From Treponema sp. (GTDB lineage Bacteria; Spirochaetota; Spirochaetia; Treponematales; Treponemataceae): a stretch of DNA of 64,000 nucleotides. Numbering within the stretch: the stretch's first letter is position 1; each line of letters opens with the position of its first letter. The translations under genes were made by a program, and so were the position numbers. The notes below the pieces were generated by a model. It ran no database searches and was not told the origin of the DNA. It saw only the letters and a list, made by a program, of their open reading frames with translations. Positions 1-64,000 of this stretch are shown one piece after another. The stretch spans positions 18,943 to 82,942 of the forward strand of contig JAFYWB010000055.1 of NCBI GenBank assembly GCA_017549025.1, given 5' to 3'.

Positions 1-863
1 TCCAGCAACACTGCAATATGCTGGTTAATTTCATCCTTGGACATGAGCACCACGGTATACCAGTTGTTCATGGAAAGAGGATTAAAGCACAGCATATATT
101 CCTTGCCAGAAATAGTGGCTTCTGTTTGCAAGGGCAGATTTTTTGCCAGCTGGTTGCGAATAGCAGTAGGACTTCTGTCATCACCAGAATCCTTCAATTC
201 ATCAAAAATTGTAGAATAATTCCAGGCTTCAGGATGCTTGTGATCCCGAAGGATAAAGGATCCCGTATTATCCACCACAAATACAAGATAGCTCCCCATT
301 TCAAAGCGAGAATCCTCGTAACCCTGGAACTCGTTCAAGGCAACAGCACCGTGCACAATTCCCACCACCTGATCTTCTCGGTTTACAATAGGAACTGCCA
401 CCACAAAGATTTGCTTAGAGCTTACCAATGAATCCTGAGCATTAGTAACGACGGACTTTCCTGCCAGCAAGTCCTTCCAGTAGGGGCGCACCGTAATGTC
501 TATGATAAATTCATTTGTTCCGTCAGTGGACCACACCTTACCGTCAAGGGAGGAAAGACCGATATGAAGGAATTCCTGACGACCGACAATGGCATTCAGT
601 CGCTCACGGACAGTTTCCCACTTTTCTTCCTTCAATAAGATAAGGTCGGAAAGGCTGTAGAGAGAGCTGAGATAGCCCTCCAGCTTTACGTCCATATAGC
701 TACTGGTGAATTGGGAAAGGTCGAACAGGCTTTCCTCTTGAATTGCAGCTTCCTTGGACTGAAGCTCGTGATAAAAATTAATAATAGAAAACAAAATAAA
801 GGCACAGGCCAAAATAAAGAAGGCAAAAACTACCCCGAACATTCTTTTTTTGATAAATTTCAC
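1..863 (-). CDS. Membrane-anchored sensor protein, N-terminal part with Cache-like extracytoplasmic domain (3' end of the gene is outside the window)
   Basis: Absent from the ORF track because the stop is off-window. My reverse-strand translation from GTG 863 (GAGGA 8 nt upstream; alternative ATG 842) reads VKFIKKRMFGVVFAFFILACAFILFSIINF (TM helix), then ...DGKVWSTDGTNEFIIDITVRPYWKDLLAGKSVVTNAQDSLVSSKQIFVVAVPIVNREDQVVGIVHGAV..., and stays open to position 1. The pattern resembles dCache_1 sensor domains. Confidence 0.6.
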   Translation of the reverse strand, partial: MKFIKKRMFGVVFAFFILACAFILFSIINFYHELQSKEAAIQEESLFDLSQFTSSYMDVKLEGYLSSLYSLSDLILLKEEKWETVRERLNAIVGRQEFLHIGLSSLDGKVWSTDGTNEFIIDITVRPYWKDLLAGKSVVTNAQDSLVSSKQIFVVAVPIVNREDQVVGIVHGAVALNEFQGYEDSRFEMGSYLVFVVDNTGSFILRDHKHPEAWNYSTIFDELKDSGDDRSPTAIRNQLAKNLPLQTEATISGKEYMLCFNPLSMNNWYTVVLMSKDEINQHIAVLL

Positions 864-955
864 GATACCATTCCTCGTCTATATTTTCGCCACATACCCT
901 TACAACAAAAAAGGAGGTGGCAAAAAATTGCCACGTCCTTTTCATACAACCTACA

Positions 956-2425
956 CTAGAAATCCGCCAGCTTGGGAGCTCGGGGGAAGGGAATAACGTC
1001 ACGGATGTTACCCATGCCGGTAACATACAGCAACAGACGCTCGAATCCCAGTCCAAATCCTGAGTGGGGAACAGTTCCGAACTTGCGCAAGTCCAAGTAC
1101 CACCAATAGTCCTCTGGATTCAGTCCCAAGTCCTTGATGCGGCCCAACAGGGTGTCGTAGTCGGCCTCACGCTGAGATCCACCAATAATCTCGCCCAAGC
1201 CAGGCACCAGCACGTCCATAGCACGAACAGTTTTGCCGTCCTCGTTAAGCTTCATGTAGAAGGCCTTAATCTCCTTGGGATAGTCCGTTACGATAACAGG
1301 CTTCTTGTACACTACCTCGGTAAGGTATTTTTCGTGCTCGCTCTGAAGGTCGCAGCCCCAGTAGGGCTTAAACTGGAACTTGTCGGCATTCTTTTCCAGC
1401 TCGGCAACGGCGTCGGTATAGGTTACACGAGCAAAGTCGGAGTTTACCACGTGGGTCAGAGTTTCAATAAGGCCCTTTTGAATACGCTGGTCAAAGAACT
1501 CCATGTCGGAGCGACACTTGGTTAAGGCCCAGTTCAGCAGGTACTTTACGAATTCCTCTGCCAAATCCATGTTGTCGGCCAAGTCGTAGAAGGCCATTTC
1601 TGGCTCAATCATCCAGAACTCAGCCAAGTGACGAGTGGTATTGGAATTCTCTGCTCGGAAGGTGGGGCCAAAGGTGTAGATGCGAGACAGGGCGGTGGCG
1701 TAAATCTCACCTTCCAGCTGGCCAGATACGGTGAGACTAGCCTTCTTACCGAAGAAGTCCTTGGTATAGTCCACCAGGGCAGCAGCCTTTTCTACGGCCA
1801 TTCCCTTGGCACCAGCTGCAACAGCCTTTTCTGCCAAATTCTCCAAAGGCAGGGTGGTTACCTGGAACATTTCTCCAGCACCCTCGGCGTCACTAGCAGT
1901 GATAATGGGAGTGTGAACATACTGAAAGCCCCGCTCTTGGAAGAAGGTGTGAATGGCAAAGGCCATCTGGCTTCTCATACGAGCCACGGCACCAAAGGTA
2001 TTTGTTCTGGCCCGAAGGTGGGCATTTTCCCGAAGGAATTCCATGGAGTGATTTTTCTTCTGCAAGGGATAGCTGTCTACAGGAGCCTGACCTAAAACCT
2101 CCACCTGCTCCAGCTGTAGCTCCACAGCCTGACCAGAGGCGGGAGAGGGAACAAGCTTTCCTGTGGCTCGAAGGCTGGCACCAGTGGTAAGGGACTTGAG
2201 ACTGGCCTCCAACTGATTGAGGGCATCCTGTGGATTAGCCCCTTGTGTGAAATTGGGATTTTCCCTATCAAAGGTTAGCTGAAGGGAAGCAAAGCAGGAA
2301 CCATCATTTACCTGCAAAAAAACAAGATTCTTGGACTCACGCTTGGTGCGTACCCAACCGCTGACGACAATGGTTCTTCCGTCAGCCTCAGAAACAAGGA
2401 TATCCTTAATCAGTTCAGTTTTCAT
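956..2425 (-). CDS. asnS: Asparagine--tRNA ligase (class IIb aaRS)
   Basis: 489-aa ORF. N-terminal OB-fold ([23 protein letters not shown]). Class II motifs [24 protein letters not shown] and [17 protein letters not shown]. Confidence 0.95.
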
Positions 2426-2508
2426 AACAGTTCATCATACCACGTTACAAGGATATGGTCAAAGGGAGGGCTAAGAAGAAAGGATGGAGAAGAAGAAATA
2501 CCACCCAC

Positions 2509-2552
2509 AAAAAAAGCCTGAAAACCGATTCAAGAAAATCAGCTTTCAGGCT
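2509..2552 (-). terminator. Rho-independent terminator downstream of the 1507-aa gene
   Basis: 9-bp stem AGCCTGAAA (2515-2523) / TTTCAGGCT (2544-2552), followed on the minus strand by a T-run (plus-strand A-run 2509-2515). Lies 14 nt past the stop at 2566. Confidence 0.6.
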
Positions 2553-2565
2553 TGTAATTTATTTA

Positions 2566-5500
2566 TTATGCTTCGGCACTTTCGTCGGGGTGGCGGCCAA
2601 CGGGAGCGTTAGACAGCATGAGCTTCAGGCGGTTCAGCTGGTTTACCTCGCTGGCACCTGGGTCATAGTCAATGGCGGAGATATTTGATTCAGGGAAGCG
2701 GTGACGCAATTCCTTGATCATGCCTTTTCCAGTAACGTGGTTGGGCAAGCAGGCAAAGGGCTGCACACAGGCAATGCTGGGCACGCCAGCGTGAATCAGC
2801 TCCACCATTTCCGCAGTAAGGAACCAGCCCTCACCAGTAATATTTCCCAGCTGCACGATATCGTCCACACCCTTCATCAGGTCGTAGATGGAGGCAGGTG
2901 GGTCAAATCGCTTGCTCTTGCCCAGCACCTTCTTGATGCGGCGACGATACAGCTCCAAGAACCAAATCAGGCGACGGGCATTACGCTCGGTCTTCTTTGG
3001 GAAGGCCAATTCCTCGTGACGGAAAATTCCTGTGGAGAAGGTGTAGAACAAAAAGTCTGCCAAGTCGGGCATAACGCACTCTGCCCCTTCTCGCTCGATA
3101 ACACGGCAAATGTCGTTGTTGGCGGTGGGATGGAACTTTACCAAAATCTCACCAACTACACCAACACGAGGCTTTTTCACATTCAGCAGGGGCAGTGCAT
3201 CGAATTCGTCTACAATGCCTTGAATCAGCTTGTGGTATTTTCGTACCGACAATGATTTAAGCTGCACCTCTGCCCGACCGCTCCACTTTTCATAGAGGGC
3301 ATCTGCGGAACCAGAAGTGGCCTCGTAGGGTCGAGTTCGGTACAGTACCCGCATCAGCACGTCACCAGTCATCAAGGCCATCATGGCACGGTGCAGCAGG
3401 GCGGGAGTAATCTTAAATCCAGGCTGAGATTCCAGTCCAGAAGCGTTTAATGAAAGCACTGGCACCTGTTCCAGTCCAGCGTCCACCAAAGCACGGCGGA
3501 TAAAGCCGATGTAGTTGGTGGCTCGACATCCACCACCCGTCTGGGTAATCAGCAGGCTCACGTGGTCCAGGTCGTACTTTCCAGACTTAAGGGCAGCAAT
3601 CATCTGGCCAGCCACCAAGATGGAAGGATAGCAGGCATCGTTATTGACATACTGCAAGCCTGTTTCCACCGCCATGGTATCTACCTCTGGCAAGATGACA
3701 AAATTGTAGCCGGAATACTCAAAGGCCTTTTGAACCAAGCGGAAGTGAATGGGAGACATCTGGGGAGCGATGATGGTGTGAGTTTTCTTCATCTCCTTGG
3801 TGAAAATCTGTCGCTTGTAGGCTGCAGAAATAGACACAGGCTTTTTCTGCTGGCGGCGTTCCCGCTCCCGAACAGCTGCAATCAAGCTGCGGATACGGAT
3901 TCGCACGGCACCAAGGTTGGAGCCTTCGTCAATCTTAATGAGGGTGTACATTCTGCCGTGGGCTTGGAGGATTTCGTCCACCTGATCTGAGGTAACGGCA
4001 TCAAGACCACAGCCAAAGCTGGTAAGCTGCACCAATTCCAAGCTGGGGAAGCCTGCCACAAAGGAGGCTGCACGATACAGGCGATTGTGGTAGGTCCACT
4101 GGTCCACAATCCGCAGGGGTCGCTCCACGCTTCCCAGGTGGGCAACGGAGTCCTCGGTAAAGACGGCTAGTCCAAGGCCAGACACCATTTCAGGAATACC
4201 GTGGTTGATTTCTGGGTCCAGATGATAAGGACGACCAGACAGTACGATTCCTCGTCCACCCATAATAATCATCTGGGTTAGGGCTTCTTCTCCTGCCAGT
4301 TGGGTGTCACGACGGAATTTCTCCATTTCCTTCCAAGCAGCATCAACAGCCTTTGTGATTTCTTCCTGAGGAATATCGAATTTTTCCTTCAATTCCTCGT
4401 GGAGACGCACGGCTAACCTGTCCTTGTCGTAAATGGGCAGGAAGGGATTCATAAAGGTAATGGAAGGATCACGGCGAAGCACCTCCACGTTGTTGCGAAG
4501 CACCTCAGGATAGCTGGTAACGATGGGACAGTTGTAGTGGTTTCCTGCTCCCTCGTCTTCCTTAATTTCATAAGGAGCACAGGGATAGAAGATAAACTTA
4601 ACTCCCTGCTTCAGCAAGGCTTCCACATGGCCGTGGGCAATCTTTCCCGGATAACACACGGACTCAGAAGGAATGGTTTCCAGTCCCATTTCGTAAACAG
4701 AGCGACTGGAACGGGGAGAAAGGCGAACACGGAAGCCCAGCTCAGTGAAGATGGTAAACCACAGAGGATAATTTTCGTACAGGTTCAAGACACGGGGAAG
4801 CCCCACATCTCCACGGGGAGCATTTTCTGGGCTCAGGGGCTTGTAATAGGAGAAAAGCCGCTTGTATTTCCACTCAAAAAGGTTAGGAAGCTTCTTTTCT
4901 CCATGGTCTGCGCCAGTGGAGGTGTTGTGCTTGTTGCTGGCATCCACAATCTTCAGCTCATCACCTAACTCGGCACCACGCTCGCAGCGGTTTCCCGTGA
5001 GGAAGCGACTTGCTTTGCGGGTGTCTCCTGCTCCAGCGGTAAAGGTGTTGATGGTCATGAGACAGTTGTTGTTACACTTACCGCAGCGACGAAGCTCCAA
5101 GTCTACGTTAAAAGAATCGAGCTGCTCTGGAGTGGCAATGTTGGAGCGAATGGTGGGAGGCACAAAGGTAGCCTCATCTACTCCCACAGGAGGACGAATC
5201 ATATCCTTCCACTGGTCCAGGGCAATGAGGGCGGCACCATAGGCACCCATCAAGCCAGCCACATCGGGACGGAATACGTTTACGCCAGAAATCTTTTCAA
5301 AGGCCCGTAGAACAGCGTCATTGTTAAAGGTTCCACCCTGCACTACAACCTTTGTTCCGATTTCGGAGGCACGACGCAGCTTAATAACCTTGAACAGAGC
5401 ATTTTTGATAACAGAATAGGAAAGACCTGCAGAAATATCTGCAACGGTGGCACCTTCTTTTTGAGCCTGCTTTACACGACTGTTCATGAACACGGTACAG

Positions 5501-7089
5501 CGGCTTCCCAAGTCCACGGGGCGTTCTGCCAACAGGGCCTTACGGCTAAATTCCCGCACGTCCATGCCCAAAGAGCGGGCAAAGTTGTCCAAGAAGCTTC
5601 CGCAGCCAGAAGAACAGGCTTCGTTCAGCTGGATTGAGGTGATGGCTCCATCCTTCATTCTCAGGCACTTCATGTCCTGGCCACCAATGTCCAAAAGGAA
5701 TTCAACCCCAGGCACAAAGAAGTCGGCAGCTCGATAGTGGGTAATGGTTTCTACCTCACCAGAGTCAACACCTAAGGCAGCTTGAAAAAGGGCCTCACCG
5801 TAACCAGTGGAAACAGAGCGGGCAATGTAGGCATCCTTGGGAATCTGGGTATACAAATCTTTCAGCACCCGCACAGCCAAATCCACAGGATTTCCAGCGT
5901 TTACATCGTAGAAACGCCACAAAATACGGCCAGCGGCATCAATAAGCACCGCCTTTGTGGTGGTGGAGCCTGCATCCAATCCTAGGAACACAGGGCCTGA
6001 GGCAGTCTCTAAGTTGGCGGAGGCAGCCATTTCCTCTGCATGGCGACGGTGAAATTCTTCAAGCTCGTGCTCGTTTCGGAACAGAGGCTCCAAACGCTGC
6101 ACCTCGCTCATTTCTGCGTCCACCAGATTTTTCAGGCTTTCACGGAATTCTCCCAGCAAGGGGAAGGGCTGCTGCTTGTCTGCAGACTGAACACAGCTTA
6201 AGCTTCGTTCAGCAGAAAAGGCTGCACCAGCGGCAACAAAAAGCTGGGAATCAGGAGGAGTTACGATTTCCTTTTCCGTAAGCTCCAAGGTGGTAATAAA
6301 GCGATGGCGCAGCTGGTCCAAAAAGTGGAGGGGGCCGCCCAAAAAGGCTACATTTCCACGAATGGGCTTTCCACAGGCCAAGCCGGAAATGGTCTGGCTT
6401 ACCACAGCCTGAAAGATACTGGCGGCAATGTCCTCACGGCGAGCACCTTCATTAATGAGGGGCTGCACGTCAGTTTTGGCAAATACACCACAGCGGGCGG
6501 CGATAGGATAGATGGTGGAAGCCCCCTTGGCCATTTCGTTTAGGCCAGGAGCATCGGTTTCCAGCAGGGCAGCCATCTGGTCAATGAAGGCACCAGTTCC
6601 ACCAGCACAGGAGCCGTTCATGCGCTGCTCCACGCCGCCAGAAAAATAGGTAATCTTTGCATCCTCACCACCCAGCTCGATTACAACGTCGGTGTGGGGA
6701 ATGAGCTTTTGTACCGCAGTGGTGGAAGCTACAACCTCTTGGATAAAGGGGATGTTGAGCCACTGGGACACGGCAAAGCCACCGGAACCAGTTACCTTAA
6801 CACTTAAGGGCTGACGAGCACCTGCAGGAAGCTCCTTTTCCAGCTTGTCCAAGGCTCGCTTTACCACATCCATAATGGTACCACGAATATCTGCCAGGTG
6901 ACGCTTGTATTCGCTGTAGCAAATATTATCATTTTCGTCCAAAGCCACGAACTTTACCGTGGTGGACCCTACGTCGATTCCAACTCGCAATGGTGGAACT
7001 GAAGGCTTGAAGGCAGTTGGCTTGAAGCTTGCAGACTCCAAACCAAAGTTTTTTGCAGAGGTTGTATTGGCAGCAGAGTGCAAATCCAT
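2566..7089 (-). CDS. Giant acyl-CoA dehydratase activase-related fusion protein (two BcrAD/BadFG-type ATPase modules plus dehydratase-like/DUF2229-like C-terminal modules)
   Basis: 1507-aa ORF. Two acetate/sugar-kinase-fold ATPase starts ([14 protein letters not shown] and [14 protein letters not shown]). Cys cluster [13 protein letters not shown]. Long C-terminal region like the activase-associated domains in clostridial/spirochete proteins. AAGGGA RBS upstream of the ATG. Confidence 0.85.
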
Positions 7090-7326
7090 AGAAAAATCCC
7101 TTTTTGTAGTTATCGTAAGGAATTCAGCAAATCATCTAACTCTATTCACTGCAGGTACATGCACTGAATCAAGCTAAAGGGTTCACCAAAGCCCCGGAGG
7201 TTCCCTTTTTAAAGATACAAACCCCCCATACTATAAAATACCTTCTAAAGTGTAATGAAAATGAAAAAAAGTTGCTATAAGCTAACACTACATTTATGTC
7301 GTATTTACCAATTTTTTACAAAAGAG

Positions 7327-7351
7327 CTGATAGATGGGGCTGGATAAAAAA
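7327..7351. repeat. Terminal fragment of the dispersed GGGGAAC-rich repeat family (right-end motif only)
   Basis: TAGATGGGGCTGGATAAAAAA (7331-7351) is identical to 31922-31942. It closely matches 51566-51586. Confidence 0.6.
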
Positions 7352-7355
7352 TTAT

Positions 7356-7440
7356 AAAAAAAATCCAGTTTTTCTGGAAAAAACGCATTTTTTTGCACGT
7401 TCAAACCTATAATCTATATGTAAGAAAAAAATCTTGGAGG
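7356..7440 (+). promoter_or_regulatory. Conserved promoter/5'UTR cassette upstream of Rpn-family gene (copy 1)
   Basis: About 85 bp, roughly 90% identical by eye to 52010-52093: AAAAAATCCAG-TTTTTCTGGAAAAAACGCATTTTTTTGCACGTTCAAACCTATAATCTATATGTAAGAAAAAAATCTTGGAGG. Contains TATAAT at 7408-7413 and a GGAGG RBS. Confidence 0.55.
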
Positions 7441-7445
7441 AAAAG

Positions 7446-8339
7446 ATGAACAGCAAACACCCCAACACCGAAAATCGTAAGCACAAGGACTCTCTCTTTG
7501 TGGATTACTTTTCCAAGGACAGGGACTGGAAACAACACTTTCTTTCTCTGTACAACGCCCTCCACGGTACTGATTTACAAGTTGAAACCACAAGATTGGA
7601 ACGGGTTAACTTGGAGCAAGTCTTGTACATGGACTACTACAACGACATTGCAGTTATGGTAAATGACCAGTTCATCATGATGATTGAACACCAGTCCACC
7701 ATCAATCCTAACATGCCACTACGACTGTTGGAATACGTGACTCGAATCTACGGCAACATGGTGGATTCAAAATCCAAGTTTTCAAACCAACTGATTCCTC
7801 TAGCTAAGCCAGAATTCATTGTGTTTTACACCGGCAAGGAAAATATCCCACCAGAATGCTATCTTTCCCTATCAGATGCATTTAAGCTGAACCACGTCCC
7901 AAACTCGGAACTCACACTTGAATTAGTGGTAAAAGTGTGTAAAATTAAAAGTACAAATCCAAGTCCAGTGGTACATAATTGTCCTGACTTGGAACAATAC
8001 GTACAGTTTCTCAAGCTCATAGACGAAGCGAAATCAGATGGGCAGTCACAGCCACTCACAAGAGCCATTCAAAAAGCTGTACGTCACAATGTGCTAAAAG
8101 ATTACTTGGAGAGAAAAGGAGGTGAAGTTTTGAGTATTTTGATGACTGAATATGACTATGCCACCGACATTGCAGTAAAACAAGAAGAAGCTTATGCTAT
8201 TGGCCTAGAACAAGGAGCCTACCAAAAAGCTTTGGAAACAGCAAGAATGTTTCTTTCCTACGGTGATTCTCCAGAGAAAGTCGCCATTTGCACAAACCTT
8301 CCGCTGGATCTGGTGATGGAGCTTAGGCAAAAAGCTTAA
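7446..8339 (+). CDS. Rpn-family recombination-promoting nuclease / putative transposase (YhgA-like PD-(D/E)XK)
   Basis: Motif MMIEHQSTINPNMPLRLLEY matches the hEHQS...M..Rll.Y core of this family. ATG 7446 follows GGAGGA; the track start 7434 is a TTG inside the RBS. The C-terminal tail GLEQGAYQKALETARMFLS...TNLPLDLV is shared with the paralog at 52087. Confidence 0.75.
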   Translation: MNSKHPNTENRKHKDSLFVDYFSKDRDWKQHFLSLYNALHGTDLQVETTRLERVNLEQVLYMDYYNDIAVMVNDQFIMMIEHQSTINPNMPLRLLEYVTRIYGNMVDSKSKFSNQLIPLAKPEFIVFYTGKENIPPECYLSLSDAFKLNHVPNSELTLELVVKVCKIKSTNPSPVVHNCPDLEQYVQFLKLIDEAKSDGQSQPLTRAIQKAVRHNVLKDYLERKGGEVLSILMTEYDYATDIAVKQEEAYAIGLEQGAYQKALETARMFLSYGDSPEKVAICTNLPLDLVMELRQKA

Positions 8340-8400
8340 GTCCGCCAGCTTTCCGCCTAATATGAATGTTGGGCAGATTAAGCTGGCTCAAGCATGGCAA

Positions 8401-9783
8401 TTACCGCAGCAACAGGTTTAAAAGCTTACCGTACAGGCCTCGGTTGTAGGGCTGGTAACGAACAGGCAGGTCTATCCAGGTCTTTTTGTCCACAATGCTC
8501 TTGGTGTGGCTAAAGGCCTCAAAACCAGCCTTACCGTGATAGCCACCCATGCCGCTTTCCCCCACACCACCAAAGGCCATTTCACTGGTAGCCAGATGAA
8601 TGATGGTATCGTTGATACAGCCTCCACCGTAGGAAATCCTGCTCGTTACAGCATCGATGGTAGACTTCTTCTCAGAGAAAATATACAGTGCTAGAGGTTT
8701 GGGCCAACTCTGAAGCTTGGTTATCATTTGGTCAAGATTGTCATAAGTCAAAATCGGCATAATGGGCCCAAAGATTTCCTCCTGCATTACAGGATCATCC
8801 CAGGTCACGTCCTCCATCACCGTAGGCTCAATCTGGCAGGTAGCCTCATTCCAAGCCCCTCCCACCACAAGCTTTTCCTTCTGAATGAGTCCACACACCC
8901 GCTGGAAATGCTTTTGATTGATAATCTTTCCATAATCAGGATTATTCAAGGGCTCCTGTCCATACTGAGCCTTGATTTCCTCTTTCACCGCAGCTACAAA
9001 CTTGTCCTTAACGCTGGCATGACACAGGATAAAATCTGGAGCAACACAGGTTTGACCACAATTCAGGTACTTACCAAAAACGATTCTCTTTGCTGCCAGC
9101 TTGATTTTTGCCGTCTCGTCCACAATGCAGGGGCTCTTTCCTCCTAGCTCCAATACAGCAGGCGTTAAATGCTCTGCGGCAGACTTCAGCACTTCCTTTC
9201 CCACAGCCTGACTTCCCGTAAAGAAAATCATATCGAATTTTTGCTGGAGCAAGGCAGCATTTTCCTGTCGCCCTCCAGTAACCACGGCAACGTATTCAGG
9301 AGAAAAGGTTTCTTCTATTATTTTTACTACAAGGGCACTGGTGGCAGGCGAATAGGCGCTAGGCTTTATAATCACCGTATTTCCTGCAGCAATGGCGTTG
9401 GCTAAAGGCTCTATAGTCAGCAAGAATGGATAATTCCAAGGGCTCATAATCAGCACATTACCGTAGGGCACAGGTTTTTTATAGCTACGAGAAGCAAACT
9501 GAGCCAAAGGTGTTTTCACCACCTTTTCCTTGGCAAACTTTTTCACATGGCTTATCATGTAGGAAATTTCAGTCAGGCTCAATCCCACCTCACACATGAA
9601 TCCCTCGTAGTCACTTTTTCCCAAGTCGGAAGTAAGGGCTGCCAAAATTGCATCCTTTTGCTCTTGAACCGCCTTATACAACTTTTTCAGCATAGCAATT
9701 CTAAATGACACTGGCAGGGTTACCCCACTGTTAAAATAATTTCTCTGGGCAGCCAACACACCAGCAATTTCACTTGGATTCAT
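8401..9783 (-). CDS. NAD(P)-dependent aldehyde dehydrogenase (class 3-like)
   Basis: About 460 aa with FTGSQAVGKEV, ELGGKSPCIV and catalytic-Cys region GQTCVAPDF. ATG 9783 lies 5 nt after GAAGGAG; the track start 9789 is a GTG inside the spacer. Confidence 0.9.
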   Translation of the reverse strand: MNPSEIAGVLAAQRNYFNSGVTLPVSFRIAMLKKLYKAVQEQKDAILAALTSDLGKSDYEGFMCEVGLSLTEISYMISHVKKFAKEKVVKTPLAQFASRSYKKPVPYGNVLIMSPWNYPFLLTIEPLANAIAAGNTVIIKPSAYSPATSALVVKIIEETFSPEYVAVVTGGRQENAALLQQKFDMIFFTGSQAVGKEVLKSAAEHLTPAVLELGGKSPCIVDETAKIKLAAKRIVFGKYLNCGQTCVAPDFILCHASVKDKFVAAVKEEIKAQYGQEPLNNPDYGKIINQKHFQRVCGLIQKEKLVVGGAWNEATCQIEPTVMEDVTWDDPVMQEEIFGPIMPILTYDNLDQMITKLQSWPKPLALYIFSEKKSTIDAVTSRISYGGGCINDTIIHLATSEMAFGGVGESGMGGYHGKAGFEAFSHTKSIVDKKTWIDLPVRYQPYNRGLYGKLLNLLLR

Positions 9784-9964
9784 GTACACTCCTTCTGCAA
9801 GCCAAGTCTCCCCTCATGCAACTCTGCAAAGGGGATTCTGTCCTAATGATACCACAGTTTACTGGAGATTTCAATTTATGGAGAGGGGAAGGAAAAAAGC
9901 TAGAAGTATTTTTCAATACCCCTCCCCCTATATTAAAACAGAAATATTAAATTTATCAATTTTC

Positions 9965-9993
9965 TTGTTTTAGAATAAAACCCGTGGTATAAT
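9965..9993 (+). promoter_or_regulatory. Sigma70-type promoter with extended -10 for the small Cys-rich gene
   Basis: TTGTTT (9965-9970), 17-nt spacer, TGgTATAAT (-10 at 9988-9993). Confidence 0.5.
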
Positions 9994-10029
9994 AAAAGGA
10001 GAATCAACTACAAACAGGGAGGCAATTTT

Positions 10030-10255
10030 ATGGCCATGTGTGAAAAACTTGCAAAATGTCCTTTTTATCAGGGAAAGATGACAATGGATTCAGGAATCGG
10101 TAGGCATGTACAAGAAAAAATATTGCGAAGGAGATAAAACCATCTGCGCTCGCTACACCGTTGCCACCACTTTGGGACCTGAATTTGTTCCAGAAAATCT
10201 TTATCCCAATATGTTCGACAGAGCAAAAGCAATTTTGGCAGAAAACGGAAAATAA
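10030..10255 (+). pseudogene. Small Cys-rich protein gene, apparently interrupted by a 1-nt frameshift (or a sequencing error)
   Basis: GGGAGG RBS 7 nt before ATG 10030. Frame 1 reads MAMCEKLAKCPFYQGKMTMDSGIGR then HVQEKILRRR* (stop 10135). The +1 frame, open from 10082, reads MYKKKYCEGDKTICARYTVATTLGPEFVPENLYPNMFDRAKAILAENGK* (10106-10255). Removing one nt near 10103-10105 gives a continuous 74-aa product. Confidence 0.45.
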
Positions 10256-10351
10256 ATGATTCCACAGAAAAGCCTGTTCAAGCAAATTGAAGTGTACCCG
10301 CAAAAGTCGTTTGCCCTTGAGGTACACTTCAGCTTACATAGTTTTTTTTGA

Positions 10352-11557
10352 TTACGATTGAGACATTACCGCACGATAAAAGTATTCCAGTTCATTTTTA
10401 TCCATCAGCACTGGCACAGGATACAGAGGATTTGCCTCTTTTTCTGCATAAGACACCATGTGGGGAATATCTTCCTCTCGAATAGCATCAAAGGATTCGG
10501 GAATATTCATATACTTGTTCAAATCACGAATGGCTTGAATAAATTTCTTAGCCGCCACCTCATCACTATCTGAATCAAGGCACACGCCACCAACCACAGC
10601 CATTTGATGGAGCTTTTTATACACAGCACTACCGTACTTTTCCAGCACCACAGGCATTAACACCGAATTAGCCAAGCCGTGGGGAATACCATACTGGCCG
10701 CCTAAGGTGTGAGCCACAGCATGAATATATCCCACGTAGGACTGGGTAAAGGCAACTCCCGCCTTGTAGGCAGCCTGAAGCATAGCCTCACGAGCAGCAT
10801 GATTATGACCATCATCGTAGGCAGCCTTGATGTTGCCAAAAATCAATTTTGTAGCATCCAAGGCCATTTGTCGTGTCTCTTTTGTGGTGGAGCCACCGAT
10901 GTAGGCTTCTACCGCATGGGCCAAAGCATCCATTCCCGTGGTGGCGGTAAGATGGGCCGGTAAGCTATATGTCACCTCTGGAGCCAAAACCGCATACCGA
11001 GGAATCATGGTAAAATTGTTCATGGTGTACTTGTGCTTTTCCACTGGGTCGGTGATAACAGCAGTAACGGTGGTTTCACTTCCCGTACCAGCTGTAGTGG
11101 GAATTGCCACCACAGGGGGAAGTCGTCTCCACACCCGCAGCAACCCACGCATTTGAGCCAAGGTCCTTTTGGGATACACCACACAGGCACCGGTAGCCTT
11201 AGCACAATCCATGGATGAACCGCCCCCAAAGGCAATCAAAGCCTGACACCCATTTGCTCGATACAAGGAAGTAGATTCCTCCACGTTCTGCACCGTGGGA
11301 TTGGGCTTTGTTCCGTCATACACATGGCATGCAATCCCAGCTTCCTGGAGCAAGGACTCCAACCTAGCTGTGGCACCAGAACCTCGCAGAAAAGAATCTG
11401 TTACCAAAAGCACAGACTGTATCCCCAAAGCCTTAAGCTCATCGATACATTCTTGAAAAGTAGAAAAAATCCTCGGCTTCCGATAGGGCATTAACGGAAT
11501 TGCCAGACGAAAGCCAAACTGAACACACCGACAAAATATTTTTTTTACTGGATTCAT
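10352..11557 (-). CDS. Iron-containing (group III) alcohol dehydrogenase
   Basis: 401 aa with GGGSSMDCAKA and the metal-binding region HAVAHTLGGQYGIPHG. The start overlaps the ispH stop (ATGA). Confidence 0.9.
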   Translation of the reverse strand: MNPVKKIFCRCVQFGFRLAIPLMPYRKPRIFSTFQECIDELKALGIQSVLLVTDSFLRGSGATARLESLLQEAGIACHVYDGTKPNPTVQNVEESTSLYRANGCQALIAFGGGSSMDCAKATGACVVYPKRTLAQMRGLLRVWRRLPPVVAIPTTAGTGSETTVTAVITDPVEKHKYTMNNFTMIPRYAVLAPEVTYSLPAHLTATTGMDALAHAVEAYIGGSTTKETRQMALDATKLIFGNIKAAYDDGHNHAAREAMLQAAYKAGVAFTQSYVGYIHAVAHTLGGQYGIPHGLANSVLMPVVLEKYGSAVYKKLHQMAVVGGVCLDSDSDEVAAKKFIQAIRDLNKYMNIPESFDAIREEDIPHMVSYAEKEANPLYPVPVLMDKNELEYFYRAVMSQS

Positions 11558-12501
11558 GCTTTTATCTCCTCAAATAATTTATGTTCGCCCTGCTGCAACC
11601 GTCGCTCCACCTCATCAATTACTTCATCTGGAGTGGAAGCACCAGCACTGAGTCCCACCCGCTGCAATTCAAAAAATTCTGAGGGAATCTCATCGGCAGT
11701 CTCTATTAACTCAGCCTTATCAAAGTATCGCTGGGCAGAGGTTAAAAGACGCTGAGTATTGGCAGAATGTTTGCCACCGATAATCAGTACTCCGTCCACC
11801 TTTCCCTGCAGGTCAGCTAAGGCATCCTGTCGTTCTGTGGTGGCAGGACAGATGGTGTCAAAAACCTCCAAGCCAGCAAGCACTGGAGTCAGTACTGCCT
11901 GTATTGCATCGTATTCCGAGCGGCTAATGGTGGTTTGACAAAGGAGCATGGCTTTTTCTGGCAATGGTTCCTGCCCAGCTTTAATATGCTCCACATACTC
12001 CAAGGCATCCTGCTTATTTCCCAGCAGCACACAACTACTGGTTCCTGTGGCAGCAGCTTGGGCACAACCAGCAATACCAGTTACCTCTCCGTGATTCTTG
12101 TCTCCCGCAATAATGACGGTATACCCTTTGGCAGCAAAGTCTGCCACCCGCTTTTGGCTCAGCATTACTCGGGGACAGGTGGCATCCACCACAGCCTTGC
12201 TTCGAGCGGTTACGTCAGCCTTTACTGCAGGGGTCACTCCGTGGGCACGAATCACCACCACATCGTCTCCACCTATTTTAGCAAAATCGTCATCTTTCAG
12301 AATTTGTACCCCCTCAGAAGCCAGCATATCCAAGGCAGTTTTATTATGAATGAGGGGACCCAAGGTCCACACTCGGCCACTGGGATTATTTGTAGCAGCC
12401 TTTTGGGCACCTTCCATAGCCCGGCGAACGCCCATGCAATATCCCAGCACCTTTGCTCGCACAACGGTAGGTACAGTTTTCTTATTTAGTTCATTACTCA
12501 T
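11554..12501 (-). CDS. ispH: 4-hydroxy-3-methylbut-2-enyl diphosphate reductase
   Basis: Three conserved Cys contexts (GYCMGVRRA, ATCPRV, ICPATTERQ). ATG 12501 (MSNELNKK) is preferred over the TTG at 12516, which sits in the upstream terminator T-run. Confidence 0.9.
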   Translation of the reverse strand: MSNELNKKTVPTVVRAKVLGYCMGVRRAMEGAQKAATNNPSGRVWTLGPLIHNKTALDMLASEGVQILKDDDFAKIGGDDVVVIRAHGVTPAVKADVTARSKAVVDATCPRVMLSQKRVADFAAKGYTVIIAGDKNHGEVTGIAGCAQAAATGTSSCVLLGNKQDALEYVEHIKAGQEPLPEKAMLLCQTTISRSEYDAIQAVLTPVLAGLEVFDTICPATTERQDALADLQGKVDGVLIIGGKHSANTQRLLTSAQRYFDKAELIETADEIPSEFFELQRVGLSAGASTPDEVIDEVERRLQQGEHKLFEEIKA

Positions 12502-12513
12502 ATCCAGAGTGTA

Positions 12514-12549
12514 CAAAAAAAAACCGTTTCTGTCATGCAGAAACGGTTT
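12514..12549 (-). terminator. Rho-independent terminator after secF
   Basis: 12-bp stem AAACCGTTTCTG (12521-12532) / CAGAAACGGTTT (12538-12549), with a T-run on the minus strand. Confidence 0.7.
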
Positions 12550-12568
12550 TCATTTATTGGACTATATC

Positions 12569-13813
12569 CTAGACTCGGCTTCCATCAGGAAAAACAAGAC
12601 CTTCGTTTTTCTGCTGGGGCACATCCTTTACCTCATCCTCAGGCTTCCAGTTCTTTCGGGTTTTAGCCAAGAAGGCACTGGTAATCATGATGGTAGAATA
12701 GGCACTGGATACAATACCGATAATCAAAGCCAAAGCAAAGTCATGGATGCTGCCAGTGGTAAAGACACACAGAGCGATTACTGCCAGCAAGGTTGTAACC
12801 GTAGTAATTACCGTACGACCAAAGCAGTCTGTCTGGGACTGATCAATAATATCCATAAAGTTCTTTGTCTTCATAAAACGAGTATTTTCACGAACACGGT
12901 CAAGCACAACAACGGTATCGTTAATACCATAACCAATGATGGTCAAGATTGCTGCCAGCGTTACAGTGTTAAACTCCATCTGTGTCCAAGCAATAAAGGA
13001 AATAATCACCAATGCGTCGTGGGTAATAGCCAAAACAGAAGCCAAGGCAAAGTCCCACTTAAAGCGGATGGTAGCATAAATCCAAATCAAGAAGAGGGCT
13101 GCAAGTACCAACAATACAGACTGCAATACCAAAGAGCCAGAGAACTGGGCACCGATAAAGTCAGTCTTGATGATGGCTACATTGTCAGCACCAAAGGTAG
13201 CAGCCAACGCATCGGTTACAGCGTGCTGCAAATCCATGCTAGTTTTTCCGTCGCCACTGTCTCCAATACGAATCTGGAACACTTCAGCAGCACCAGAGCC
13301 TGCAACCTTTACAGACACATCTTCCAAGCCTGCCAATGCAGCACGAACAGCCTCTGCGTCAGCCAGCTGGCCTTCACCACTGTAATACAAGTCGTAGGGA
13401 GTGGAAGAAAGCACTGCAGCTACAGCTGAATTGGCAAACAAGCCTTCAGCAGGAGTAGCGGCACTTAAAGCCTTGGCAGAAACACCAGGCACCTGAGCCA
13501 TGGCAGCAGCCATTTCCCCAACGGTGGCGTATTCAGCAAAGGGATACACACGTGTTTCGTTTTCGGCACCAACACCACTTACAACCAAGGTCACATCCCA
13601 GGGATTGATTTCTACTGCCACAGAAGCAGCACCGCTATAAGAAAGCTCCATTACGGGCTCCACCAAGCGCACCTCGGCCATCAAACCAGGCTTAAAGTCA
13701 ATTCCAAAGTTGATTCCCTTAGTCAACAGGGGGAACAAGCCACTGAGAATCAATACAGCACTGAAAATCACTGCTGGAACGATATATTTACTGAATTGTA
13801 CAACCTTTTTCAT
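12569..13813 (-). CDS. secF: Protein translocase subunit SecF
   Basis: 414 aa. Long periplasmic loop, then the RND-like 6-TM core (GYGINDTVVVLDRVRE). Its start overlaps the secD stop. Confidence 0.93.
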   Translation of the reverse strand: MKKVVQFSKYIVPAVIFSAVLILSGLFPLLTKGINFGIDFKPGLMAEVRLVEPVMELSYSGAASVAVEINPWDVTLVVSGVGAENETRVYPFAEYATVGEMAAAMAQVPGVSAKALSAATPAEGLFANSAVAAVLSSTPYDLYYSGEGQLADAEAVRAALAGLEDVSVKVAGSGAAEVFQIRIGDSGDGKTSMDLQHAVTDALAATFGADNVAIIKTDFIGAQFSGSLVLQSVLLVLAALFLIWIYATIRFKWDFALASVLAITHDALVIISFIAWTQMEFNTVTLAAILTIIGYGINDTVVVLDRVRENTRFMKTKNFMDIIDQSQTDCFGRTVITTVTTLLAVIALCVFTTGSIHDFALALIIGIVSSAYSTIMITSAFLAKTRKNWKPEDEVKDVPQQKNEGLVFPDGSRV

Positions 13814-15546
13814 TACTTGATCCTCCAGCTAATGCTTACCCGCTGCTTTTTCAGCACGTCAGTTCCCACATCGAACATCAGTCGGGAAACCACCAGAGCG
13901 GTAAATACGGAAGAAACAACACCGATGGAAAGGCTTACTGCAAATCCCTGAATGGGGCCTGTTCCCAACTGGGACAAGAACATAGCTGCAATAAAGGTAG
14001 TGATGTTACCGTCCATAATTGCCCAGAAAGCATTGTTAAATCCAGCGGCAATAGAAGCTGCACGACTCTTGCCCAACAGCAACTCTTCCTTGATACGCTC
14101 AAAGATAATTACGTTGGCGTCAACAGCCATACCGATGGTCAAGATCATACCAGCGATACTTGGCAGGGTCAAAGTCAGGTTAAATGCAGACAGCACACTG
14201 AACATGATGTACAGGTTCAAAACCTGGGCAACAATGGCATTGAAACCAGCACCCTTGTACCACAGCAGCATGAACACCATAACGGAAAGCAAGCCATACA
14301 GCAATGCATTTACACCCTGATTGATAGCCTGATCTCCCAAGGATGCTCCAACCACCTGCTGACTTTCCACCTCAAGGGGAACGCTCAACCAAGCAGTCTG
14401 CAATACCTTGCGAATATTCTCAACTTCATCCACACCGAATCCAGACAGAGCAACCTGTCCGCCAGTAATGGGCTCGTTGATTCGGGCGTAGGACTTGATT
14501 TTATCATCAGAAACGATGGCCAAATTTTCCTGGGCATGAGCAGTGGTAAAGTCACCAAAGATAATTGTTCCCTCGCCATCCAAGGTAAAGTTTACCTGAG
14601 GACGACCAGTATAGTCAGAACCAACCTCAGCAGACTTAATATGCTTTCCGTCCAGAGCAATTTCTTTCTTTACAACCAAGTAGCCAACTCGCTCGTCAAG
14701 ACCGTACTCATCCTTTTCATACAATCCCAAAACCTCACAGTCTGCAGGAATGATGCCAGGATTAATCAGCTCACCTGCAGCGTTGAAGGTGTTTGCAGGA
14801 TTAGCGGTATAGTAGTTCATGAAGCTGTTAGTAGCAACAGTGTCCACCAAGCGGAAATTCAAGATTCCCTTACCCATGATGATGGAATTAATGCGGTCAG
14901 TTTCTGCTGCACCAGGCATTTCGATATAGATTCTATCCTCACCCTGACGACGAATTACTGGCTCAGTCAAACCAAAGCGGTCAATACGACTGGTGAGTGT
15001 TTCGATGGCCTGGGTCATGGCCTCTTCTCGGAAGACTGCGGGGTCAGAAACGCTTTCACCGGCCTGAGCCAAGGCTGCATCCAAGTCAGCCTTTACGATA
15101 ACGCTCATACCACCAGACAAGTCCAAGCCCAACTTTACAGAGTTGTTGTACAGACGCTTTGCCTGAAGAATTTCATCACGATAATGGCCTTCAATGGCAG
15201 CCAGCAAGGCAGCTTCGGTGGCATATCCTTCCAAAGCACCACGAACACTCATGGGAGAAGGCACTGGCAAACCATTTTTCTTATAATTCTTGGTAGCCAG
15301 CTTTTCCAACCAGTCCATATCCTCAGGCAAGGAAGCAGCGGGATTTGATCGAGCCAGCGCCTTCAGCTCATTTACATCTGCACTGGCCTGTACATTTGAA
15401 TAATCCTTGATTTTCTCCAGAGAACCTAATGCCAAATTCTGAACCTCTTTTGGTGTCCAAAGATACCAACTCAAAGAGGGCCATAAAAAGGCAAAGCAAA
15501 CTCCGAGAACAACCAGAATGAGAAGAAATCGACTTCTTTTGTTCAT
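13813..15546 (-). CDS. secD: Protein translocase subunit SecD
   Basis: 577 aa. N-terminal TM, periplasmic domain, C-terminal TM bundle (TLPSIAGMILTIGMAVDANVIIFERIKEE). Confidence 0.93.
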   Translation of the reverse strand: MNKRSRFLLILVVLGVCFAFLWPSLSWYLWTPKEVQNLALGSLEKIKDYSNVQASADVNELKALARSNPAASLPEDMDWLEKLATKNYKKNGLPVPSPMSVRGALEGYATEAALLAAIEGHYRDEILQAKRLYNNSVKLGLDLSGGMSVIVKADLDAALAQAGESVSDPAVFREEAMTQAIETLTSRIDRFGLTEPVIRRQGEDRIYIEMPGAAETDRINSIIMGKGILNFRLVDTVATNSFMNYYTANPANTFNAAGELINPGIIPADCEVLGLYEKDEYGLDERVGYLVVKKEIALDGKHIKSAEVGSDYTGRPQVNFTLDGEGTIIFGDFTTAHAQENLAIVSDDKIKSYARINEPITGGQVALSGFGVDEVENIRKVLQTAWLSVPLEVESQQVVGASLGDQAINQGVNALLYGLLSVMVFMLLWYKGAGFNAIVAQVLNLYIMFSVLSAFNLTLTLPSIAGMILTIGMAVDANVIIFERIKEELLLGKSRAASIAAGFNNAFWAIMDGNITTFIAAMFLSQLGTGPIQGFAVSLSIGVVSSVFTALVVSRLMFDVGTDVLKKQRVSISWRIK

Positions 15547-15561
15547 GGAATTTGCTCCGAT

Positions 15562-15963
15562 TTACTTGTTTTCTTCAGTAGAAGCTTCTGTTGCAGCTGC
15601 AGGGGCTTCCTCAGTCTTGTCAGCCTTCTTGTCATCCTTAGCAGCCTTAGAATCCTTCTCAGCCTTTTCTACAACAACAGTAGCAATGGCATTCCGAGAG
15701 AATTCAATCTTGGCATTGTCATCAACCTTTACAATAACAGTCTTTTCCTTAGTGGAAGAAATTACACCGTGAATACCACCAACTGTTACAACCTTGTCGC
15801 CTTTCTTCAAAGCGGAAAGCATTTTTTCAGTTTCCTTCTGTTTTTTGTTCTGTGGTCTGATGATAAAGAAATAGAAGATAAGAATAATCAAACCAAAGGG
15901 AAGTACAGACATGAGCATGGAACCGGATCCTGCAGCAGCCTGAAGAAGAGAAATAAAAGACAT
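15562..15963 (-). CDS. yajC: Preprotein translocase subunit YajC, with a Lys/Ala/Glu-rich C-terminal extension
   Basis: MSFISLLQAAAGS...FFIIRPQNKKQKE...GDKVVTVGGIHG is the YajC signature. ATG 15963 follows AAGGTG. Confidence 0.85.
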   Translation of the reverse strand: MSFISLLQAAAGSGSMLMSVLPFGLIILIFYFFIIRPQNKKQKETEKMLSALKKGDKVVTVGGIHGVISSTKEKTVIVKVDDNAKIEFSRNAIATVVVEKAEKDSKAAKDDKKADKTEEAPAAATEASTEENK

Positions 15964-16047
15964 AAAAATCCACCTTACATATAAGATTAAGTCCAATCAG
16001 AATACCATAGCACCAAACCTGCGTCAAGTAAGACTTTTTTTCAAACC

Positions 16048-16076
16048 TTTACACATGACAGTGAACGTGGTATATT
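16048..16076 (+). promoter_or_regulatory. Sigma70-type promoter with extended -10 for ilvE
   Basis: TTTACA (16048-16053), 17-nt spacer, TGgTATATT (-10 at 16071-16076). Confidence 0.5.
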
Positions 16077-16119
16077 TTATGTCATTACAAACAGTAACAA
16101 TATTTTTTAGGAGGAAACA

Positions 16120-17205
16120 ATGGCCTTTACTTTGGAGATGTATCCTATCTCCTACATTGCCCGATATAACCCACAAACAAAATCCTGGGAAGAAGAATGG
16201 ATTGAATCAGACACCATTCCCTACAACCAGCTTCTCACCATGAATGAAGAAGAGAGACAAAAGGTTTTTGCTCACCGCAATCAGCTAGGCATTCCTGCTG
16301 TATCCTACACCAGCCAATACGGCTACGGTTGCTTTGAGGGAATGAAGGCATATCCCCGCAAGGATGGCAAAATCAGCATCTTCCGCCCAGATCGGAATGC
16401 AAACCGTTTCAGAAAATCCATGGAAGGCTTGTATTGTCCTGGCTTTCCAGAGGAAATGTACATTAAGGCTTCCTGCGAATTTATCCGTCGCAACGCCGAA
16501 TTGGGTTATGTACCTGCATACAATAGCCAGTGGGAAGAAAATAACTATGCTTCAGCCAGCGCCGTCTATATGCGTCCCTTCATGAACAGTGAGGCTGCCA
16601 TCGGTATCGGTATTTCAAAGGCACCCTACGTGGTGATTTGTGCCACCAGTGTTTCCACCTATTTCAAGGGAGGCAACACAAAGGCCATTACGACAAACCG
16701 CATTCGAGCAACTCCTCATGGTACTGGCTGGATAAAGTGTGCCTCCAACTATGTTATTTCCACCTTGGCAAAGAAGGAAGCAGAAGAAGCAGGCTTTATG
16801 GAGGTTGTATATCTGGATGCCGTTGAACGGAAATACATTCAGGAAGGCTCATCCTGCAATATCTTCTTCTTGATGAAGGATGGCACCTTGGTAACACCAG
16901 AGCTGGGAGACACCATTCTCCCCGGTATCACTCGTGCCAGCATTATCGATTTGGCTCGCCAGCAGGGACATAAGGTAGAAGAACGACTTATTTCTATAGA
17001 AGAAGTTATGGATTCTGGCATGGAGTGCTTTGTAACGGGAACCGCTGCAGGAATCACTCCTATCGAAAGCCTTACACACAATGGAGTGGAGCGAGTATTC
17101 AACAACAGAAAGCCCGGCGAGCTGGGAGAAAGTCTCCAAAAGCAGCTGAAGGGCATCCAGTACGGTGCCATCCAAGACACCAATAACTGGAACTTGATTC
17201 TGTAG
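16120..17205 (+). CDS. ilvE: Branched-chain amino acid aminotransferase (fold type IV)
   Basis: 361 aa with YMRPFMNSEAAIGIG and EGSSCNIFFLMKDGTLVTPELGDTILPGITR. AGGAGG RBS. Confidence 0.9.
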   Translation: MAFTLEMYPISYIARYNPQTKSWEEEWIESDTIPYNQLLTMNEEERQKVFAHRNQLGIPAVSYTSQYGYGCFEGMKAYPRKDGKISIFRPDRNANRFRKSMEGLYCPGFPEEMYIKASCEFIRRNAELGYVPAYNSQWEENNYASASAVYMRPFMNSEAAIGIGISKAPYVVICATSVSTYFKGGNTKAITTNRIRATPHGTGWIKCASNYVISTLAKKEAEEAGFMEVVYLDAVERKYIQEGSSCNIFFLMKDGTLVTPELGDTILPGITRASIIDLARQQGHKVEERLISIEEVMDSGMECFVTGTAAGITPIESLTHNGVERVFNNRKPGELGESLQKQLKGIQYGAIQDTNNWNLIL

Positions 17206-17220
17206 TTTTATAATTCCATA

Positions 17221-17283
17221 AAAAAAGACTGGGCAAGCTCGAAGTTTTATAACACTTCAGCTTCAAACCCAGTCTTTTTTTTG
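17221..17283. terminator. Bidirectional rho-independent terminator (ilvE / MCP gene)
   Basis: AAAAAAGACTGGG (17221-17233) pairs with CCCAGTCTTTTTT (17268-17280). An A-run precedes the stem and a T-run follows it. Confidence 0.7.
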
Positions 17284-17299
17284 TATTTGGCTGTCAGAT

Positions 17300-18739
17300 T
17301 TAGCCAATGGTTGTCCGCAATTTTACCAGACAATCAATAACAGCATTTGACCTATCCAGCAATTCACGGTACTTCTTTTCCCGCTCTTCTACGGACATCA
17401 AATTCTTGTTTCTAAACACATCCTTTACAATGCCATGGAGGGCTTCATGCTCTCTCAGCAGGTTCTGGAAGGTTGCAGTAGAGGTAATACCAGTGGCAGC
17501 AGCCTCATTGTCGATCCATTTACCCAAGTCACAGGCATGGTGGTCACCCAAGGTAACACCTTCCCCACTCATCTTTCCATCCAACAAGGCCCGAACCTTT
17601 GTTACCCAAGCAAGATGCTTCAACAAGATAGATGTAAAGGGGAATTTCTCTGTTACGTATTTTGAAGTTCCAGTACCATCGCACTGTGCCCGCTTACGAA
17701 CATTTCCATCAATATCGAGAGCGCAGTTCAACATATTATTCATGTCAAAAAGGTCACCGCTCATCATGTGGGAAATTTCATCAGCCTGCTTTTTGATGGC
17801 AGCCAAACCAACTCTCTCACTGTTTAACTCTGATACCATCTTGTTTACATTAGTAGAGATAGAAGAGAAATAGCTGTCTGTTTGACGGGAAAGATCAGAA
17901 ACCTGACGTACCGACTGGGTAATCTGACGGCTTCCAGAAGCAAGACTATCCATTTCGGAGGTAATCTCCTGGAAGGTTGAACGAGTTTCATCCACCTTAC
18001 CATCAATCCACTTCATAGCTGTACCAGCTTCATCAGCTGTGTGGTGAGCATCAGCCAAGGTATCAATCATGCTCTTAAGAGTTTTTTCAATGTTAGCGGA
18101 GTTTGCCTTTGTTCCTTCAGAAAGCTTTCTAATTTCTCCTGCAACTACAGCAAAACCAAGACCAGCCTTACCAGCATGAGCAGCCTCAATGGCAGCATTC
18201 ATAGCCAGCAGGTTTGTTCGTTCACTAATATCGTTGATGGCGGAAATAACATCCTTGATAGCATCTACGTTCTGGCTCAATACGTTAATAACATCCAAAA
18301 CCCGTGCAACCTTGCCAGCACCTTCACCAGTTGCAGTGGCAAGTTCATCCGTAATTTGAATTCTGTTTGAAACAACACTAGCAATATTTTGAACGGAAGA
18401 ACCAAACTGCTCAAACACAGCACCAGAAGATTGAATTTCGTTATTCAATCGCTTCAAGGAGTTCTCCATTTCAGTCATTCTTGTTCCAACATCGCTGGCA
18501 GAGCTAAAGACAGACTCTATACTGTTGGCAAACGAGCCTAAATTCTCCTTTTGCTCAGTCAAACAAAACAGAACATTAGACACAGACTTAATACTAGAGC
18601 GTAACAAAAAAGACAACTTTTCTGACGCGGAATAAATACCATCCAAATCCTGACAACTAGCACCAACAGCACGTTGGGTTGTTGAACCTACAGAAACATC
18701 AGCATTTTCAGTGGCCTTAGCCTTATTCTTACCAAACAT
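17300..18739 (-). CDS. Soluble methyl-accepting chemotaxis protein with C-terminal CZB (chemoreceptor zinc-binding) domain
   Basis: MCP signalling tip [38 protein letters not shown]. No hydrophobic TM segment visible. C-terminal [13 protein letters not shown]...[11 protein letters not shown] matches the CZB H-x3-C...H...H pattern. Confidence 0.85.
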
Positions 18740-18802
18740 AAATTCAGTATAGCATAGACATATTAGAAAAACAAGAATTATTTCACAAATATTAGCTGGC
18801 CT

Positions 18803-19660
18803 TTAATCTTCTACCTGTTGTAAATCTTCACAAATCAGGCTATACACACCCTTTTTTATCCGAACAAGAGTCTGATTTTTTTCATCCTGCTTTTCAAGAT
18901 ACTTCCGTATACAATGAATATAACGGTATATTTTTCGTACACTTTTTTCATCTTCAGGCAACATCAATAGCTCCAACATTTCAGCAAGGGATACTAAGGC
19001 ATTTTTTCGCCTGCAAAATAAATCCAAAAGAAGGTATTCTGAAAAAGACATTCTGGACACCTTCTGTGCCTTTAAATATCCTGCCACCAGAACCCGTTCT
19101 TCCTCAGATACAATTTTCTGAGCTGGCTCTTTTCGTAATCTGATAGGTTCTTGTAGCTCCACAGGTTTTTCTGGAACCTGCAAGTCTGATGTAGAAAAAT
19201 CTTCCGATGGAGCTTCTATTTGAATCAACTGTTTTGCCTCATCAGTTTTTACTGTAGTCAAAAGCTCCTGCATCCGATGACTTTCCACCACACTATCCCC
19301 TAAAAAAGGCTGATTTGCTACAATTCGTAGTAGGGATTCCAGCTCCGGTGTCCATAAATCAGGCCAACGTTCGTTTATTTTATCTTCCCAGTGAATAAAC
19401 AGGTTGTTGACTGTTCGTGGTTCGTTCAAAAAAAGAAAGATAAAGCTTCCTTCTTTTTCTTTAATATGCTTAAACACATCGAATTTATTGAAATTCATAA
19501 AATTACAATCAGCAAAAACCAAATCAATGGTCATGCGGGAGAACAAAACATGAAGGTCATTTACAGCATGTGCTGTCCAAAAAGGAAGATTTGCGTTTTC
19601 CATGCGGGAAGCATATTCGACATAAAACAGAGGATTTTCGGCCAAAAACAACACATTCAT
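18803..19660 (-). CDS. Atypical response-regulator-like protein: degenerate receiver plus OmpR/PhoB-type winged-helix
   Basis: N-terminus MNVLFLAENP... has EN where receivers carry the DD acidic pair. The C-terminus (LLLDLFCRRKNALVSLAEMLE...RKIYRYIHCIRKYLE...LVRIKKGVYSL) looks like a trans_reg_C wHTH. ATG 19660 follows GGAG. Confidence 0.6.
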   Translation of the reverse strand: MNVLFLAENPLFYVEYASRMENANLPFWTAHAVNDLHVLFSRMTIDLVFADCNFMNFNKFDVFKHIKEKEGSFIFLFLNEPRTVNNLFIHWEDKINERWPDLWTPELESLLRIVANQPFLGDSVVESHRMQELLTTVKTDEAKQLIQIEAPSEDFSTSDLQVPEKPVELQEPIRLRKEPAQKIVSEEERVLVAGYLKAQKVSRMSFSEYLLLDLFCRRKNALVSLAEMLELLMLPEDEKSVRKIYRYIHCIRKYLEKQDEKNQTLVRIKKGVYSLICEDLQQVED

Positions 19661-19676
19661 TTTTATCTCCAAGCCC

Positions 19677-19705
19677 TTGACCTAAAAAAGTTTTTATGTT
19701 GTAAT
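19677..19705 (+). promoter_or_regulatory. Candidate sigma70 promoter for tRNA-Val
   Basis: TTGACC (19677-19682), 17-nt spacer, TGTAAT (19700-19705), 14 nt before the tRNA 5' end. Confidence 0.45.
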
Positions 19706-19719
19706 ATTGAAACCTTTTA

Positions 19720-19793
19720 GGGCGATTAGCTCAGTTGGTTAGAGTACAAGCATGACACGCTTGGGGTCACTGGTTCGATTCCAGTATCGCCCA
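19720..19793 (+). tRNA. tRNA-Val (anticodon GAC)
   Basis: Hand-folded cloverleaf. Acceptor GGGCGAT/ATCGCCC, D-arm GCTC..GAGT, anticodon stem CAAGC/GCTTG with loop ATGACAC (anticodon GAC), T-arm ACTGG-TTCGATT-CCAGT, discriminator A. CCA is not encoded. Confidence 0.92.
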
Positions 19794-19796
19794 AAG

Positions 19797-19827
19797 AGAC
19801 AGTTGGTTTCCAGCTGTCTTTTTTTTA
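19797..19827 (+). terminator. Rho-independent terminator after tRNA-Val
   Basis: AGACAGTTGG / CCAGCTGTCT stem, then a T9 run. Confidence 0.7.
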
Positions 19828-19900
19828 TCCATAGATTTTCTGTGAGTTTAAAGAAAAAGCCGTATCGTAAACAACGACACGGCCGTTATTCTTCACAAAA

Positions 19901-20335
19901 CTATTTAATAGAAGCTCCAATGCGCTCCAGAACCTTCTTTCTGTCCAAGGGCTTAACAATATAGTTCTTTGCACCAAGCATAAGGGACTTCTTTACTAGC
20001 TCTTCCTTACCCAAAGCACTTACCATTACTACCTTAGCATTCTTATCAAAGGACATAATCTGTTCAAGGGCAGTAATTCCATCCATTCGAGGCATTGTAA
20101 TATCCATTGTTACAACGTCTACATTTGGATACAATTCCTTGTATTTATCAACACCCTCTTTACCGTCTCCAGCAGTAGCCACAACCTCATATCCTTCACT
20201 GGACAGAATCTGGCCAAGCTGCTTTGCAACGAACATAGAGTCATCAACAACAAGCACCTTTACCTTTGTTCCATCTACACGCACACCTTCAGGTGGTCTT
20301 TCATTAATTGAAGGAAAATCCTGCTTTGTTTTCAT
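19901..20335 (-). CDS. cheY: Chemotaxis response regulator CheY
   Basis: Receiver domain VLVVDDSMFVAKQL...VTMDITMPRMDG...VMVSALG...AKNYIVKP. ATG 20335 follows AAGGAG. Confidence 0.9.
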   Translation of the reverse strand: MKTKQDFPSINERPPEGVRVDGTKVKVLVVDDSMFVAKQLGQILSSEGYEVVATAGDGKEGVDKYKELYPNVDVVTMDITMPRMDGITALEQIMSFDKNAKVVMVSALGKEELVKKSLMLGAKNYIVKPLDRKKVLERIGASIK

Positions 20336-20345
20336 ATTTTCTCCT

Positions 20346-20810
20346 TTACATCCTTTCTCGAATAGCAACGTTTACTTCGACTTTTCCCTGCTCCGTAATC
20401 ATAGGAACAATCAAAGCCTCTACTTCATGATCTGAAATCTCCATCTTTTCTCCAGTGAAAAGTGCAGGAGGTGTTAAGTCAAACTTAAATCCCAACTCAT
20501 GCAATTTTGTAACAGCCTGTGCAGTAATAAGATTTGCCAATTCAGTAATTGTAGCCTTAGCCAACTCATCAAAAACAGGCAACTCCTCCATGTTCATGCG
20601 GGAAGCGATCTTCAATGCAGTTTCCATGGACATATCAAAAAGTACACGGCCTTCTACATCACCTGCCAAACCAACCAAGGCGGCAACACCCATTACAGGC
20701 ATTGAGGTAGACTTCAAATACAAGTCTCCACGACGGACTTCACCCTGCAGAACTTCTTTTAGTATACTATAAGCCGTTTCTACAAACGGATTGATATACT
20801 CAACTCTCAT
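20346..20810 (-). CDS. cheX: CheY-P phosphatase CheX
   Basis: 154 aa starting MRVEYINPFVETAYSILKEVL... Size and position between cheW and cheY are as in the spirochete cheA-cheW-cheX-cheY operon. Confidence 0.88.
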   Translation of the reverse strand: MRVEYINPFVETAYSILKEVLQGEVRRGDLYLKSTSMPVMGVAALVGLAGDVEGRVLFDMSMETALKIASRMNMEELPVFDELAKATITELANLITAQAVTKLHELGFKFDLTPPALFTGEKMEISDHEVEALIVPMITEQGKVEVNVAIRERM

Positions 20811-20834
20811 AAAAATCCCCTTACCTCATAAGAT

Positions 20835-22247
20835 TTATTGTTTGCCGTATACAACGACAGAACCTACCATTGTTTCTGACCAATTGGAAAGATAGGCCAA
20901 GTTTTCATTTTCACCAAGAATAATCTTTCCATTACCCTTTAGCTTTTCGTCAAAATCCTCCAGCAATGTAGCCTGAACGTCAGGCTTTAAGAAGGAAATA
21001 AGGTCTCGAGAGAAAATCATATCGATTACAGGCATATTGTTTGTATGCATACAATCGTGATATTCAAACAGAACCATTTCCTTAATTTCTGGCTTGAAAG
21101 AATATGTTCCAGATACAGACTGAACTACAAAGGGAGCATACCAGCTATTGGCAACCTCAGGAGGAACCATCAACAAGGGGGCATTTGAGATACTCAGCAA
21201 ATCTACATCCTGAGCATATACCTTTATCCGAGCATCGGGATATTTCTTGCGGAGAATACATGCCAGAGAATAGGCTTCATAGCCCTTGCCACACCCAGGA
21301 TTCCAAACACAAATCTGCTTTGCATTGTTTTCTGGTAAAGCCTTATAAATATTTTCTGCATATTCTTTAGGCCAGAAGGCTGCTGTATTGGCAGAATAGA
21401 AGGGGGCCAAGAATGCTTCCGCATCCTGAATGTTCACCAGCTGGGTATTATCATGACCACGCTGACCGACCCATTCCTCGTAACGATGTTTTACCCAAGC
21501 TTCATTTACAGGAGTTACATAAAAGGACTTCAGTTTTTGCAGGCTGTCTACAATAAAGCTATAATCTGAATCCTTAGCAGTAAATACCTCTGGCTCCTTT
21601 GGAGCTGGAGGAGGTGCAACCTTTGGCTGAGCAACAGCTACAGGGACAGCATTGGATACCATTGGCTGAGATGGAGTTTCATCCGCAAATTCAGCATCAG
21701 CGATTTGAGTCTTTTCTGCAAGTGTTGTGGTAGGAGTTCTTACTCCAAAAATTCTGTCTACATCCAACAAAACATACAAGCGGTCATGGCTTTCCACTAC
21801 ACCATAGATGTACTTGATGTTAATGTCACCAAACAATGGGTGAGGTGGCTGAATGGAACTTTTCTGGATTCCCACAACCTTATCAATAACATCTACTACC
21901 ACACCGAACAGCTGGTCTTCTACATTTACTACCAACATGCTCTCCAAGGAGTCCTTGGAACGAGCTGGCACTTCAATATTGAAGAAGCGACGAAGGTCAA
22001 TGATAGAGATAATATCACCACGAAGGTTATGAACACCCAATACAAAGGGCATGGTATTAGGCACATAGGTAAAATGACCAGCCTTTGCAATTTCCTTTAC
22101 CTTCATGATATCGATGGCATAGTCCTTACCAGCAAGGGAAAAGGTAACCATCTTAAAGTCCACTGCGGAGATTCTATCTTTTTGCTCTTCTCCAGTGGAT
22201 TCAGAATTCTGCAACAATGCTTCTTTGATATCTGCAATAGTTTCCAT
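20835..22247 (-). CDS. cheW: CheW domain fused to a C-terminal CheR-like methyltransferase domain (spirochete CheW3-type)
   Basis: N-terminal CheW (FSLAGKDYAIDIMKVKEI...VLGVHNLRGDIISIIDLRRFF). Pro/Ala linker. C-terminal SAM-MTase-like region (VWNPGCGKGYEAYSLACILRKKYP...VYAQDVD). Confidence 0.85.
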   Translation of the reverse strand: METIADIKEALLQNSESTGEEQKDRISAVDFKMVTFSLAGKDYAIDIMKVKEIAKAGHFTYVPNTMPFVLGVHNLRGDIISIIDLRRFFNIEVPARSKDSLESMLVVNVEDQLFGVVVDVIDKVVGIQKSSIQPPHPLFGDINIKYIYGVVESHDRLYVLLDVDRIFGVRTPTTTLAEKTQIADAEFADETPSQPMVSNAVPVAVAQPKVAPPPAPKEPEVFTAKDSDYSFIVDSLQKLKSFYVTPVNEAWVKHRYEEWVGQRGHDNTQLVNIQDAEAFLAPFYSANTAAFWPKEYAENIYKALPENNAKQICVWNPGCGKGYEAYSLACILRKKYPDARIKVYAQDVDLLSISNAPLLMVPPEVANSWYAPFVVQSVSGTYSFKPEIKEMVLFEYHDCMHTNNMPVIDMIFSRDLISFLKPDVQATLLEDFDEKLKGNGKIILGENENLAYLSNWSETMVGSVVVYGKQ

Positions 22248-22256
22248 ACACTCCCC

Positions 22257-24701
22257 TTATAACGAGAATCCAATCTCTTCCCGTTTTTCCCGGGCATCAA
22301 TCTCCTGACGCACACCCAACTCAAGCAACTGGCTTACATCGATAATCAAGGAAACAGAACCATCACCAAGGATGGATGCTCCAGCCACACCAGGAGACTT
22401 AGTAAACTGGTCTCGCAAGGGCTTGATAACAACGTCCTCTTCTCCAATGAGAGAGTCTACCATTACACCAATCTTCTTGTCGGCACTACCAACAATAACG
22501 ATGAAGTAATGGTCTTTTTCTTCTGTCTGCTTGATATTGAAAAGTCTATCAAGGCGCAGAATACTAATAACCTCGTTACGTACGTTCAAAACCTCGTAGT
22601 TATCGATGGTATTAATTTCATCCTGCCGCACACGATGGCTTTCGATAACGGAGGTAATAGGGATGGAGTATACTTCCTCGCCAACCCGCACCAAAAGTCC
22701 CTGAATAATGGCCAGAGTAAGGGGCAGACGAATACTGAACTTTGTTCCAAAGCCTCGTTCGGAGGTTACTACAACAGAACCCTTCAATTTTTCTATCTGG
22801 TTACGAACCACGTCCAGTCCAACACCTCTACCGGATACGGCAGAAATCTTGTCAGCAGTGGAGAAGCCTGGCTCAAAAATCAACTGATAAGCTTCTTGGT
22901 CACTGATAATCTTGTTGGGATGAATGAGTCCACGGTCAATGGCCTTTTGACGAACCTTATTTACGTCAATACCAGCACCGTCATCAGCAATATCGATAAC
23001 AATCAAGTTACCCTCATTGCTAGCCTTGAGAATCAAGGTTCCTTCTTCAGGCTTACCAGCTTCGGCACGATCTGCGGGCTGCTCAATTCCGTGATCCAGT
23101 GAGTTACGAACACAGTGCATAATTGGATCCAACAAGTCCTCTGTAACGGACTTATCCAATTCGGTATCCTCACCTTCGATTACAAGGTTAATCTTCTTGT
23201 TCAAGTCACGGCTCAAGTCACGAACAACACGAGGGAAGCGGGAGAAAATCTGACTAATGGGAACCATTCGGATTTTCATAACGCCTTCCTGCAACTCACC
23301 AGCAATACGTCCTAGATTTTGAGTTGAGGAACGGAACTTGGTGGTAACAGACTTGAAGTTTGCCTCAAAGGGATCAAATACGGAGAACAAATCACCAAAT
23401 TCATCGTTGATGGCTGTTCGAATATCCTTAACGGAGGCACCGTTCTGGATTTCTTCCAAGAAGCGGGGCATCTGCTCAAACAAAGCGTGAACCTTGTCCT
23501 TATAGCCAGCACCAACAGTCTGGAACTGAGCCAGCAAATCTCCCACCTGAGTAGAAATCTGGTTGAAGGCAGCCTTTGTAATAACGGTCTCACTAACAAG
23601 GTTCAAAAGGTAGTCAATGCGCTTTGCATCAACACGGAGGACGCTACCAGCATTGTTGTGGTTCTGGGCTGACTTCTTGCTAGAATCTCCCTTAGGAGCA
23701 ATAGCCTTCTTTTCTGCCACTATATCGATGGATTTCTCCACTACAGCAGGAGCAGGGGCGGGAGATTCTACCACTTCCTCCACTACAGGAGGCTTTTCTA
23801 CTACTACAGGCTTTACAGGAGCAGCTACTGGTTTGGGAGCTGCTGCCACAGGAGCAGCACTAGCAGAGCTACCGTCCAAGCACTGAGCATCGGTACAGAG
23901 GGTAACATCAGGGATAAAGGCCACATCTTCTAGCTCGTCGGCAGAAGCAGTGGTAGCAACGAAATAAACAACCTGTGGATGGAATTCATCGGAATACAGG
24001 GAATCAAAATCTGGAACAGTCTTAAGGATAAGTCCACGTCCCTTTAATGCAGCAAAAACCTGAATTCCACCAACAGAGTTCATCAGGTTGCTTTCATCAA
24101 ACATAACGGTGACACCCCAAAGCTTCTGCTTACCTTCACAGGATTCCTTGAGCTCAAGAAGCTCGTATTCAGAAAGAGCTTGAGCGGGAGATGGAATGGA
24201 AGAAGTAGTAGCTGGTGCAGGAGCGGGAGTGCTTGCCACAGGCTTAGGTGGTGCAACGGGTGCAGGTGCGGCAGGCTTTTTACCAGCCTTACCATCCTTA
24301 GAGGGAATGAATGACTTTAAGGTATTCTTGATTGGCTCTACATCAGCATCGTAGATACCGCCATCCTGACGAGCCTCTAACATGGCTTTAATCACGTCGA
24401 TGGATGAGAGAAGAACATCTACCACAGGACCAGTTACATCAACCCGATCGGAACGGATTTCATCCAGCAAATCCTCCACCACGTGGGTGAAACCAGACAA
24501 CTCCGTCATTTCTACTGTGGCAGAACCACCTTTCAGAGTGTGAGCAGCACGGAAAATCTCGTCGATTGCCTCGTGATTGGAAGGGTCATTTTCAATGACA
24601 AGGATATTGCTTTCCAGATTCTCAACCTGTTGTTCAGCCTCGCTGAAAAAATCCTTAAGCAGTTCCTCGTTATTAATATCAAGATAGTCACTCATACTCA
24701 T
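22257..24701 (-). CDS. cheA: Chemotaxis histidine kinase CheA
   Basis: 814 aa. P1 Hpt (FRAAHTLKGGSATV), Pro/Ala-rich linkers, HATPase region (DDGAGID...GRGVGLDVV), C-terminal CheW-like P5. Confidence 0.95.
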   Translation of the reverse strand: MSMSDYLDINNEELLKDFFSEAEQQVENLESNILVIENDPSNHEAIDEIFRAAHTLKGGSATVEMTELSGFTHVVEDLLDEIRSDRVDVTGPVVDVLLSSIDVIKAMLEARQDGGIYDADVEPIKNTLKSFIPSKDGKAGKKPAAPAPVAPPKPVASTPAPAPATTSSIPSPAQALSEYELLELKESCEGKQKLWGVTVMFDESNLMNSVGGIQVFAALKGRGLILKTVPDFDSLYSDEFHPQVVYFVATTASADELEDVAFIPDVTLCTDAQCLDGSSASAAPVAAAPKPVAAPVKPVVVEKPPVVEEVVESPAPAPAVVEKSIDIVAEKKAIAPKGDSSKKSAQNHNNAGSVLRVDAKRIDYLLNLVSETVITKAAFNQISTQVGDLLAQFQTVGAGYKDKVHALFEQMPRFLEEIQNGASVKDIRTAINDEFGDLFSVFDPFEANFKSVTTKFRSSTQNLGRIAGELQEGVMKIRMVPISQIFSRFPRVVRDLSRDLNKKINLVIEGEDTELDKSVTEDLLDPIMHCVRNSLDHGIEQPADRAEAGKPEEGTLILKASNEGNLIVIDIADDGAGIDVNKVRQKAIDRGLIHPNKIISDQEAYQLIFEPGFSTADKISAVSGRGVGLDVVRNQIEKLKGSVVVTSERGFGTKFSIRLPLTLAIIQGLLVRVGEEVYSIPITSVIESHRVRQDEINTIDNYEVLNVRNEVISILRLDRLFNIKQTEEKDHYFIVIVGSADKKIGVMVDSLIGEEDVVIKPLRDQFTKSPGVAGASILGDGSVSLIIDVSQLLELGVRQEIDAREKREEIGFSL

Positions 24702-24826
24702 TATTTTATACGCAAAATAATATAAGTCAAGAGGAATGTTTATAAGAAATTAATTTTTTAGAGATTTCCTCCACCACGCCATCTCAGTTTCTCTAAAACA
24801 AGAACAATCTAAAGATTTTAGTATTT

Positions 24827-26077
24827 ATGACGATAATAGAAAAGATATTTTATTCTTGGGGGCAGACAGCCATGAGTACCAACAAGTTTTTTTCATATAA
24901 AAGTGTATTAGCGGGAATCCTTGTCCTGATTCTTTCCATTTCAACTGCGTTTGGACAAATTCACTTCAGTGGATTTACTGGTGTAGTGGGAAACATTGGA
25001 GCCACAGAAGCGGGGAATGGAGCACAATGGACGACTGATGGCTTTTATGCTGGACAGGTGGACTTGTTCGGAGTTGTAATGCTGAGAACGGGCGTTAGCC
25101 TTCGCACCGACAACCTTTTAGACTTGAAGTTGTTTGAGGAAGGAGTTCCAGCACAATTTTGTCTCGATGAAATATCCATTACAGCCCGCTTCCCTTGCTG
25201 CCACGTAACCCGTTATATCTCTCTTTTTGTAGGTGATCATGAATCTATTGGTTCAGATTTGTTCTTACGACGGCATTTCGGTATTCTTCCTACAAACTCT
25301 CGATTGTCAGAAACATGGGACGGACGGATGGACACCACCATCTACCCTTTTTCTGATTTTGGGGCCTCTTACGTATTAAAACTACGAAGCTCACAAGCTT
25401 TTGGCATGTATTTTTATGCAGGACACAAGGAAAATCAGTGGCGGGGTAATGTAGACCTTCGGTACGCCGGAGTTTTTTCTTTGGCTACTGTTGATTTTAG
25501 TGTTGGAGTTGGTTTTCCCATTACCAACGATCAAAATGCAGGAACAAGTATAAAGCTCAATCGCGATATTGAATTACACACAGGGCTTTCAACTGTTATT
25601 GGAAATACTCACACAGCTTCCTTATTCCTTCAATTTGGAATCTCCAAGATAGTGTTAAATCCAGGGGCTACCCAGTCTGTTTTGAAGCTATCAGACTTGT
25701 ATTTTTGGGTTGAGCCTCGATTTAGGGCTAATTTTATGAATTTCCATTTTACTATGTTTAATATTTCAAAGAGTGCTACTGAAGATATATTCTTTGTTTC
25801 TGGCCCGTTAGGATGTAATTTGGCAATTTTTGCAAACAATATTCATGCTGGCACCTTCAATTTTACTGTGGGAGCTCATATGACTATCTCTACAGAAATT
25901 ACTCTTGATGAAATCAATAATACTAATAGAGAGAATATTTCCTTTAGATTTTCTCCTTTTATTGAAACACCTTTGTTTGAAGGAACATTCACCAGTCGGT
26001 TTTCTATCGATTTTATGAAGTTTGAACAGATGCACAAGTCTATACGATTTAGTTTGGGTTATAAAACAAATCTATGA
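24827..26077 (+). CDS. Secreted hypothetical protein, possible outer-membrane beta-barrel
   Basis: A signal-peptide-like segment starts at the internal Met (MSTNKFFSYKSVLAGILVLILSISTAFGQ; ATG 24872 may be the true start). Sequence is rich in alternating aromatic/Gly residues. No recognisable family. Confidence 0.5.
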   Translation: MTIIEKIFYSWGQTAMSTNKFFSYKSVLAGILVLILSISTAFGQIHFSGFTGVVGNIGATEAGNGAQWTTDGFYAGQVDLFGVVMLRTGVSLRTDNLLDLKLFEEGVPAQFCLDEISITARFPCCHVTRYISLFVGDHESIGSDLFLRRHFGILPTNSRLSETWDGRMDTTIYPFSDFGASYVLKLRSSQAFGMYFYAGHKENQWRGNVDLRYAGVFSLATVDFSVGVGFPITNDQNAGTSIKLNRDIELHTGLSTVIGNTHTASLFLQFGISKIVLNPGATQSVLKLSDLYFWVEPRFRANFMNFHFTMFNISKSATEDIFFVSGPLGCNLAIFANNIHAGTFNFTVGAHMTISTEITLDEINNTNRENISFRFSPFIETPLFEGTFTSRFSIDFMKFEQMHKSIRFSLGYKTNL

Positions 26078-26805
26078 GAAAGATTGTAATCATTTTAGTA
26101 GTTTTCAGTATCTGTACCGTTTCTCTGAGAGCCTTTGATTTATCAGGGAGTCTCCATGTGGATTCTTTTGCAGGAAAACCCATGGTTGGCTTTTCCTTTC
26201 TGGCAGAGGAGGACATTATCCCTCGGCTGGCCGTACGTGCCCAAACAGATTATCTCACAGCAAATGAATATGACGTCCAAATTCTTGGCATAGCAAAGCT
26301 TGGGCCAGTGTTTTTAGGCGGGGGCTTTGCACTGGAAATTACGAATAATCTACAACCTGGTGCAGGTCTACTTCTCGGCTGGCAGATGACAAAGCACTTT
26401 GCACTGGAAACGGCTACGATACTATCCTTTACGACTGAGGATTTAGGAAAGCTCCATGACATTCGGGGAAAACTTGATGTCTTTTACGATACAGAAAATG
26501 TCAATGCTGATTTTAGCTACAAAATCAAGATGGGGATTGCAACCACGGACTTTATCAACACCTTAGCATTTCAGGTAGAAGCCTTTGAGCAAGGTGTTCC
26601 TGTGGGACTAACCGTTGGAGCAGGTTCTGATTTTTTTATTGATGAGCAAGGATTTGACCTTACAGTTGACGTATTAGGTGGACTGAATGTATATGGAGGA
26701 AAATACGGTACATATTTTGCCACAGCTAGGGTTGGAATATTCACCTTACGAGTAGCGCAACCAATTCACTATGAAGTCATAATGGGCGCACGATTCAGCC
26801 TGTAG
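26074..26805 (+). CDS. Secreted hypothetical protein, possible outer-membrane beta-barrel
   Basis: MRKIVIILVVFSICTVSLRAF signal peptide. ATGA start/stop overlap with the upstream gene. Beta-strand-like alternating pattern. Confidence 0.5.
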   Translation: MRKIVIILVVFSICTVSLRAFDLSGSLHVDSFAGKPMVGFSFLAEEDIIPRLAVRAQTDYLTANEYDVQILGIAKLGPVFLGGGFALEITNNLQPGAGLLLGWQMTKHFALETATILSFTTEDLGKLHDIRGKLDVFYDTENVNADFSYKIKMGIATTDFINTLAFQVEAFEQGVPVGLTVGAGSDFFIDEQGFDLTVDVLGGLNVYGGKYGTYFATARVGIFTLRVAQPIHYEVIMGARFSL

Positions 26806-26844
26806 AAAAAGCTCAAGAACCAGCTTAACTTCAAAAGATAAAGG

Positions 26845-26884
26845 AAAACCCCAGAACTAGGAGATTTCTGGGGTTTTTCGTTTT
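26845..26884. terminator. Bidirectional rho-independent terminator
   Basis: AAAACCCCAGAA (26845-26856) / TTCTGGGGTTTT (26866-26877), then a T-rich tract. Lies between convergent genes. Confidence 0.65.
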
Positions 26885-26899
26885 AAACAGACTCTGGGA

Positions 26900-28132
26900 C
26901 TAGAGCTTGAGCTTGGCGAGGCGGCGACAGGCTTCTTCCACTGCGTCTCGGTGACCGAAGGAGCTAAAGCGGATAAAGCTTTCTCCCGCAGGACCAAAGC
27001 CAGCACCAGGAGTAGTTACCACGTGGCACTCGTCAAGAATCTTGTCGAACATATCCCAGCTTTTCTTTCCAGGGAAGCGAACCCACAGGTAGGGAGCATT
27101 TCCCTGACCATAAACCTCTACACCAGCGGCACGGAAATTTTCTCCTTCCAAGGCCTTTTTGATGAGGGCTGCATTTTCCAAGTAGAAGTCGGTAAGCTGA
27201 CGCATTTCCTGTACACCCTCTGGATCCAAGGCAGCAAGACCACCAGCCTGAGCAATATTGGAAGCACCATTGAAGAAGGTGTTGATGAGCCGTGACCACA
27301 GGGCCTGAACGGGAGTACCATCAGCAAACTTCAGGGCCTTAGGAACAATGCTCCAGCCAAGACGAACACCAGTGAATCCAGCAGGCTTGGAGAAGGAGTT
27401 GATTTCAAGGGCACATTCCTTGGCTCCATCAATCTGAAAGATGGTTTTAGGAAGATTTTCATCCCGGATAAAGGCTGAGTAGGCTGAGTCAAAAATGATG
27501 ATGCAGCCATTTTTCTTGGCAAAGTCCACCAGCTGCTGGAGCTGTTCCTTGGTGGCCACCGCTCCCGTGGGATTATTGGGAGAGCAGAAATAGATGAGGC
27601 TATTGGGCTTTACCACAGACAAATCGGGGAAGAAGTTATTTTCGGGCAGACAGGGCATGTATACAATGTCCTGATATCCAGCGGCGGTGGCAGGTGTTTT
27701 TCCTGCAGCACCAACCATTACAGAACCATCTACGTATACAGGATAGGCGGGATCCTGCACGGCAACGGATACGTTAGCACCGAAAAGCTGCTGAATGCGA
27801 CCTACGTCACATTTGGCACCATCTGAAACGAAAACCTCGTCTGCTTCGATGATTCCGTCATACAGCACAGAAGCAATTTTTTCCCGCAGAGCAGGCTCCC
27901 CAGCACTGTCGTCACCATAACCGCTGTATCCAGCCACAGTGCCCAAGCCCTTAGCATAGTCTGCCATGGCGGCAGCAATGTGGGGAGTAAGGGGCTCTGT
28001 GGTGTTACCGATACCCAAGCTGATAATCTTAGCATCAGGATGGGCGGCAGCATAGGCACGGCGACGCTTTCCAATCTCTGGGAAAAGGTAACCAGCGGCC
28101 AGGTTGTCAAAGGCAGGATTTCTTTCAATCAT
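26900..28132 (-). CDS. dapL: LL-diaminopimelate aminotransferase
   Basis: 410 aa. N-terminus NPAFDNLAAGYLFPEIGKRR and the PLP Lys context (NSFSKPAGFTGVRLGW) are typical of DapL. Confidence 0.88.
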   Translation of the reverse strand: MIERNPAFDNLAAGYLFPEIGKRRRAYAAAHPDAKIISLGIGNTTEPLTPHIAAAMADYAKGLGTVAGYSGYGDDSAGEPALREKIASVLYDGIIEADEVFVSDGAKCDVGRIQQLFGANVSVAVQDPAYPVYVDGSVMVGAAGKTPATAAGYQDIVYMPCLPENNFFPDLSVVKPNSLIYFCSPNNPTGAVATKEQLQQLVDFAKKNGCIIIFDSAYSAFIRDENLPKTIFQIDGAKECALEINSFSKPAGFTGVRLGWSIVPKALKFADGTPVQALWSRLINTFFNGASNIAQAGGLAALDPEGVQEMRQLTDFYLENAALIKKALEGENFRAAGVEVYGQGNAPYLWVRFPGKKSWDMFDKILDECHVVTTPGAGFGPAGESFIRFSSFGHRDAVEEACRRLAKLKL

Positions 28133-28149
28133 GTTGTTTCTCCATAAAA

Positions 28150-29859
28150 TTAAACGTCCAGCAAAAGCTCGTCGATGGGCTTGCCAGCAGGAACCATGGG
28201 CAGAACCATTTCGTCAATGCTCATGGAACAGTCAATGATGGCAGCCTTGCCGGATTCCACGGCACGGTCAAAGGCAGCCTTAAATTCTTCTTCGTTGGTG
28301 GCACGCTCACCTGTAATACCGTAGGCCTGAGCCAGCAGTACAAAATCAGGGCCGAAATTCAAGGTGGTTTCAGAATAGCGTTTGTCGTAGAACAAGTTTT
28401 GCCACTGACGCACCATGCCCAAGGTTCCGTTATTCACCAAAACGATGATGACGGGAACCTGATAGTGGCTGATGGTGGCAAGCTCGTTGCAATTCATGCG
28501 GAAGGAACCGTCACCAGCAATGTGAACTACTCGGCGGTGAGGATTGGCCAGCTGAGCACCAATGGCAGCACCTGTTCCGTAGCCCATGGTTCCCAAGCCA
28601 CCACTAGTGAGGAAGGTTCGAGGCTTTGAGAAGGGATAGAACTGGGCGGCCCACATCTGATGCTGGCCAACTTCAGTGGTGATGATGGTGTCTTCCCCCA
28701 GCTTTTCGTGGATGTACTCAAAGGCAAACTTGGGATGCAGGCTTGTCTTTTTGGAGTACATGGCAGGAAGATGCTGCTTCCACTGGGCAATCTCCTGATT
28801 CCAGCCAGATTCAGCTCGCTCTTCAATCAAGGGAAGAAGCCGATTCAGTAGCTCTTTGATGGAACCCACCAAGGAGTAATGGGTGGCGATATTTTTGTTG
28901 ATTTCAGCAGGATCAATATCGATGTGGAGAATCTTGCTATTTCGGGCAAATTTGGTGGAGTCAGAAATTACTCGGTCAGAGAAGCGGGCTCCAATGGCAA
29001 TCACCAAGTCAGACTTGTTGGCACCCATGTTAGCAGCCTTTGTTCCGTGCATTCCAATCATGCCACAGCACAGGGGATGACGAGAGGGAAAGGCTGACTT
29101 TCCCATGAGACTGGTGGCCACAGGAATATTCCGCCGTTCAGCCAAGGTCATGAGCTCCTGACAGGCGTTGTCGATGACCACACCACCACCAACATAGAGG
29201 AAGGGGCGCTGGGATTCATTAATGACTGCAGCAATATCCTGTACCTCTTGGTCAGAGGGAGACAAAATCTTTGTAACACGACGAATGCTGGCTCGTGCTA
29301 AAGAGGTGTGATCCTCACAAAGCAAGTCTACTGAAGGAGGATTGTATTCCGTAGTAGCGGCGGTAATGTCCTTGGGAATATCCACCAGAACAGGACCAGG
29401 ACGACCATTTTGAGCCACCAAGAAGGCTTCTCGGATGGTGTCTGCCAAATCGTTTACGCTGCGGACAATGTAGTTGTGCTTTGTTACTGGCATGGTGATA
29501 CCAGTAATGTCGATTTCTTGAAAGCTATCCTTACCCAGCAATGGTGTGGTTACGTTACAGGTAATAGCCACCATGGGAATGGAGTCCATGTAGGCTGTAG
29601 CGATACCTGTTACAAGGTTTGTGGCACCAGGACCGCTGGTAGCCAACACCACACCCACTTTTCCAGTAGAACGGCTATAACCGTCGGCAGCGTGAGCGGC
29701 TCCCTGCTCGTGGGCGGTGAGGATGTGACGAATTCTATCGCTATGCTTGTACAGCTCGTCGTAGACATTCAGAATGGCTCCACCGGGGTAACCGAAGACC
29801 ATGTCTACACCCTGCTCCACCAAACATTCTATGACGATTCTGGCACCGGTATATTTCAT
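28150..29859 (-). CDS. ilvB: Acetolactate synthase, large (catalytic) subunit
   Basis: 569 aa ThDP enzyme: [47 protein letters not shown]. Confidence 0.92.
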
Positions 29860-31550
29860 TGTAAGATAGCTCCTTGGTCAGCGGAGGAAACCAGCTTTGC
29901 ATAGCGGGCAAGATAGCCATCTGTTACCTTTGGTGGAGGACAAACCCAAGCAGCACGACGGGCGGCCAACTCTTCATCAGAAACCTCCAAGGTAATCTTG
30001 TAGTTGTTGATATCCAAGGTAATCATGTCACCTTCTTGTACCAAGGCGATTGGTCCACCGTCGGCAGCCTCTGGAGAACAGTGTCCGAGAGAGGCTCCAC
30101 GAGTTGCACCAGAGAAGCGACCGTCGGTAATGAGGGCCACATCCTTGTCCAGTCCCTGTCCTGCCAAGGCAGCGGTAACAGAAAGCATTTCTCGCATACC
30201 AGGCCCACCCTTTGGACCTTCGTAGCGGATAACAACCACGTCACCCTTGTTAATCTTTCGCTCCTGTACAGCCTGGAAGCATTCTTCCTCGGAGTTAAAG
30301 ACACGGGCAGGACCTGTATGATTCATAAGCTCTGGGGCACAGGCAGAGCGCTTTACAACGGTTCCACGGGGAGCAATGTTTCCAAAGAGAATGGCAATTC
30401 CACCAGAGGGAGAATAGGGCTCTTCGATGGGGCGGAGCACACTGGTATCTCTGTTGCGAACACCAGCAATGTTCTCTCCCACTGTTTTTCCAGTAACAGT
30501 CATTAAGTCGGTGTGAATGAGATTTTTCTTGGCCAGCTCTGCCAAAACAGCGGAAACACCGCCAGCACTATCCAAGTCGCTCATAAAGCTGTGGCCAGCG
30601 GGAGCCAAGTGACAGAGGTTAGGAGTCTTTTCGGAAATCTCGTTGATGAGGTGAAGATCCATCTTAACGCCAGCCTCGTGAGCAATGGCGGGAAGGTGTA
30701 GCACGGTGTTGGAGCTACAGCCAAGAGCCATGTCGGCAGCGAGAGCATTTTCAAAGGCCTTTTGGTTCATGATTTGGCGAGCGGTAATGCCTTTTTCTAG
30801 CATCTTCATAACGGCCATACCAGCGTGCTTGGCCAAGGCGATACGAGCACCAGAAACGGCGGGGATGGTTCCGTTGCCAGGCAAGCCCATTCCCAAAACC
30901 TCGGTAACGCAGTTCATGCTGTTGGCGGTAAACATACCGGAGCAAGAACCGCAGCCAGGACAAGCGTTGTGCTCCAGCTCGCATAGCTGCTCCTCGGTGA
31001 TTTTTCCAGCAGTAACGGCACCGACAGCCTCAAACATATCAGAAAGACTCAAGTGGCGGCCACCGTAAGGATTACCTTCGTGACAGCAATCGGCACCAGG
31101 CAATTTTCCAGGCATCATGGGGCCACCAGAAACGAGGACAGTGGGCAAGTCTAGGCGACCAGCTGCCATCAACATACCGGGAACAACCTTGTCGCAGTTG
31201 GGAATCAGCACCAAAGCGTCAAACTGATGGCCACGGGCAACACACTCGATGGAGTCGGCAATCAACTCTCGTGTTACCAAGGAATAGCGCATTCCCTCGT
31301 GTCCCATGGCGATTCCGTCGCACACACCGATGGCAGGGAATTCGATGGGAGTTCCACCAGCCATACGGATTCCTGCCTTTACGGCCTCGCCAATTTTATC
31401 CAAATAAATGTGGCCGGGAATAATTTCGTTCTGGGCACAGCACACACCAACTAATGGTCGTGACAGTTCCTCGTCTGTATATCCCATGGCCCGAAACAAG
31501 GAGCGATGGGGGGCTCTAGCAATACCTTTCTTTGCGTTATCACTTTTCAT
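29856..31550 (-). CDS. ilvD: Dihydroxy-acid dehydratase
   Basis: 564 aa: [41 protein letters not shown]. Confidence 0.95.
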
Positions 31551-31591
31551 GTCAGTAACCTCACTTAAATCTTTGAAGTATATTTGAAGGT

Positions 31592-31620
31592 ATTCTACTT
31601 GTATTGTGAGGACTGGTCAA
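31592..31620 (-). promoter_or_regulatory. Candidate sigma70 promoter of ilvD
   Basis: On the minus strand: TTGACC (31620-31615), 17-nt spacer, TAGAAT (31597-31592). GTGAGG RBS before ATG 31550. Confidence 0.45.
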
Positions 31621-31626
31621 GATTGG

Positions 31627-31944
31627 CTCACGAACATCAGCCCAGGAGACTGAATCCCAGCCACATCCCGGGAAGCAGGGGAACAGGAGCAGCATCTCGA
31701 GTGGTGGGGAACACAAATTTATCTAGGGAATCTGGGGAACCCTACCCCGCCTCGCACTTCGCTAACGCTCACAGTTCGGCTGGGCAGGGGACCTCCCCAG
31801 TTTCCCAGAATAATTTTTGTGGGTGTTCCCCACCACTCTGGCTACTATTCGTGAGGTTCCCCTGCTTCCCAGACTATTGCAGGTGGGGCTTCAATTTCAC
31901 GGTCTACTGTTCGATAACTGGTAGATGGGGCTGGATAAAAAAAA
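31627..31944. repeat. Dispersed GGGGAAC-rich palindromic repeat element, copy A
   Basis: Shares both termini and several internal modules with 51271-51588. Perfect internal inverted repeats at 31670-31684/31856-31870 and 31699-31714/31823-31838. Confidence 0.8.
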
Positions 31945-31974
31945 TCCCAGCTGAAACAAATTGCTTCAACTGGG
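31937..31974 (-). terminator. Rho-independent terminator of adk
   Basis: Minus strand: CCCAGTTGAA...TTCAGCTGGG stem (31965-31974 / 31946-31955), then a T8 run that is also the A-run at the right end of repeat copy A. Confidence 0.65.
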
Positions 31975-32000
31975 AACGTATAGCTGATTCAACGAAAAAC

Positions 32001-32630
32001 TTATTTCTTGAACTTGTCTCGGAACTGTTCCAAGATAGCTTCTGTGGCGGGGCGAGCGTCAATGTCTACAATCTTGTCTCGTTCCCGATAAAAGTCAATG
32101 AGGGGAGCTGTTTGCTGGCGATATACTACCAAGCGGTGAGAGATTGCTTCTACCTGGTCATCGTCACGGGTGTACAATTCAGCCCCGCAAGCGTCGCAGG
32201 TGTTTTCTTTGGCAGGAGGCAAAAAGGTGACGTGGAAGTTCTGGCCACAACCCTTGCACACACGGCGGCCTGAAAGTCGCTCCACTACACCTTCGTCAGC
32301 AATGTCAAAGTTTACCACTGCATCTACCTTGGCAATTCCTTCCAAAGCTTCAGCCTGAGGAATTGTTCTGGGGAAGCCATCCAGAATAAAGCCATTGGCT
32401 ACATCTGCTTGGGACAAGCGATCCTTTACCAGCTCAACAGTCAAGTCATCGCTTACCAAGGCGCCGGAATCAATAATTGCCTTTACCTTTACTCCCAGTG
32501 GAGTCTGGTTTTTGATTGCGGTACGGAAAATATCTCCGGTGGAAATGTGGGGAATACCGTATTCCACAGCAACTTTAGCAGCCAAGGTTCCCTTTCCTGC
32601 TCCGGGAGGGCCTAAAAAAATAAAATTCAT
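32001..32630 (-). CDS. adk: Adenylate kinase (Zn-lid type)
   Basis: MNFIFLGPPGAGKGT P-loop. Lid CKGCGQNF...CDACG. ATG 32630 follows GGAGGA. Confidence 0.95.
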   Translation of the reverse strand: MNFIFLGPPGAGKGTLAAKVAVEYGIPHISTGDIFRTAIKNQTPLGVKVKAIIDSGALVSDDLTVELVKDRLSQADVANGFILDGFPRTIPQAEALEGIAKVDAVVNFDIADEGVVERLSGRRVCKGCGQNFHVTFLPPAKENTCDACGAELYTRDDDQVEAISHRLVVYRQQTAPLIDFYRERDKIVDIDARPATEAILEQFRDKFKK

Positions 32631-32818
32631 ACTTTCCTCCAAATAGATGAGGTGGACTTCAACATGAATCCTGCATCTAATCTCTTTCAGCTATTTTAAT
32701 CATTTAGACTTTTTTTTACAATACAATAAAAAATTTGTACTTGTTACACAATTATAATAATGATACACTATTACAATAATATAGATTTTTACTATCATAA
32801 TGAGGAGATTTTCACCCC

Positions 32819-34471
32819 ATGAAAACAGTATATGTTATCGGGCACCGTAATCCCGACTCAGATTCCATCATATCGGCCACCGCCTACGCCCGGCTGAAGC
32901 AGCTTATGGGTCACAGCGAATATGTGGCAGCTCGAGCAGGAAACCTTTCTCCCCAGACTGAATATATTCTGGGAAGATTTTCCGTACCCGCTCCGCAGTA
33001 CGTTCCAGACCTTATCCCCAAGGTCAGCTATTACATGACCCACAACTGTGAGACCGTAAGCTATGACACCTCCTTGTGGAAGGCAGTAAATGCTATGGAA
33101 GAGCGAGACAGAAAGGTACTGCCAGTTGTAAAGGAAGACAATCAATACGTTTCATTGCTGCACTACAGTGCCTTTGCAAAGAATGTGCTGAAGATTGTAA
33201 ATCCAGAAAAATCTGCATCCATCACCACCTCCATCGGCTTGATTAGCGAAACTATTTCTGCCCAGCCAGTAATTACTTTCAACGAGGATGAGCTTTTCAA
33301 GAGCTTTACCTTGGTGGCTGGTTCCCAGTTCGAGACCTTCAAGAAGCGACTGGCAATGCATGCTCCAGAAAATACTATCGTTATTACTGGAGACCGCAAG
33401 GAAATTCAGGAATACTGTGCCAAGGAAAAGGTGCGGGCCATTATCATCACCTCTGGCTATACTCCCGACAAGGGAATTCGGGAGCTGGCAGAAAAGAACG
33501 GTGTATCTCTTTTGATTAGCCCCTACGACACTTCTGCCACCTCCATGCTCATTATCTACTCCTCTCCTGTGTCCTCCATGGCAAATCAGGAGCTGGCTCC
33601 TTTGAACATCAACGACACCATCAAGAAGGTGCGCCCCATTCTGCAGCACGCACCAGGCGGCACACTGCCAGTAGTGGACGACAATAACACCATCGTAGGA
33701 GTTATTTCTGAAAGCGACCTTTTGAACGAAGCTTCTATTGAAGTGTGTCTTGTGGACCACAACGAGCTTTCACAGGCTGTAGAAGGCTTGGAGAACTACA
33801 AGATTCGAGAGGTGATTGACCATCACCGCTTGGGAAGCTTCTCAACCCGCTACCCCATTACCTTTATCAACCGGCCAGTGGGAGCAACCTGTACTATCGT
33901 TACCAACCTGTACCGCCAGTACCACGTGTCCATCCCACGTGAAATTGCCTGTATCCTCCTGTGCGGAATCCTCACCGACACATTGGTGCTGCAGTCTGCC
34001 ACCACTACCGACGAAGACCGAGAAACAGCAGAATATCTTTCCAACATCACCAACTTGGACATTCAGACTTTGGGACAGGATATTATCACTGCCTCCAGCA
34101 GCCTGAAGGGACGCAGTGCTGAAGCTGTTACCAAGCAGGATATGAAGGAATTCAACGAGAAGGGCCACAAGTTCACCGTAAGCCAGATTGAAGTAAGCTC
34201 TCCCTCCGAGATTCTGGAGCGGAAGGAAGAATTCTTCAAGATGCTGGAGTCTGTGCGTTCCAGCCGTAGCTGCCTCTTCTCTGCCTTGATGGTAACCGAT
34301 ATCATCAACTTAACCAGTATTATGCTGGTGGCAGCAGATCAGAAATTCATGCAGGTGGCAGAGATTCCTCGTGCCGAGGAAAATATCTTCATCCTGAAGA
34401 ACGTGGTATCCCGCAAGAAGCAGCTGATTCCTCTGCTTTCTGAGCAGATTGAAAAGCTGGAAAACGCTTAA
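32819..34471 (+). CDS. ppaC: CBS-domain-containing family II inorganic pyrophosphatase (DHH - CBS/DRTGG insert - DHHA2)
   Basis: GHRNPDSDSIISATAYA (DHH motif I-II), DHNE and DHHRLG motifs, about 250-aa CBS/DRTGG insert, C-terminal DHHA2-like region. Confidence 0.85.
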   Translation: MKTVYVIGHRNPDSDSIISATAYARLKQLMGHSEYVAARAGNLSPQTEYILGRFSVPAPQYVPDLIPKVSYYMTHNCETVSYDTSLWKAVNAMEERDRKVLPVVKEDNQYVSLLHYSAFAKNVLKIVNPEKSASITTSIGLISETISAQPVITFNEDELFKSFTLVAGSQFETFKKRLAMHAPENTIVITGDRKEIQEYCAKEKVRAIIITSGYTPDKGIRELAEKNGVSLLISPYDTSATSMLIIYSSPVSSMANQELAPLNINDTIKKVRPILQHAPGGTLPVVDDNNTIVGVISESDLLNEASIEVCLVDHNELSQAVEGLENYKIREVIDHHRLGSFSTRYPITFINRPVGATCTIVTNLYRQYHVSIPREIACILLCGILTDTLVLQSATTTDEDRETAEYLSNITNLDIQTLGQDIITASSSLKGRSAEAVTKQDMKEFNEKGHKFTVSQIEVSSPSEILERKEEFFKMLESVRSSRSCLFSALMVTDIINLTSIMLVAADQKFMQVAEIPRAEENIFILKNVVSRKKQLIPLLSEQIEKLENA

Positions 34472-34542
34472 AAAAAGATACATCCCAAGGGTGTAGTCTG
34501 AACAACTGCACCCAAAATCATTTTTCTTCAAAAAAATTCCAA

Positions 34543-34567
34543 AGTCGCCTCACAGGCGACTTTTTTG
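34543..34567. terminator. Bidirectional terminator hairpin
   Basis: AGTCGCCT-CAC-AGGCGACT followed by T6 and preceded by an A-run. Lies between the convergent ppaC and XRE genes. Confidence 0.6.
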
Positions 34568-34617
34568 TTATGTGGCTGTGCTATAGTGTACAAGACGAGG
34601 GGATTGGAAGGGTGAAG

Positions 34618-34950
34618 CTATGGATTGAGGCTTTGGCGAACCTCTTGAGCAATGACCTCTTTCAGGCGGCTCATGATGTGGTCGGTAATTTCTTGAGAAA
34701 ATTGCTGGCTGCCATTATGACGCAGGTTTTCTGGGGAGCCGTCCTTGAGGAAAAGTTGGGCTGGGTCAATTTCCAGAATCTTTGCCATCTGGTCTATTAC
34801 ATCTGGCGGAGGGAAGGAGTTGCCACCTTCGATACAATTGATGTAATTGTAGCCCTTGTTCAGGTAGACGGATAAATCCTTTTGGGTCAGCCCTCGTTTT
34901 TTGCGGAAATAACGGAGGTTGGCAATGAAGGTTTGTTGCAGAGACATCAC
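34618..34950 (-). CDS. XRE-family helix-turn-helix transcriptional regulator
   Basis: LRYFRKKRGLTQKDLSVYLNKGYNYINCIEGG is a classical HTH_3/XRE motif. 110 aa. Confidence 0.8.
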   Translation of the reverse strand: MMSLQQTFIANLRYFRKKRGLTQKDLSVYLNKGYNYINCIEGGNSFPPPDVIDQMAKILEIDPAQLFLKDGSPENLRHNGSQQFSQEITDHIMSRLKEVIAQEVRQSLNP

Positions 34951-34980
34951 TACATTATGAATCTAAAGCCTTATTCATTC

Positions 34981-34997
34981 ACATTATAATATAATGT
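34981..34997. promoter_or_regulatory. Perfect 8-1-8 palindrome, candidate operator in the divergent XRE/lipoprotein intergenic region
   Basis: ACATTATA-A-TATAATGT. Additional half-sites: ACATTAT at 34952-34958 and TATAATGT at 35031-35038. Confidence 0.4.
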
Positions 34998-35155
34998 TTA
35001 ATCTATTTACTTTCACATTGACATCGATATTATAATGTGTAAAAATATCGACAGAATCATGTTTCTGTTGTGATTCAGCACAAAAGACATGGTTTTATAG
35101 AATAGTTTTCTGGTGAAAGCTTTTTGCTTTTGCCAAAACGGAAGGAGGAGCTTTT

Positions 35156-35584
35156 ATGAAAGCTTTGAAGAAGAATGGACTGGGAGGCGGACTTGTTGCC
35201 GCCCTACTGGTGATGGCAGTGCTGGGACTGTTTTCCCTGACAGGGTGTGCGAATACTAGTGAAGGAGCAAGCGGACCGAATTTATTTCTTGGAGAATGGG
35301 TTTATACAACTACTGAAACATTTTCTTATATGACAGTAAAAAGTATATACACATTGAGATTTGAAAGTGATGGCCAGTGTACTTGGATTTTACGAGAAAT
35401 ACTCAATGCCATGGGAAGTGAAACGCGGGGATCTAAAATTCTTGATACCTATAAATATACTGTAAATGCTGATACTGCAACACTCAGTCCCAATGGAATT
35501 CCTACAGCAAAAATTACATTAAACCCAGATGGAAAAAGCTTCTGGTATGATGGGTTTATCTATACGAAGCAGGAAGGACTTTAA
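35156..35584 (+). CDS. Small lipoprotein, function unknown
   Basis: Signal peptide with lipobox LFSLTGC. GGAGGAG RBS. 142 aa. Confidence 0.7.
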   Translation: MKALKKNGLGGGLVAALLVMAVLGLFSLTGCANTSEGASGPNLFLGEWVYTTTETFSYMTVKSIYTLRFESDGQCTWILREILNAMGSETRGSKILDTYKYTVNADTATLSPNGIPTAKITLNPDGKSFWYDGFIYTKQEGL

Positions 35585-35707
35585 GTATTAATATGTTTGT
35601 TAACACATTGGTGTTATGATATGTTTTTCAGACTTCAGCATGATAAAACTATCATAGTTTTCTTAAAGAAGCTGTGGCGGGGCTTGCAGGGAGAAAGAAG
35701 GGAATAT

Positions 35708-36439
35708 ATGAATACTTTTAATGATGAAGATTATCTTCAAAGAGTCTTTGATGTAACACATCTCGATGCCAATACATTGGAAACAATTCAAACGGCATTT
35801 AACATAGCACACGAAATTCGCAGATTTGAAATTGAATTATTCTGGAAAAGAGGAACTTATTTTTGGGCATTTATTCTAGCATCTTTCACAGCATACTTTG
35901 CAACTATTGATAAAGTTCTCGGTGATGGTAAAATTTGTTTAACAACACTGAAAGAAATTCCTTTATTTTCAAAATTCATATTGTTACTGATTATTTGTCT
36001 TTGTTTCTTTTTCTGTTTATCTTGGATTCTTATCAGCAAAGGTTCCAAATTTTGGCAAAAAAACTGGGAATCACATATAGACTTTTTAGAAACATTTGTT
36101 TCCGGAAAAATTTATAAAACAATTTTAAATACAAAAAACCAAGAATTTAATAAATGCCCTCTCAAAACAGAGGCATTCGATTACTCTGTTACCATTATAA
36201 CTACTGTCGGCGCTATTTTTCTTACATGCATTACAGCAATTTTAGTTCTTTTTCATTCTTTTTTAGTTTTAAACGATATAATTTCTTTGAATACAGATTG
36301 TATCTACACCTTTTTAGGAATTGGCATTCTGGTAATTTTTGTTGTAGCACTTAAAGAGCTTTTGAAAAGTGAAGGAAATCATGATATACATAGAAAAATC
36401 AATAAAGAACAAAATTCTGGTAAATGGAGACAAAGATAA
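35708..36439 (+). CDS. Four-TM membrane protein with N-terminal cytoplasmic helical segment, function unknown
   Basis: ATG 35708 follows GAAAGAAGGG. TM segments GTYFWAFILASFTAYFATI, FILLLIICLCFFFCLSWILI, VTIITTVGAIFLTCITAILVLF and IYTFLGIGILVIFVVAL. About 30% GC. Confidence 0.6.
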   Translation: MNTFNDEDYLQRVFDVTHLDANTLETIQTAFNIAHEIRRFEIELFWKRGTYFWAFILASFTAYFATIDKVLGDGKICLTTLKEIPLFSKFILLLIICLCFFFCLSWILISKGSKFWQKNWESHIDFLETFVSGKIYKTILNTKNQEFNKCPLKTEAFDYSVTIITTVGAIFLTCITAILVLFHSFLVLNDIISLNTDCIYTFLGIGILVIFVVALKELLKSEGNHDIHRKINKEQNSGKWRQR

Positions 36440-36506
36440 ACAACAATTACAATCAAAAATTTAACATACTACAGAGTAAACAGGAAATTATTTTAGGAGG
36501 AACTTT

Positions 36507-37022
36507 ATGTTGGTTTTAATGCTGTTAATTTTTTATATAGGAGGAGGGATTCTTTATTATATATATTTATGTAACCGTGGTAAACCAGACAAACGAGAAA
36601 GAAAAGCTTTAAAGCAAAAACAAGAATATGAACAATATATGTGGGATAATTACAATCATCTCTGTCAAAAATGGGATCCTGTGTTGGAAAAATGGCCTTC
36701 TTACATCGAAGTAAACAAAAAACAGCAAATTACAAATGATACTGTTTCTTTCTTGGCTGATTTTAAAAGTAATTGTGCTTTAAGGGTTGCGAGAAGAAAA
36801 TGTGATTGTAACAGGAAATGCAATAATTGTGGACAATATAATACCGATAAAAATTGTCTCTTTCAATGTAAAAGCAGTTGTTTAGCCTGCGTTCAATTTC
36901 GAAAATATGCAAATTGTTATGTCCAATTGAGTGAATATCAACAAATGGAAGTTGATCAACTTGCGATGAAATATTTTCGCAATTATATTGCAAATGGAGT
37001 ACCTCCTGGTACAGAGTGGTAA
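36507..37022 (+). CDS. N-terminally TM-anchored Cys-rich protein, function unknown
   Basis: AGGAGG RBS. MLVLMLLIFYIGGGILYYIYL TM segment. Cluster RRKCDCNRKCNNCGQYNTDKNCLFQCKSSCLACVQFRKYANC. Confidence 0.6.
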   Translation: MLVLMLLIFYIGGGILYYIYLCNRGKPDKRERKALKQKQEYEQYMWDNYNHLCQKWDPVLEKWPSYIEVNKKQQITNDTVSFLADFKSNCALRVARRKCDCNRKCNNCGQYNTDKNCLFQCKSSCLACVQFRKYANCYVQLSEYQQMEVDQLAMKYFRNYIANGVPPGTEW

Positions 37023-37102
37023 GCTATTAGGAGATTACCTATAAGCAACCACTCCTACAACTAAGAATAAGAAATAGACCACTAGAATCAATGAGGAAAA
37101 CC

Positions 37103-37291
37103 ATGAAACAGACAATCAATTCGAAGAACAATCAACAAAGCACTGATCCACAGCGACAGCCAACGATCAGCTTTATACTTACAGTTTTGCCAATGCTTAT
37201 GTTACTTGGACAAGGATTACTAAGAATATTTTTACGGAGACGCAGAAATAGAAATTCACAGTATGACCATTTACTACCTCCATTTTTTTAA
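37103..37291 (+). CDS. Possible small single-TM protein
   Basis: GAGGA RBS 6 nt before ATG 37103. Hydrophobic core ISFILTVLPMLMLLGQGLL, then RRRRNR. No family recognised. Confidence 0.3.
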   Translation: MKQTINSKNNQQSTDPQRQPTISFILTVLPMLMLLGQGLLRIFLRRRRNRNSQYDHLLPPFF

Positions 37292-37370
37292 GATCTTAAC
37301 CAATGTTGCATTTGTACGTCAAACTAAATTGTAATAAGAAAGCAGCGAACAATTTCATAAGGAGAAACGC

Positions 37371-38225
37371 ATGAAAACACGCAAGTTAATAGCACTGGTT
37401 CTGGCACTGGCTACAAGTATGGTTGTACCATTGATGGCGCAGGCCAACGGCGGCATGAAGCTGGTACAAGGTGGCACCTTCACCATGGGCAACACCGACC
37501 TGCCGAAAAAGGAAAGCTGGAATGCTGACGAATTCCCTGCTCACACAGTGACAGTCAGTAGCTTCTACGTCAGCGAGCAACCCATTACCCTGGAGCAGTG
37601 GATGTACGAGATCGATATATATCCCGATGGCTATCTTGAAAGACAAAACAACAAATATGTTCACCGCAACCAGTGGAAGACCAATACGGCGGCCAACATC
37701 ACTTGGTTTGATGCCCTCACCTACTGCAACCGTCGCAGTCTGACAGAAGGGCTCACACCCTGCTACGCTTCCAACGGTTCTACGGATGCGGTTACAAACC
37801 CCAAGTATCTCAGGGCTACGGAGGATCTGCCCAACATCACCTGTGACTGGAACGCCAACGGCTACCGGCTGCCCACCGAGGCGGAGTGGGAGTATGCGGC
37901 AGGAAAAGGTGTGTTAAAAAGTGACTATCCTTACAATGGAACTACCTTTAGAGGGGACTATGCCGACGAGCAAAACGAGTGGGTATGGGACTGGTACAGC
38001 AGTAGCTACTACCAGGTCAGCGGTAACAGTGTGAACCCACGAGGGCCGAATTATGGGGAAATGAGTTTTAGTTCTGGAGGTAGAAATGGACATGAAGTTC
38101 CCTGCCGTGTCATCCGTGGCGGTATCAGACGAGTGACAAGCAGAAGCAAGCTTGATCCCACAGAGTACGAATTCCTTGTGGGTCCCCTGCCAATCGCATT
38201 CCGCGTAGTCCGCAACGCCCAGTAA
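37371..38225 (+). CDS. Formylglycine-generating enzyme (SUMF1/FGE-sulfatase) family protein, secreted/lipoprotein-like
   Basis: Signal peptide, then MKLVQGGTFTMGN...EFPAHTVTVSSFYVSEQPITLEQW...NGYRLPTEAEWEYAA...RVIRGG, the FGE-family pattern. AAGGAG RBS. Confidence 0.85.
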   Translation: MKTRKLIALVLALATSMVVPLMAQANGGMKLVQGGTFTMGNTDLPKKESWNADEFPAHTVTVSSFYVSEQPITLEQWMYEIDIYPDGYLERQNNKYVHRNQWKTNTAANITWFDALTYCNRRSLTEGLTPCYASNGSTDAVTNPKYLRATEDLPNITCDWNANGYRLPTEAEWEYAAGKGVLKSDYPYNGTTFRGDYADEQNEWVWDWYSSSYYQVSGNSVNPRGPNYGEMSFSSGGRNGHEVPCRVIRGGIRRVTSRSKLDPTEYEFLVGPLPIAFRVVRNAQ

Positions 38226-38339
38226 GTCCACCCACAAAGTCGCCTCCCACTCACCCCCCAAAAAAAGTCGCCTAAAAAGCGACCAACGGGTAATTTATTT
38301 GCGGTATACTATCTTCATCACCTAGAAAGGAGTGGTTTT

Positions 38340-39902
38340 ATGGAAGCACAGTACAAGTATTATGATGAAGCACAAAAGATTAAGATTGTGGAGGTGGCCA
38401 TCCCTGAGCTGGACGGCAAGGAATACACCTATCTCATGACGGATGATTACCTTGCCTTGGCAAAGGAACTGCTACAGTTCGGCTTTAACGAAAAATTTGT
38501 GGAATCAGATTTCATCCCCAATCCTCACCTTTCTCCAGCAGTGCAAAAAGCTATGGAAGTAGCTGGGGCCACCTATTCTGTTACCTTCAGCCACGATGTC
38601 CATATCATGAACCATTATGTTCCTGGCATGGCACCTGAAATCTGCAATCTCACTCCCTTTGCCTGTCGCATTAAAACCTCTTGTCCGCCATTGCTCGTAA
38701 CGGTGGCCATGATGGATGCTGTACGACAGGTGGAATTCCTGCTGAATGCCCATGTTTCCCTAGAACAAGAAGATCGCCACGGCCGCACCGCCCTGATTGC
38801 TGCTGCCCAAATGAATGCCCTCAAAGCAGGCAAACTCCTCATTGCCCACGGAGCCTCTGTTGATATTCGTGATAGCTATGGCCTTACGCCCCTTACCGCT
38901 GCAGTCAGCATAAACGCATTGGATTTTGCCAAGCTCCTGCTGGACAATGGTGCCAAGGTAAATCGTTTCAGCACGGAAACCTCTCCCCTGCTGCTGGCAG
39001 CAAGCCGCAATTTTTGCCAGATGATTGAGCTTCTGCTAGACCGAGGAGCAGACATCAACATCACATCTCCCCATGGCTCCACTCCCCTGCTACAAGCCAT
39101 CGACCATTCTGCCCAGGAAGCAGCCTGCCTGCTGATAGAACGGGGCGCAAATATCCATGTGCAAGATAAGCGAGGCTACACGCCAGTTCGCCTTTTGGCT
39201 CGCAAGGGGCTTTCTTTGGTGCTGAGAAAGCTCATAGATGCAAAACTTCTTACCCAGCTAGACATGGAGACTGTACTGGCCTATGCCACCATCGGAGGCC
39301 AACTTTCCTTGGTAAAGCATCTGATTTATGAAAAAATGGATGTGAATTTTCAGGTAGAAGAAGGATTTTCCCTGTTAACCTTGGCGGTCATGGGCAACTA
39401 CAAAGACATCGTTCAATTTTTACTGGAACAGGGGGCAGACATGGAGCTACGGGACAAAATGGGATTGCGCCCTTTGGACCACGCAGAACGAGATGGCAGA
39501 GTGGAAATCCAGAAAATGCTGACGGAGCAATACAAGAAAAAGAATATCACTCCTCAACCAGCCTATGGACAAGATTACCAAGGTATGCTGAACCAGTTCA
39601 TAAAACGCCATCTGGCACAGCACCCAGAAAAGAAACGCTCAGATATCTGGAAGGGTACCACCAGTATTTCCAAGCAGCTTTTTTCCGACATCACCAAAAA
39701 GGAAGGCTACAAAACAAAGAAGGACAAGCTAGTAATTCTGGCTGCCCAGCTTCAGCTTTCGGTAGAAGAACTCAACCACTTGCTCAAGGTTGCAGGCTTT
39801 GGTCTTTCCCAAGCAGACGAGATTGAAAACAAAATCATCCACGCCTTTACCAGCAAGGACTACGCCAGCGTAGAGCAGCTCCTACTACCAAGCTCAACTT
39901 AG
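38340..39902 (+). CDS. Ankyrin-repeat protein with C-terminal HTH-like segment
   Basis: At least 7 ANK repeats (e.g. HGRTALIAAAQMNALKAGKLLIAHGASVDIRD, YGLTPLTAAVSINALDFAKLLLDNGAKVN). The C-terminus DKLVILAAQLQLSVEELNHLLKVAGFGLS resembles the tail of XRE-type HTH domains. Confidence 0.85.
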   Translation: MEAQYKYYDEAQKIKIVEVAIPELDGKEYTYLMTDDYLALAKELLQFGFNEKFVESDFIPNPHLSPAVQKAMEVAGATYSVTFSHDVHIMNHYVPGMAPEICNLTPFACRIKTSCPPLLVTVAMMDAVRQVEFLLNAHVSLEQEDRHGRTALIAAAQMNALKAGKLLIAHGASVDIRDSYGLTPLTAAVSINALDFAKLLLDNGAKVNRFSTETSPLLLAASRNFCQMIELLLDRGADINITSPHGSTPLLQAIDHSAQEAACLLIERGANIHVQDKRGYTPVRLLARKGLSLVLRKLIDAKLLTQLDMETVLAYATIGGQLSLVKHLIYEKMDVNFQVEEGFSLLTLAVMGNYKDIVQFLLEQGADMELRDKMGLRPLDHAERDGRVEIQKMLTEQYKKKNITPQPAYGQDYQGMLNQFIKRHLAQHPEKKRSDIWKGTTSISKQLFSDITKKEGYKTKKDKLVILAAQLQLSVEELNHLLKVAGFGLSQADEIENKIIHAFTSKDYASVEQLLLPSST

Positions 39903-39906
39903 CCTG

Positions 39907-40011
39907 TCAGCCTACCCGCTTATCGTACCACAACCTGACCGTCAGCCTACCCGCTTATCGTACCTGAATCTGACCCTCAGCCTACCCACTTATCGTACCT
40001 GAATCTGACCC
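39907..40011. repeat. 35-bp tandem repeat x3 spanning the 3' end of cobB
   Basis: Units at 39907-39941, 39942-39976 and 39977-40011: TCAGCCTACCC(G/A)CTTATCGTACC(TGAAT/ACAAC)CTGACC(C/G). Units 2 and 3 differ at 1 nt. Confidence 0.85.
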
Positions 40012-40727
40012 AGGACCTGACCAATTCCCTCAGAAATTACCAGCTGAGCCAGGGAGTCAGCGGAGGTGGGAGACTTGTTGATGAGGACAATGGTGTTGCC
40101 CCGGAAATAGTGGATGAGGGAGGCGGCGGGATACACGTTCAAGGAGGTGCCACCAATAATCAAGGTGTCTGCAGTGGCAATGGCATTCACCGCCCCTTCA
40201 ATAACATCGTTGTCCAAGCCTTCCTCGTAAAGCACCACGTCGGGCTTTACCATGCCGCCGCACTTTGGGCATACAGGAACAGCCGACTCCCCTTCCTTGC
40301 CGCTGTCCAAGATAAAGTTCACGTCATAGAAGGACCTGCACTTGATACAATTATTGCGAAGGACGCTACCGTGAAGCTCAAAAACCTTCTTGCTTCCGGC
40401 GGCCTGATGCAATCCATCGATATTTTGGGTTACCACGCCAGTCAATTTTCCTGCAGCTTCCAATTCAGCCAGCTTCAGGTGAGCCGCATTGGGTTTTGCA
40501 GAAAGACAAATCATCTTTTCTCGGTAAAATCGGTAAAATTCCCCGGTATTTTTCATAAAAAAACTGTGACTTAAAATCTGTTCTGGAGGATACTTCCATT
40601 TTTGGGCATACAGTCCATCCTGGGAACGAAAATCTGGAATTCCGCTTTCTGTAGACACTCCCGCCCCACCAAAAAATGCAATCCGCTTGCTGTTATCAAT
40701 AATTTTCTGTAAAGCTTCTATGCTCAT
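39990..40727 (-). CDS. cobB: NAD-dependent protein deacylase (sirtuin, CobB type)
   Basis: GAGVSTESGIPDFRS, TQNIDGLH, Zn ribbon CIKC...CPKCGG. 245 aa. Confidence 0.9.
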   Translation of the reverse strand: MSIEALQKIIDNSKRIAFFGGAGVSTESGIPDFRSQDGLYAQKWKYPPEQILSHSFFMKNTGEFYRFYREKMICLSAKPNAAHLKLAELEAAGKLTGVVTQNIDGLHQAAGSKKVFELHGSVLRNNCIKCRSFYDVNFILDSGKEGESAVPVCPKCGGMVKPDVVLYEEGLDNDVIEGAVNAIATADTLIIGGTSLNVYPAASLIHYFRGNTIVLINKSPTSADSLAQLVISEGIGQVLGQIQVR

Positions 40728-40814
40728 ACTATCCTCCCTCGTGAGTATATCAAGAGGAGCTTTCTAAGGCAAGCAAGGCTATTCTACTTGTTATTATAGG
40801 GTCTTTTTGCTATT

Positions 40815-42764
40815 ATGAAAATTATGACAACAACATCGAACATTCAAATTCTGTTGCGTTCCTATGCAACACATCAGAAAAGTGCCCAAGTAAATGTGGC
40901 GGAATTTTGTGACTATATAAAGAAATACGCTCAGCATCATGCAAGTGACCAGAGCGACTTGCTCCCTTATATCAACAATGCTCCTGAGCTAGTAAAAAAG
41001 GAATTAGATAAACTTGCCCAAGAGCGGCAGATTCTCTACGTAACTACAGATCCAGAAAACAAGGAAGTTATCGTTATTCCTTACTATATGGACAAGTGTA
41101 TTGCTGTCTATCAAAACATCAAGAAAAACCCTGCCATTCCCTATCCCTTTGATACAGATTTGCCTAAAAACACTCCCCTAGAGGCTTTGAAGCATGAATC
41201 TGCAGATGTGTATTTGGGAGAAACGCTGGGAAAAGATAGTATCAAGGAAAATGCTCTGTACTGCCTCCAGCTTCCCCGGGGCTTGCCTTCAATCCTTTGT
41301 CCCACCACCTTGCCCACCGAGGATTTACTGTCCATTGCTTTGTCCAAATTCCAGATGAGGCTGCAGAAGGACGAATTCCACGACTATTTCTTGAAAAAGC
41401 TGCAGGTGGCAAACCCCGGCAAGGATTTGACCGTTAAGAATTTTTTCAAAACAGTGGCACAAAAAAGCGAAGAAGCCCTTCGCTCCATCAAAAATGCCTC
41501 CGACACCTTCTACCAGTGGAACCAGCTGTGCTTCTTTGTTCGACAGGACTACGAAAAGGTAACGGACTTGACTGCAGAAGACATTTCTCTGCTGCAATCC
41601 ATCTACATTCTGGAATTCTGCGTTACCACCTATCGCAACAAAGCTCAGCAAAATCTGCAGAAGGAAACTGCCCTCAAAAACCTTGAACTGAACCTGAACA
41701 AGCCTCCTTATTATTTTACTCGGGAAAATATCAACATGTTCTCCGATTCCCGTGGAGTTCCTCTGTTGGGACAATATAGCGACAAGGATTTAAATGATTA
41801 CATCCAGAACGCCACCACAGAATCCGAGGACAATAAGCTTCCTCCCCTGCTGACCTTCAAGGGAATCAATAATACTCAAACCTACGTGCTTAAGGCTAAG
41901 GTGCTTCCTCTGATTGTCCGCCTGTGTACCGATGCTCGTGAAACCATCCGAGATCAAATCACCAAGGACTGCTTCAACGACCTGAAGAATTTTTCTTCTG
42001 TACCAGAAATGAAGAATCAGGAGCTTTTTGAAAAGACTCTGGAAAATGCAGTGAAAATCAAATCTCCCATTCTTTATGCCCTGTTGAATGCCCCCTTCCT
42101 AAAGGCATTGCAGTATGAAAGCCGAGGCATGACGGAGCTGGTAACTGGTCATATCCACCTGTTTACTGACGGAGAGCTTTCTCCCTACAGTGAACTTTTA
42201 ATGCTGTCCAAGGAGGAAATTCTCACTGACGCACGGATTTTGCTGCCCGTGTGGTACACCATTCCTGGTGTGTCTTGGCTGTTTGCTCTGTTCAAAGGAC
42301 AGCCCAAGCAGAAAAAACCCAAACCCTCCAAGCAGGCAACCCAAAAGAAAATGCTTTCCTCCGACGAAGCCGAAGTCTATGACGAGCCTTCACCTTTGTC
42401 AAACCAAGATATTGCCGCTGTATCTCGCAAAGAGGAGTTAAAGCAGGCAGCTTTGGAGGCAGAAAAGCATTATGTGCCCCAAGGCTCCACCATTGAGCGG
42501 GAGCTATCCTCCTACGAGCACGCCTGGAACAGAATGCTCAGCAAGCAGGCTCGTGACAATCTGACAGAGGACGTAAATTCCTTGATTCGTGACTATATGC
42601 GTAAGATTCTCCGTACTTTGCGGGCCAACAACTTTACTCCAGAAAGAATCAACAATTTGGCCACCACTCTGGTAAAGACTCCTGGCATGATGAAGATTCA
42701 AGACCAAGCTGAACTGCACATGTACGTTCAGCTATACATGGTAAAGCTCATTAAGGGACTGTAG
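40815..42764 (+). CDS. Hypothetical protein (649 aa) with one TM-like segment near residue 480 and a Lys-rich linker
   Basis: Long ORF with normal codon usage. ILLPVWYTIPGVSWLFALF followed by KGQPKQKKPKPSKQ. No family recognised. Confidence 0.6.
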   Translation: MKIMTTTSNIQILLRSYATHQKSAQVNVAEFCDYIKKYAQHHASDQSDLLPYINNAPELVKKELDKLAQERQILYVTTDPENKEVIVIPYYMDKCIAVYQNIKKNPAIPYPFDTDLPKNTPLEALKHESADVYLGETLGKDSIKENALYCLQLPRGLPSILCPTTLPTEDLLSIALSKFQMRLQKDEFHDYFLKKLQVANPGKDLTVKNFFKTVAQKSEEALRSIKNASDTFYQWNQLCFFVRQDYEKVTDLTAEDISLLQSIYILEFCVTTYRNKAQQNLQKETALKNLELNLNKPPYYFTRENINMFSDSRGVPLLGQYSDKDLNDYIQNATTESEDNKLPPLLTFKGINNTQTYVLKAKVLPLIVRLCTDARETIRDQITKDCFNDLKNFSSVPEMKNQELFEKTLENAVKIKSPILYALLNAPFLKALQYESRGMTELVTGHIHLFTDGELSPYSELLMLSKEEILTDARILLPVWYTIPGVSWLFALFKGQPKQKKPKPSKQATQKKMLSSDEAEVYDEPSPLSNQDIAAVSRKEELKQAALEAEKHYVPQGSTIERELSSYEHAWNRMLSKQARDNLTEDVNSLIRDYMRKILRTLRANNFTPERINNLATTLVKTPGMMKIQDQAELHMYVQLYMVKLIKGL

Positions 42765-42795
42765 TTTAAACTCTAAAATCTTAATTTATTCCAAA

Positions 42796-42830
42796 AGCGC
42801 CATCTAGTAAAAAAGATGGTGCTTTTTTTT
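42796..42830 (+). terminator. Rho-independent terminator
   Basis: GCGCCATCT / AGATGGTGC stem, then a T9 run. Confidence 0.65.
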
Positions 42831-43029
42831 TATTTTTTTTCGTTTCCGCTGGGAAAAATCGACAAAAATTCAATTTTTAAAGCGAATAATATATGTGTAG
42901 GACGTAACGCAGAAACAACCTAGAGGGGAGACCAGAGAATCCATTGCTCAGCCTAGGACAGCGGATGAACCTACCGCACCATGTAGCTACGGTGGCACCA
43001 ACAGACATTTTTCTCAAGGAGTTTTTTGT

Positions 43030-43500
43030 ATGGACGATTTTAACTCAATCGTATTGGAAGGAAATATTGTTCGTGATCCTGAATCTCGGGAAACCACCAA
43101 GGGTGTTCCCATCTGTATGTTCTCCATTGCAGTGAACAAAAATTATCGAACGAACCAAGGAGAACGGCGGCAGGAGGTTTCTTTCTTTGACATTGAAGCC
43201 TGGGGTGCCTTGGCTACCTCCTGTGCCAGCTACTGTACCAAAGGACGGGGGATTCGGGTAGTAGGCCGCCTGAAGCAAAACCGTTGGCAGGACACAGAAG
43301 GAAAGAATCATTCCAAAATAAAGATTGTGGCAGAGCATGTGGACTTTAAGCCTCGTTTTTCAACCCAGAAGGAAAATCCCCTTGCCACCAATGGTATTCC
43401 ACCCCTCCATCAGGAAATCACCGATTTGGCAGAGGCGGCCATGGCAAACAGTCTTTCTTTGGAAATGAAGCAGCCAGAGCTCTGTGAGGCCGTTTTCTAA
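43030..43500 (+). CDS. ssb: Single-stranded DNA-binding protein (OB fold), non-canonical C-terminal tip
   Basis: NSIVLEGNIVRDPESRETTKGVPICMFSIAVN...FFDIEAWGALA...GIRVVGRLKQNRWQDTEGKNHSKIKIVAEHVDF. AAGGAG RBS. The protein ends ...PELCEAVF. Confidence 0.85.
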   Translation: MDDFNSIVLEGNIVRDPESRETTKGVPICMFSIAVNKNYRTNQGERRQEVSFFDIEAWGALATSCASYCTKGRGIRVVGRLKQNRWQDTEGKNHSKIKIVAEHVDFKPRFSTQKENPLATNGIPPLHQEITDLAEAAMANSLSLEMKQPELCEAVF

Positions 43501-43505
43501 AAAAA

Positions 43506-43535
43506 GAGGGTGTATCCAAGCCCGGATACACCCTC
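43506..43535. terminator. Bidirectional terminator, 12-bp stem
   Basis: GAGGGTGTATCC-AAGCCC-GGATACACCCTC between convergent ssb and the U32 gene. An A-run precedes it and a T-rich tract follows. Confidence 0.75.
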
Positions 43536-43554
43536 CATTTCTGCTTTTGAAAGA

Positions 43555-45828
43555 TTATCGGCTTCGGGGCTTTCCACCGCCGTTTCTGCCGGGATGGGGC
43601 CGTCCGCCTCTACCAGACTTGGGATTCAGCGGTGCAAACCGACCTCCCCGTGGCCGAGCTTTTTCAGCAGCAGCAGCTTCCTGAGCACGGAGCGTAGCTG
43701 CCTTGTATTCATCCAGCTTTTCCTGGGAATAGAAGCCGTCCTTCCAGTTGAAGTTGCTGGTTTCTGGCAGCACCTGCTTTTTCAGCATGGCAGAAACAAT
43801 CTGCTTGAAATGCTTCTTCTGAACGTGGGTTTTGGACATGTCGATGAGGTAGCGGTTAAATCCAGCTGACTTCAGTACCTGTACCTTGTCCACAATGGAG
43901 AAGGGATTTTCAGGCATAACAAAGGATCCGTCGGGAGTAGACAGAGCCTTGAAGGTCATGCCCTCCTTGTCGCTGAAAAAGGTAAAGTCGTAGGAATCGG
44001 GCAATTTAAACCGCATTCGGAACAGAGCTGGATAAGCAAAAACTGGCACCAGCACGCGGCTTCTCACGTGGCTGTCAAAGGTGGACTCCAGGTTTTTGCG
44101 GGAATTCTCCAAGGGGCTAATAAAGGCACCAATATCCTGATTTTCAAGCCAGGAGGTTGCCCATCGGTTGAAGGTATACAGATAGGGGCCAGCAATTAGG
44201 TTGGTTCCCTTCCCCTTCAGCATGTTGATGTGAGCAAGATTGTTCACTACCCAGCCCTTAAAGCCCATTTCCACCAAGGTGTCCAGAGTGCTGGCCAATT
44301 CATCCTCCTGGGAAGCGGCACAGAATGGATCCAAGGAAATGAAAACCTGCTTCTTTGAGAAAGGAAGCACCACCTTCTTTTCCAGCAGATCACGCTTTGT
44401 CTCGGAGTTCAGCTCTAGAATAACCCGAACGGGAGACTCACCCTGCACAGCGAACAAATCTGCCACCGTAGAAACCTGAACGTACAGCCCCTCGGGGAAG
44501 TAAGAAAGCTCACCCTTGGCTACAGGAGTCAAATCCAAGATGGGCAGCTCCTGATTTCCAGGCTGGCGGCGGAAGGGAGACAGATTGTCAGGCAACACAT
44601 GCTTGTATCGCTTGGACATGGATTTTGTCTGCAGCAGGTACACTGGATCTCCAGAGGAAAATCCTTCTGGAATATCAATCCAACGGTGAGTATCCTCCTG
44701 CTCCACAGTTTTAATCTTGTGGCTGGAACGTCCTGTATCATCCTTTCGGTGCAAGCGGATAGAATCACCTGGGTCGGGATCGTAGCTTCCGCCTCGCAAA
44801 GTTGCCATGAAAACCGCAGGAGCTGGTTCCTCACCTTCTACCTGCTGCTGGGGCTTTATAGTACGAATCTTGTCCAGAGTACCAAGGTAGATTCCTGTTC
44901 CACCAGCCTGATGAGGATTCAGTACGTTTTCTGCCACCTTTTCATCTTCGGTTGCCTTAAAGTCATACCAGAAGGAGGTTTTTGCACGGGCAAAGTCCGT
45001 GGAAAGAATGCGCTGTCCCGTGGCGATGGCTCCCTTTTTGTCCTCCTGCCAGTGGTCAAGGACATAGCGGTAGGCAGCAGTTACGCTTCCTACGTACTCA
45101 GCACTTTTCATGCGGCCTTCAATCTTAAAGGAATCCACACCGGCCATTACCAAGTCAGGGATTTTTTCCACCAGCTGCAAGTCACCGGGAGAGAAGAAAT
45201 AGCCCTGCTCCAGATTATCGCTGCCTTCCGCTGTGTAAAAACGGCGACAAGCCTGAGTACACATACCACGGTTAGCGGACTTACCGCCAAGGTAGCTAGA
45301 AAAAAGACATAGACCAGATTCACTGACACAAAGGGCACCATGCACAAAGACCTCTAGCTCAGCAGAGGTGTTTTGACGAATGTGCTTGATTTCATCCAAG
45401 CCCAACTCGCGAGCCAGAACCACACGACTTACCCCCTGCTTGCTCAACAGGTTTACCGCTTTGGCACTAGCCACATTCATCTGGGTAGAAGAATGGATGG
45501 TAAGCTTTGGGAAGAATTCCTGAACCATGCGAATTACGCCAAAATCCTGAACGATAATTGCATCTGGGCCAATTTTTTCCAAATATGCCAAGAAACGATA
45601 GAGCCGCTCCATTTCCCGCTCTTCACTGACGGTATTAACGGTAACGAAAATCTTCTTTCCCTGACGATGAACTGACTGAACTGCTGCCTCGAACTGGTTC
45701 CACGCAAAATTGGTGGAACGAGATCGGGCGTTAAATGATTTTAATCCTAAATATACTGCATCGGCACCTTCACCGATGGCGGCGTCCAATGCTTCAACAT
45801 TGCCCGCCGGTGCTAATAATTCTGCCAT
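43555..45828 (-). CDS. U32-family protein (peptidase U32 / RlhA-TrhP-like), long form with Arg/Gly-rich C-terminal tail
   Basis: MAELLAPAGNVEALDAAIGEGADAVYLGLKSFNAR... is the U32 N-terminal signature. Cys motif region GALCVSESGLC...CTQACRR. The tail ends RPRGGRFAPLNPKSGRGGRPHPGRNGGGKPRSR. Confidence 0.85.
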   Translation of the reverse strand: MAELLAPAGNVEALDAAIGEGADAVYLGLKSFNARSRSTNFAWNQFEAAVQSVHRQGKKIFVTVNTVSEEREMERLYRFLAYLEKIGPDAIIVQDFGVIRMVQEFFPKLTIHSSTQMNVASAKAVNLLSKQGVSRVVLARELGLDEIKHIRQNTSAELEVFVHGALCVSESGLCLFSSYLGGKSANRGMCTQACRRFYTAEGSDNLEQGYFFSPGDLQLVEKIPDLVMAGVDSFKIEGRMKSAEYVGSVTAAYRYVLDHWQEDKKGAIATGQRILSTDFARAKTSFWYDFKATEDEKVAENVLNPHQAGGTGIYLGTLDKIRTIKPQQQVEGEEPAPAVFMATLRGGSYDPDPGDSIRLHRKDDTGRSSHKIKTVEQEDTHRWIDIPEGFSSGDPVYLLQTKSMSKRYKHVLPDNLSPFRRQPGNQELPILDLTPVAKGELSYFPEGLYVQVSTVADLFAVQGESPVRVILELNSETKRDLLEKKVVLPFSKKQVFISLDPFCAASQEDELASTLDTLVEMGFKGWVVNNLAHINMLKGKGTNLIAGPYLYTFNRWATSWLENQDIGAFISPLENSRKNLESTFDSHVRSRVLVPVFAYPALFRMRFKLPDSYDFTFFSDKEGMTFKALSTPDGSFVMPENPFSIVDKVQVLKSAGFNRYLIDMSKTHVQKKHFKQIVSAMLKKQVLPETSNFNWKDGFYSQEKLDEYKAATLRAQEAAAAEKARPRGGRFAPLNPKSGRGGRPHPGRNGGGKPRSR

Positions 45829-45928
45829 AATGCAAGAAGTATAGCACAAATGTCAATAAATGGTAAAGAATGCAATTAACAGAAGCAGCGCTGTTTACCA
45901 GCCCATTTCTCCAGTTGGTGTTTCCATC

Positions 45929-46963
45929 TTATTCAGCAGAGGAGTTTACAAACGATAAGAATTGAGGCGTAAATTCCTTCTTTAAGGTTGACTCCAAGGT
46001 ACGGTAGGCTCGTTGCACCGCCTCAGAATAAGAAACGTGGGCTTCTCGGCCATTCTTGGAGTAGGGGAAAAGTACCTTACCAGAAGCTTTTTCCACCAAA
46101 TCCACGTCAATAACAAAACGAGCGTACTCATATTTATTATCAAGCTGAAGCTGAGACATGGTCACCTTACCCTGAAACAGGTAGGCAGCACTAGTATCGG
46201 AAGAAGCAGCAGCCTTTAAGCCTAAGTCAGAAAGAATATCCTCAAGCACAGAAGCAATTCTTCCGTTGGAATCCCCTTCTACATCCACCGCCACCACAAT
46301 ATGTTCCTTCTGGCGAGCGGCCAAAACCTCCACCGCTTGAGCTGAACCATAATCCAAGGAAATCGAGTGGTACATACTGGAATTGATTCCAGCTAAGGTG
46401 TCCAGATACAACTGGTTTTCCTGAGCAGTCTCCACTGCATTTTGCAGAGCAGTAAGGGCAGCAAAGCTTCCTTTATTACGATCAGCAAATACAATCTCGC
46501 TTTCCACAACGGCGGTTAAGTCAGCAATCTTTTGGCGATAGTATTTTCCCGCCTCCTGACGATTCAGCAGAGCCAAGGTGTACACGGTACCGTTTTTTGC
46601 AATCCACGTCTGGGGAAAGGTAACACCAGGAATATCTTTAATAGAGGAAGCGGCAATCACAGTGCCTTCATAATCATAGTTAGTATTAAAGCCTGAGTTG
46701 TCATTTCCGTCAAAGGTTTTGCTGCTTTCTGTAGTAGCCACTACATTTTGCTGAATACTTCTTGCCAAAAGGGAAAGAGCATCACTTTCTGCATCCTTTT
46801 TGTTATCCCCACTTCCTACTGCCAACAAATATTCCTTTGAATTATAGGTAGATTCTGGCTCCGTTACCCACTCAGGAGCTACACTAGAAGCAGAGGCACA
46901 ACCTAATACAATCATTATCAACAAAACACAGGCAAATCCACCAACCAATTTTATTTTAGACAT
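45929..46963 (-). CDS. LPP20/FlgP-like lipoprotein
   Basis: Lipobox IVLGC. The segment EYLLAVGSGDNKKDAESDALSLLARSIQQNV is LPP20-like. Confidence 0.65.
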   Translation of the reverse strand: MSKIKLVGGFACVLLIMIVLGCASASSVAPEWVTEPESTYNSKEYLLAVGSGDNKKDAESDALSLLARSIQQNVVATTESSKTFDGNDNSGFNTNYDYEGTVIAASSIKDIPGVTFPQTWIAKNGTVYTLALLNRQEAGKYYRQKIADLTAVVESEIVFADRNKGSFAALTALQNAVETAQENQLYLDTLAGINSSMYHSISLDYGSAQAVEVLAARQKEHIVVAVDVEGDSNGRIASVLEDILSDLGLKAAASSDTSAAYLFQGKVTMSQLQLDNKYEYARFVIDVDLVEKASGKVLFPYSKNGREAHVSYSEAVQRAYRTLESTLKKEFTPQFLSFVNSSAE

Positions 46964-48309
46964 ACAGCCTCCACCAGATTCAAGCCCGTTGCAGTAACGG
47001 TAATATACTTTTGTTCCAAAGCCACCTGAGCTCCAGAATTATTCTTGTATTCAATGTTCAAGATATACTCCCCTGGCTCCAAATTCATTCCTGAAACCCA
47101 AGCCACAGAGGGCAAATAACGAGCAACACGGATATCCGCACGCTCCGAAGCTTCTGTTGACACAACGGAAGCTACTTCCAATACAGAAAATAAAAGCCCC
47201 AAGCCAGAATCAGAAGAATCATCTGCCAAAGTACCCCACACAGTAGAGGTGGTGGACTTTCCAATAGAACGGAGAATTGCCCGTAAATAAATCAAGGTTT
47301 TATGCTGCTCAAAGGTATCCACAGCAATATTGCTAATGCTTTCCAAAGGCTCCAAAAAGACAGAGGCTACAGTCTGAGGAGTTCGCACCGCCTGCCCATC
47401 CAAAATTTCTCCTACAGGAATGGCACTTACCTGAATAGAGCTGATTACGCTATCTTGTCTCCTCATTTCTGGATAAGCAATCTTGTAGTAAAAACCTCCA
47501 ACATCGGAATACAGCCGGAGCACTTCCTCTTCCTTGCGGGGAGATTTTCCAGTAAAGGCAATGATGTTCACCCGTCCCATACCTTGAGGAACTTCCAGCT
47601 CCTGCTGAATGGACTTGGGCTTAGCAAAATTATACAGTGCAGGCTGACTGGCAAAGGCAGAGTCAAGATACTTCATATCTACACGAGCCGAATCAAGCTG
47701 ACCACGGCTACGATACAAAATCATACTGAGATAGCGTGCCAGAGCCGAATTGTGAAAGTTCATTTTTGGTACCGCCACAGGATCTTCTCCATTTGAGGTG
47801 TTTTCCTGATTGGCAGCAGCAATCTTATCGCTATATTTTGCAGAAGCGGTCTTGAGCTTGTTGTCAAAACGACGAATCTCAACAAAGGCATCCTCTATGT
47901 TTCCAAGATGAATATAATTTAAGGCCATGAGGATATTGAGGTAAACATCCTCGAAAATCTCACCGTCATAGTCTACCACCGTGTCGTTCACTAAATAGGC
48001 TGAAATAGACTGACTGATACTTTTTGCATAATATTCTTCTATTTTTTTTTCTGCTTGAGTTAATTCTTGATTGGAACGCTGATACTCACCAGCATAATGG
48101 GAGAGAATGCCTAAATCCAGACTTTGCAGCACCTGATCGTGGGAACTGTAAATTTTGTCGCTGTCAGCAGTTACCACTTGATAGGCAGCTTCGTACTCTC
48201 CAGTATTAAGAGATTGATCTACTGCAGTAAAATCGTAGTTACCCATGGTGGAACAGGAAACGAATATCATTCCTGCCACCACAGGCAACCAAAGGAATTT
48301 CCTAACCAT
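46951..48309 (-). CDS. Lipoprotein of unknown function (452 aa, helical/TPR-like N-terminal half)
   Basis: Lipobox IFVSC. Overlaps both neighbours (13 nt and 1 nt), which indicates an operon. Confidence 0.55.
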   Translation of the reverse strand: MVRKFLWLPVVAGMIFVSCSTMGNYDFTAVDQSLNTGEYEAAYQVVTADSDKIYSSHDQVLQSLDLGILSHYAGEYQRSNQELTQAEKKIEEYYAKSISQSISAYLVNDTVVDYDGEIFEDVYLNILMALNYIHLGNIEDAFVEIRRFDNKLKTASAKYSDKIAAANQENTSNGEDPVAVPKMNFHNSALARYLSMILYRSRGQLDSARVDMKYLDSAFASQPALYNFAKPKSIQQELEVPQGMGRVNIIAFTGKSPRKEEEVLRLYSDVGGFYYKIAYPEMRRQDSVISSIQVSAIPVGEILDGQAVRTPQTVASVFLEPLESISNIAVDTFEQHKTLIYLRAILRSIGKSTTSTVWGTLADDSSDSGLGLLFSVLEVASVVSTEASERADIRVARYLPSVAWVSGMNLEPGEYILNIEYKNNSGAQVALEQKYITVTATGLNLVEAVCLK

Positions 48310-48920
48310 TACATCCTTGTTTTGGACTTGGTGATAACCTTCTTGATTTCAGAATTTTCACCCAGCCACAGTTTTCTGTTGGATTCAATGTCAATGAGCT
48401 CGGCATAAACCCAGTAGGTTCGAGTGGAGGTATTATCCAGCTGATCCACCATGGTTTTGACGGAACCGATAAGCATAAAGTCTGCTCCAGTTTCGTTAGC
48501 AAGACGCTTGGCAGTTTCCTCACTGGCCCAAGCCTGCTGTTCCTCTCGCTCCTGGCGAATCTCACCACGCTCAGAAGAACTGGCTACAAAATCCACCTTG
48601 CCGCTATTGATAAGGGCTACCTCGAATTTCTTGGTGAGAATCGAGGTGTCGATATGCTCATCACTGTCATTGCGAAAATTACCCACAATCACCACAGGCA
48701 ACGCATTGTTGTTGCGGATGTAGTTGGTGATGGCAGGAGCATTTACACAATCAGCAATGAGAGATTCAGCTACAATGCGAACGTCTGTGTCATTCCAGTA
48801 ACCACTTAAATCTGTAATTGTGTCTGGACTGACTCGATCCACCTTAGTAGAACTACAACCAACCAGCACCACGAAAGCCAGCAGTACTACAAGGCCAATC
48901 AAAGAAAGCTTTTTCATCAT
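48309..48920 (-). CDS. LpoB/FlgO-like (COG3417-type) lipoprotein
   Basis: MMKKLSLIGLVVLLAFVVLVGCSS lipobox. LSGYWNDTDVRIVAESLI...PVVIVGNFRNDSDEHIDTSILTKKFEVALINSGKVDFV resembles the LpoB family. GGAGGA RBS before ATG 48920. Confidence 0.65.
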   Translation of the reverse strand: MMKKLSLIGLVVLLAFVVLVGCSSTKVDRVSPDTITDLSGYWNDTDVRIVAESLIADCVNAPAITNYIRNNNALPVVIVGNFRNDSDEHIDTSILTKKFEVALINSGKVDFVASSSERGEIRQEREEQQAWASEETAKRLANETGADFMLIGSVKTMVDQLDNTSTRTYWVYAELIDIESNRKLWLGENSEIKKVITKSKTRM

Positions 48921-48972
48921 ATTTTCCTCCAAAACCAGTATACCATACTTCCATTGAATCAAAAAACGGATC

Positions 48973-50208
48973 CTAGGCTTGTGTCATAAGATAAGCCATT
49001 ACCTGAGAATCGTGAACAAGATTTTCGATAATGGTGTACTCGTTGGGCTGGTGGGCTGTTTCGTCCATGCGGCTCCATACCACCGCCTGATAACCAGCCT
49101 GACGGAGATAGGCTCCCACGGTGCCACCACCAATACCAATGGGGCGGGCATCCACACCACTAACTGCCTTCACAGCCTCGGCCAAACGACGGGCTACAGG
49201 GGCATCTGCAGGAGTAGCGGGAGATTCCACAGCCTGAGGCTCAGTATACTGCACCTTTACTCCGTACTTTTCTTCAACCTCAGCCACACAGCGGTTCACT
49301 TCCTTCCGCACCTGAGCCAAGGTGTAGCAGGGCAGAATGCGGCAGTCCATGCAGAACACATCCTCACCAGGAATGGTGTTGATGTTGGGCACGTTAGCTT
49401 CCTTTTTGGTGGGCTGGAAGGTGGAATAAGGAGGATCAAACAGATCATCCCGCTGGCCAAAAACTGTTTCCAGATTGTTCAGTCGTAGAGCAAGATCACA
49501 GCCAGCCAAAGTAGCGTTGATTCCTTCGTCGGGGCGGCTACCGTGGGTTTGCTTTCCGCTTACCACAAACCGCAGCCACAACAGGTTCTTTTCTGCCACC
49601 TCGATGGTGGAGCCCAAGTTGTCGCCACCGTCAGGAATAACGATAATGTCGTTGGTGCGGAACAGCTGGTGCTGAGCCAACAAGTACTTAATGCCGTACT
49701 CAGATCCAACCTCCTCGTCAGCCACAAACAGCAGCTTGATGGTATGGGGAGGTGTTACCTTGTTCTTGATGAGGGCCAGAGCGGCAAAGGTTCCTGCCAC
49801 CAAGCCCTGCTGATTGTCTTCTACACCACGGCCATAGAGACGGCCATCCTTTTCCACCACCTTCCATGGGTCTGTATTCCAGAGACTGATTTCTCCCACA
49901 GGCACCACGTCGGTGTGAGCCATAATCCAAATGCGGGGAGCGGCAGAATCAGCATCATCGGCACCAGCAATGGTTGCAACCAGATTGGGACGAATGCCAC
50001 TTGCAACTCGGCTATCGGGGGCATCGAATCGTTCCAGCTGGGTAATTCCCTGCTCCTTGAGCCAAGCCTCCAGAGCTAGCACCTTCTGCAACTCGCCTTC
50101 ACCACCACTTTCGGGGGCCAAGGCGGGATGAGAAGTAAGCAGAGTTTCTAAGGCAACCATGCCAGCAGTATTTCCTGCGATCCATTCCTTGAGAACAGAA
50201 AAATCCAT
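48973..50208 (-). CDS. M20-family metallohydrolase (ArgE/DapE-like)
   Basis: MAHTDVVPVG, RGVEDNQQG and FVADEEVGSEYG metal-ligand contexts. Confidence 0.85.
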   Translation of the reverse strand: MDFSVLKEWIAGNTAGMVALETLLTSHPALAPESGGEGELQKVLALEAWLKEQGITQLERFDAPDSRVASGIRPNLVATIAGADDADSAAPRIWIMAHTDVVPVGEISLWNTDPWKVVEKDGRLYGRGVEDNQQGLVAGTFAALALIKNKVTPPHTIKLLFVADEEVGSEYGIKYLLAQHQLFRTNDIIVIPDGGDNLGSTIEVAEKNLLWLRFVVSGKQTHGSRPDEGINATLAGCDLALRLNNLETVFGQRDDLFDPPYSTFQPTKKEANVPNINTIPGEDVFCMDCRILPCYTLAQVRKEVNRCVAEVEEKYGVKVQYTEPQAVESPATPADAPVARRLAEAVKAVSGVDARPIGIGGGTVGAYLRQAGYQAVVWSRMDETAHQPNEYTIIENLVHDSQVMAYLMTQA

Positions 50209-50209
50209 C

Positions 50210-51190
50210 TTATTTTTTCTCCTGATGTTTACAGTAAGCTCCCCAGGTGGATGAAACTAAGGTATCCACATCGGAATGGGTAGCTGACCAGTTCAAGGTT
50301 TCACGAGCGAAGGCAGAGGTAGCATAGAGGCAAGCGGGATCTCCTGCACGGCGACCAACAAAGTCTGCGGGGATTTCCTTGCCAGTAATGCGACGAGCTG
50401 CTTCCAACATCTCTTTAACAGTAACACCTGTCTCACTACCAAGGTTAACCTTAAGGCTTGTTTTTTTAGTAGAAATGTATTCCAGAGCCTTTACGTGGGC
50501 AATAGCCAGGTCTGTAACGTGAACATAGTCTCGGATACAAGTACCATCACGGGTGTCGTAGTCGGTACCGAATACCTGCAGCTTCTGGCGCATTCCGCTG
50601 GCAACCTCCATGATTACAGGCAACAGGTTGGCAGGATTCTGCTCCAATCCACAGGGGAAGCCGTCGGGGTCGTAGCCAGCGGCATTGAAATAGCGAAGTG
50701 CAGCAAACTTCAGTCCCTTCAGCTGGTCGTACCAGTCCATGAACCGCTCAATTTCCAGCTTGGTAAAGCCGTAGTAGTTCTCTGGGTTCTTGGGGTGATC
50801 CTCATTGATGGGAAGATACTGAGGCTCTCCGAAAACGGCGGCAGAGGAAGAGAATACCATGTTGAGGCATCCATGCTTTACTGCTGCATTCATGAGATTG
50901 AGGGTTCCAGTAATGTTGTTGACGGAATATTTTTCTGGGGCTGTCATGGACTCACCAGCTGCCTTGAAGGCTGCCAAGTGAATGAATGCGTCAAAGCCAC
51001 GACTAAAAGCGGCATCGAGATTTTCTGGATGAAGAATATCTCCTGCGATAAAGTCATTTTCTGGGAAGAGGTTCTGCAAAAGTCCAGAAGAAAGGTTATC
51101 AAAAACCGTTACCTTGTGACCAGCCTTCATCAATTCCTTTACTACGTGGCTACCGATATAGCCTGCTCCACCAACAACTAAAACCTTCAT
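50210..51190 (-). CDS. galE: UDP-glucose 4-epimerase
   Basis: VLVVGGAGYIGSH Rossmann motif, YGFTKLE (YxxxK). 326 aa. AAGGAG RBS. Confidence 0.93.
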   Translation of the reverse strand: MKVLVVGGAGYIGSHVVKELMKAGHKVTVFDNLSSGLLQNLFPENDFIAGDILHPENLDAAFSRGFDAFIHLAAFKAAGESMTAPEKYSVNNITGTLNLMNAAVKHGCLNMVFSSSAAVFGEPQYLPINEDHPKNPENYYGFTKLEIERFMDWYDQLKGLKFAALRYFNAAGYDPDGFPCGLEQNPANLLPVIMEVASGMRQKLQVFGTDYDTRDGTCIRDYVHVTDLAIAHVKALEYISTKKTSLKVNLGSETGVTVKEMLEAARRITGKEIPADFVGRRAGDPACLYATSAFARETLNWSATHSDVDTLVSSTWGAYCKHQEKK

Positions 51191-51237
51191 GTCTTACTCC
51201 TTATCTATGGAAAGTAATATTTGTCTTTATAAGAATC

Positions 51238-51266
51238 AGTATACCCCAAGGGAGGGAAAGTAGCAA
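51238..51266 (-). promoter_or_regulatory. Candidate sigma70 promoter of galE
   Basis: On the minus strand: TTGCTA (51266-51261), 17-nt spacer, TATACT (51243-51238). Confidence 0.45.
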
Positions 51267-51270
51267 GTTT

Positions 51271-51588
51271 CTTCACGAACATCATCCCGGGAGGCTGAAT
51301 CCCGAGCCACATCCCGGGAAGCAGGGGAACCAAATTTATCTCGGGAAACAGGGGAATAGGAACATCATCTCTGTGGGCTGGGGAACCCTACCCCGCCTTA
51401 CGCTTCGCAAGCTCAGAGTTCGGCTGGGCAGGGAACTCCCCAGCCCCATGTATAATTTTCGTAGGTTCCCCAGTTTCCCAGAATAATTTTTGTAGAGGGT
51501 TCCCCTGCTCCCCAAGCTATTGCTGGGCGGGGCTTCAAGTTCACGGTCTACTACTCGATAGCTAGTAGATGGGGCTGGATATAAAAAC
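51271..51588. repeat. Dispersed GGGGAAC-rich palindromic repeat element, copy B
   Basis: Termini match copy A. Left: CACGAACATCA.CCC.GGAG.CTGAATCCC.AGCCACATCCCGGGAAGCAGGGGAAC. Right: GGGGCTTCAA.TTCACGGTCTACT..TCGATA.CT.GTAGATGGGGCTGGATA. Internal inverted repeat 51316-51330 / 51499-51513 has 1 mismatch. Confidence 0.8.
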
Positions 51589-51669
51589 TCCCCCGTTACA
51601 GATGGAGCTGAAACGAGGGAGTTTGCCTCCTACACAGGACATTTTCTGGGGAAAATTTATGAATTATGA

Positions 51670-51961
51670 TGCCACACGGATTCGGAAAATCTACGATTTT
51701 CCTAGGCACAGATAAGTTTCTTTTGCTTACAGTGTGTAAGAATTTCCTTTGCTTACACACTGTAAGAGTCCAATCTTACACTGTGTAAGATTGCTTTCTT
51801 ACACAAGGTAAGATTACTATCTTACACATAGTAAGATTCAGCTAATACTACAAGTCCAATTACCCCAGATTTTGCGTAGCAAAATCGAATCTGGCTTTCA
51901 GCCAGTTCTGTAAGGAAGTGATTGGAATAGCGGCTCACGCCGCCTGCGAATCCGTGTGGCA
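51670..51961. repeat. Noncoding module bounded by a perfect 15-nt inverted repeat
   Basis: TGCCACACGGATTCG (51670-51684) and CGAATCCGTGTGGCA (51947-51961). Internal hairpins GGAAAATC-TAC-GATTTTCC (51684-51702) and GATTTTGC-GTA-GCAAAATC (51868-51886). Confidence 0.7.
51726..51836. repeat. Array of five palindromic 16-bp sites (CTTAC-N6-GTAAG) at 23-bp periodicity
   Basis: 51726 CTTACAGTGTGTAAGA; 51752 CTTACACACTGTAAGA; 51775 CTTACACTGTGTAAGA; 51798 CTTACACAAGGTAAGA; 51821 CTTACACATAGTAAGA. Confidence 0.8.
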
Positions 51962-52009
51962 ATCTCCCCATAGCACATTCCTCAAGGCCAGCCCATGGAA
52001 AACTTTCAC

Positions 52010-52093
52010 AAAAAATCCATTTTTTTCTGGAAAAACGCATTTTTTTTCACCTTCAAACCTATAATCTATATGTAAAGAAAAAAAACTTGGAGG
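52010..52093 (+). promoter_or_regulatory. Conserved promoter/5'UTR cassette upstream of Rpn-family gene (copy 2)
   Basis: Near-identical to 7356-7440. TATAAT at 52060-52065. GGAGG RBS. Confidence 0.55.
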
Positions 52094-52983
52094 TAAGATT
52101 GCTAACAGAAGCAGAATTACAGAAAAAGTGGGAAAGTTTGACTTTTACCGATAACTTTATCTTTTCTCGTGTCATGCACGATGAACACATTTGTCGTCAG
52201 GTGGTGGAGTTGATTCTTGGAGTACGGATTGGAAAGATACGTTATCTTTCAGCCCAAGATGAACATAAAACCGACCCAGATTCCATGCGAATCATCATGG
52301 ATGTATTCTTACGAGATGAAAATCGCATTATTAACGTAGAAGTTCAAACTGGTCACAAAAAGGAACTACCTAAACGAAGCCGTTACTATCAAAGCGTGGC
52401 AGATGTGTCCACAACTTCAACAGGAACCAAGTATCGAGATCTACCAGAAAACATCCTCATATTCATCTGTACATTCGATCCATTCGACAGAGATTTTCCC
52501 CGTTACACATTTGAATATACCTGCAAAGAAGCCCAGCACCAGCTCAAACTAAAGGACGGCTCACTCCGCATTTTTTTGAACACTAAGGCCACAAAGCTTT
52601 CAACCCTTGACCAGAAGTTACAAGCATTTTATCATTATTTACAGAAGGGTATTGCTGAATCTGGTTTAACACAAGAAATTTTCAACAAAATCACCACCCT
52701 AAAAAATAATTCCATTGAAAGGAGACATTACATGACACTGGCACTAAAAATGGCTGATATAGAATACGATGCATATGAAAATGGTTTCGAGAGAGGCCAT
52801 GAAGCTGGACTCCAAGCTGGCCTCCAACAAGGAATTGAACAAGGGATTGAACAAGGTCTTGAACAAGGAGCCTACCAAACCAAGCTAGAAACAGCAAAAA
52901 ATCTGCTTTCCATGAACTTCACTCCAACGCAAGTAGCCCAAGGCACCAATCTCCCACTGGACGTGGTACAGAATTTACTGTAA
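52087..52983 (+). CDS. PD-(D/E)XK nuclease family transposase-like protein (Rpn-type paralog)
   Basis: DNFIFSRVM..., IMDVFLRDENRIINVEVQTGHKKELPKRSRYYQS (D...E.Q core). Tail GLEQGAYQTKLETAKNLLS...TNLPLDVV. No ATG near the RBS, so the start is probably TTG 52099 (or TTG 52087 as in the track). Confidence 0.75.
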   Translation: MEVRLLTEAELQKKWESLTFTDNFIFSRVMHDEHICRQVVELILGVRIGKIRYLSAQDEHKTDPDSMRIIMDVFLRDENRIINVEVQTGHKKELPKRSRYYQSVADVSTTSTGTKYRDLPENILIFICTFDPFDRDFPRYTFEYTCKEAQHQLKLKDGSLRIFLNTKATKLSTLDQKLQAFYHYLQKGIAESGLTQEIFNKITTLKNNSIERRHYMTLALKMADIEYDAYENGFERGHEAGLQAGLQQGIEQGIEQGLEQGAYQTKLETAKNLLSMNFTPTQVAQGTNLPLDVVQNLL

Positions 52984-53107
52984 AGGTTGGTTTTTGGAGG
53001 GACAAGAGACGAGATATCGTAGTGCCTTGCCCGCTGACCAGTAGAGGAGCTCCCTCCCCCTAAAGCTCCTTCTCGACTTCCTTCCCGTCCTGTGATACAA
53101 TACTCCC

Positions 53108-53974
53108 ATGGAAAAAATTTCAGTTATCGTAGAGGGTGGCGGAATGCGTGGCATGTACGCTGCAGGAATCCTCGATTGTTTTATCCAGCGGAACATGTAC
53201 TGGAACAATACCTACGGCGTCAGTGCTGGCTCTTGCCATGCCCTGTCTTATATTTCCCGCCAGTTCGACAGAGCCCGCCGAGTCAATGTGAACTATGTGA
53301 AAAAAGCCCGTTATTCAGGCCCCTTGTGTCTCCTTCGTCATGGCACCTACTTTGGCTTTGACTACATCTTCCGCACCATTCCCGCCACCGATTGCGTAGA
53401 TTGGTACACCTTTTTCCAAAACCAAAGCGAAAATCGCAAGTTTTACGTAGTGTCCACCAAGGCAACCACAGGAGAAGCCCACTACATTTGTCCCGATTCC
53501 CCAGAAGCAGCCCTCCTGTGGCTGGAGGCCTCATCTTCCCTGCCCATCATCGGTAAGCCTGTTACCATCGACGGTTTTGACTGGTTCGACGGTGGCATTT
53601 CAGATTCAATCCCCATCCGCCAAGCAGAAAAGGATGGCCACACCAAGCACATTATCATCTTGACTCAGCCTGCAGGCTACCGAAAAAAGCCTGTTTCTAG
53701 CTCCACAGAAAAGGCTCTACGGTTCATGTACAAGAACTATCCTGCGCTCATCGAAACGAATCTTCAGCGTTGGAAAAAATATAACGAAACCTTGGACTAC
53801 ATCCAGCAGCTGGAGCAGGAAGGAAAAGCCTTTGTGTTCCGCCCCGCACCAGAGGTTGTAATTGGTCGCCTGTCAAAAAATCAGAAAACCCTACAGCAGC
53901 TCTACCAAGCAGGCTATGTAGATGCCTGTGAAAAGCTACAGGCTCTGGCTGATTTTGCCCCTTGGGAAAAATAA
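53108..53974 (+). CDS. Patatin-like phospholipase
   Basis: GGGMRGMYAAG oxyanion motif, GVSAGS (GxSxG), FDGGISD (catalytic Asp). Confidence 0.88.
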   Translation: MEKISVIVEGGGMRGMYAAGILDCFIQRNMYWNNTYGVSAGSCHALSYISRQFDRARRVNVNYVKKARYSGPLCLLRHGTYFGFDYIFRTIPATDCVDWYTFFQNQSENRKFYVVSTKATTGEAHYICPDSPEAALLWLEASSSLPIIGKPVTIDGFDWFDGGISDSIPIRQAEKDGHTKHIIILTQPAGYRKKPVSSSTEKALRFMYKNYPALIETNLQRWKKYNETLDYIQQLEQEGKAFVFRPAPEVVIGRLSKNQKTLQQLYQAGYVDACEKLQALADFAPWEK

Positions 53975-54035
53975 TGTCCCATTGTAACAGGCTCATTGTC
54001 CAATTCCCCAAAATGAGTTATATTTGGAGCAGATT

Positions 54036-54884
54036 ATGACAACTGACAACCTTATTTCCAATATATTAGCCTCATACAGCGAATACGGCTGTATTAATCT
54101 TAGCAATTCCCAGAGCTTTCCCAATCGGCAAAACGTAATTGATGTGCTGGTGGAAATCCTCACCTTAATGTTTCCTGGATTCCGTACCGTGGAGCAGCTG
54201 GCAGAAGACAACCTTCGGTATGTAACTGGTGCCAGAGTAAACAGAATTATCACCGGGCTTACGGGAGAAATCAAAAAGGCAACTCTGTACCTGTGCCGTC
54301 AACGTGGTTTGGAGCAGTCTGCTTGTACAAAGCTGGCAGAAAAAACCGCCATTGCCTTGATGGAACAGATTCCAGAAATCCGACGGAAAATCATCCTCGA
54401 CATTGATTCAGCCCTGAAAGGTGATCCAGCCGCTGGCTCCACAGAAGAAATCATTCTTTCCTACCCTGGAATTGAAGCCATTGCCGTACATCGCATCGCC
54501 CACGAGCTGTACCAAAACGGTGTTCCCATCATTCCTCGCATTATGAGTGAATACATCCACGGAAAAACAGGCATAGACATTCACCCTGGTGCCACCATTG
54601 GCGAAGCCTTTTTCATTGACCACGGAACAGGCGTAGTTGTAGGAGAAACCACCGTTATTGGCAATAACGTAAAGCTCTACCAAGGAGTTACTCTGGGTGC
54701 ATTAAGTGTTCACAAGGAGCAACGCTGCTGCAAGCGCCACCCCACTATCCAGGACAATGTTACCATCTATGCGGGAGCCACCATTTTAGGAGGTGATACC
54801 GTCATCGGCGAAGGCAGCATTATCGGTGGTAACACCTGGGTTACGGAATCGGTGCCTCCTCGCAGTATCATCACCATCAACTAG
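54036..54884 (+). CDS. cysE: Serine O-acetyltransferase (long N-terminal form)
   Basis: DPAAGSTEEIILSYPGIEAIAVHRIAHELY, GIDIHPGATIGEAFFIDHGTGVVVGETTVIGNNVKLYQGVTLG (hexapeptide repeats). ATG 54036 follows GGAG. Confidence 0.88.
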   Translation: MTTDNLISNILASYSEYGCINLSNSQSFPNRQNVIDVLVEILTLMFPGFRTVEQLAEDNLRYVTGARVNRIITGLTGEIKKATLYLCRQRGLEQSACTKLAEKTAIALMEQIPEIRRKIILDIDSALKGDPAAGSTEEIILSYPGIEAIAVHRIAHELYQNGVPIIPRIMSEYIHGKTGIDIHPGATIGEAFFIDHGTGVVVGETTVIGNNVKLYQGVTLGALSVHKEQRCCKRHPTIQDNVTIYAGATILGGDTVIGEGSIIGGNTWVTESVPPRSIITIN

Positions 54885-54925
54885 TCTACCTTGACTATTA
54901 TATCGCCTTTCCGTACACTTTTTAT

Positions 54926-55387
54926 ATGAAAGAAGCTATTCCCACAAAGCGATTTCTGTTCATTTGCTACGAAATCCTGAGACTTTTTTTTATCTTCACC
55001 TTTCGTCCAGAATTCGACATTGACATGCTGCCTGCCTCTTGGTATATGGCTGCCCCACTGTTGATTCTGCCCTTAGTTTTGGTCTTTTTTTTCTATCAAG
55101 CACAGCAGGAGGAAGAAAAAAAGGCTTACGGCAGAATCTATGCCTACAGCAAGTTCCTTTCCATTGCGGGCTTTTTCCCCTTTATGAAGGTGGCCCTAGT
55201 TCCTGCCTTTGAGCATGCAAAACTTACCAGTTATTATTCCTTGAAACGCATGGGAATTTTACTGATATTTTTATTGATAGATGTTATACTAGGATTGATA
55301 TTCCTTTTAGATAAAGATAAGGAAGAAGACTCACAGCAAGATCAGGGAGATGAAATTCATGCAGATAATTCCAGTAGCCAGTGGTAA
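54926..55387 (+). CDS. Small polytopic membrane protein with acidic C-terminal tail, unknown function
   Basis: Four hydrophobic segments. Overlaps the start of the downstream ATPase gene. Confidence 0.5.
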   Translation: MKEAIPTKRFLFICYEILRLFFIFTFRPEFDIDMLPASWYMAAPLLILPLVLVFFFYQAQQEEEKKAYGRIYAYSKFLSIAGFFPFMKVALVPAFEHAKLTSYYSLKRMGILLIFLLIDVILGLIFLLDKDKEEDSQQDQGDEIHADNSSSQW

Positions 55388-56483
55388 AGGTGGTGTAGGT
55401 AAAAGCCTTATTTCAGCAAACTTAGCCATTGCCCTTGGCCAGGCCGACAAAAAGGTTATTCTGGCAGACTTGGATTTAGGTGCCTCAAACTTGCATCTTG
55501 TTATTGGCCATCAGGCTCCAAAACAGGGCATAGGAACCTATCTGTCTGGACAGGCAAAGTTCGAGGACATCCTTCTGGATTCCGAGTACAAGAACGTACG
55601 GTTTATTCCCGGTGACTCTGAAATTCCAGGACTAACTGCCTTAAAAATCAGCCAGAAGAACGATTTGGTGAAAAAGCTGCAAAAGCTGGATGCCGATTAT
55701 CTGATTCTTGACTTGGGAGCTGGAACCCATCTCACCATTTTGGACTTGTTCCTGCTATCTCCCCAGGGAATCGTAGTGACAGCTCCCACCGTTACCGCCA
55801 CCTTGAACGGCTATCTGTTCTTGAAAAATGCAGTGTTCCGCATGATGTACAACACCTTCAAGAAAAACTCCAAGGCATATAATTATTTGGAGCAGCTGAA
55901 ATCAGATGCCACCTCCTTGCAGCGACTCTACATTCCCAAGCTGGTGGAAAACATTGCCGCCATTGACCCACAAAGTGCCGCTCTGTTCAAGCACCGCATG
56001 AATCAATTTAGACCACGACTTGTGCTGAACATGATTGACGAGCCACGTGATGCAGATAAATCCATGAAAATCCGCCGTTCCTGTAACGAGTATTTGGGAT
56101 TGGAGCTGGAGCATCTCGGTATTATCTATCGTGACAGCCTGCAGGACAAGGCTCTGGAATCACGGCTTCCCATCATTGTGTATAAGCCACAATCTTTGTT
56201 GGCTCAATCAATCTACCGTATTGCAGACAAGGTAATGGCTTCTCAAACCTTAACCTTTGACAATGCCGTAGACAGCTTTGAACAGGCTGAAGCAGAAGCC
56301 GCCGAGGATTTGGAAACAAAGATGTCCTACGTGGAAGACCTGCTAGGAAGCGGTGCCCTTACCACAGCAGACTTGGCAGAAATCATCAAATCACAGCAGT
56401 ATGACTTGACCCAGCTCCGAAAGGAAAATCAGTTGCTAAAGTCCAAGCTTTTGAAGGCTGCTGCCCAAGGATTTAAGCTCTAA
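55359..56483 (+). CDS. MinD/ParA-family P-loop ATPase with C-terminal coiled-coil extension
   Basis: IIPVASGKGGVGKSLISANLAIALGQADKKVILADLDLGASN (deviant Walker A). Confidence 0.8.
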   Translation: MQIIPVASGKGGVGKSLISANLAIALGQADKKVILADLDLGASNLHLVIGHQAPKQGIGTYLSGQAKFEDILLDSEYKNVRFIPGDSEIPGLTALKISQKNDLVKKLQKLDADYLILDLGAGTHLTILDLFLLSPQGIVVTAPTVTATLNGYLFLKNAVFRMMYNTFKKNSKAYNYLEQLKSDATSLQRLYIPKLVENIAAIDPQSAALFKHRMNQFRPRLVLNMIDEPRDADKSMKIRRSCNEYLGLELEHLGIIYRDSLQDKALESRLPIIVYKPQSLLAQSIYRIADKVMASQTLTFDNAVDSFEQAEAEAAEDLETKMSYVEDLLGSGALTTADLAEIIKSQQYDLTQLRKENQLLKSKLLKAAAQGFKL

Positions 56484-56493
56484 AGGATTTTTT

Positions 56494-57477
56494 ATGCCCC
56501 TTTATTTACAGTACCCCTCTTGGATTCACCCAGAACTTTTTCCTGGTGTTCCTGTCCTCGGCCTCATTCGTTGGTATGGCTTGATGTATATTTTTGCCTT
56601 TGGTACAGCTTTTTTTGTATTAAAGCGTCTCATGAAGGAAGGAGCTCTGAATACTCCAGACTACACAGCCAACGAGGATGACCTATTCAGCTGTATTGCC
56701 ACTGGCATTATCTTTTTGCTGATTGGAGCCAGAGTTTTTTCTACCTTGGTGTACGATACCTCTGGCTTGTATTGGCGAAAGCCTTGGCTCATCTTTTGGC
56801 CTTTTAATGAAGCGGGACAATTCACAGGCCTTGCAGGAATGTCCTACCACGGTGGTTTTATCGGCGGACTCTTGGGCATGATTGTCTGGTGCTTGAAAAA
56901 AAAGCGCCCCCTCTTGCAATGGACAGATGCCATGACTATTGCAATTGCCTTTGGCTATACCTTTGGCCGCCTAGGAAATTTCTTGAACGGAGAGCTTTTT
57001 GGCCGCATTACCACCATGCCTTGGGGAATGGTTTTTCCCTATGCCCAGCAATTTTCCGTCTCAATTCCCTGGGTACAGGAGTTTGCAGCAGAGGCAGGCA
57101 TGGTACTTACAGAAGGAGAAAAGCTCGTAAATCTACCTCGCCATCCGAGCCAGCTGTACGAAGCCTTGTTTGAAGGAATTATCCTCGGTTGTATTCTATG
57201 GAGTGTCAGAAAACACAAGCCCTTTACAGGCTTTACCACTGCCCTCTACACCATTGGCTACGGATTTTTCCGTTTCTTTATTGAATATTTCCGAGAGCCA
57301 GATGCCGACTTAGGCTACCGAATCGAGACTATAGCTGGTACCCCCACCTACATAAACGCTTCTTGGTTCAATATTTCCACAGGACAGATTCTCTGCCTGC
57401 TAATGATTGCTGGTGGGCTTTTGTTGATGTTGTTCTCTTGGATTCGCAGCAAAAAAGGAAGGAATAAGGATGTTTGA
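56494..57477 (+). CDS. lgt: Prolipoprotein diacylglyceryl transferase
   Basis: YGLMYIFAF, HGGFIGGLLG, FGRLGNFLNGELFGR, HPSQLYEA signatures. Confidence 0.92.
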   Translation: MPLYLQYPSWIHPELFPGVPVLGLIRWYGLMYIFAFGTAFFVLKRLMKEGALNTPDYTANEDDLFSCIATGIIFLLIGARVFSTLVYDTSGLYWRKPWLIFWPFNEAGQFTGLAGMSYHGGFIGGLLGMIVWCLKKKRPLLQWTDAMTIAIAFGYTFGRLGNFLNGELFGRITTMPWGMVFPYAQQFSVSIPWVQEFAAEAGMVLTEGEKLVNLPRHPSQLYEALFEGIILGCILWSVRKHKPFTGFTTALYTIGYGFFRFFIEYFREPDADLGYRIETIAGTPTYINASWFNISTGQILCLLMIAGGLLLMLFSWIRSKKGRNKDV

Positions 57478-58195
57478 CCCACAAAGAGTAAAAGACGAAT
57501 GCGTTGCCTGGATTCGTAAGTTTTTTGAAGAAAATGGCAAGGATTGCAATGCCGTAGTTGGCATTTCTGGAGGAAAGGATAGCTCTGTGGTGGCAGCCCT
57601 TTGTGTAGAAGCCCTTGGGAAAGACCGTGTTCTTGGAGTACTGATGCCCTGCGGACAACAGCATGACATTGACATGGCCTACAAGCTGGTGAACCACCTA
57701 GGAATCCGCCACTTTGAAGTAAATATTCAAGAAGCAGCAGAAGCTATGAAGCGGAGCATCCCCTTTGAGCTTTCCCAGCAAAGCAACGTAAACCTGCTTC
57801 CCCGCCTCCGCATGACAACTCTGTACGCTGTTTCTCAAAGCTTCAACGGACGAGTGGCCAATACCTGCAATCTGTCTGAGGATTGGGTAGGTTATTCCAC
57901 TCGCTACGGCGATGCAGCTGGTGATTTTAGCCCCTTGTGTAACCTTACCGTACAGGAAGTAAAGGCAGTGGGCCAAGCAGCAGGCTTACCCCAGGACTTG
58001 GTAGAAAAGGTACCCATCGACGGGCTTTGTGGTAAAACCGACGAAGACAACCTTGGCTTTACCTACGCAGAGTTAGACAAGTATATCCGCACTGGCATCA
58101 TCGAAAATCAAGAAACCAAGGCCCGCATTGACCATTTGCACAAAATTAACCAGTTCAAGCTACAGCTTATGCCTAGCTTTATGCCACAGTTGTAG
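57470..58195 (+). CDS. nadE: NH3-dependent NAD+ synthetase
   Basis: GISGGKDSSVVAAL PP-loop. 241 aa. 8-nt overlap with lgt. Confidence 0.9.
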   Translation: MFDPQRVKDECVAWIRKFFEENGKDCNAVVGISGGKDSSVVAALCVEALGKDRVLGVLMPCGQQHDIDMAYKLVNHLGIRHFEVNIQEAAEAMKRSIPFELSQQSNVNLLPRLRMTTLYAVSQSFNGRVANTCNLSEDWVGYSTRYGDAAGDFSPLCNLTVQEVKAVGQAAGLPQDLVEKVPIDGLCGKTDEDNLGFTYAELDKYIRTGIIENQETKARIDHLHKINQFKLQLMPSFMPQL

Positions 58196-58401
58196 TTCAA
58201 GATAAAAATCCTACAGGTGCAAATCCTTCTACGGCTTGCACAATAGTTTTTGCAATAAAAAACACCTGCTAAACTCACGTATCGTTTAACAGGTGTTTTC
58301 TTTTAGCTTTTCGTTTCAAAAACAATTTCTGAGAACCAGCTTTTAAAACCAGTTCCCAAAACTTGTGGAGATGACTAAAAATCACCTCCACACATTCAAG
58401 C

Positions 58402-60366
58402 TTATTTCTTCAATTCCTCAGCCAGCTTTTCTGCGGTAAAGCCAAAGTGCTCGGCTACCTTTGCAGCAGGACCAGAAGCACCAAATCCCTTCAAGCAGAA
58501 CAAATCATCCTGACTGGTGGCCACAGCTTCCCAGCCCATCTTGATTCCAGCTTCTGCCACCACTACACGAGGAGCATTACCAAGGATGGTGTCACGGAGA
58601 GCCTTGGGCTGACTCAAGAACAGCTCTCTATCCATGATTGAAACAACACGAATCCGCTTGCCTTCTACCATGTCGGCTGCCTTCAAAGCCATTTCCACCT
58701 CAGAACCAGTGGCAACAATAGTAATATCTGGTGTGTCATCACCCTTTCGTGCAACATATCCACCACACTTGATGGTGTTCTTCCAGTCTGCATCGGCCTT
58801 TTCGAATACAGTCAGATTCTGGCGGCTCAACAGCAAGCATACAGGATGGTCCTTGGATTCCATTGCCATCTTCCAAGCCTCGTTGGTTTCCTCTGCATCA
58901 GCAGGACGAAGCACCTGAACCCCAGGAATTCCCCGCAGGGAAGCCAGTGTTTCAATGGGCTGGTGGGTAGGACCGTCTTCACCAACAAAGATGGAGTCGT
59001 GGGTCAAAATGTAAATTACAGGCAGCTTCATCAAGGAAGCTACACGGAGAGCTGGTCGTTCATAGTCGGCAAAAACAGCAAAGGTAGCACAGAAGCCACG
59101 CAATCCACCATGGAGAGTAATACCAGAACTGATAGCAGCCATGGCAAACTCACGAATACCAAAACGAATAGTACGACCATCACGGTTGTCAGCGGTGTAT
59201 ACACCATAATCCTTCAAAGCAGTGGAGTTGGGACCTTCCAAGTCAGCAGAACCACCAACCAAAGCAGGACAAGCCTTTGCCATAACAGGCAGAGCCTTTC
59301 CAGAGGCTGCACGTGTTGCCAAGGAATCTCCCACCTTGTAGCTAGGCAGCTCCACATCAGCTACATTCCAAGAATGCATATCGTCCCATAGCTTTCTCAA
59401 ATCGGGGTTTGCAGCAGACCAAGCTTCAAAGGTTTTGTTCCAGTCAGCTTGAGCTTGAGCAAGCTCAGCACCACGAGCCTTAAAATAATCATAGGCTTCA
59501 GGTACCACGTAGAAGGTCTTTTCAGGATCCAGTCCCAAATCCTTCTTTGTTTTTACAACATTTTCGTCACCTAGAGGAGCACCGTGAGCAGTAGAAGTTC
59601 CAGCAACAGGAGAACCCTTTCCAATAACAGACTTCAGCATAATCAAGGTGGGCTTGTCAGTTTCAGCCTTAGCTTCTGCTACCAGCTTGGCAATTCCAGC
59701 CATGTCATACATATCGCCAGCTAAAACCTGCCAACCATAAGCCTTGTAGCGGCCAGCAATATCTTCTGTAAAGGTAATATCGGTAGAGCCATCAATACTG
59801 ATTTTGTTCTCATCGTAGAATACAATCAATTTACCCAGCTTCAAGTGACCAGCCAAGCTAGATGCTTCTGCAGAAACACCCTCCATCAAGCAGCCTTCAC
59901 CTACCAGTGCGTAGGTGTAGTGGTCAACAACCTTGTGGTCAGCAGTATTAAAGCGGGCTGCCAGCATTGTTTCTGCCATAGCCTCACCAACTGCCACTGC
60001 AATTCCCTGACCAAGAGGACCACTGGTGCATTCAACACCATCGGTGTCTCCAAACTCAGGGTGACCAGGGCAATGAGAACCAATCTGGCGGAAGGATTTT
60101 ACATCATCCAGTGTTACCTTATAACCGCTAATATGAAGAATAGAATACAAAAGCATGGAACCATGTCCAGCGGAAAGCAAGAAACGATCTCTGTCAACCC
60201 AACTTGAATCGGCGGGATTATGCTTCATCACTTCACCATACAACACAGCGGCTAGCTCTGCACAACCAAGGGGCAATCCAGGGTGACCAGATTTTGCCTT
60301 TTGAATTGCATCCATAGATAAACTGCGAATAGAGAGTGCAGTGGCCTCCAAGCCCTTCATATTCAT
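58402..60366 (-). CDS. tkt: Transketolase
   Basis: SGHPGLPLGCAE, GEGCLMEGVSAEA, GEDGPTHQPIE. Confidence 0.95.
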   Translation of the reverse strand: MNMKGLEATALSIRSLSMDAIQKAKSGHPGLPLGCAELAAVLYGEVMKHNPADSSWVDRDRFLLSAGHGSMLLYSILHISGYKVTLDDVKSFRQIGSHCPGHPEFGDTDGVECTSGPLGQGIAVAVGEAMAETMLAARFNTADHKVVDHYTYALVGEGCLMEGVSAEASSLAGHLKLGKLIVFYDENKISIDGSTDITFTEDIAGRYKAYGWQVLAGDMYDMAGIAKLVAEAKAETDKPTLIMLKSVIGKGSPVAGTSTAHGAPLGDENVVKTKKDLGLDPEKTFYVVPEAYDYFKARGAELAQAQADWNKTFEAWSAANPDLRKLWDDMHSWNVADVELPSYKVGDSLATRAASGKALPVMAKACPALVGGSADLEGPNSTALKDYGVYTADNRDGRTIRFGIREFAMAAISSGITLHGGLRGFCATFAVFADYERPALRVASLMKLPVIYILTHDSIFVGEDGPTHQPIETLASLRGIPGVQVLRPADAEETNEAWKMAMESKDHPVCLLLSRQNLTVFEKADADWKNTIKCGGYVARKGDDTPDITIVATGSEVEMALKAADMVEGKRIRVVSIMDRELFLSQPKALRDTILGNAPRVVVAEAGIKMGWEAVATSQDDLFCLKGFGASGPAAKVAEHFGFTAEKLAEELKK

Positions 60367-60533
60367 ATTGTACTCCTCAATTCAGTTACGAAGCCACGCC
60401 CTAACTGAATCGAATTCATGCTGACTTACGTAACAGGTATTTTATAAATTATACCAAGAGAATTTATTATTATCAATCGAAAAACTACGAAATCAGCAAA
60501 AAACGAAAGAAAAGTGAAGGCAAACTGAAAATG

Positions 60534-62114
60534 CTACTCTTTTTTCTGGGCTTTAATCACCGTAAACCGATTCTTGTAGTTTGCTGCTAAGGCTGACTTC
60601 AGCTCTGCAGACACTTCCTCAAAGTTATATTCCATTCCATCCAAGGAAGCAGACATAGCCCGCACATCATCATCCTTTAGATTCACGTCACGGAGCAAGC
60701 TTTCCAGCATATACTGAATGTGGGTAGAAAGCTGGGTCAAAATCACCAGTGGCTGCTGAGGAAAGCCTTCCAGCTGGTCATCTACATCGTCCAGCTCCAT
60801 CACTAGCGCAAACACCTTTGTATGCAGCTCCAACAATCGATGGCGAACAGGCCCACGCTCAAAGTCTGCAAACCAATTATAGGTTTCCTCCAGCTTGCTC
60901 CGTCGGGAACGGATTGTTCCCTGCAGCCGCTTTCGTTTTAGCATGTCCAAGGCAGAGAAAGCTTCACCCAAAATCATAGTGATGATATCTTCCTCGTTAT
61001 TTTTCTTGTTATACAGTCCGTCCACAATCCAAGAATCAAAGACAACCCGTGGCCACAGCATCATTTCTGTATTCAGCTGCTCACTGCTCCAAGCCGTGGA
61101 ATCTTTTTCTTCCACGTTTTCGCCCATCTGTAGCCAAGGCCCCACTGCAGGAACCTCCTGCCCCTTAAACCACAGGCGACTTTCCACTCCGTAGGGCTCC
61201 ATGCCAATACGCTTAGAGTGTTTTACTGCATCTTCAATCGTTCCTGCAATATCCTTGCACAATTCCTTTTGATGCACAAAGAAAACTCGTGCTAGCTGTT
61301 CCTCGATTGTTCCACAGGGGCCGTAGGCATCAAAGCTTTCCAACATCCGTTGCTCAAACAGCTTATACCACTCACTTCGTAGCTGATCTACTGGCTGCTG
61401 CTGAAAGGGATTTTCCTTGTGGCTACACAGTGGATGAATTTTCACCACACCGCCACGCCAGTCTGCAACTTCTGCCAGCAATAAATCCCCACGTTTAAAA
61501 TTCCATGCCTTAAAAATCTTAGAACAGTCAACCACCGTCAAACTTACCGTTTGCGGTAGCTCCTCCTCAAAGGAACGAAGCATACTATCTCGTGCTGCTG
61601 GGTCAGACAAAATGAATTGAATGGCATATTCTTCCCCAAAGAGGGAGTAAAAAGGCAAGACTTCTCGCAGGGGAAAATCCATCACCTTGCGGGGGAGAAT
61701 CTCATTGTCAAAGGAAAATCGGAGAGTGCCAGAGGATTGCTCGGAATCCACAAAGGGAATGCAACGATGGCCCACCAACAAATATCCCCCTTCAATTTCT
61801 CGTGAAGTTGGCTTTATGGTAAAGGATGCACCGGTAAAGGCTCCTGCTCGTGTTAAAAAAGTGCCACCTTCCAGTGCAAAAACAAAGGGATTCATCCCAA
61901 GATATGTCTCAATTTCAGCTGTGGACATATTTACACCGATGTGGGAAAAGCCTTCTTGAATATCTTTTGCAGAAAATTCTTCGGTTTGAATGCGAATAAA
62001 ATCCATTAATAGGTTTTCAATAACTGGAGTCATCGTCCATATCATATAATGCAACTGGTCAAAAATCAAGTGAAGCCCTTGAATCCAGCCTTTAGATGGC
62101 TTTATTTTACCCAT
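60534..62114 (-). CDS. Hypothetical cytoplasmic protein (526 aa)
   Basis: Long uninterrupted ORF with host-like composition. No TM segments or motifs that I recognise. Confidence 0.6.
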   Translation of the reverse strand: MGKIKPSKGWIQGLHLIFDQLHYMIWTMTPVIENLLMDFIRIQTEEFSAKDIQEGFSHIGVNMSTAEIETYLGMNPFVFALEGGTFLTRAGAFTGASFTIKPTSREIEGGYLLVGHRCIPFVDSEQSSGTLRFSFDNEILPRKVMDFPLREVLPFYSLFGEEYAIQFILSDPAARDSMLRSFEEELPQTVSLTVVDCSKIFKAWNFKRGDLLLAEVADWRGGVVKIHPLCSHKENPFQQQPVDQLRSEWYKLFEQRMLESFDAYGPCGTIEEQLARVFFVHQKELCKDIAGTIEDAVKHSKRIGMEPYGVESRLWFKGQEVPAVGPWLQMGENVEEKDSTAWSSEQLNTEMMLWPRVVFDSWIVDGLYNKKNNEEDIITMILGEAFSALDMLKRKRLQGTIRSRRSKLEETYNWFADFERGPVRHRLLELHTKVFALVMELDDVDDQLEGFPQQPLVILTQLSTHIQYMLESLLRDVNLKDDDVRAMSASLDGMEYNFEEVSAELKSALAANYKNRFTVIKAQKKE

Positions 62115-62307
62115 CTCTACTCATAATGACACACTACTTTGTATCATTTTGATACAGTTTTAACTTCAATTTTACCCACTGAGTTCTTTTGTCTCCTTCT
62201 AAACTCCACTACTAACTTGATTTCTTCTTTTTATCGAATAAAACAATAAATTATAAATCTTTATAAAATAATGAATTAAAAATTTAACTTAATTTTTTCT
62301 TAATTTC

Positions 62308-62336
62308 TTGAAAAGTTGGCACGGTAATTGCATTAT
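62308..62336 (+). promoter_or_regulatory. hsp20 promoter region: overlapping sigma54-type (-24/-12) box and sigma70-like hexamers
   Basis: TGGCACGGTAATTGCA at 62317-62332 fits TGGCAC-N5-TTGCA. Alternatively TTGAAA (62308-62313), 17-nt spacer, CATTAT (62331-62336). Confidence 0.45.
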
Positions 62337-62341
62337 TTATA

Positions 62342-62360
62342 GTGTAAGGCAAACTTACAC
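62342..62360 (+). promoter_or_regulatory. Inverted repeat at the predicted 5' end of the hsp20 transcript
   Basis: GTGTAAG-GCAAA-CTTACAC, about 10 nt downstream of either promoter reading and 36 nt before the ATG. Confidence 0.4.
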
Positions 62361-62396
62361 ATAAACTTGTTTAATTTTTACCAATGGAGGTAACAC

Positions 62397-62831
62397 ATGA
62401 ATTCATTAGCTTTTTTTAACCCACGGTTTACATCAGATCTTTTCGATGTAATTGACAGAAATCTGGCTGATTTGGTACCTTCTCAGGCATCCACACCAGT
62501 TGTAACACCAAAGGTAGATGTTCGTGAAACACCTGCTGCATATATTCTCGACATGGACTTACCCGGCTTCACTGAAAAGGACGTGGAAATCAACCTAAAG
62601 GATCGCGTGCTTTCTATTTCTTCCAAGATGGAGGAAAAGAAAGAAGAGAAAAAGGAAGGCGAATGGCTTATTAAGGAGCGACGTTCTAGCTGCTTCTCAC
62701 GCCGTTTTACCCTGCCTCAGGATATTGATGCAGAAAAAGTAACTGCTGAATTCAAGCACGGAGTACTTTCTGTAGACATTCCTCGTAAACCAGAACCACA
62801 GCCCAAGCAAATTGCCATTACTGTGAGATAA
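62397..62831 (+). CDS. Hsp20/alpha-crystallin family small heat-shock protein
   Basis: PKVDVRETPAAYILDMDLPGFTEKDVEINLKDRVLSISS...FSRRFTLPQDIDAEKVTAEFKHGVLSVDIPRK. GGAGG RBS. Confidence 0.92.
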   Translation: MNSLAFFNPRFTSDLFDVIDRNLADLVPSQASTPVVTPKVDVRETPAAYILDMDLPGFTEKDVEINLKDRVLSISSKMEEKKEEKKEGEWLIKERRSSCFSRRFTLPQDIDAEKVTAEFKHGVLSVDIPRKPEPQPKQIAITVR

Positions 62832-62874
62832 ACTTGTAGTTTTTTAGTCTTTACTTCCTCCTTACCAAAACAAA

Positions 62875-62906
62875 GAGGCTACCGTGGGAAATCCCTTGGT
62901 AGCCTC
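62875..62906. terminator. Bidirectional terminator
   Basis: GAGGCTACC (62875-62883) / GGTAGCCTC (62898-62906), then GCTTTATTT. Lies between convergent genes. Confidence 0.7.
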
Positions 62907-62949
62907 GCTTTATTTAGGCAAGATTTTTGACACAAAATCAAGCAGTACC

Positions 62950-63588
62950 CTAGCGGATATCCTCCACTTCCAGAGTATACTCCTTCAAAATCTGCTCAAA
63001 CTTTTCTCGCTCAATACCTGTTACCTTAAGTGTACAGCGACGATGGGCTGAATCATCCACATCAAAGGTTACCAAAGAAACAATGTTTCCGGCTGCATCT
63101 GCAATAGACTTGGAAAGCTTTGCAATCATTCCGGGCTTTTCTTCCACCTGGAATGTAGCACGAATTCCATCGTGACGAGCACCAAACATATTAACAAAGG
63201 TTCTGAACAAGTCGGCTTCTGTAATAATTCCTACTAGCAATTCTCCCTTCATTACAGGAAGACAGCCTACATCTGAGTCTGCCATAATACGAGCAGCTTC
63301 TTCCACAACCTCAGTCTGCTGAACAGTAACTACATTTTTTACCATCACTGTTTCAACCTTCAGCTTTGTTAACAAATAGCTGATTTCATACATGTCCAAG
63401 GTTGTAGCGGCAGAAGGGCCAGCCTTTACCAGGTCCTTTTTGGTAACAATTCCAACCAAGCGATTGTTCTTGTCCAAAACAGGCAGCTTTCCGATTTTTT
63501 CCCGTGTCATCAGCGCCCGGGCATCATTCACTGACATGTCGGGTGAAGCGAAAATCGGATTCCGTGTCATAACATTTGCAATAATCAT
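62950..63588 (-). CDS. CBS-pair plus ACT domain protein (AcuB-like)
   Basis: Two CBS motifs (VMTRNPIFASPDMSVNDA...GKLPVLDKNNRLVGIVTKKDL and VMVKNVVTVQQ...GCLPVMKGELLVGIITEADL), then an ACT-like C-terminus. Confidence 0.8.
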   Translation of the reverse strand: MIIANVMTRNPIFASPDMSVNDARALMTREKIGKLPVLDKNNRLVGIVTKKDLVKAGPSAATTLDMYEISYLLTKLKVETVMVKNVVTVQQTEVVEEAARIMADSDVGCLPVMKGELLVGIITEADLFRTFVNMFGARHDGIRATFQVEEKPGMIAKLSKSIADAAGNIVSLVTFDVDDSAHRRCTLKVTGIEREKFEQILKEYTLEVEDIR

Positions 63589-63612
63589 GTTTCCTCCTCA
63601 GGCATCTATAAT

Positions 63613-64000
63613 TTAGCCACCAAGATATGCGGCCTTTACTGCATTATCCTTTGCCAACACATCTGCATTACCAGATTTTGTTACCAAACCAGTTTCCAGA
63701 ATATAGGCTCTATTAGCAATGGAAAGAGCCTTGTAAGCATTCTGCTCAACCAACAGCACAGTAGTTCCCGCCTTGTTGATTTTCTGAATTATCGAAAAGA
63801 TTTCATCCACTAGGATGGGAGCCAAGCCCATGGATGGTTCATCCAACAGCAAAAGCCGTGGCTTTGACATCAATGCTCGTCCCATGGCCAGCATCTGCTG
63901 TTCACCACCAGAAAGGGTTCCTGCAACCTGTCGCAATCGCTCCTTCAACCGAGGGAACATCTCGTACACCATTTCTAGGTCGTCCTTAATTCCCGCCTTG
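63613..64000 (-). CDS. livF: Branched-chain amino acid ABC transporter ATP-binding protein (LivF-type); the 5' part is outside the window
   Basis: [33 protein letters not shown] (signature plus Walker B) and a C-terminal AYLGG. The reading frame continues past 63972 to the window edge. Confidence 0.88.

Follow-up and report, generated by a model that had tools for sequence, protein, structure and literature searches.

REP sequences are 20–40 nt long, occur in hundreds of dispersed copies and are paired with the RAYT transposase, a Y1 HUH (IS200-like) enzyme. The pneumococcal BOX element is an intergenic repeat with the modular build boxA-boxB(n)-boxC. Type III toxin-antitoxin systems (ToxIN-like) carry direct repeats downstream of a promoter, followed by a terminator and by an endoRNase toxin (ToxN/AbiQ-type) that processes the repeats. 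According to PMC10400941 and PMC5350276, the Rpn (YhgA-like) proteins of E. coli are toxic nucleases whose antitoxin is encoded inside the gene itself, and the number of four-residue repeats that precede a conserved C-terminal tail varies among them (PMC10400941). No mention of a palindrome, hairpin or inverted repeat was found when both papers were searched for these terms, and the E. coli work defines no DNA site for Rpn. Quasipalindromes are established hotspots of template switching and instability, and template switching within them yields mirrored multi-nucleotide changes (PMC7202029; PMC8794818). In Wolbachia, a PDDEXK2 "transposase" adjoins the palindromic cid islands (PMC13439711).

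Here we consider a window of 64,000 nucleotides (the whole stretch of DNA that was analysed), in which two intergenic copies, A and B, of a long imperfect palindrome, hereafter P, are present (Table 1); related loci in public data are given as L numbers. At every locus P is found in a fixed orientation 5' of an Rpn-family (TIGR01784/PDDEXK_2) gene, of a fragment of such a gene, or of a site that is occupied by one in a related genome. The order from 5' to 3' is P, the R motif (TAGATGGGGCTGGATAAAAAA), a promoter/leader of ~90 nt and the Rpn open reading frame, and the linkage of P to Rpn genes is strict and of a single orientation. We favour the reading that P is a cis-acting DNA module of the Rpn cassette, which makes the 5' boundary of the cassette prone to recombination, and not a MITE or an RNA gene; we give this reading a probability of roughly 0.45.

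Table 1. Positions of the palindrome copies and associated features in the window and, in the last row, in related loci.
Feature	Position	Strand	Remarks
Copy A, P	31629–31913	+	left arm 31629–31740, centre 31741–31793, right arm 31794–31913
Copy A, left-arm modules	a 31657–31684, b 31685–31712, c 31713–31740		preceded by a degenerate outer unit
Copy A, R motif TAGATGGGGCTGGATAAAAAAAA	31922–31944	+
ilvD promoter TTGACC-17-TAGAAT	31592–31620	-	adjoins left edge of P
adk intrinsic terminator	31945–31975	-	right-hand boundary
Copy B, P	51274–51557	+	a-c-b, centre 51387–51436, b'-c'-a'
Copy B, R motif TAGATGGGGCTGGATATAAAAA	51566–51587	+
Hairpin AAAAACTCCC...GGGAGTTT	51583–51624		L002 and L004 also have it after R
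Short conserved hairpin segment GGAAAATC-TAC-GATTTTCC	51669–51702	+	common to L050; between R and leader
Lineage-specific insert, ~290 bp	51705–51996		between R and leader; absent from L050
Five CTTACAnnnnGTAAG palindromes	51726–51835		inside the ~290-bp insert
Rpn leader/promoter	51997–52098	+	TATAAT 52060–52065, GGAGG RBS; >90% identical upstream of divergent paralogs
Rpn-family gene	52099–52983	+	TIGR01784 (115.6 bits), PF12784; alternative upstream TTG start at 52087
3' tail of Rpn unit, ~75 nt	52984–53063	+	common to L028, L044 and L048
Solo R motif, no palindrome	7331–7351	+	upstream of second Rpn paralog
Leader of second Rpn paralog	7355–7445	+	TATAAT 7408–7413
Second Rpn paralog	7446–8339	+	26% identical to the first; weak TIGR01784 match, below cutoff
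Three-hairpin module, 78 nt	L001 2468–2552; L024 9206–9296, 9408–9486, 9697–9752; L026 9403–9487

Distribution of the palindrome and its linkage to Rpn genes

The P family, which occurs in a small group of gut Treponema, was found at nine distinct loci in public data, in metagenome assemblies of several Treponema species. A scan of 185,579 species genomes for an exact 20-mer from the centre of P identified six loci, spread over three Treponema MAGs, and an 18-mer scan of a metagenome collection gave 17 matches, i.e., two true copies and 15 chance matches that were mostly on high-GC contigs. L001–L006, L009 and L023 were obtained from DNA-pattern scans, while the copies in L024–L027 and a mini-version in L050 came from protein-led fetches. 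No match to P was found in a plasmid collection (distant blastn) or in two viral-contig scans. At the gathering threshold Rfam gave no match in the window and none usable for copies A, B and L024, and in E-value mode it returned only sub-threshold noise, e.g., DUF3800-VIII (20.9 bits vs 40.2). This agrees with the first-pass annotation, in which P was not assigned to any known IS, MITE or Rfam family but was taken for a repeat family; copies beyond the two in the window do exist and their presence is polymorphic. There are about 2–3 copies per genome, and the MAG RGIG9546 carries at least three (L004, L006, and L025). Contig breaks at or near the Rpn unit are frequent (L005, L035–L041, L065, and L066), as expected because the unit is a repeat; L065 and L066, which are same-species contigs of the copy B locus, end before reaching P. 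All loci are MAGs or short contigs from a few related species, and the copies of P are therefore non-independent.

The association between P and Rpn was first seen through DNA-pattern scans and not through a protein-based search. Among the pattern-found loci, L002, L003, L006/L023, and L009 have an Rpn gene on the same strand just downstream and L001 has a C-terminal fragment; L004 and L005 are orthologous to the L001 locus. The chance of finding a correctly oriented Rpn start within ~1 kb downstream is ~2% per locus, because there are just two Rpn genes in the 64-kb window, and Rpn adjacency in all five pattern-found loci is far beyond chance when the loci are counted as independent, although the copies come from few related MAGs. 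In 9 of the 11 cassette loci examined P is located at the 5' boundary, in one orientation. These observations do not support the view of a "dispersed", self-standing noncoding element with which the annotation had started: copies are few, each locus is tied to Rpn in one orientation and no target-site duplication is seen by eye at the two window copies.

The layers of the cassette are separately losable, one by one. P, R and leader are all present in L003, L006, L024, and L050, as well as in copy B and L002 where insertions separate R from the leader. R and leader occur without P in the window (7331–7351 with 7355–8339), the leader occurs alone in L028/L048 and L044, P and R occur without the leader in copy A and L004, and P is found with the leader in L009. 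In cassettes with both, the leader's conserved TATAAT comes 3' of P. The leader of ~90 nt, with TATAAT and GGAGG, is >90% identical upstream of Rpn paralogs that are only 26–35% identical as proteins. This noncoding leader is much more conserved than the genes downstream of it, and is also found upstream of Rpn in other species. A 3' tail of ~75 nt is present at some Rpn loci, and its recurrence at unrelated loci suggests that the unit which is duplicated or relocated may span from the leader to the tail at 52984–53063.

The gene downstream of copy B is a genuine member of the Rpn family, as its matches exceed the family cutoffs (TIGR01784, 115.6 vs 52.1 bits; PF12784, 48.6 vs 27.4 bits); nuclease toxicity and an intragenic antitoxin are predicted from family membership. 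The region between YENG and GAYQ has lengths of 27, 31, 35, 39, and 47, i.e., steps of four, in the 13 homologs with recognisable anchors, and the C-terminal tail is conserved across subtypes. In the protein encoded by 52099–52983 and its homologs P0001–P0120, xQxG four-residue repeats precede this tail and their number varies between close homologs. An AlphaFold2 model of the protein encoded by 52099–52983 was too poor for use (pLDDT 41.8), and a PDB sequence search with the Rpn protein gave nothing relevant. Copy B lies ~540 bp upstream of this gene. The second Rpn paralog in the window has a solo R motif upstream, and a 96% identical homolog of it in L009 has the full palindrome upstream. 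Two cassettes show disruptions: in L002 a fragment of an IS3-family transposase lies between P and the Rpn leader (3600–4560), and in L006 (4365–5283), as in L023, the Rpn gene is a frameshifted pseudogene.

Modular anatomy and folding

The anatomy of P was derived from an alignment of 11 copies. P consists of one to four mirrored modules of ~28–31 nt on either side of a conserved centre of ~50 nt (CCTACCCCGCC...GGCTGGGCAGGG), with GGGGAAC in the left arm and GTTCCCC in the right arm, and amounts to ~300–400 bp per locus. The centre has the highest conservation within P, and the two heptamers are the least variable portion of each module. Units of the left arm are ~28 nt long and have GGGGAAC at their end; in copy A, where modules a, b, and c all terminate in this way, the period is exactly 28 (31678, 31706, and 31734). 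Units of the right arm start with GTTCCCC, are 29–33 nt long and mirror the left run, so that the right arm of copy A reads c', b', a', outer unit. When left modules are compared to reverse-complemented right modules the score matrices peak on the anti-diagonal, the exception being the innermost module of L002. TRF did not report the ~28-nt period as a tandem array. A CRISPR array was also considered and, from the repeats themselves, rejected, as the units share the GGGGAAC heptamer alone and the "spacers" pair with the opposite arm.

Three architectures were found: a-b-c|c'-b'-a' (copy A, L001, and L026), a-c-b|b'-c'-a' (copy B and L003) and a-c-d-e|e'-d'-c'-a' (L002, L004, L006/L023, and L009). 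The mini-version in L050 has one stem and a diverged centre, and still folds at z = -6.3. In L001 and L024–L027 the apex of the P hairpin carries an inserted module of ~78 nt, composed of three small hairpins (...AAAACCGCGATATATTGAGCGGTTTT...CACTTTTGCCCCGCAAAAGTG...), which also recurs alongside P. This module has no match in Rfam; perhaps it is a small element in its own right that aims at hairpin tips.

Copy A (31627–31944) and copy B (51271–51588) are 77.5% identical over 329 nt (E 6e-59), and their column identity in alignment A1 is 84%; the shared ends and modules on which the annotation had based its repeat family are thus real. It had also described copy A as a nested imperfect palindrome centred near 31765, and this stands. 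The arms GGGAAGCAGGGGAAC (31670–31684) and GAGTGGTGGGGAACAC (31699–31714) pair with GTTCCCCTGCTTCCC (31856–31870) and GTGTTCCCCACCACTC (31823–31838), respectively, and every quoted segment was located, except that the third right-hand one is 23 nt long and ends at 31801 rather than 31800. The interval originally given for the element needs to be divided: P occupies 31629–31913, and 31922–31944 is the promoter-proximal R motif of Rpn. All four GTTCCCC heptamers of the 64-kb window fall within copies A and B, as do five of the eight GGGGAAC heptamers.

P is an imperfect palindrome over its entire length and its end sequences are therefore complementary (CACGAACATCA.../...CTACTGTTCG), and each window copy is 68.5% identical to its own reverse complement over 210–216 nt (E ~1e-13). 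Copy A folds into a single long hairpin with RNA z-scores of -6.7 (+ strand) and -10.2 (- strand) and a DNA folding z-score of -7.2, values that shuffled sequences never matched; for both window copies folding far exceeds that of shuffled sequence. The hairpin is made of GC-rich helices of 12–16 bp interspersed with AT-rich imperfect stretches. No Pfam match was found for the open reading frames that overlap P. An origin of P as a degraded protein-coding gene is ruled out by this and by a palindromic build that is incompatible with coding.

Locus context and turnover of the cassette

Copy A is located exactly between two synteny breakpoints. Two other species groups, with ilvD loci that are 81 and 73% identical, lack a P element there; homology to the window extends to 31625 in the former and to 31602 in the latter. 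On the other side contig L035 is 91% identical to the window across DHH-adk, and this homology reaches exactly 31937. It follows from these limits that copy A sits between the breakpoints and that the promoter adjoining it, which is common to the two element-free species groups, belongs to ilvD. At both window copies (31592–31629 and 51238–51274) a divergent housekeeping promoter adjoins P, the left edge of which lies 8–9 bp upstream of the -35 box; the divergent genes are ilvD at copy A and an NAD-dependent epimerase gene at copy B. A P-borne outward promoter for ilvD or the epimerase gene was ruled out, because conservation of the ilvD promoter extends to element-free species.

The copy A locus has no Rpn gene. 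Beyond 31937, L035 continues into an Rpn gene in canonical orientation with 83% nucleotide identity to 52021–52983; the stop codon of this gene and the A-run of the adk terminator are 18 bp apart. The contig covers the locus from DHH-adk through Rpn as far as AAGATGAAGTTTTTTCTGGG, where it breaks off; in L003 this sequence comes next after R. In the window the A-run of the copy A R motif is at the same time the T-run of the adk terminator on the minus strand; the two A-runs are fused, and the junctions are A-runs. Because L035 has Rpn exactly at the right edge of copy A, it is likely, judged from sequence comparison, that copy A is a relic from which leader and Rpn gene were deleted between A-runs. 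By parsimony, the polarity would be that of a deletion in the window rather than an insertion in L035.

At copy B the region between R and the leader is expanded. The ~290-bp insert holds five 15-nt palindromes, CTTACA(C)nnnnGTAAG, at 23–26-bp spacing, which look like a putative operator array for a DNA-binding protein. An unannotated open reading frame of 72 aa on the minus strand (51822–52040) overlaps the insert and has no Pfam match. The hairpin at 51583–51624 reads as a minus-strand terminator that would use the A-run of R as its T-run. The R A-run is the T-run of a minus-strand terminator hairpin in three contexts (31922–31975, 51566–51624, and 7331–7378), and the three hairpins are the adk terminator, a CTCCC/GGGAG hairpin and a TCCAG/CTGGA hairpin.

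Each P architecture was found with two to three different Rpn subtypes, and P architectures and Rpn subtypes reassort freely. The orthologous loci L001 and L004, with flanks that are 83% identical, have different P architectures, and L024 and L026, with 97.5% identical flanks, differ by a module rearrangement. Between copies A and B, module b/b' shows a mirrored multi-nucleotide difference. Copy A is 93–95% identical to L001/L005, copy B is 91% identical to L003, and among ten copies of P the left flanks show no relationship. The non-matching flanks of the relatives of copies A and B are, in fact, non-orthologous flanks. The idea that P is more conserved than its flanks was for that matter ruled out, since P is conserved no better than flanking genes when orthologous loci are compared.

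Possible roles of the palindrome and comparison with known systems

If P is a recombination-prone module of the cassette, it would act in cis and as DNA, as the distal part of the Rpn upstream region. A long, modular and imperfect palindrome could form a hairpin or cruciform, give rise to template switching during replication and take part in gene conversion from arm to arm or from copy to copy, and these events would turn the 5' boundary of the cassette into a recombination hotspot. Such a hotspot would explain why the arms change in mirror fashion, why P variants reassort with Rpn subtypes and why strains are structurally polymorphic, as well as microhomology deletions, one of which probably left copy A as a solo relic. 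That P causes the turnover of the loci is what we infer, as is any physiological role for P. Recombination is here read from its outcomes, and the conserved leader or the Rpn genes could cause it instead. Rpn genes without P exist (L028/L048, L044, and window 7446) and P is therefore unnecessary for persistence or relocation of the gene. It is also tempting to speculate that P is the cis substrate of the adjacent PD-(D/E)XK nuclease, with Rpn recognising or cutting the hairpin or cruciform and break-induced gene conversion shuffling the cassettes, but we regard this more specific version as rather doubtful.

The fixed orientation and the promoter-proximal position suit a regulatory role at least as well. 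P could be a transcription barrier or regulatory array that insulates a toxic nuclease gene from outside transcription or controls the Rpn promoter, either because a read-through RNA with the hairpin stalls or is cleaved by RNase III or because GGGGAAC sites, phased at ~28–31 bp, bind a protein. This is possible, if on balance unlikely. Rpn proteins are toxic nucleases and need restraint of their expression (PMC10400941). P has a single orientation and directly adjoins R and leader, a co-oriented upstream gene stops exactly at the left edge of P with no other terminator in L003, L024, and L001/L004, a minus-strand terminator with the R A-run as T-run lies on the other side in three contexts, and the GGGGAAC/GTTCCCC heptamers are the least variable part of every module. 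On the other hand, no T/U-run follows either end of the P hairpin, on either strand, and the scans flag the adk terminator only, outside P; P is therefore not an intrinsic terminator. The upstream gene is divergent at copy A, copy B, and L050, where there would be no read-through to block, P is absent from the Rpn genes at L028, L044, and window 7446, and we know of no candidate protein that binds the heptamers. A structured noncoding RNA gene, with one strand of P transcribed into, e.g., an antitoxin-like or regulatory RNA for Rpn, is less probable and deserves little credence. Its appeal lies in the very stable hairpins, in tandem units of ~28 nt 5' of a toxin gene, which loosely resemble the RNA repeats of type III toxin-antitoxin systems, and in the minus strand, which folds better in 8 of 11 copies with more G-U pairs. 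The latter signal is contradicted by the outer stem, where the plus strand has 17 G-U pairs vs eight A-C cells. Covariation, with which the annotation had proposed to test the stems, is weak at the base level: RNAalifold on seven outer stems found compensatory changes in 3 of 38 pairs and many broken or one-sided changes, and the five a-c-d-e copies are ~90% identical, too similar for a covariation test. Mirrored module changes are no proof of selection on RNA, because template switching in DNA also produces them. Moreover, no sigma-70-like promoter was found within either window copy on either strand, nor a promoter-like site beside them, Rfam has no match, P is shielded from the minus-strand side by terminators, and the Rpn toxin is a DNA nuclease for which a protein antitoxin is known.

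The remaining explanation, that P is a non-autonomous MITE-like element which inserts beside Rpn promoters by chance, seems to us very improbable. P does have sharp ends with terminal complementarity, i.e., terminal inverted repeats, similar variants occur at different loci in different species (93–95% for A, 91% for B), and some copies carry the inserted 78-nt module at their apex. However, no target-site duplication is visible by eye at the two window copies, and on the right P is invariably followed by the R motif or by sequence of the Rpn unit rather than by a duplicated target. R belongs to the Rpn unit and occurs without P at 7331–7351. Each of the merely 2–3 copies per genome is linked to Rpn, orthologous positions are kept across species, the 3' end of the Rpn unit has no matching repeat, and no autonomous partner with the same ends is known.

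Returning to P as a recombination-prone cis module, its proposed behaviour resembles that of quasipalindrome hotspots, which are likewise imperfect inverted repeats with concerted changes of the arms, but are generic short sites, whereas P is a conserved family that travels with a gene cassette (PMC7202029; PMC8794818). A caution of wider relevance is that mirrored "compensatory" changes in long hairpins may stem from DNA template switching and not from selection on RNA structure. The neighbouring gene passes the TIGR01784 cutoff and has the variable number of four-residue repeats and the conserved tail known from Rpn (PMC10400941). The likeness to the Wolbachia cid islands is loose: a PDDEXK_2 gene lies at the edge of recombination-prone palindromic DNA, but those palindromes are duplications of genes on the kilobase scale (cidA-cidB-cidB-cidA), compared to a noncoding hairpin module of 300 bp. 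Type III toxin-antitoxin loci likewise have short tandem units directly 5' of a toxin gene, and a terminator-like hairpin separates the two; in P the units are mirrored and upstream of the promoter, and the toxin is, by family, a DNA nuclease (Rpn).

The closest systems in kind are the REP/BIME-RAYT pairs and modular repeats of the BOX type, and none of their defining features that were tested was found in P. P resembles BOX in being intergenic, in having internal modules that vary in number and in the strong secondary structure predicted for it, but there is no sequence relation, and BOX modules are neither mirrored around a centre nor tied to a gene family. REP/BIME-RAYT systems are, like P, extragenic, hairpin-forming mosaic palindromes tied to a nuclease- or transposase-like gene; in contrast, P is ~300–400 bp long, is present 2–3 times per genome, always 5' of a PD-(D/E)XK Rpn gene, and has no dispersed population. 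Throughout bacteria, Rpn/PDDEXK_2 proteins bear the annotation "putative transposase", and in the literature searched no DNA site, ends or mobility mechanism was found described for them. P, which is located at synteny breakpoints and reassorted among Rpn subtypes, is a concrete candidate for their cis partner. If Rpn does act on P, this would be the first defined DNA "end" or target for Rpn/PDDEXK_2, and a PD-(D/E)XK counterpart of REP-RAYT.

Follow-up and report, generated by a model that had tools for sequence, protein, structure and literature searches.

Proteins that exclude superinfecting phages or abort infection at the membrane include lambda RexB, P22 SieA, T4 Imm and HK97 gp15, and lipoproteins such as TP-J34 Ltp, T5 Llp and phi80 Cor act as superinfection-exclusion factors. 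A further lead is offered by the SLATT/DUF4231-type effector domains with two transmembrane (TM) segments, which also occur in defence contexts and which presumably resemble the 8xMP protein described below in combining a cytoplasmic helix and a TM hairpin with a conserved juxtamembrane helix; an HMM search at E ≤ 0.1 gave no match to any SLATT family.

We analyzed a window of 64,000 nucleotides from a gut Treponema, which contains a locus that resembles described defence loci in several respects. As in defence islands and other variable hotspots, cassettes turn over independently between conserved core genes, and a sister strain (L004) carries a type II restriction-modification (R-M) system at the same hotspot, consisting of a C-protein-like HTH, an ICEA nuclease and a DNA_methylase. 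As is the case for R-M C-proteins and the CBASS controller CapH, a divergent small HTH gene is present, with palindromes over the promoter-like site of the cargo. In contrast to defence islands, much of the Treponema hotspot cargo consists of envelope or ankyrin proteins rather than defence genes, and no Treponema core gene encodes a catalogued defence protein (PADLOC v2). The first-pass annotation of this DNA had proposed a candidate for an undescribed multi-gene system, with a composition known from phage-defence, bacteriocin-immunity and surface-modification modules. Its accessory low-GC island was corroborated, as was a recurrent link between the XRE, lipoprotein and 4-TM genes, and the family of the 4-TM protein was indeed found in prophages and defence islands; a single system of six genes and the lack of a known family for the 4-TM protein were not borne out, and no core gene matched PADLOC. 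We regard a phage-defence or envelope module as plausible and not as a proven new system.

Recombination hotspot between ppaC and cobB

All ORFs of the interval, i.e. those of the XRE regulator, the lipoprotein, the 4-TM protein, the Cys-rich protein, the 62-aa peptide, the FGE protein and the ankyrin protein, were found where the first-pass annotation had placed them. Pfam domain searches also agreed with the flanking genes, a CBS-DRTGG-DHH/DHHA2 pyrophosphatase of the ppaC type on the left and a SIR2 gene of the cobB type on the right. In more distant relatives (L013 and L015), ppaC abuts cobB and the entire XRE-ankyrin block is missing according to tblastn maps, while homology to L013 stops at 34472 and restarts at 39956 in blastn. 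The accessory block (34472..39956) has almost the limits proposed earlier. Close to its left border, a bidirectional terminator-like hairpin (34541..34563; 10-bp stem, T-tails on both strands) closes ppaC and the XRE gene. The GC content in 400-nt windows is 28-31% at 35.6-37.0 kb and 49-53% at 37.4-39.2 kb; in 1-kb windows, the window has a mean of 46% (sd 4.6), and the segment from 35.5 to 36.5 kb is the minimum of all 64 kb (29-30%). The low-GC core, which had been suspected to be foreign, behaves as mobile, foreign DNA in an accessory and variable interval.

Comparison of related strains showed that the ppaC-cobB interval is a recombination hotspot framed by the XRE regulator and the ankyrin gene, and that cassettes are exchanged there via homologous recombination at conserved junctions, including the sequence for the lipoprotein signal peptide. 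Among close strains, the lipoprotein mature domain, the 4-TM gene, the Cys-rich gene and the FGE gene are swapped independently in blastn comparisons, and the exchange breakpoints (35252, 35659, 37359 and 38256) are intergenic or coincide with the lipoprotein signal peptide. The lipoprotein gene (35156-35584, + strand) begins with this conserved signal peptide and its lipobox MKALKKNGLGGGLVAALLVMAVLGLFSLTGC-A (35156..35251), which together form the left-hand recombination junction of the cassette region, and homology to L003, L016, L009 and L008 stops exactly at 35252. In close relatives, the same leader is 88-97% identical and carries at least five unrelated mature domains, the mature parts being 10-24% identical. 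The strain-variable mature domain of the window lipoprotein (110 aa, 35252..35584) had no match in Pfam, NCBIfam or PADLOC.

The XRE gene, which is 94-98% identical in sister loci with different cargo, belongs to the conserved frame of the hotspot, and the ankyrin gene is its right-hand frame gene, with 72-94% identity in L008, L009, L014 and L016, all without the core. Other cargo lies between the same two genes in these four loci and in L010, and further hotspot cargo is envelope-related (LpoB-like, transglutaminase, omptin-like and TvpA-like proteins). In another locus (L054), the 8xMP gene is 96.5% identical to that of the window at the DNA level, the Cys-rich gene only 70% over 258 nt. 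No integrase, tRNA or flanking repeat was found at the hotspot. The six genes do not form one system as had been proposed, and the hotspot interval is not one single system: each gene is exchanged independently, and the FGE and ankyrin genes were found without the 8xMP or Cys-rich genes in L008, L009 and L016 (the FGE gene without the low-GC core in L008 and L009). These comparisons show that the low-GC core is one cassette set comprising 8xMP, the Cys-cluster protein and possibly the 62-aa TM peptide.

The XRE regulator and the low-GC core

The divergent XRE-family HTH regulator (34618..34950, - strand; 110 aa) matches HTH_19 and HTH_3 above the Pfam cut-offs. Its PADLOC matches to capH, C-protein and RmrA are weak and confined to the HTH, and weak similarity is also seen to HipB/Y4mF-type antitoxins. 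A candidate operator and promoter region lies upstream (34972..35047). It contains a 21-nt inverted repeat with arms at 34972-34992 and 35027-35047 as well as the palindrome ACATTATAATATAATGT (34981-34997), which together bracket a promoter-like site on the + strand (TTGACA-17-AAAAAT, 35018-35046).

The 4-TM protein (35708..36439, + strand; 243 aa, ~4 TM, GC ~30%) had been thought, as had the other core proteins, to belong to no known family. We found that it is an 8xMP/RipA-family inner-membrane protein (PF24838; E = 2e-27, 96 bits compared to a cut-off of 30, profile positions 3-134 of 136), a family that is named “RipA family octameric membrane protein” in PGAP and UniRef. An alignment of homologues supported the start codon and revealed the invariant motifs RxFE..W.R..Y.W and WQ.NWE; the window protein has every family-invariant residue (E41, W46, R48, Y51, W116, Q117, N119, W120, E121 and S160). 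What distinguishes the Treponema copy is its setting in a spirochaete cassette, where it is accompanied by a divergent XRE gene, a lipoprotein that is swappable and an orphan Cys-cluster protein. The AF2 model is all-helical (pLDDT 80), and a predicted N-in/C-in topology places the conserved motifs on the cytoplasmic face. The structural search called for earlier yielded no analogue in PDB or BFVD, so that a pore or exclusion activity of 8xMP is purely conjectural. No function is assigned to PF24838 in the literature we found, in which the matches referred to RIPA buffer or Francisella RipA.

The adjacent gene (36507..37022, + strand) encodes an orphan membrane-anchored Cys-cluster protein of 171 aa with an N-terminal TM segment, a basic linker and a C-terminal Cys domain. 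This domain contains ten cysteines, of which nine are invariant; the cluster is spaced C-x8-C-x-C-x3-C-x2-C-x8-C-x3-C-x3-C-x2-C, and the tenth cysteine, C137, lies 8 residues beyond it and is kept in most homologues. Searches of 5.8 billion and 1.84 billion proteins yielded only 2 clusters and 3 genuine representatives, respectively, and the gene is an orphan confined to this Treponema lineage. The protein had no fold match, its model reaching a pLDDT of only 69. It had been taken for an exported protein; its charge pattern, however, favours a membrane anchor. Since the hydrophobic segment is not preceded by a positively charged n-region and is followed by 25 K/R residues, the positive-inside rule suggests that the protein is probably anchored N-out/C-in with its Cys cluster, which probably binds metal, in the cytoplasm. 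Downstream lies an ORF of uncertain gene status for a possible single-TM peptide (37103..37291, + strand; 62 aa, or 66 aa if the start is at 37091), in which the TM segment is followed by RRRRNR. The peptide is 97-100% conserved in the window-type loci L002-L007, is missing from L011 and gave no family in profile searches.

The lipoprotein, Cys-rich, FGE and ankyrin genes have strong Shine-Dalgarno matches. The notion of strong ribosome binding sites throughout the core applies to the lipoprotein and Cys-rich genes, whereas those of the 8xMP gene (AAGGGA) and the 62-aa ORF (GAGGA before 37103) are weaker. The intergenic gaps of 123 and 67 nt could accommodate separate promoters, and a single operon is putative.

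The 8xMP family and possible functions of the cassette

The 8xMP family is little studied, widespread and horizontally mobile, and its genes are AT-rich compared to their flanks in 78 of 80 loci (mean difference 10.9 points). They occur on 34 IMG/VR contigs and were not found in PHROGs. In P2-like prophages, they lie between the baseplate V/W/J and tail-completion genes, in lambdoid prophages between tail K and I/J. Like prophage morons and superinfection-exclusion proteins, 8xMP is a small, polytopic, AT-rich inner-membrane protein encoded in non-essential slots (P2 R/S-V gap, lambdoid tail region) antisense to structural genes, and the window copy lies beside a repressor-type XRE and a lipoprotein. 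The Treponema locus, however, is not a prophage, and 8xMP has no sequence or fold similarity to any of the exclusion and abortive-infection proteins named at the outset.

Other 8xMP genes adjoin DRT2 (E = 5e-205), PD-Lambda-5 A and B, and DNA methyltransferases. In E. coli, the family is present in 6 of 5426 genomes. In the four of these with inspected context, its surroundings are those of a defence island: an R-M methylase or type IIG gene immediately precedes 8xMP, the KwaAB genes converge on it and an SspE-like nuclease is encoded close by; one of these islands has a type II Zorya and three have a relaxase gene. A fifth, divergent copy is located in an integrase island next to mutS. The association of 8xMP with defence genes is anecdotal, and 8xMP usually has no conserved partner: 377 neighbours fall into 281 clusters, and a tight same-strand neighbour is lacking for 39 of 113 genes. 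Family-wide, XRE enrichment near 8xMP was not significant (8/550 vs 4/723, p = 0.14, with an XRE HMM derived from the same loci).

In Treponema-type contigs, a divergent ~110-aa XRE gene is followed by a secreted protein or lipoprotein gene and then by 8xMP in L056, L060, L068, L070 and L136, with variants in L122 and L134. The 8xMPs of these loci are ~35-50% identical to that of the window, and the middle genes are non-homologous (BspA-LRR, Flg_new, Big_3). In L070, L078, L083 and L089, a gene for a small Cys-rich TM protein overlaps the 8xMP stop codon or begins shortly after it, the overlaps suggesting translational coupling. Zinc-ribbon membrane proteins flank the closest 8xMP relatives, and PIN/antitoxin pairs adjoin the 8xMP loci L060, L062, L064 and L136. 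Treponema accessory genomes are rich in BspA-LRR, ankyrin and zinc-ribbon genes, so that part of the co-occurrence may be background. Of the link between the genes, which had been proposed from adjacency, the XRE-lipoprotein-4-TM part thus recurs elsewhere as a layout, whereas the Cys-rich gene is confined to the lineage and 8xMP usually has changing partners.

Our best guess, to which we assign a probability of roughly 0.4, is that the cassette may represent an XRE-controlled phage-exclusion module acting at the inner membrane. XRE would bind the upstream palindromes and control a lipoprotein-8xMP-Cys-rich transcript that might extend to the 62-aa ORF. 8xMP would form a homo-oligomer in the cytoplasmic membrane, and its two invariant motifs on the cytoplasmic face could contact the cytoplasmic Cys-cluster domain of its neighbour. 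The module would make the cell resistant to phages, either through superinfection exclusion, in which the phage genome is kept from entering, or through abortive permeabilisation of the membrane. We favour a role in phage protection because the family is found elsewhere in prophage moron slots and defence islands.

It is rather unlikely that the spirochaete 8xMP instead works with a co-transcribed surface lipoprotein or adhesin, for example in membrane anchoring, sorting or trans-envelope signalling, with the hotspot serving host interaction or antigenic variation and not phage defence. Such a role would fit the gene just upstream of Treponema-type 8xMP, which almost always encodes a secreted protein or lipoprotein of the adhesin type (BspA LRR_5, Listeria-Bacteroides repeat, Big_3, caspase-Sel1), separated by 7 to ~32 nt or overlapping, as well as the conserved leader and swappable mature domains of the window lipoprotein and the envelope-related hotspot cargo. 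However, a same-strand lipoprotein adjoins only ~9 of 113 8xMP genes outside the spirochaete group, the proteobacterial gene is either solitary in a prophage tail region or has R-M, Kiwa or DRT2 genes as neighbours, and the conserved motifs face the cytoplasm and not the periplasm. Similarly doubtful is the view that unrelated accessory genes share a permissive hotspot, adjacency being meaningless and 8xMP an autonomous single-gene moron. The independent exchange of all genes, the FGE and ankyrin genes without the core, a Cys-rich gene orphaned at one locus, the lack of a universal 8xMP neighbour and the non-significant XRE enrichment are consistent with it, but the identical layout in at least five more loci with non-homologous middle genes and divergent 8xMPs, together with the overlaps of Cys-rich TM genes with the 8xMP stop codon, argues against it.

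We consider it improbable that the locus is a selfish addiction cassette, in which 8xMP would be a membrane toxin silenced by XRE as repressor or antitoxin and the pair would stabilise the cassette, as in toxin-antitoxin or R-M C-protein control, with no dedicated anti-phage role. The divergent XRE with palindromes over the promoter-like site, its weak similarity to antitoxins, C-proteins and RmrA, and the PIN/antitoxin pairs beside 8xMP point in this direction; yet XRE stays when other cargo replaces the 8xMP cassette (L016, L009 and L008), and most 8xMP genes have no nearby XRE. If the family name refers to Francisella RipA, 8xMP may modulate lipid A or glycolipid synthesis, given that Francisella RipA is a cytoplasmic-membrane protein that interacts with LpxA and is genetically linked to LpxA and GlmU (PMC4322802, PMC12444477). 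This is very improbable, as no Francisella sequence was among the named PF24838 hits and the patchy, AT-rich distribution of 8xMP in prophages and islands, including its rarity in E. coli, fits a housekeeping envelope function poorly. Least credible is a bacteriocin with its immunity protein (the Cys-rich protein or 62-aa peptide as exported toxin, 8xMP as immunity protein), for although small TM and Cys-rich ORFs lie beside a polytopic membrane protein under a small regulator, the Cys-rich protein has neither a signal-peptide n-region nor leader-cleavage motifs and is predicted to be N-out/C-in, no transporter, protease or modification enzyme is encoded at the locus, 8xMP usually lacks a conserved partner, and profile searches gave no bacteriocin family match.

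The FGE and ankyrin genes

The FGE/TvpA-like and ankyrin genes reside in the hotspot independently and do not belong to the module. The former (37371..38225, + strand) encodes a secreted protein of the FGE-sulfatase (C-type-lectin-like) fold (PF03781, 82.6 bits over only profile positions 4-150 of 255), whose best relative among solved structures is Treponema denticola variable protein 1, TvpA (2Y3C, E = 2.6e-11). The two share the FGE-sulfatase/C-type-lectin-like domain. Unlike this variable protein of a DGR, the window protein has no DGR, reverse transcriptase and template repeat being absent from the window, and its allele differences are not limited to a C-terminal variable region; its gene lies outside the low-GC core.

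The ankyrin gene (38340..39902, + strand) encodes a 520-aa protein whose N- and C-terminal domains are unassigned. It had been described as an ankyrin-HTH fusion; the ankyrin repeats are evident (Ank_2, E = 8e-48), but Pfam and PDB sequence searches detected no HTH in the C-terminus. In L056, an ankyrin-repeat protein is encoded beside the XRE gene, and its N-terminus resembles that of the window protein as judged by eye.

Organization and cargo of the ppaC-cobB interval

The block under study is flanked by genes for a CBS-DRTGG-DHH/DHHA2 pyrophosphatase (ppaC type) and a SIR2 deacetylase (cobB type). A six-frame ORF listing placed all of its genes where the first-pass annotation had put them: an XRE-type regulator gene on the minus strand (34618-34950) and, on the plus strand, genes for a lipoprotein (35156-35584), a polytopic membrane protein (35708-36439; the ATG start is backed by homologue alignment), a Cys-rich protein anchored by a transmembrane (TM) segment (36507-37022), a TM ORF of 66 or 62 aa (37091/37103-37291), an FGE-domain protein (37371-38225) and an ankyrin protein (38340-39902). 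The proposed low-GC core was borne out by a sliding-window analysis. GC content is 28-31% at 35.6-37.0 kb and 49-53% at 37.4-39.2 kb (400-nt windows), and the lowest value of the 64 kb lies at 35.5-36.5 kb (29-30%, 1-kb windows), with a whole-window mean of 46% (sd 4.6).

Searches with the ppaC protein led to Treponema MAGs of gut origin, recovered from human, yak, water deer and chicken samples, and the whole block recurs in identical or near-identical form in several metagenomes. In two more distant relatives (loci L013 and L015), ppaC directly adjoins cobB in tblastn/blastn maps, and blastn homology to L013 stops at 34472 and restarts at 39956. The entire XRE-to-ankyrin block is therefore accessory, with limits almost exactly as first proposed. 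Close relatives (ppaC 95-97% identical) keep the XRE gene, and most of them the ankyrin gene, with different cargo in between, among it LpoB-like, transglutaminase-like, omptin-like and DUF6973 proteins, ankyrin proteins both small and large, and members of a family with an N-terminal zinc ribbon. The latter family (N-terminus MDD(N)CG(T/H)CP(K/R)CGGEL(K/R)ISP...LYECS(D/N)YECDY; no Pfam match) recurs in the hotspot with or without the polytopic membrane protein, at L016 13098-14351, L014 13091-15189, L012 13923-15128 and L011 15545-16396. The window-type locus L004 holds a type II restriction-modification (R-M) system between the FGE and ankyrin genes (6733-9191; GC 32-34%), composed of an 80-aa HTH C-protein-like gene, an ICEA-family nuclease and a DNA cytosine methylase. 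Compared with locus L054, the membrane protein gene of the window is 96.5% identical at the DNA level, and the Cys-rich gene is only 70% identical over 258 nt.

The breakpoints within the block are sharp. Homology to four of the related loci (L003, L016, L009 and L008) stops at 35252, the final base that codes for the lipoprotein signal peptide with its lipobox. In L003, the mature lipoprotein domain alone is replaced and homology restarts at 35659; the corresponding positions are 37359 for L009 and 38256 for L016. Across these loci the 32-aa leader is 88-97% identical, whereas the mature domains share 10-24% identity and are by this measure unrelated. Among closely related strains, one leader thus precedes five or more unrelated mature domains (window 35156-35584; L003 4198-4641; L016 12338-12841; L008 4009-4941; L009 4496-4906). 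The signal-peptide sequence seems to serve as a recombination junction for exchanging surface domains.

No integrase was found among the ORFs of 32-43 kb, no direct repeats flank the block, no tRNA gene lies nearby (the sole one of the window is at 19720-19793), and an Rfam scan of 31-44 kb returned no element. Together with the sharp breakpoints, these results show that the interval is a hotspot of independent cassettes swapped by homologous recombination and not one inserted element. An integrative island or prophage was considered and rejected, given that integrase, nearby tRNA and flanking repeats are missing and that the junctions are homologous-recombination breakpoints.

The FGE protein carries a signal peptide and matches PF03781 at 82.6 bits, but only with the N-terminal part of the profile (150 of 255 positions). 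Its best solved relative is the Treponema denticola variable protein TvpA (2Y3C, E 2.6e-11), and both matches point to the FGE-sulfatase/C-type-lectin fold expected of a variable protein of diversity-generating retroelements (DGRs). TvpA is the target of such a retroelement. In the 64-kb window, no part of 37371-38260 recurs (best off-target 18-20 nt, E ≥ 0.16), and no reverse transcriptase ORF was noticed. We therefore rejected a DGR for this gene. Its alleles are of two types, which differ mainly in the C-terminal third, and the differences are not confined to a variable region. Taken together, this points to a predicted TvpA-like binding protein without sign of an active DGR here. The neighbouring gene had been described as an ankyrin-HTH fusion; the repeats were confirmed, but the C-terminal HTH is not detectable. 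The ankyrin gene may be linked to the XRE gene and not to the cargo.

The 8xMP membrane protein family in phage and defence contexts

The first-pass annotation had found no family for the polytopic membrane protein, which has four TM segments. It does belong to one: Pfam PF24838, "8xMP, octameric membrane protein family", matches at 96.0 bits (cut-off 30, E 2.1e-27) over profile positions 3-134 of 136. The domain is present in all 103 homologues found, and "RipA family octameric membrane protein" is the name given to homologues in RefSeq/PGAP and UniRef. Alignments of spirochaete, clostridial, Bacteroidetes and proteobacterial prophage members (A1, A4) revealed two invariant motifs, R-x-F-E-I...W-x-R..Y-x-W just before TM1 and G-S-K-x-W-Q-x-N-W-E just after TM2. 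According to its AF2 model (pLDDT 80), the protein consists of helices throughout: a hairpin of two very long ones (21-71 and 86-132) and two C-terminal TM helices. Hydropathy and the distribution of K and R predict an N-in/C-in topology in which the N-terminus, the 110-156 loop and the C-tail are cytoplasmic, which would place both invariant motifs in the cytoplasm. Neither phmmer nor a profile hmmsearch matched PDB sequences, and Foldseek of the model against PDB and BFVD gave nothing below E 0.6. The protein adds a new member to a family that is catalogued but opaque in function.

For the Cys-rich protein, which is a true orphan, searches of 5.8 billion and 1.84 billion proteins yielded two clusters and three genuine representatives, respectively. 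Its hydrophobic N-terminal segment is uncharged and precedes a very basic linker, and the ten Cys residues form two C..C-x3-C-x2-C units. The protein had been taken to be exported; the positive-inside rule instead predicts a cytoplasmic Cys domain, which would favour a metal cluster over disulfides. Its weak model (pLDDT 69) matched no known fold. We rejected an obligate pair of 8xMP and Cys-rich protein, since none of the 113 other 8xMP loci contains the Cys-rich gene of the window, which likewise argues against a fixed system. The 62-aa ORF, a candidate gene, is conserved in window-type loci only, is absent from the comparison locus L011 and has a modest RBS.

A defence module had been among the functions initially considered for the core. 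In PADLOC-DB v2.0.0, there was no meaningful match for any core protein (lipoprotein, 8xMP, Cys-rich protein, 66-aa ORF) or for the FGE protein, and the matches of the XRE and ankyrin proteins concern generic HTH and ANK domains only. PHROGs and NCBIfam searches with the core proteins gave no informative match.

The 8xMP family is widespread and mobile, with copies on 34 IMG/VR viral contigs and at least 461 metagenome matches. In P2-like prophages the gene lies on the opposite strand between baseplate and tail-completion/terminator genes, and in lambdoid prophages between minor tail protein K and I/J, as judged from flanks annotated with PHROGs. The family itself is in no PHROG (v4) and therefore behaves like a moron. 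A tblastn search of the GenBank phage collection with a prophage 8xMP gave no match, and PADLOC was also negative for the E. coli and prophage proteins. Three tandem 8xMP paralogues on each of two IMG/VR contigs (L038 7165-10003; L043 7185-9331) hint at hetero-oligomers or at rapid duplication and divergence.

Some copies adjoin a full-length DRT2 reverse transcriptase (E 5e-205), others PD-Lambda-5 A+B and DNA methyltransferases, and further copies follow rumAB-like polymerase genes. On two viral contigs (L041 6424-8789; L045 6437-8774), a longer 8xMP variant of 322-328 aa is located ~90 nt downstream of full-length DRT2, and in L041 it is followed by a gene whose predicted product is methyltransferase-like in appearance. 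The 8xMP gene occurs in 6 of 5426 complete E. coli genomes. In all four inspected, it follows an R-M gene at a distance of ~50 nt, is convergent with kwaAB and lies near an SspE-like nuclease gene or its remnant; the R-M gene is either HsdM with an S-like protein or a fusion of Eco57I type. The R-M gene and the RipA-family gene may be functionally linked. Type II Zorya is nearby in one of these four genomes, and three of the four islands carry a relaxase gene; E. coli 8xMP islands are represented by L053 2687-8175, L138 3786-14672 and L139 3651-9247. A fifth, divergent E. coli copy is part of an integrase island adjoining mutS.

The 8xMP gene is more AT-rich than its flanks in 78 of 80 loci (mean difference 10.9 points), and the low GC of the window core is therefore a property of the family. 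Its neighbours are very diverse (281 clusters among 377), and 39 of 113 copies are without a tight same-strand neighbour. Judged from these gene orders, 8xMP would evidently be able to work alone.

Putative XRE control and a recurring Treponema layout

The XRE protein matches HTH_19 (32.3 bits) and HTH_3 (29.6 bits), and its small gene diverges from the cargo, a layout that, with palindromes over a candidate promoter, fits controllers of the R-M C-protein/CapH-like type. Upstream of the lipoprotein gene, a promoter-like site (TTGACA-17-AAAAAT) is bracketed by a 21-nt inverted repeat (arms 34972-34992 and 35027-35047) and an 8-1-8 palindrome (34981-34997), which is consistent with putative control by XRE. 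A divergent gene for an XRE protein of ~110 aa, a secreted protein or lipoprotein gene and, a few bases on, an 8xMP gene also occur in L056, L060, L068, L070 and L136, with variants of this layout in L122 and L134. The middle genes are non-homologous and of adhesin type (BspA LRR_5, Listeria-Bacteroides repeats, Big_3, caspase-Sel1). In L070, L078, L083 and L089, the 8xMP stop codon is overlapped or directly followed by a gene for a small Cys-rich protein with two TM segments. The closest 8xMP relatives (47-50% identity; L001, L134 and L135) are sandwiched by MFCxYCG zinc-ribbon membrane proteins, with PrsW, ankyrin and FGE domains nearby. Across the family, XRE genes are not significantly enriched near 8xMP (8/550 versus 4/723, p = 0.14), which argues against a fixed system. 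In L056, an ankyrin-repeat protein gene (2700-3806) directly adjoins the XRE gene, and the N-terminus of its product resembles that of the window's ankyrin protein by eye.

Proposed role of the 8xMP cassette

Starting from the observed hotspot structure, family membership, mobility and genomic contexts, we tentatively propose, with a probability of roughly 0.4, that the low-GC core represents a mobile cassette in which 8xMP is joined by a lineage-specific Cys-cluster partner; it would be controlled by XRE and would exclude or abort phages at the membrane. The cassette would be expressed together with the swappable surface lipoprotein under XRE control. 8xMP would oligomerise and interact with the Cys-rich protein, and phage infection may be excluded or aborted by the cassette at the cytoplasmic membrane. 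The neighbours that bear on such a role are many individual examples (P2-like and lambdoid slots, DRT2, PD-Lambda-5, R-M, Kiwa and Zorya, with the R-M system of L004 at the very locus of the window), and the PADLOC scan of 140 neighbour proteins gives counts per family with all loci pooled. A far-reaching extension, which we regard as doubtful, would be an undescribed modular, envelope-spanning immunity system of spirochaetes, in which a surface lipoprotein or adhesin-type protein and an oligomeric 8xMP channel of the inner membrane are placed behind an XRE-gated promoter and a membrane-anchored Cys/metal-cluster subunit on the cytoplasmic side provides coupling or sensing, with 8xMP/RipA as a widespread, uncatalogued single-gene phage-exclusion effector carried by prophages and defence islands. 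The Treponema arrangement of XRE, junction-leader lipoprotein, 8xMP and Cys-cluster partner appears undescribed in the literature searched.

If 8xMP excludes phages, the defence catalogue would gain a family that is represented in Spirochaetes, Firmicutes, Bacteroidetes and Proteobacteria, has members in P2-like and lambdoid prophages as well as in E. coli defence islands, and is listed neither in PADLOC v2 nor in PHROGs v4. To our knowledge, almost nothing is known about phage defence in gut and oral Treponema, for which the family would then provide a first handle. Independently of this, the locus illustrates a mechanism of surface variation: the conserved leader seems to form a recombination junction at which unrelated mature domains can be exchanged under one promoter-like region, putatively XRE-controlled, and this bears on antigenic and phage-receptor variation in host-associated spirochaetes.

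The interval could instead be a surface-protein or antigenic-variation module, which we consider unlikely. Against it speak the 8xMP copies of Proteobacteria in prophage tail regions and beside defence genes. Mere accretion of unrelated genes is similarly improbable. It would agree with the FGE and ankyrin genes persisting at the locus without 8xMP, while the XRE/exported protein/8xMP layout recurs in Treponema-type contigs. The one multi-gene system initially suggested is upheld in part only, through this layout. An addictive membrane toxin silenced by XRE appears quite improbable. A role in envelope lipid homeostasis similar to that of Francisella RipA, a membrane protein that interacts with LpxA, is very improbable, as the link consists of the PGAP product name only; literature searches for 8xMP, RipA and PF24838 returned RIPA lysis buffer, the PDB code 8XMP, or Francisella RipA papers without a description of the family. 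A bacteriocin/immunity pair is extremely improbable. A phage-excluding 8xMP cassette remains our preferred interpretation. Even without a role in defence, the presumed unknown multi-gene system is resolved into independent cassettes that share a hotspot, and one of them can be assigned to a named family.

Two further features of the window were recorded. Another low-GC patch (37%) at 18500-19800 covers a 289-aa ORF on the minus strand (18803-19672), which directly adjoins the tRNA-Val gene (19720-19793). Next to cobB, a 649-aa protein without a Pfam or NCBIfam family (40815-42764) is 81-94% identical in all related Treponema loci and is encoded by a lineage-specific core gene.

Follow-up and report, generated by a model that had tools for sequence, protein, structure and literature searches.

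Five short palindromic sites stand head to tail in a noncoding gap of a Treponema chromosome, and the question they raise is whether such an array serves a DNA-binding protein and, if so, which one. The original prediction read them as a series of sites bound by a dimeric protein, not as products of slippage, and named iterons of a plasmid or phage and partition centromeres among the possible identities. The window referred to below is the whole stretch of 64,000 nucleotides in which the array lies.

The array and its chromosomal setting

The gap had the predicted length of 896 bp (51191-52086), and the five sites started at 51726, 51752, 51775, 51798 and 51821, with the predicted spacings of 26, 23, 23 and 23 bp (Table 1). 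The formula proposed for them, CTTAC-N6-GTAAG, had no match in the window. Their true core is CTTAC-N5-GTAAG and is 15 bp long; the 16-mers originally given do contain it, but their sixteenth base is simply the A that follows. The core pattern occurred exactly five times in the 64 kb, every time in the array, against an expectation of 0.05, and five matches were reached in none of 100 dinucleotide-preserving shuffles. The array is thus real and non-random. In most of the window units the dyad extends beyond the core, as (T)CTTACA-N3-TGTAAG(A), and unit 3 is an 11+1+11 palindrome that occupies one entire 23-bp period. CRISPR arrays have repeats of 23-50 bp and unique spacers of similar length, whereas the inter-core spacers were here 8-11 bp long and partly conserved.

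Table 1. Features of the array locus (window coordinates)
Feature	Position	Strand	Remarks
NAD-dependent epimerase/dehydratase gene, conserved left neighbour	50210..51190	-	
Dispersed repeat, GGGGAACC-rich, ~320 bp	51273..51592	.	different from the array family; abuts the inserted segment
Mosaic segment, ~420 bp, containing the array	51588..52009	.	ends uncertain by a few bases
Left arm of perfect 15-nt inverted repeat, TGCCACACGGATTCG	51670..51684	.	inverted repeat I11
Small palindrome/hairpin module, GGAAAATC-TAC-GATTTTCC	51684..51702	.	
Tandem array, five 23-bp units (first 26 bp)	51717..51838	.	repeat families D1, D5 and family consensus
Unit 1 core, CTTACAGTGTGTAAG	51726..51740	.	
Unit 2 core, CTTACACACTGTAAG	51752..51766	.	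exact reverse complement of unit 1; inverted repeat I12
Unit 3, perfect 23-bp palindrome, CAATCTTACAC-T-GTGTAAGATTG	51771..51793	.	core 51775-51789
Unit 4 core, CTTACACAAGGTAAG	51798..51812	.	
Unit 5 core, CTTACACATAGTAAG	51821..51835	.	
Small palindrome/hairpin module, GATTTTGC-GTA-GCAAAATC	51868..51886	.	
Right arm of 15-nt inverted repeat, CGAATCCGTGTGGCA	51947..51961	.	inverted repeat I11
Conserved promoter/leader block of Rpn-family genes (..GAAAAACGCATTTTTTTT..CCTATAAT..GGAGG)	52010..52086	+	
Rpn-family recombination-promoting nuclease/putative transposase gene	52087..52983	+	PF12784; TIGR01784, 115.6 bits

Head-to-tail dyad sites at about two helical turns resemble sopC/parC-type centromeres and iteron sets. 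The five directly repeated 23-26-bp units therefore fit in form the reading of the array as iterons of a replication origin, or as the partition centromere of an integrated plasmid or phage, although form alone is not decisive. Plasmid centromeres (F sopC, 12 x 43 bp; R1 parC; pBtoxis tubC) share with it the tandem head-to-tail dyads in variable number, but the Treponema array lacks a partition ATPase/adaptor operon, is chromosomal, occurs at several loci per genome and is dispensable among strains. A MinD/ParA-type ATPase gene does lie 3.5 kb from the array (55350-56483), yet it is found beyond three unrelated genes and its type is absent among the recurrent neighbours of ~50 array loci. The array is flanked directly by the epimerase gene and the Rpn nuclease gene, and neither Rep nor ParB was found among the nine flanking proteins. 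No DnaA box was detected in the gap with up to 1 mismatch, and the cumulative GC skew, which the original prediction had offered as a check for origin behaviour, was monotonic across 48-56 kb with no change at the array. By blastn, the segment 51588-52009 had no match in PLSDB (72,556 plasmids) or INPHARED (50,697 phages), and a pattern scan of viral contigs gave just five unrelated site pairs. We consider this reading extremely improbable and conclude that the array is not a replication origin, iteron set or partition centromere.

Strain variation and the mosaic segment

Same-species contigs were retrieved via the conserved left-neighbour epimerase gene. The array was present at this locus in four of the ten contigs and absent in six, with five units in L003 and L010, three units in L001 and L009, and none in the remainder; the two three-unit contigs have an exact deletion of 46 bp, i.e. 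two units. Copy number among strains, proposed earlier as a check, is therefore variable, and the array at the window locus is dispensable among strains, which argues against an essential cis site. Absence from close relatives had been named in advance as evidence against the array's significance, and it does apply to an essential role specific to this locus.

The empty contigs differ in how informative they are. In L002 and L004-L006 the neighbour is entirely different, with breakpoints inside the adjacent 320-bp repeat, and L008 has unrelated filler at the array locus; the informative empty-site comparisons are L007 and the paralogous flanks only. Filled and empty forms were compared between the window and L007, window 7326-7400, window 31912-31975 and L168. 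The mosaic segment was missing from L007 and from the paralogous copies of the flanking sequence, and it splits the A-run loop of a hairpin, GGCTGGAT-A(n)-ATCCAG, whose loop is intact in the paralogues. The insertion junction is itself an A-run, so that a target-site duplication would be indistinguishable from the original sequence; no clear duplication was visible. The leftmost 80 bp of the segment may be a separate module. The ~320-bp repeat next to the segment has a paralogue at 31628-31948, and strain rearrangement breakpoints lie within it.

The array is bracketed by a perfect 15-nt inverted repeat that the original prediction did not mention, and the same module is present at other Spirochaetaceae loci. 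Its arms lie inward of the ends of the segment that L007 lacks, by 82 bp and 48 bp. The inverted repeat and the small hairpin modules are recombined variously in L073, L107, L114, L118 and L119, and L114 contains a 114-bp mini-element with one degenerate unit only. MITEs exist as many near-identical copies with an autonomous relative; here, in the tiles of 8 kb around pattern matches, the copies were mosaic and no transposase partner was identified.

We considered whether the array is a transcribed structured RNA, or a set of single-stranded DNA hairpins, with the 15-nt inverted repeat closing a ~290-nt multi-hairpin domain that might, for instance, sequester a protein as a sponge or serve as a stabiliser. 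The stretch 51665-51966 folds at -127.7 kcal/mol (z = -11.6) with the inverted repeat as closing stem, and isolated units give values from -3.2 to -7.1 kcal/mol (unit 3, as a DNA hairpin, at -7.1 kcal/mol). Some changes also preserve pairing. In L114, L119 and L107 a compensatory change of T-A to C-G keeps the hairpin that flanks the array on the left (GGAAAATC/GATTTTCC to GGAAAACC/GGTTTTCC), and a closing-stem substitution in L001, L009 and L010 still allows a G-U pair, on the + strand only. However, an extreme folding z-score is expected from any run of palindromes, stems with just five invariant pairs are weak, and the arms are conserved in sequence rather than freely covarying. No Rfam family matched at gathering score, and a search of 51150-52150 to E = 10 gave chance-level matches only (E >= 1.1). 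Apart from unit 3 itself, the element has no promoter-like or terminator-like site at its borders, and arrays that precede the gene cassettes described below are positioned upstream of the promoter in either orientation. An RNA or hairpin function is thus very unlikely.

A repeat family of host-associated Treponema

The original prediction had suggested a search of related genomes. At least 15 Treponema/Spirochaetaceae MAGs had arrays that share this core and have a period of 23-24 bp, at several loci per genome, and a metagenome search yielded 25 further array loci. Loci were examined as 8-kb tiles around pattern matches. Both the genome and the metagenome scans demanded exact CTTAC/GTAAG arms, so that arm invariance in these collections partly reflects ascertainment. 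The family consists of tandem units of 23-24 bp (tCTTACAC..GTAAGATTG), 2-16 per array, with the consensus t-CTTAC-AC-w-n-k-GTAAG-ATTG-gct over 108 units. No description of it was found in the literature on Treponema intergenic repeats, DUF4469 and tandem Xre operator arrays, and this array family of gut and rumen Treponema is previously undescribed. Bacteroidota have similar arrays with 21-24-bp periods, but neither HTH nor DUF4469 genes were found beside them; we treat them provisionally as unrelated to the Treponema family.

Every array was intergenic. Divergent genes flanked 17 of 34 loci and tandem genes 14, with only three arrays between convergent genes, indicating a 5' bias. The TTAC/GTAA arms were retained across species whose flanking DNA is unalignable, while centres and spacers were variable, and one lineage altered both outer bases symmetrically (GTTAC..GTAAC). 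Variants of the unit were genome-specific and common to the cassette arrays and the orphan arrays of one MAG: all units of ERR1278103_bin.5 read CTTACCG-N-CGGTAAG, and a 37-bp-spacer variant was present at all three loci of RGIG8276. Arm conservation and the symmetric change, together with the linkage to HTH genes presented below, support the earlier claim that the repeats are binding sites of a dimeric protein and not products of slippage.

The same arrays could also be dispersed mosaic repeats of a selfish or neutral kind (BIME/REP, BOX or MITE-like) with no dedicated binding protein or function; transposition in trans or recombination would spread the palindromic units and modules, and slippage would expand them. 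Several observations agree with this, among them the presence or absence of the array among strains, the changes in number by whole units (also seen between L138 and L139), the hairpin loop broken by the ~420-bp segment and the reshuffled inverted-repeat and hairpin modules. Loci are several per genome, and units are homogenised within the arrays of L045 and L060; the former, with 14 identical units between convergent genes, looks like a neutral expansion. Orphan arrays adjoin functionally unrelated housekeeping genes, and no coherent regulon was found among the genes that face them.

Terminal modules around a variable number of central tandem units are the architecture of BOX elements. Like boxA-boxB(n)-boxC of Streptococcus pneumoniae, the Treponema element has partly complementary terminal modules around a tandem core of five, three or about one unit (the L114 mini-element), and is dispersed, stably folding and noncoding. 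The two have no sequence relationship, however. The Treponema unit is palindromic and 23 bp long compared with 45 bp in BOX, its terminal modules are optional and lacking in most arrays, and the family is tied to a specific gene cassette. REP/BIME sequences and their RAYT transposases are similar in being short extragenic palindromes in variable clusters, mixed with other motifs at several loci per MAG, and in the pattern of a repeat-flanked 'home' gene plus many orphan clusters. In contrast to the G+C-rich REP units of alternating orientation, those of Treponema are A+T-rich and head-to-tail, and their neighbours are HTH_3, DUF4469 (HU-like) and Rpn genes with no Y1 tyrosine transposase.

The selfish-repeat explanation is at odds with the 5' bias, as REP elements favour 3' ends, and with arms that are conserved as sequence, beyond mere pairing potential. 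The inverted repeat is situated off the insertion boundaries, without a clear target-site duplication or a transposase-type partner. We regard this explanation as possible, if somewhat unlikely. It is compatible with the explanation that we favour for the orphan copies (see below), and the two conflict only over whether a protein recognises the units.

Linkage to Xre-type HTH and DUF4469 genes

Two kinds of gene recurred beside the arrays. The products are HTH_3 proteins 101-127 aa long in one case and HU-like/DUF4469 proteins of 256-273 aa in the other. In 47 array-ascertained loci with an internal control, nine HTH-family ORFs were located within 600 bp of arrays (50.6 kb) and two in the other 253.8 kb, a density ~23-fold higher near arrays (binomial P = 3.9e-6). 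When cassettes, i.e. pairs of HTH and DUF4469 genes, were retrieved from different species by protein homology alone, an array was found upstream in all four, 50-140 bp before the HTH start codon. Three of these had identical CTTAC/GTAAG arms and the fourth had five units of GTTAC-N5-GTAAC. If the arrays were selfish repeats, nearness to HTH genes would be co-location in variable regions; this accounts poorly for the enrichment over the internal control and for a constant position relative to the HTH-DUF4469 promoter in four of four unbiased cassettes despite non-conserved surroundings. The statement that no regulator gene is adjacent is correct for the window, but a regulator gene adjoins the arrays of related genomes: the linkage of site and regulator holds for the family and not for the window locus itself. 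No cassette-type HTH protein was found encoded in the window. The only candidates there and in its species tile were rejected: the match at 34717-34947 is weak, and the HTH-cupin regulator in L092 is unrelated.

The cassette HTH proteins are homologous to ImmR (the ICEBs1 repressor), SinR, the 434 repressor and C.BclI, which act as dimers binding 14-18-bp palindromes. The half-site centres of CTTAC-N5-GTAAG are 10 bp apart, as in the dyads of Xre operators, which places both half-sites on the same face of the helix. The 23-bp period is a non-integer number of helical turns, and same-face cooperativity between neighbouring dimers is therefore not expected. The arrays share with Cro/CI (Xre) operators (434 OR1-3, ICEBs1 ImmR, SinR, C-boxes) the 15-bp dyad with half-sites one turn apart and the position beside the promoter of a homologous small HTH_3 gene, and in some cassettes a gene for an ImmA-like M78 peptidase lies between the HTH and DUF4469 genes. 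In the known systems 2-4 operators overlap the promoter, whereas Treponema has 2-16 head-to-tail units upstream of the -35 region, with a strict 23-24-bp period, a strain-variable number of units, extra arrays far from any HTH gene and binding that is still putative.

Cassette promoters contain TTACA/TGTAA-type inverted repeats around -35, in support of an operator role. They also contain other palindromes (AATTATCAT..ATGATAATT), which could be the true autoregulatory operators of the cassettes. The orientation of the array relative to the cassette gene was variable (L129 and L053 differ). The HTH proteins of a CTTAC-type cassette (L129) and the GTTAC-type cassette (L135) share one recognition helix, and these two cassettes therefore do not demonstrate covariation of protein and site.

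Proteins other than the HTH regulator might bind the arrays. The arrays could be cis sites of the HU-like/DUF4469 protein or of the Rpn PD-(D/E)XK nuclease, for recombination, mobilisation or chromosome structuring, in a relationship likened to that of REP sequences and RAYT transposase. DUF4469 genes were found downstream of arrays in at least 10 cassettes, and in L143 and L044 the array directly precedes the DUF4469 promoter. Most cassette arrays are followed by a gene for a 256-aa protein that combines HU-DNA_bdg/HU-HIG with DUF4469 domains and is similar to 4FMR, a solved HU-Ig structure. In 4FMR, however, the Ig domain fills the DNA saddle, and the clade is predicted not to be sequence-specific (PMC5499826). 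Moreover, arrays adjoin HTH genes without DUF4469 in L057, L149, L153 and L154.

The Rpn nuclease, annotated as a recombination-promoting nuclease/putative transposase, had been proposed earlier as a candidate binder, and the measured distance of 251 bp between array and Rpn gene agrees with the ~250 bp given then. Rpn-family genes are positioned 150-600 bp from arrays in the window, L092, L114, L119, L073, L146, L164 and L167. This adjacency was seen by tblastn across array-selected loci; in the unbiased test with independently retrieved homologues (79-88% identity), an array was present at none of four loci. Likewise, no array accompanies the other Rpn-like gene of the window (7446-8339), and L007 has none. 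The promoter/leader block is 88.5% identical to 7347-7431 and occurs also upstream of array-free Rpn homologues, and no unit was found downstream (3') of the window Rpn gene. A half-unit, GGTAAGATTGCT, at the start of this gene (52094-52105, overlapping ribosome-binding site and start codon) was dismissed as coincidence because it is not conserved in L007, L001 and L168. We do not favour the Rpn protein as binder, and consider either protein quite unlikely to be the partner of the arrays.

We infer, with a probability of roughly 0.55, that the window array is a multi-site platform for an Xre-type dimer and a dispersed orphan copy of a lineage-specific family. Each unit would be bound by one dimer of the HTH protein, making the array a cooperative multi-operator platform. 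The conserved position of the family is beside small Xre-type (HTH_3) repressor genes, usually just upstream of the HTH promoter, in the order array, HTH gene, sometimes ImmA-like peptidase gene, and HU-like/DUF4469 gene. Orphan arrays are scattered through mostly 5' intergenic regions, within mosaic strain-variable sequence beside unrelated genes, and they grow or shrink by whole units, probably via unequal recombination or slippage. For the window copy the binding protein would act in trans, as the product of an HTH gene located elsewhere in the genome. As it overlaps neither neighbouring promoter and is situated 250 bp upstream of the Rpn gene, any regulatory effect is uncertain: the copy may act as a decoy or a roadblock, or have no role.

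A more far-reaching and unlikely variant is that the arrays belong, together with the Xre-HTH/(ImmA-like)/HU-Ig (DUF4469) cassette, to one hitherto unrecognised system of host-associated spirochaetes, in which a DNA-binding protein from the cassette recognises arrays genome-wide and marks, silences or mobilises the regions around them. Mosaic mobile sequence would seed the arrays intergenically, often near hypervariable Rpn-nuclease genes and rearrangement breakpoints, in a REP/RAYT-like or silencer-like relationship with a repressor and an HU-like protein in place of the transposase. Under this variant the HU-HIG/DUF4469 proteins would also gain a cis element.

Conserved gene linkage was reported to be absent for the HU-HIG genes (HU plus Ig-like, DUF4469) of Bacteroidota (PMC5499826). 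The Treponema cassette protein has the same HU-DNA_bdg/HU-HIG and DUF4469 domains as this clade (PDB 4FMR), but an Xre HTH gene and, upstream, a palindromic array consistently accompany its gene. If the platform reading is true, DUF4469/HU-HIG proteins would have a first conserved genomic partner, and protein and DNA would form a directly testable pair. Arrays at strain-variable spots with changing numbers of units could also be used as typing markers in rumen metagenomes. Gut and rumen Treponema would then possess an undescribed cis element, made of tandem 23-bp palindromic units and tied to a conserved pair of genes whose DNA-binding products, an Xre repressor plus an HU-Ig/DUF4469 protein, are uncharacterised.

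The array and its setting in the window

The original prediction described five CTTAC-N6-GTAAG palindromes, and the sites it listed were all present (Table). The formula itself was one base off: CTTAC-N6-GTAAG had no match in the window and CTTAC-N5-GTAAG exactly five, all in the array (expected: 0.05). Five N5 sites were reached in none of 100 dinucleotide-preserving shuffles. The dyad mostly extends beyond the core to (T)CTTACA-N3-TGTAAG(A), and in unit 3 a perfect 11+1+11 palindrome occupies the entire 23-bp period. The array is bracketed by a perfect 15-nt inverted repeat and lies, as previously described, in an 896-bp gap; the genes on either side are an epimerase gene and a PDDEXK_2 gene of the Rpn family.

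An iteron, replication-origin or partition-centromere role had also been proposed. We reject these readings on gene content, skew, similarity searches and strain absence: Rep gene, ParB gene and DnaA box are all absent from the gap, the cumulative GC skew passes the array unchanged, no similarity indicating a plasmid or phage origin was found, and most same-species contigs lack the array. A MinD/ParA-type P-loop ATPase gene (377 aa) lies 3.5 kb downstream of the array with three unrelated genes between, and is not a recurrent array neighbour; the end of an unannotated ORF of 153 aa overlaps with it.

Coordinates of the array, its surroundings and related loci
Feature	Location	Strand	Remarks
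Epimerase gene	window 50210-51190	minus	left border of gap
Dispersed repeat, ~320 bp	window 51273-51592		paralogue 31628-31948; partial end copy near 7331-7345
15-nt inverted repeat	window 51670-51684, 51947-51961		arms
Array sites	window 51726, 51752, 51775, 51798, 51821		within 51726-51836
Unit 3	window 51771-51793		
PDDEXK_2 (Rpn) gene	window 52087-52983	plus	right border of gap; Rpn recombination-promoting nuclease/putative transposase family, NCBIfam TIGR01784, 115.6 bits
Second Rpn-like gene	window 7446-8339		promoter/leader block 7347-7431
MinD/ParA-type gene	window 55350-56483		unannotated ORF 54926-55387
Same-species contigs L003, L010	window locus		5 units
Same-species contigs L001, L009	window locus		3 units
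Same-species contigs L002, L004-L008	window locus		0 units
Cassette locus L138			4 units upstream of HTH gene; L139, same species, 2 units
Cassette locus L141			7 units upstream of HTH gene
Cassette locus L137 (T. bryantii)			2 units upstream of HTH gene
Cassette loci L135/L136	1180-1290		five units, upstream of HTH gene; symmetric variant GTTAC-N5-GTAAC
HTH-array-PIN loci	L153 645-1927; L154 350-1676; L057 1116-2394		
Module patchwork, L114	6600-7260		another Treponema MAG
Array, L045 (and L105)	3756-4119		16 units, 14 identical
Bacteroidota array, L084	1601-1846		12 units at 21 bp
Bacteroidota array, L013	3143-3374		10 units at 24 bp
L022, L024, L123, L125, L128			one Prevotellaceae MAG, five loci; 22-bp unit

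Many metagenome contigs from rumen and buffalo gut encode the epimerase protein with no sequence difference; we treated them as the same species because their shared DNA was 96–98% identical to the window. The three-unit contigs had lost two units by an exact 46-bp deletion. Strains diverge completely rightward of about 51315–51585, and in some a tRNA-synthetase-like gene replaces the Rpn gene. Strain rearrangement breakpoints 5' of the epimerase gene, at about 51315, 51424 and 51578–51585, lie within a ~320-bp dispersed intergenic repeat. This repeat is separate from the array and 77.5% identical to its paralogue; it contains many GGGGAACC/GGTTCCCC motifs as well as internal inverted repeats, and a hairpin, GGCTGGAT-A(n)-ATCCAG, forms its end. 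The same hairpin is uninterrupted in the paralogous promoter (7326–7400), at the other repeat end (31912–31975) and in the related locus L168, and in the window it is split by an array-bearing segment of ~420 bp. Contig L007 keeps the repeat end and the Rpn-gene promoter block and lacks 51588–52009. The segment missing in L007 and the split hairpin therefore place the array in DNA that is inserted, mosaic and variable between strains. The segment boundaries lie outside the 15-nt inverted repeat and do not coincide with it, and the junction is an A-run, in which a target duplication is not distinguishable.

No array was found upstream of four Rpn homologues (79–88% identity to the window protein), all of which keep the conserved promoter block, nor at the second Rpn-like gene of the window. 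The latter represents a different subfamily, 65–69% identical to genes of L114 and L119; its promoter/leader block is 88.5% identical to that upstream of the 52087 gene, and GAAAAACGCATTTTTTT..CCTATAA(T/G)..TGTAAG is conserved 5' of all Rpn homologues examined. The window Rpn protein matched 1023 database clusters at E <= 1e-20, more than 120 of them at >=74% identity, nearly all from rumen/gut metagenomes. The size and fine diversification of this very large family suggest that in Treponema it has undergone massive paralogy or turns over rapidly.

An array family in Spirochaetaceae and its gene neighbours

A search for neighbouring site pairs, in which each species was represented by a single genome, yielded three kinds of match. 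The spirochaete matches comprised about 25 loci in at least 15 Treponema/Spirochaetaceae MAGs from rumen and gut, with the core of the window, a 23–24-bp period, 2–16 units each and several loci per genome; Treponema sp. contig L092 carries a near-identical array at a different locus. A metagenome scan for at least three units added 25 further loci. Across 108 units the consensus reads t-CTTAC-AC-w-n-k-GTAAG-ATTG-gct, and every array of the family is intergenic. Literature searches found no published description of this family. Matches of the second kind were two-operator promoters with paired CTTAC(Y)-N3-(R)GTAAG in Bacillaceae/Planococcaceae (L014, L017, L031, L049, L079) and Rhodobacteraceae (L011, L026, L056), spaced 23–28 bp start to start with 8–13 bp between cores, just 3' of a -35 box (TTGACA); they resemble normal paired operators of some regulator and are unrelated to the spirochaete arrays. 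The third kind were Bacteroidota tandem arrays with a CTTAC-N5-GTAAG-like core, and among those checked none had an HTH or DUF4469 gene beside it.

The flanking modules of the window (15-nt repeat, small hairpins) are recombined differently in L073, L107, L114, L118 and L119, one combination being a 114-bp mini-element with one degenerate unit, and are missing from the majority of arrays. The hairpin GGAAAATC-TAC-GATTTTCC is preserved via compensatory change in other species. In the intergenic DNA upstream of the Rpn-like gene of L114 we observed a patchwork of modules also present in the window, namely the 15-nt repeat, a GGCGGCG..GCCGCC hairpin and a CTGGCC..GGCCAG hairpin, duplicated as tandem blocks; the modules thus recombine freely.

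Clustering of flanking ORFs identified three recurrent array neighbours: small Xre-type HTH_3 proteins (101–127 aa), proteins with an HU-like and a DUF4469 (Ig-like) domain (256–273 aa), and Rpn-family proteins. Two unbiased tests distinguish between these neighbours. One is the lack of arrays at the four Rpn homologues described above. For the other, DUF4469 homologues were retrieved by sequence alone and the contigs of four, each from a different species, then inspected. In all four cassettes an HTH_3 gene lay 5' of the DUF4469 gene, two of them having an M78 peptidase gene in between, and an array preceded the HTH start codon by 50–140 bp (4/4). As an internal control, ORFs of 47 array-ascertained spirochaete loci were matched to an HMM built from the cassette HTH proteins; nine HTH ORFs occurred in the 50.6 kb that lie no more than 600 bp from an array, versus two in the other 253.8 kb (binomial P = 3.9e-6). 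HTH genes also adjoin arrays without DUF4469, for example in L153, L154 and L057. These three loci share a second conserved order, HTH_3 gene, array, 92-aa gene and PIN-domain gene, of which the last two look like a VapBC-type toxin–antitoxin pair under the array.

The cassette neighbourhood is different in each species (Cas9, DNA methylase, RHS, PIN and RadC genes), and cassette and array therefore form a self-contained module. In L135/L136 the HTH–M78–DUF4469 cassette adjoins the Cas9 gene. Conserved Treponema members (L129, L089, L053, L086, L044, L060, L135–L143) all have an upstream palindromic array and encode an Xre HTH protein of about 110 aa followed by the HU-like/DUF4469 protein (256 aa; PDB relative 4FMR), in some cases with an ImmA-like M78 peptidase in between. 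We found no literature on this cassette.

Proposed recognition of the units

The units had been proposed as sites of a dimeric protein. Arm conservation, symmetric changes, half-site spacing and HTH homology favour sequence-specific recognition by such a protein. Arm sequences are retained between species with unalignable flanks and proteins of only about 60% identity, and unit centres and spacers drift. The sole arm change seen, in L135, is symmetric. In one MAG the inner positions are altered symmetrically from CAC..GTG to CCG..CGG in all four arrays, cassette-linked and orphan (lacking an HTH gene neighbour, like the window copy). Half-site centres are 10 bp apart, and the cassette HTH proteins are homologous to ImmR, SinR, 434 repressor and C.BclI, which bind comparable dyads as dimers.

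Alternatively, the units might act as hairpins. The symmetry arguments fit hairpins equally, and the bracketed 300 nt have a very stable predicted fold (-127.7 kcal/mol, z = -11.6). Such stability, however, would be predicted for palindromes in any series; the array region has no Rfam match, no promoter or terminator framing it was found, and in the cassettes the arrays are located 5' of the promoters and can have either orientation. If a dimeric protein recognises the units, it would probably be the HTH rather than the HU-Ig protein, because the HTH linkage persists without DUF4469 and because the Ig domain fills the DNA saddle in the solved relative 4FMR, whose clade was predicted to be non-sequence-specific.

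Known systems and orphan arrays

Given its predicted mechanism, the array would be nearest to Xre-type operator sets. Unlike these, it consists of 2–16 head-to-tail units, lies upstream of the promoter rather than over it and has dispersed copies. At the genome level it resembles BOX/BIME-type mosaic repeats, which it matches in having terminal modules, a central tandem unit of variable number, and polymorphism of both insertion and copy number, but it has no sequence in common with them. It departs from REP/RAYT elements in that no RAYT gene is among the recurrent neighbours and few arrays lie between convergent genes, and from strict MITEs in that its copies are mosaic rather than near-identical and no transposase partner was identified. 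We group the array both with operator arrays and with intergenic repeats of the dispersed type. The observations on the family as a whole are well supported; the identity of the binding protein and any function of the window copy are inferred.

Orphan arrays adjoin unrelated housekeeping genes (ABC transporters, MBL-fold protein, Dam methylase, XseA, PARG, CheR, PfkB, FtsH, biotin synthase), and no coherent regulon emerges among the genes they face. They occupy mostly 5' regions: 17 lie between divergent, 14 between tandem and three between convergent genes. The array of L045 (and L105), between convergent genes and directly 3' of an intrinsic-terminator-like hairpin, is the clearest example of a non-promoter position with recent expansion, and long, internally identical arrays of this type look like recent neutral expansions. 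Our preferred reading of the orphans is that they are dispersed copies of the putative binding array of the cassettes and have spread together with mosaic sequence; they, the window copy included, may be functional targets, decoys or passengers.

Follow-up and report, generated by a model that had tools for sequence, protein, structure and literature searches.

The 292-bp module at positions 51670-51961 of the 64,000-nucleotide Treponema sp. stretch analyzed here (the window, contig C39 of a 2.48-Mb genome in 74 contigs) is one copy of a short, non-autonomous, and hairpin-rich repeat family of gut and rumen Treponema, which forms mosaics like those of the BIME, REPIN, and Correia elements. Its building block, a conserved head joined to a hairpin, would be recognized and copied or recombined in trans, a reading to which we give a probability of roughly 0.55. 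Of the hallmarks of a MITE, the module has no target duplication, and no cognate transposase was found in this genome and about 180 scanned loci.

The module lies in a gap of 897 bp that separates a NAD-epimerase gene (50210-51190, minus strand) from a divergently transcribed Rpn-like PD-(D/E)XK gene (52087-52983, plus strand; PF12784, PDDEXK_2). Including this gene, the genome has about 27-40 paralogs or fragments of Rpn, many of them at contig ends. Throughout its length, the gap is pieced together from segments that recur at other places in the genome. It includes a GGGGAAC-type element (about 51271-51590) and, upstream of and outside the module, a hairpin with 17-bp arms (51585-51624) that is followed by a T-run on the minus strand and repeated in contigs C71, C16, C8, and C67. 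A 26-nt leader (TTCTGGGGAAAATTTATGAATTATGA, 51644-51669, plus strand) lies outside the left arm and is common to the four module copies of the genome. Downstream of the module, a promoter and RBS cassette (TATAAT, GGAGG; 52010-52086, plus strand) recurs at about 20 paralogous Rpn loci, one of its copies being at 7347-7434.

Within the module, the left head TGCCACACGGATTCG (51670-51684, plus strand) and its exact reverse complement, the right head (51947-51961, minus strand), are complementary over 15 of 15 nucleotides (100%), being 262 nt apart. The left hairpin, GGAAAATC-TAC-GATTTTCC, occupies 51684-51702 and the right hairpin, GATTTTGC-GTA-GCAAAATC, occupies 51868-51886, both given on the plus strand. 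Five dyad sites (CTTAC-N5-GTAAG, in full CTTACA-N3-TGTAAG) form an array at 51726-51835 with spacings of 26, 23, 23, and 23 bp, 0.19 such sites being expected in shuffled sequence. An optional 55-nt block (51892-51946, plus strand) with two hairpins (51891-51905 and 51930-51943) is bracketed by direct CGAATC repeats at 51886-51891 and 51947-51952. The perfect inverted repeat, both hairpins, and the internal sites had been proposed in an earlier sequence-only reading, and all of them are present at the positions it gave. Its view that the module has no coding capacity also stands: two small minus-strand ORFs of 54 and 72 amino acids have no Pfam match, and the C71 copy differs in length by 61 nt, which would disrupt the 72-codon frame.

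It is unlikely that the inverted repeat, the hairpins, and the palindromic sites came together by chance, in agreement with what had been argued for the inverted repeat. In the 64-kb window, perfect 15-nt inverted repeats with arms 20-300 nt apart are found at four position pairs, of which three overlap and belong to a single further repeat element around 31.7 kb. When the window was resampled with a first-order Markov model, only 6 of 200 sequences had any 15-nt inverted repeat within 300 nt. These few resamples are what can be said for a fortuitous repeat in an AT-rich intergenic region. However, many loci in many genomes have the same heads and hairpins in the same layout, and these paralogous and orthologous copies already refute that explanation, which deserves practically no credence.

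Across the copies, what is actually repeated is a block of about 33 nt, in which a 15-nt head (TGYCACA-N4-TTCG) precedes a 7-8-bp hairpin whose loop is TAC. Placed in inverted orientation, two of these blocks generate the 15-nt inverted repeat of the module. In the heads, TGYCACA (invariant core, TGCCACA) and TTCG surround four variable bases, the main variants being CGGA and GGTC. The left and right variants are found in all four combinations across modules, being CGGA/CGGA in the window, GGTC/GGTC in genome G015, and mixed at loci L081, L050, L111, and L060. Because mixed heads occur elsewhere, the perfect inverted repeat of the window reflects two units of the same variant and not a conserved requirement for pairing of the ends. 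In the hairpin, the sequence of the stem is free and the loop C-TAC-G (C-GTA-G on the other strand, a GNA-type triloop) is fixed or nearly so, with TAC in 58 of 73 units. Triloops of the GNA type give very stable DNA mini-hairpins. Among the 73 units, at least 10 different stems are present and all of them pair, for example GAAAATC, GAAAACC, GAATTAC, GAAACAGC, GAAATTCC, GAAATGTC, and GATTTTGC. Pairing of the stem is kept through compensatory changes, although template-switch correction can also produce such changes in short palindromes, with no selection involved.

The units number about 16 per genome, and the module has 15 matches in its own genome. Four modules with this layout are present, all upstream of Rpn (PDDEXK_2) paralogs, with the same order of parts and different content. 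For example, the C71 copy has two sites and is devoid of the 55-nt block, the C67 copy has one site, and the C57 copy, whose site is degenerate, adjoins the middle of an Rpn gene. Moreover, C72 carries a fragment with the right part of the module only, C41 carries the site array alone, among three other tandem site arrays, and the left 33 nt (head and hairpin) are found solo in C34, C9, and C40, as is a right-type unit in C5. In C9, the unit lies inside a gene and faces inverted units 1.4 and 1.9 kb downstream. The homology of the module with the C67 and C57 copies starts at 51644, 26 nt outside the left arm, and that with the C71 copy starts at 51529; between the module copies of this genome, it continues through the promoter cassette into the Rpn gene. 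Because this homology extends past the inverted repeat, the copies would have spread as part of a larger duplicated segment. Duplication or recombination of the leader, module, promoter cassette, and Rpn gene together would be the source of the four copies, rather than a recent transposition of the piece bounded by the inverted repeat. Also, the homology breakpoints among paralogous loci often coincide with unit edges (51670, 51702, 51866, 51891, and 51947). The arrangement at 7351-7356, which had been suggested as an empty site, corresponds to a locus without 51589-52009, not without 51670-51961, and hence is not a precise one.

Taken as a whole, the module is a mosaic of blocks, each of which also occurs on its own. 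The unit, the array, and the 55-nt block are each found alone and in differing combinations, the 55-nt block being present in many solo right units, and the length of the modules varies through these blocks only. Modules have between 0 and 7 sites, and free-standing arrays up to 8. Arrays of 4-8 sites are located 70-100 bp upstream of a conserved XRE + HU/DUF4469 operon in three species, with no units nearby.

Many Treponema genomes contain modules that share the layout of the one in the window, have 0-7 sites, and measure 63 to about 300 nt. From the fetched loci, 27 candidate modules bounded by heads were extracted, their lengths being 63 to about 670 nt; in about 16 of the 27, at least 11 of 14 head positions are complementary, and 13 of these have a clear left hairpin. 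The better-matched modules follow a common order of head, left hairpin, spacer or array, right hairpin, optional 55-nt block, and head, and the minimal one is 63 nt long and has no left hairpin. In the relatives, the sub-blocks match separately and within the genus only, in 9 of 41 genomes including that of the window, whereas seven genomes of the genus are free of units. Of the 16 genomes in the genus search, 8 have arrays, the genome of the window being counted here too. Across these 16 genomes, the load of units and arrays does not track the copy number of Rpn genes. For example, the closest relative (G009, whose epimerase is 100% identical at the amino acid level) has 13 Rpn genes and no unit or array, and G011 has one Rpn gene and many units. 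This mismatch, together with the absence of Rpn genes from the 4 kb around most unit loci, led us to discard both the Rpn gene as mobilizer and the units as mere Rpn upstream sequence. Such patchiness among close relatives is what a selfish repeat that is gained and lost would show. A phage origin was also discarded, viral contigs having no exact match to the unit or the array. A published census describes Spirochaetes, Treponema included, as rich in predicted MITEs (PMC11602168).

The units are found at unrelated loci, in or beside type IIG/IIL and type I restriction-modification (R-M) genes, type-I-TA-like loci, and Rpn genes. In two intact R-M ORFs, a 1031-aa Eco57I-like gene (C9) and a 966-aa MmeI-like gene (C34), the 33-nt unit is part of the reading frame and contributes 11 codons, CH(T/R)(D/S)SENLRFS. 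MmeI-like genes of three other genomes (G012, G003, and G014) have a unit at the same codon, at the junction between the methylase and the TRD, and other paralogs have none. A comparison of the in-frame units of the MmeI-like genes of these four species reveals three compensatory pairs (GAAAATC/GATTTTC versus GAATTGC/GCAATTC), the flanking DNA being about 30% diverged. These pairs are the best evidence for a maintained hairpin, template-switch correction being a possible alternative. The unit was also considered as the crossover point of TRD swaps, given that the N-terminal parts of MmeI-like genes are 87-91% identical and the C-terminal parts 54-56%. This was rejected: the break falls about 340 nt upstream of the unit, and in a unit-less MmeI-like pair it falls exactly at the junction.

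Beyond the genus, the 20-mer AGATTTTGCGTAGCAAAATC (51867-51886), which covers the right hairpin, has exact copies in more than 117 loci of species-representative genomes across phyla, about one locus being expected by chance as estimated from the size of the collection. In Treponema and other spirochaetes, it is followed by GAATCCGTGTGGCA. In several Helicobacter and Campylobacter genomes, it is present in many copies and embedded as GTCATTGCG-hairpin-GTGGCAATC, one Clostridium MAG has more than 15 copies with other flanks, and single copies are found in CPR bacteria, a cyanobacterium, and an archaeon. These observations raise the possibility that the 33-nt unit is recognized, in more than one phylum, by a structure-specific enzyme of DNA (or RNA). 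This proposal is based on the multicopy presence of an identical 20-nt hairpin in Helicobacter/Campylobacter, the Clostridium MAG, and CPR bacteria, on the Treponema units that mark junctions of defense and selfish cassettes (R-M, type-I-TA-like, and Rpn), and on a hairpin that, as the proposal has it, is kept by selection even within coding sequence. We consider it decidedly unlikely and retain it mainly because of the sharing of the exact 20-mer across phyla. If true, it would represent a new system of trans-mobilized hairpin elements or cassette junctions, neither RAYT/REP nor integron-like.

The MITE-like character proposed in the sequence-only reading stands in part. The module is non-coding and multicopy, with terminal inverted repeats and internal sites; on the other hand, no target-site duplication, no transposase, and no homology ending at the inverted repeat accompany it. 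None of the 27 candidate modules has a flanking direct repeat. There is no orthologous empty site beside the epimerase gene either, the neighbor being different in every species; the position next to this gene is a rearrangement hotspot. The genome has no RAYT, its only Y1/HUH gene being a single-copy IS200-type tnpA (PF01797; C3:42052-42408) whose own hairpins are unrelated to the units. It also has no small GIY-YIG gene, the only GIY-YIG match lying within an 811-aa open frame that we take to be UvrC, and no serine recombinase of the resolvase family. Three tyrosine recombinases are present, all on other contigs and far from any unit. Apart from hsdM (5 loci) and an ABC-F gene (4 loci) in Treponema, no gene recurs beside the units in 29 Treponema loci, and nothing recurs in 31 Helicobacter-type and 27 Clostridium-type loci. 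Between inverted head pairs 0.45-7 kb apart, in this genome and about 180 scanned loci, only R-M, Rpn, and FGE-sulfatase genes are found and no known transposase family. The idea of a non-autonomous mobile element has no direct sign of transposition behind it, with neither a target-site duplication nor an associated transposase, RAYT, or invertase.

In one alternative explanation, the module would be a structured RNA with several hairpins, a leader or independent ncRNA closed by a helix between the heads, whose role would be to regulate Rpn or to sequester a protein that binds RNA. Compared with shuffled sequences, the two strands have much more stable folds (z = -11.8 and -10.5), the hairpin stems co-vary, and a TATAAT-type promoter-like sequence can be seen by eye about 60 nt upstream of the left head in the C67 and C57 copies. 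Metatranscriptome contigs of related Treponema also contain 33-nt units (at the contig level, with DNA carry-over possible), and one metatranscriptome contig, subject to the same carry-over, covers 51891-52082 contiguous with an Rpn coding sequence. However, both strands fold equally, as DNA palindromes would, the units are found in both orientations relative to genes, and several modules have non-complementary head variants (10-11 of 14 positions paired), so that the closing helix is not conserved. Rfam gives no match for the whole window at gathering thresholds, only noise for 51000-52300 at E <= 10, and no match for five related loci. Single stem mismatches have no G-U strand bias, being 3 versus 2, an uninformative count made by inspection. 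Moreover, no plus-strand promoter is predicted upstream of the module, and the conserved Rpn promoter cassette lies downstream of it. The location of this cassette, common to about 20 paralogous loci, also makes it unlikely that the region is a plain 5'UTR of a long transcript, the alternative that had been set against a mobile element. Transcription of the module is possible, an RNA function is not supported, and the evidence leans toward a DNA-level element; we regard the structured RNA as unlikely. The same perfect inverted repeat, bounding a short segment upstream of a gene, could instead belong to an inverton or recombination cassette, in which a recombinase flips or exchanges the 262-bp interior to give phase variation of Rpn and also shuffles R-M and TA cassettes. 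In favor of this, the invariant TGCCACA core could serve as crossover region, the units are located at domain or gene junctions of R-M systems, paralogous breakpoints often fall at unit edges, and the in-gene unit of C9 lies opposite the two inverted units downstream. Nonetheless, in four metagenomes that contain this species, both heads are spanned by contigs in the reference orientation and no strand-switch joint is seen, which is weak evidence because contigs drop rare variants; these contigs show only skips between sites that match the shorter paralogous copies. No sigma-70-like promoter is predicted inside the module, the genome has no serine recombinase and no tyrosine recombinase near units, and the MmeI-like genes described above break about 340 nt away from the unit when they have one and exactly at the junction in the pair that has none. 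We regard an inverton as very unlikely.

A further explanation takes the dyad array as the functional core, an operator, silencer, or iteron- or centromere-like element to which a dimeric DNA-binding protein would bind cooperatively, the flanking units being incidental. The excess of sites over the shuffled expectation and their regular 23-bp period agree with this, as does the location of the array upstream of the Rpn core promoter. The unit-free arrays that precede the XRE + HU/DUF4469 DNA-binding operon in three species and the C41 array among other tandem site arrays point in the same direction. However, this explanation leaves the inverted repeat, the unit family, and the 55-nt block unaccounted for, some modules have no sites at all, and most Rpn paralogs have no array. 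Also, the candidate XRE gene has no close homolog in the assembly, and the HU/DUF4469 gene is cut by the end of a contig. As the whole explanation of the module, a protein-binding cassette is improbable. In the case of an iteron origin or a partition site, the array is present but has no rep or par neighbor, being surrounded by the epimerase, Rpn, and patatin-like genes in a chromosomal context. A P-loop gene at 55350-56483 matches CbiA/ParA NTPase families (PF01656, CbiA, being the strongest, and also PF10609, of the NUBPL iron-transfer type), and we do not read it as a partition gene. An array of the type III toxin-antitoxin kind upstream of a toxin was likewise rejected, because the arrays are also found away from Rpn genes and their sites are dyads.

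Returning to the repeat family, an enzyme acting in trans would recognize the units in hairpin form, on single-stranded or extruded DNA or, with less likelihood, on RNA, and would copy or recombine them. At the Rpn locus, the likely effect would be that a putative protein-binding array, together with a strong tendency to form cruciforms or hairpins, comes to lie about 50-110 bp upstream of the core promoter. In design, the closest parallels are the Correia elements, discussed below, and the BIME, REP, and REPIN sequences of Enterobacteria and Pseudomonas, which are associated with RAYT. As in the module, the BIME, REP, and REPIN sequences have a palindromic unit of about 33 nt with a conserved head beside a hairpin, and the units stand singly or as inverted doublets, combined with short motifs into variable mosaics. 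They are also intergenic or intercistronic and have no target-site duplication. In contrast, the Treponema units have no RAYT, number about 16 rather than hundreds per genome, have a head of 15 nt instead of the GTAG tetranucleotide of REP, and in some cases lie in frame inside ORFs, whereas BIME, REP, and REPIN sequences are strictly extragenic.

The Correia elements (CREE/NEMIS), a MITE of Neisseria, are similar in being non-coding and bounded by an inverted repeat over about 100-160 bp, in having short and long forms that differ by an internal block, and in being located often just upstream of genes, whose expression they alter. Their alpha and beta ends are two variants that occur in all four combinations, as do the Treponema heads. 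However, Correia elements have a TA target duplication and 26-bp terminal inverted repeats with no adjoining hairpin, whereas no duplication is seen in the Treponema modules, whose ends consist of head and hairpin and whose interior carries a variable site array. The presence of units within ORFs resembles the Rickettsia palindromic elements (RPE), palindromic repeats located in frame in coding genes and tolerated as an extra peptide, although RPE are inserted as whole elements of about 100-150 bp and the Treponema ORFs hold the 33-nt unit (11 codons) only. The invertons of gut bacteria share with the module a short segment bounded by a perfect inverted repeat upstream of a gene; unlike them, the module has no nearby invertase, no predicted internal promoter, and no second orientation in the contigs of the four metagenomes.

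Repeats of this short, interspersed kind influence promoter regions, cause assemblies to break, and promote rearrangement, and those described here front a large Rpn nuclease family and sit in or beside R-M genes, which are phage-defense loci. Three traits of the family are uncommon, namely an end made of head and hairpin in which compensatory changes accompany the evolution of the stem, also inside an ORF, a modular interior able to carry a putative protein-binding array, and a hairpin that is word-for-word common to the repeat families of unrelated gut bacteria. Identification of the enzyme that recognizes the unit would add a mechanism of mobilization or recombination to the known set. The family is also represented in a cultured organism, Treponema bryantii NK4A124, which carries, at 5470-5575 of locus L067, a 106-nt module with perfect 15-nt heads and makes this repeat family testable.

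Two intact type IIG/IIL restriction-modification genes of the window's genome (G000) carry the 33-nt unit in frame, where it reads as 11 codons, at contig C34:15751-15783 (locus L036) and C9:22050-22082 (locus L033); orthologues are found at L037, L038 and L042. A comparison of MmeI-like genes of four species places the unit at the methylase/TRD junction in each case, with three compensatory base-pair changes preserving its hairpin. As a separate observation, strong domain mosaicism is seen among the MmeI-like genes of the genus (L036-L047), whose N-terminal parts reach up to 98% identity, whereas the C-terminal (TRD) parts share about 55-60%. For the L041/L047 pair, the break lies exactly at the ...CVIIGF junction.

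Units also occur between genes. For example, a type I hsdM gene and the gene after it are separated by a short spacer that holds a unit (L138:513-546), 10-20 nt upstream of the ribosome-binding site of the second gene, and four further loci are similar (L083, L060, L091 and L126). Moreover, Treponema sp. UBA1233 contains a four-unit cluster (L073:758-5025) in which successive intergenic gaps are occupied by units, a PDDEXK_2 gene being bracketed by units in direct orientation and an FGE-sulfatase-domain gene by units in inverted orientation.

Around the 292-bp module of the window, a hairpin with 17-bp arms (51585-51624) is followed by a T-run on the minus strand. This resembles a terminator acting on the minus strand, although no gene that it could serve is evident, and it is also found repeated at C71, C16, C8 and C67. 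A promoter and ribosome-binding-site cassette of about 77-88 nt (52010-52086 and 7347-7434) is common to about 20 paralogous Rpn loci with 80-96% identity, the coding sequences of these loci being far more diverged than the cassette. On the other side of the module, the DNA at the 5' end of the epimerase gene (about 51190-51600; L177-L180) is a rearrangement hotspot. The gene adjoining this end differs in each of four close relatives, all four of which keep GGGGAAC-type repeat remnants there, and in G012 an Rpn C-terminal remnant is also present.

In the Treponema genomes G014 (L053:3020-3140), G012 (L055) and G003 (L048:3085-3260), a conserved XRE-HTH gene, accompanied by a gene for an HU/DUF4469 DNA-binding protein, is preceded at a distance of 70-100 bp by an array of four to eight CTTACAC-N3-GTAAG sites. 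The two proteins are candidate array binders. The promoter of the XRE gene bears a separate dyad, TGATAAT-N14-ATTATCA, and the orthologous locus of G000 is truncated at the end of contig C31. Also, a single intergenic region of G000 (C41:33800-34470; L007/L012), with a helicase-like gene on one side and a NERD/zinc-finger-like gene on the other, holds four distinct tandem site arrays. These consist of TCTCACTGAGA dyads, CATTCTCCTGATAGCCTA repeats of 22 nt, six repeats of 46 nt and the CTTACAC sites.

Other multi-copy loci of G000 resemble, by their predicted layout, type I toxin-antitoxin systems. They include two tandem copies at C9:23500-24480 (L188), one at C34:20450-20640 (L189) and further copies on C5, C40, C71, C73 and C74. 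In these loci, the promoter TTGACGG-N17-TATAGT is predicted to drive an RNA of about 90 nt, with a conserved CTCATTTGGTCGTCTCCAC and a terminator, which converges on a short hydrophobic ORF (about 29 aa). A search against Rfam gave zero matches for these loci. Of the eight good copies, about five have a right-type unit or its remnant ahead of them.

Finally, unrelated phyla carry multiple exact copies of the module's 20-nt hairpin within other repeat families (L062-L137, from Helicobacter, Campylobacter, a Clostridium MAG and others), and no recurrent neighbor gene is found across these loci. The Helicobacter context is GTCATTGCG-hairpin-GTGGCAATC.
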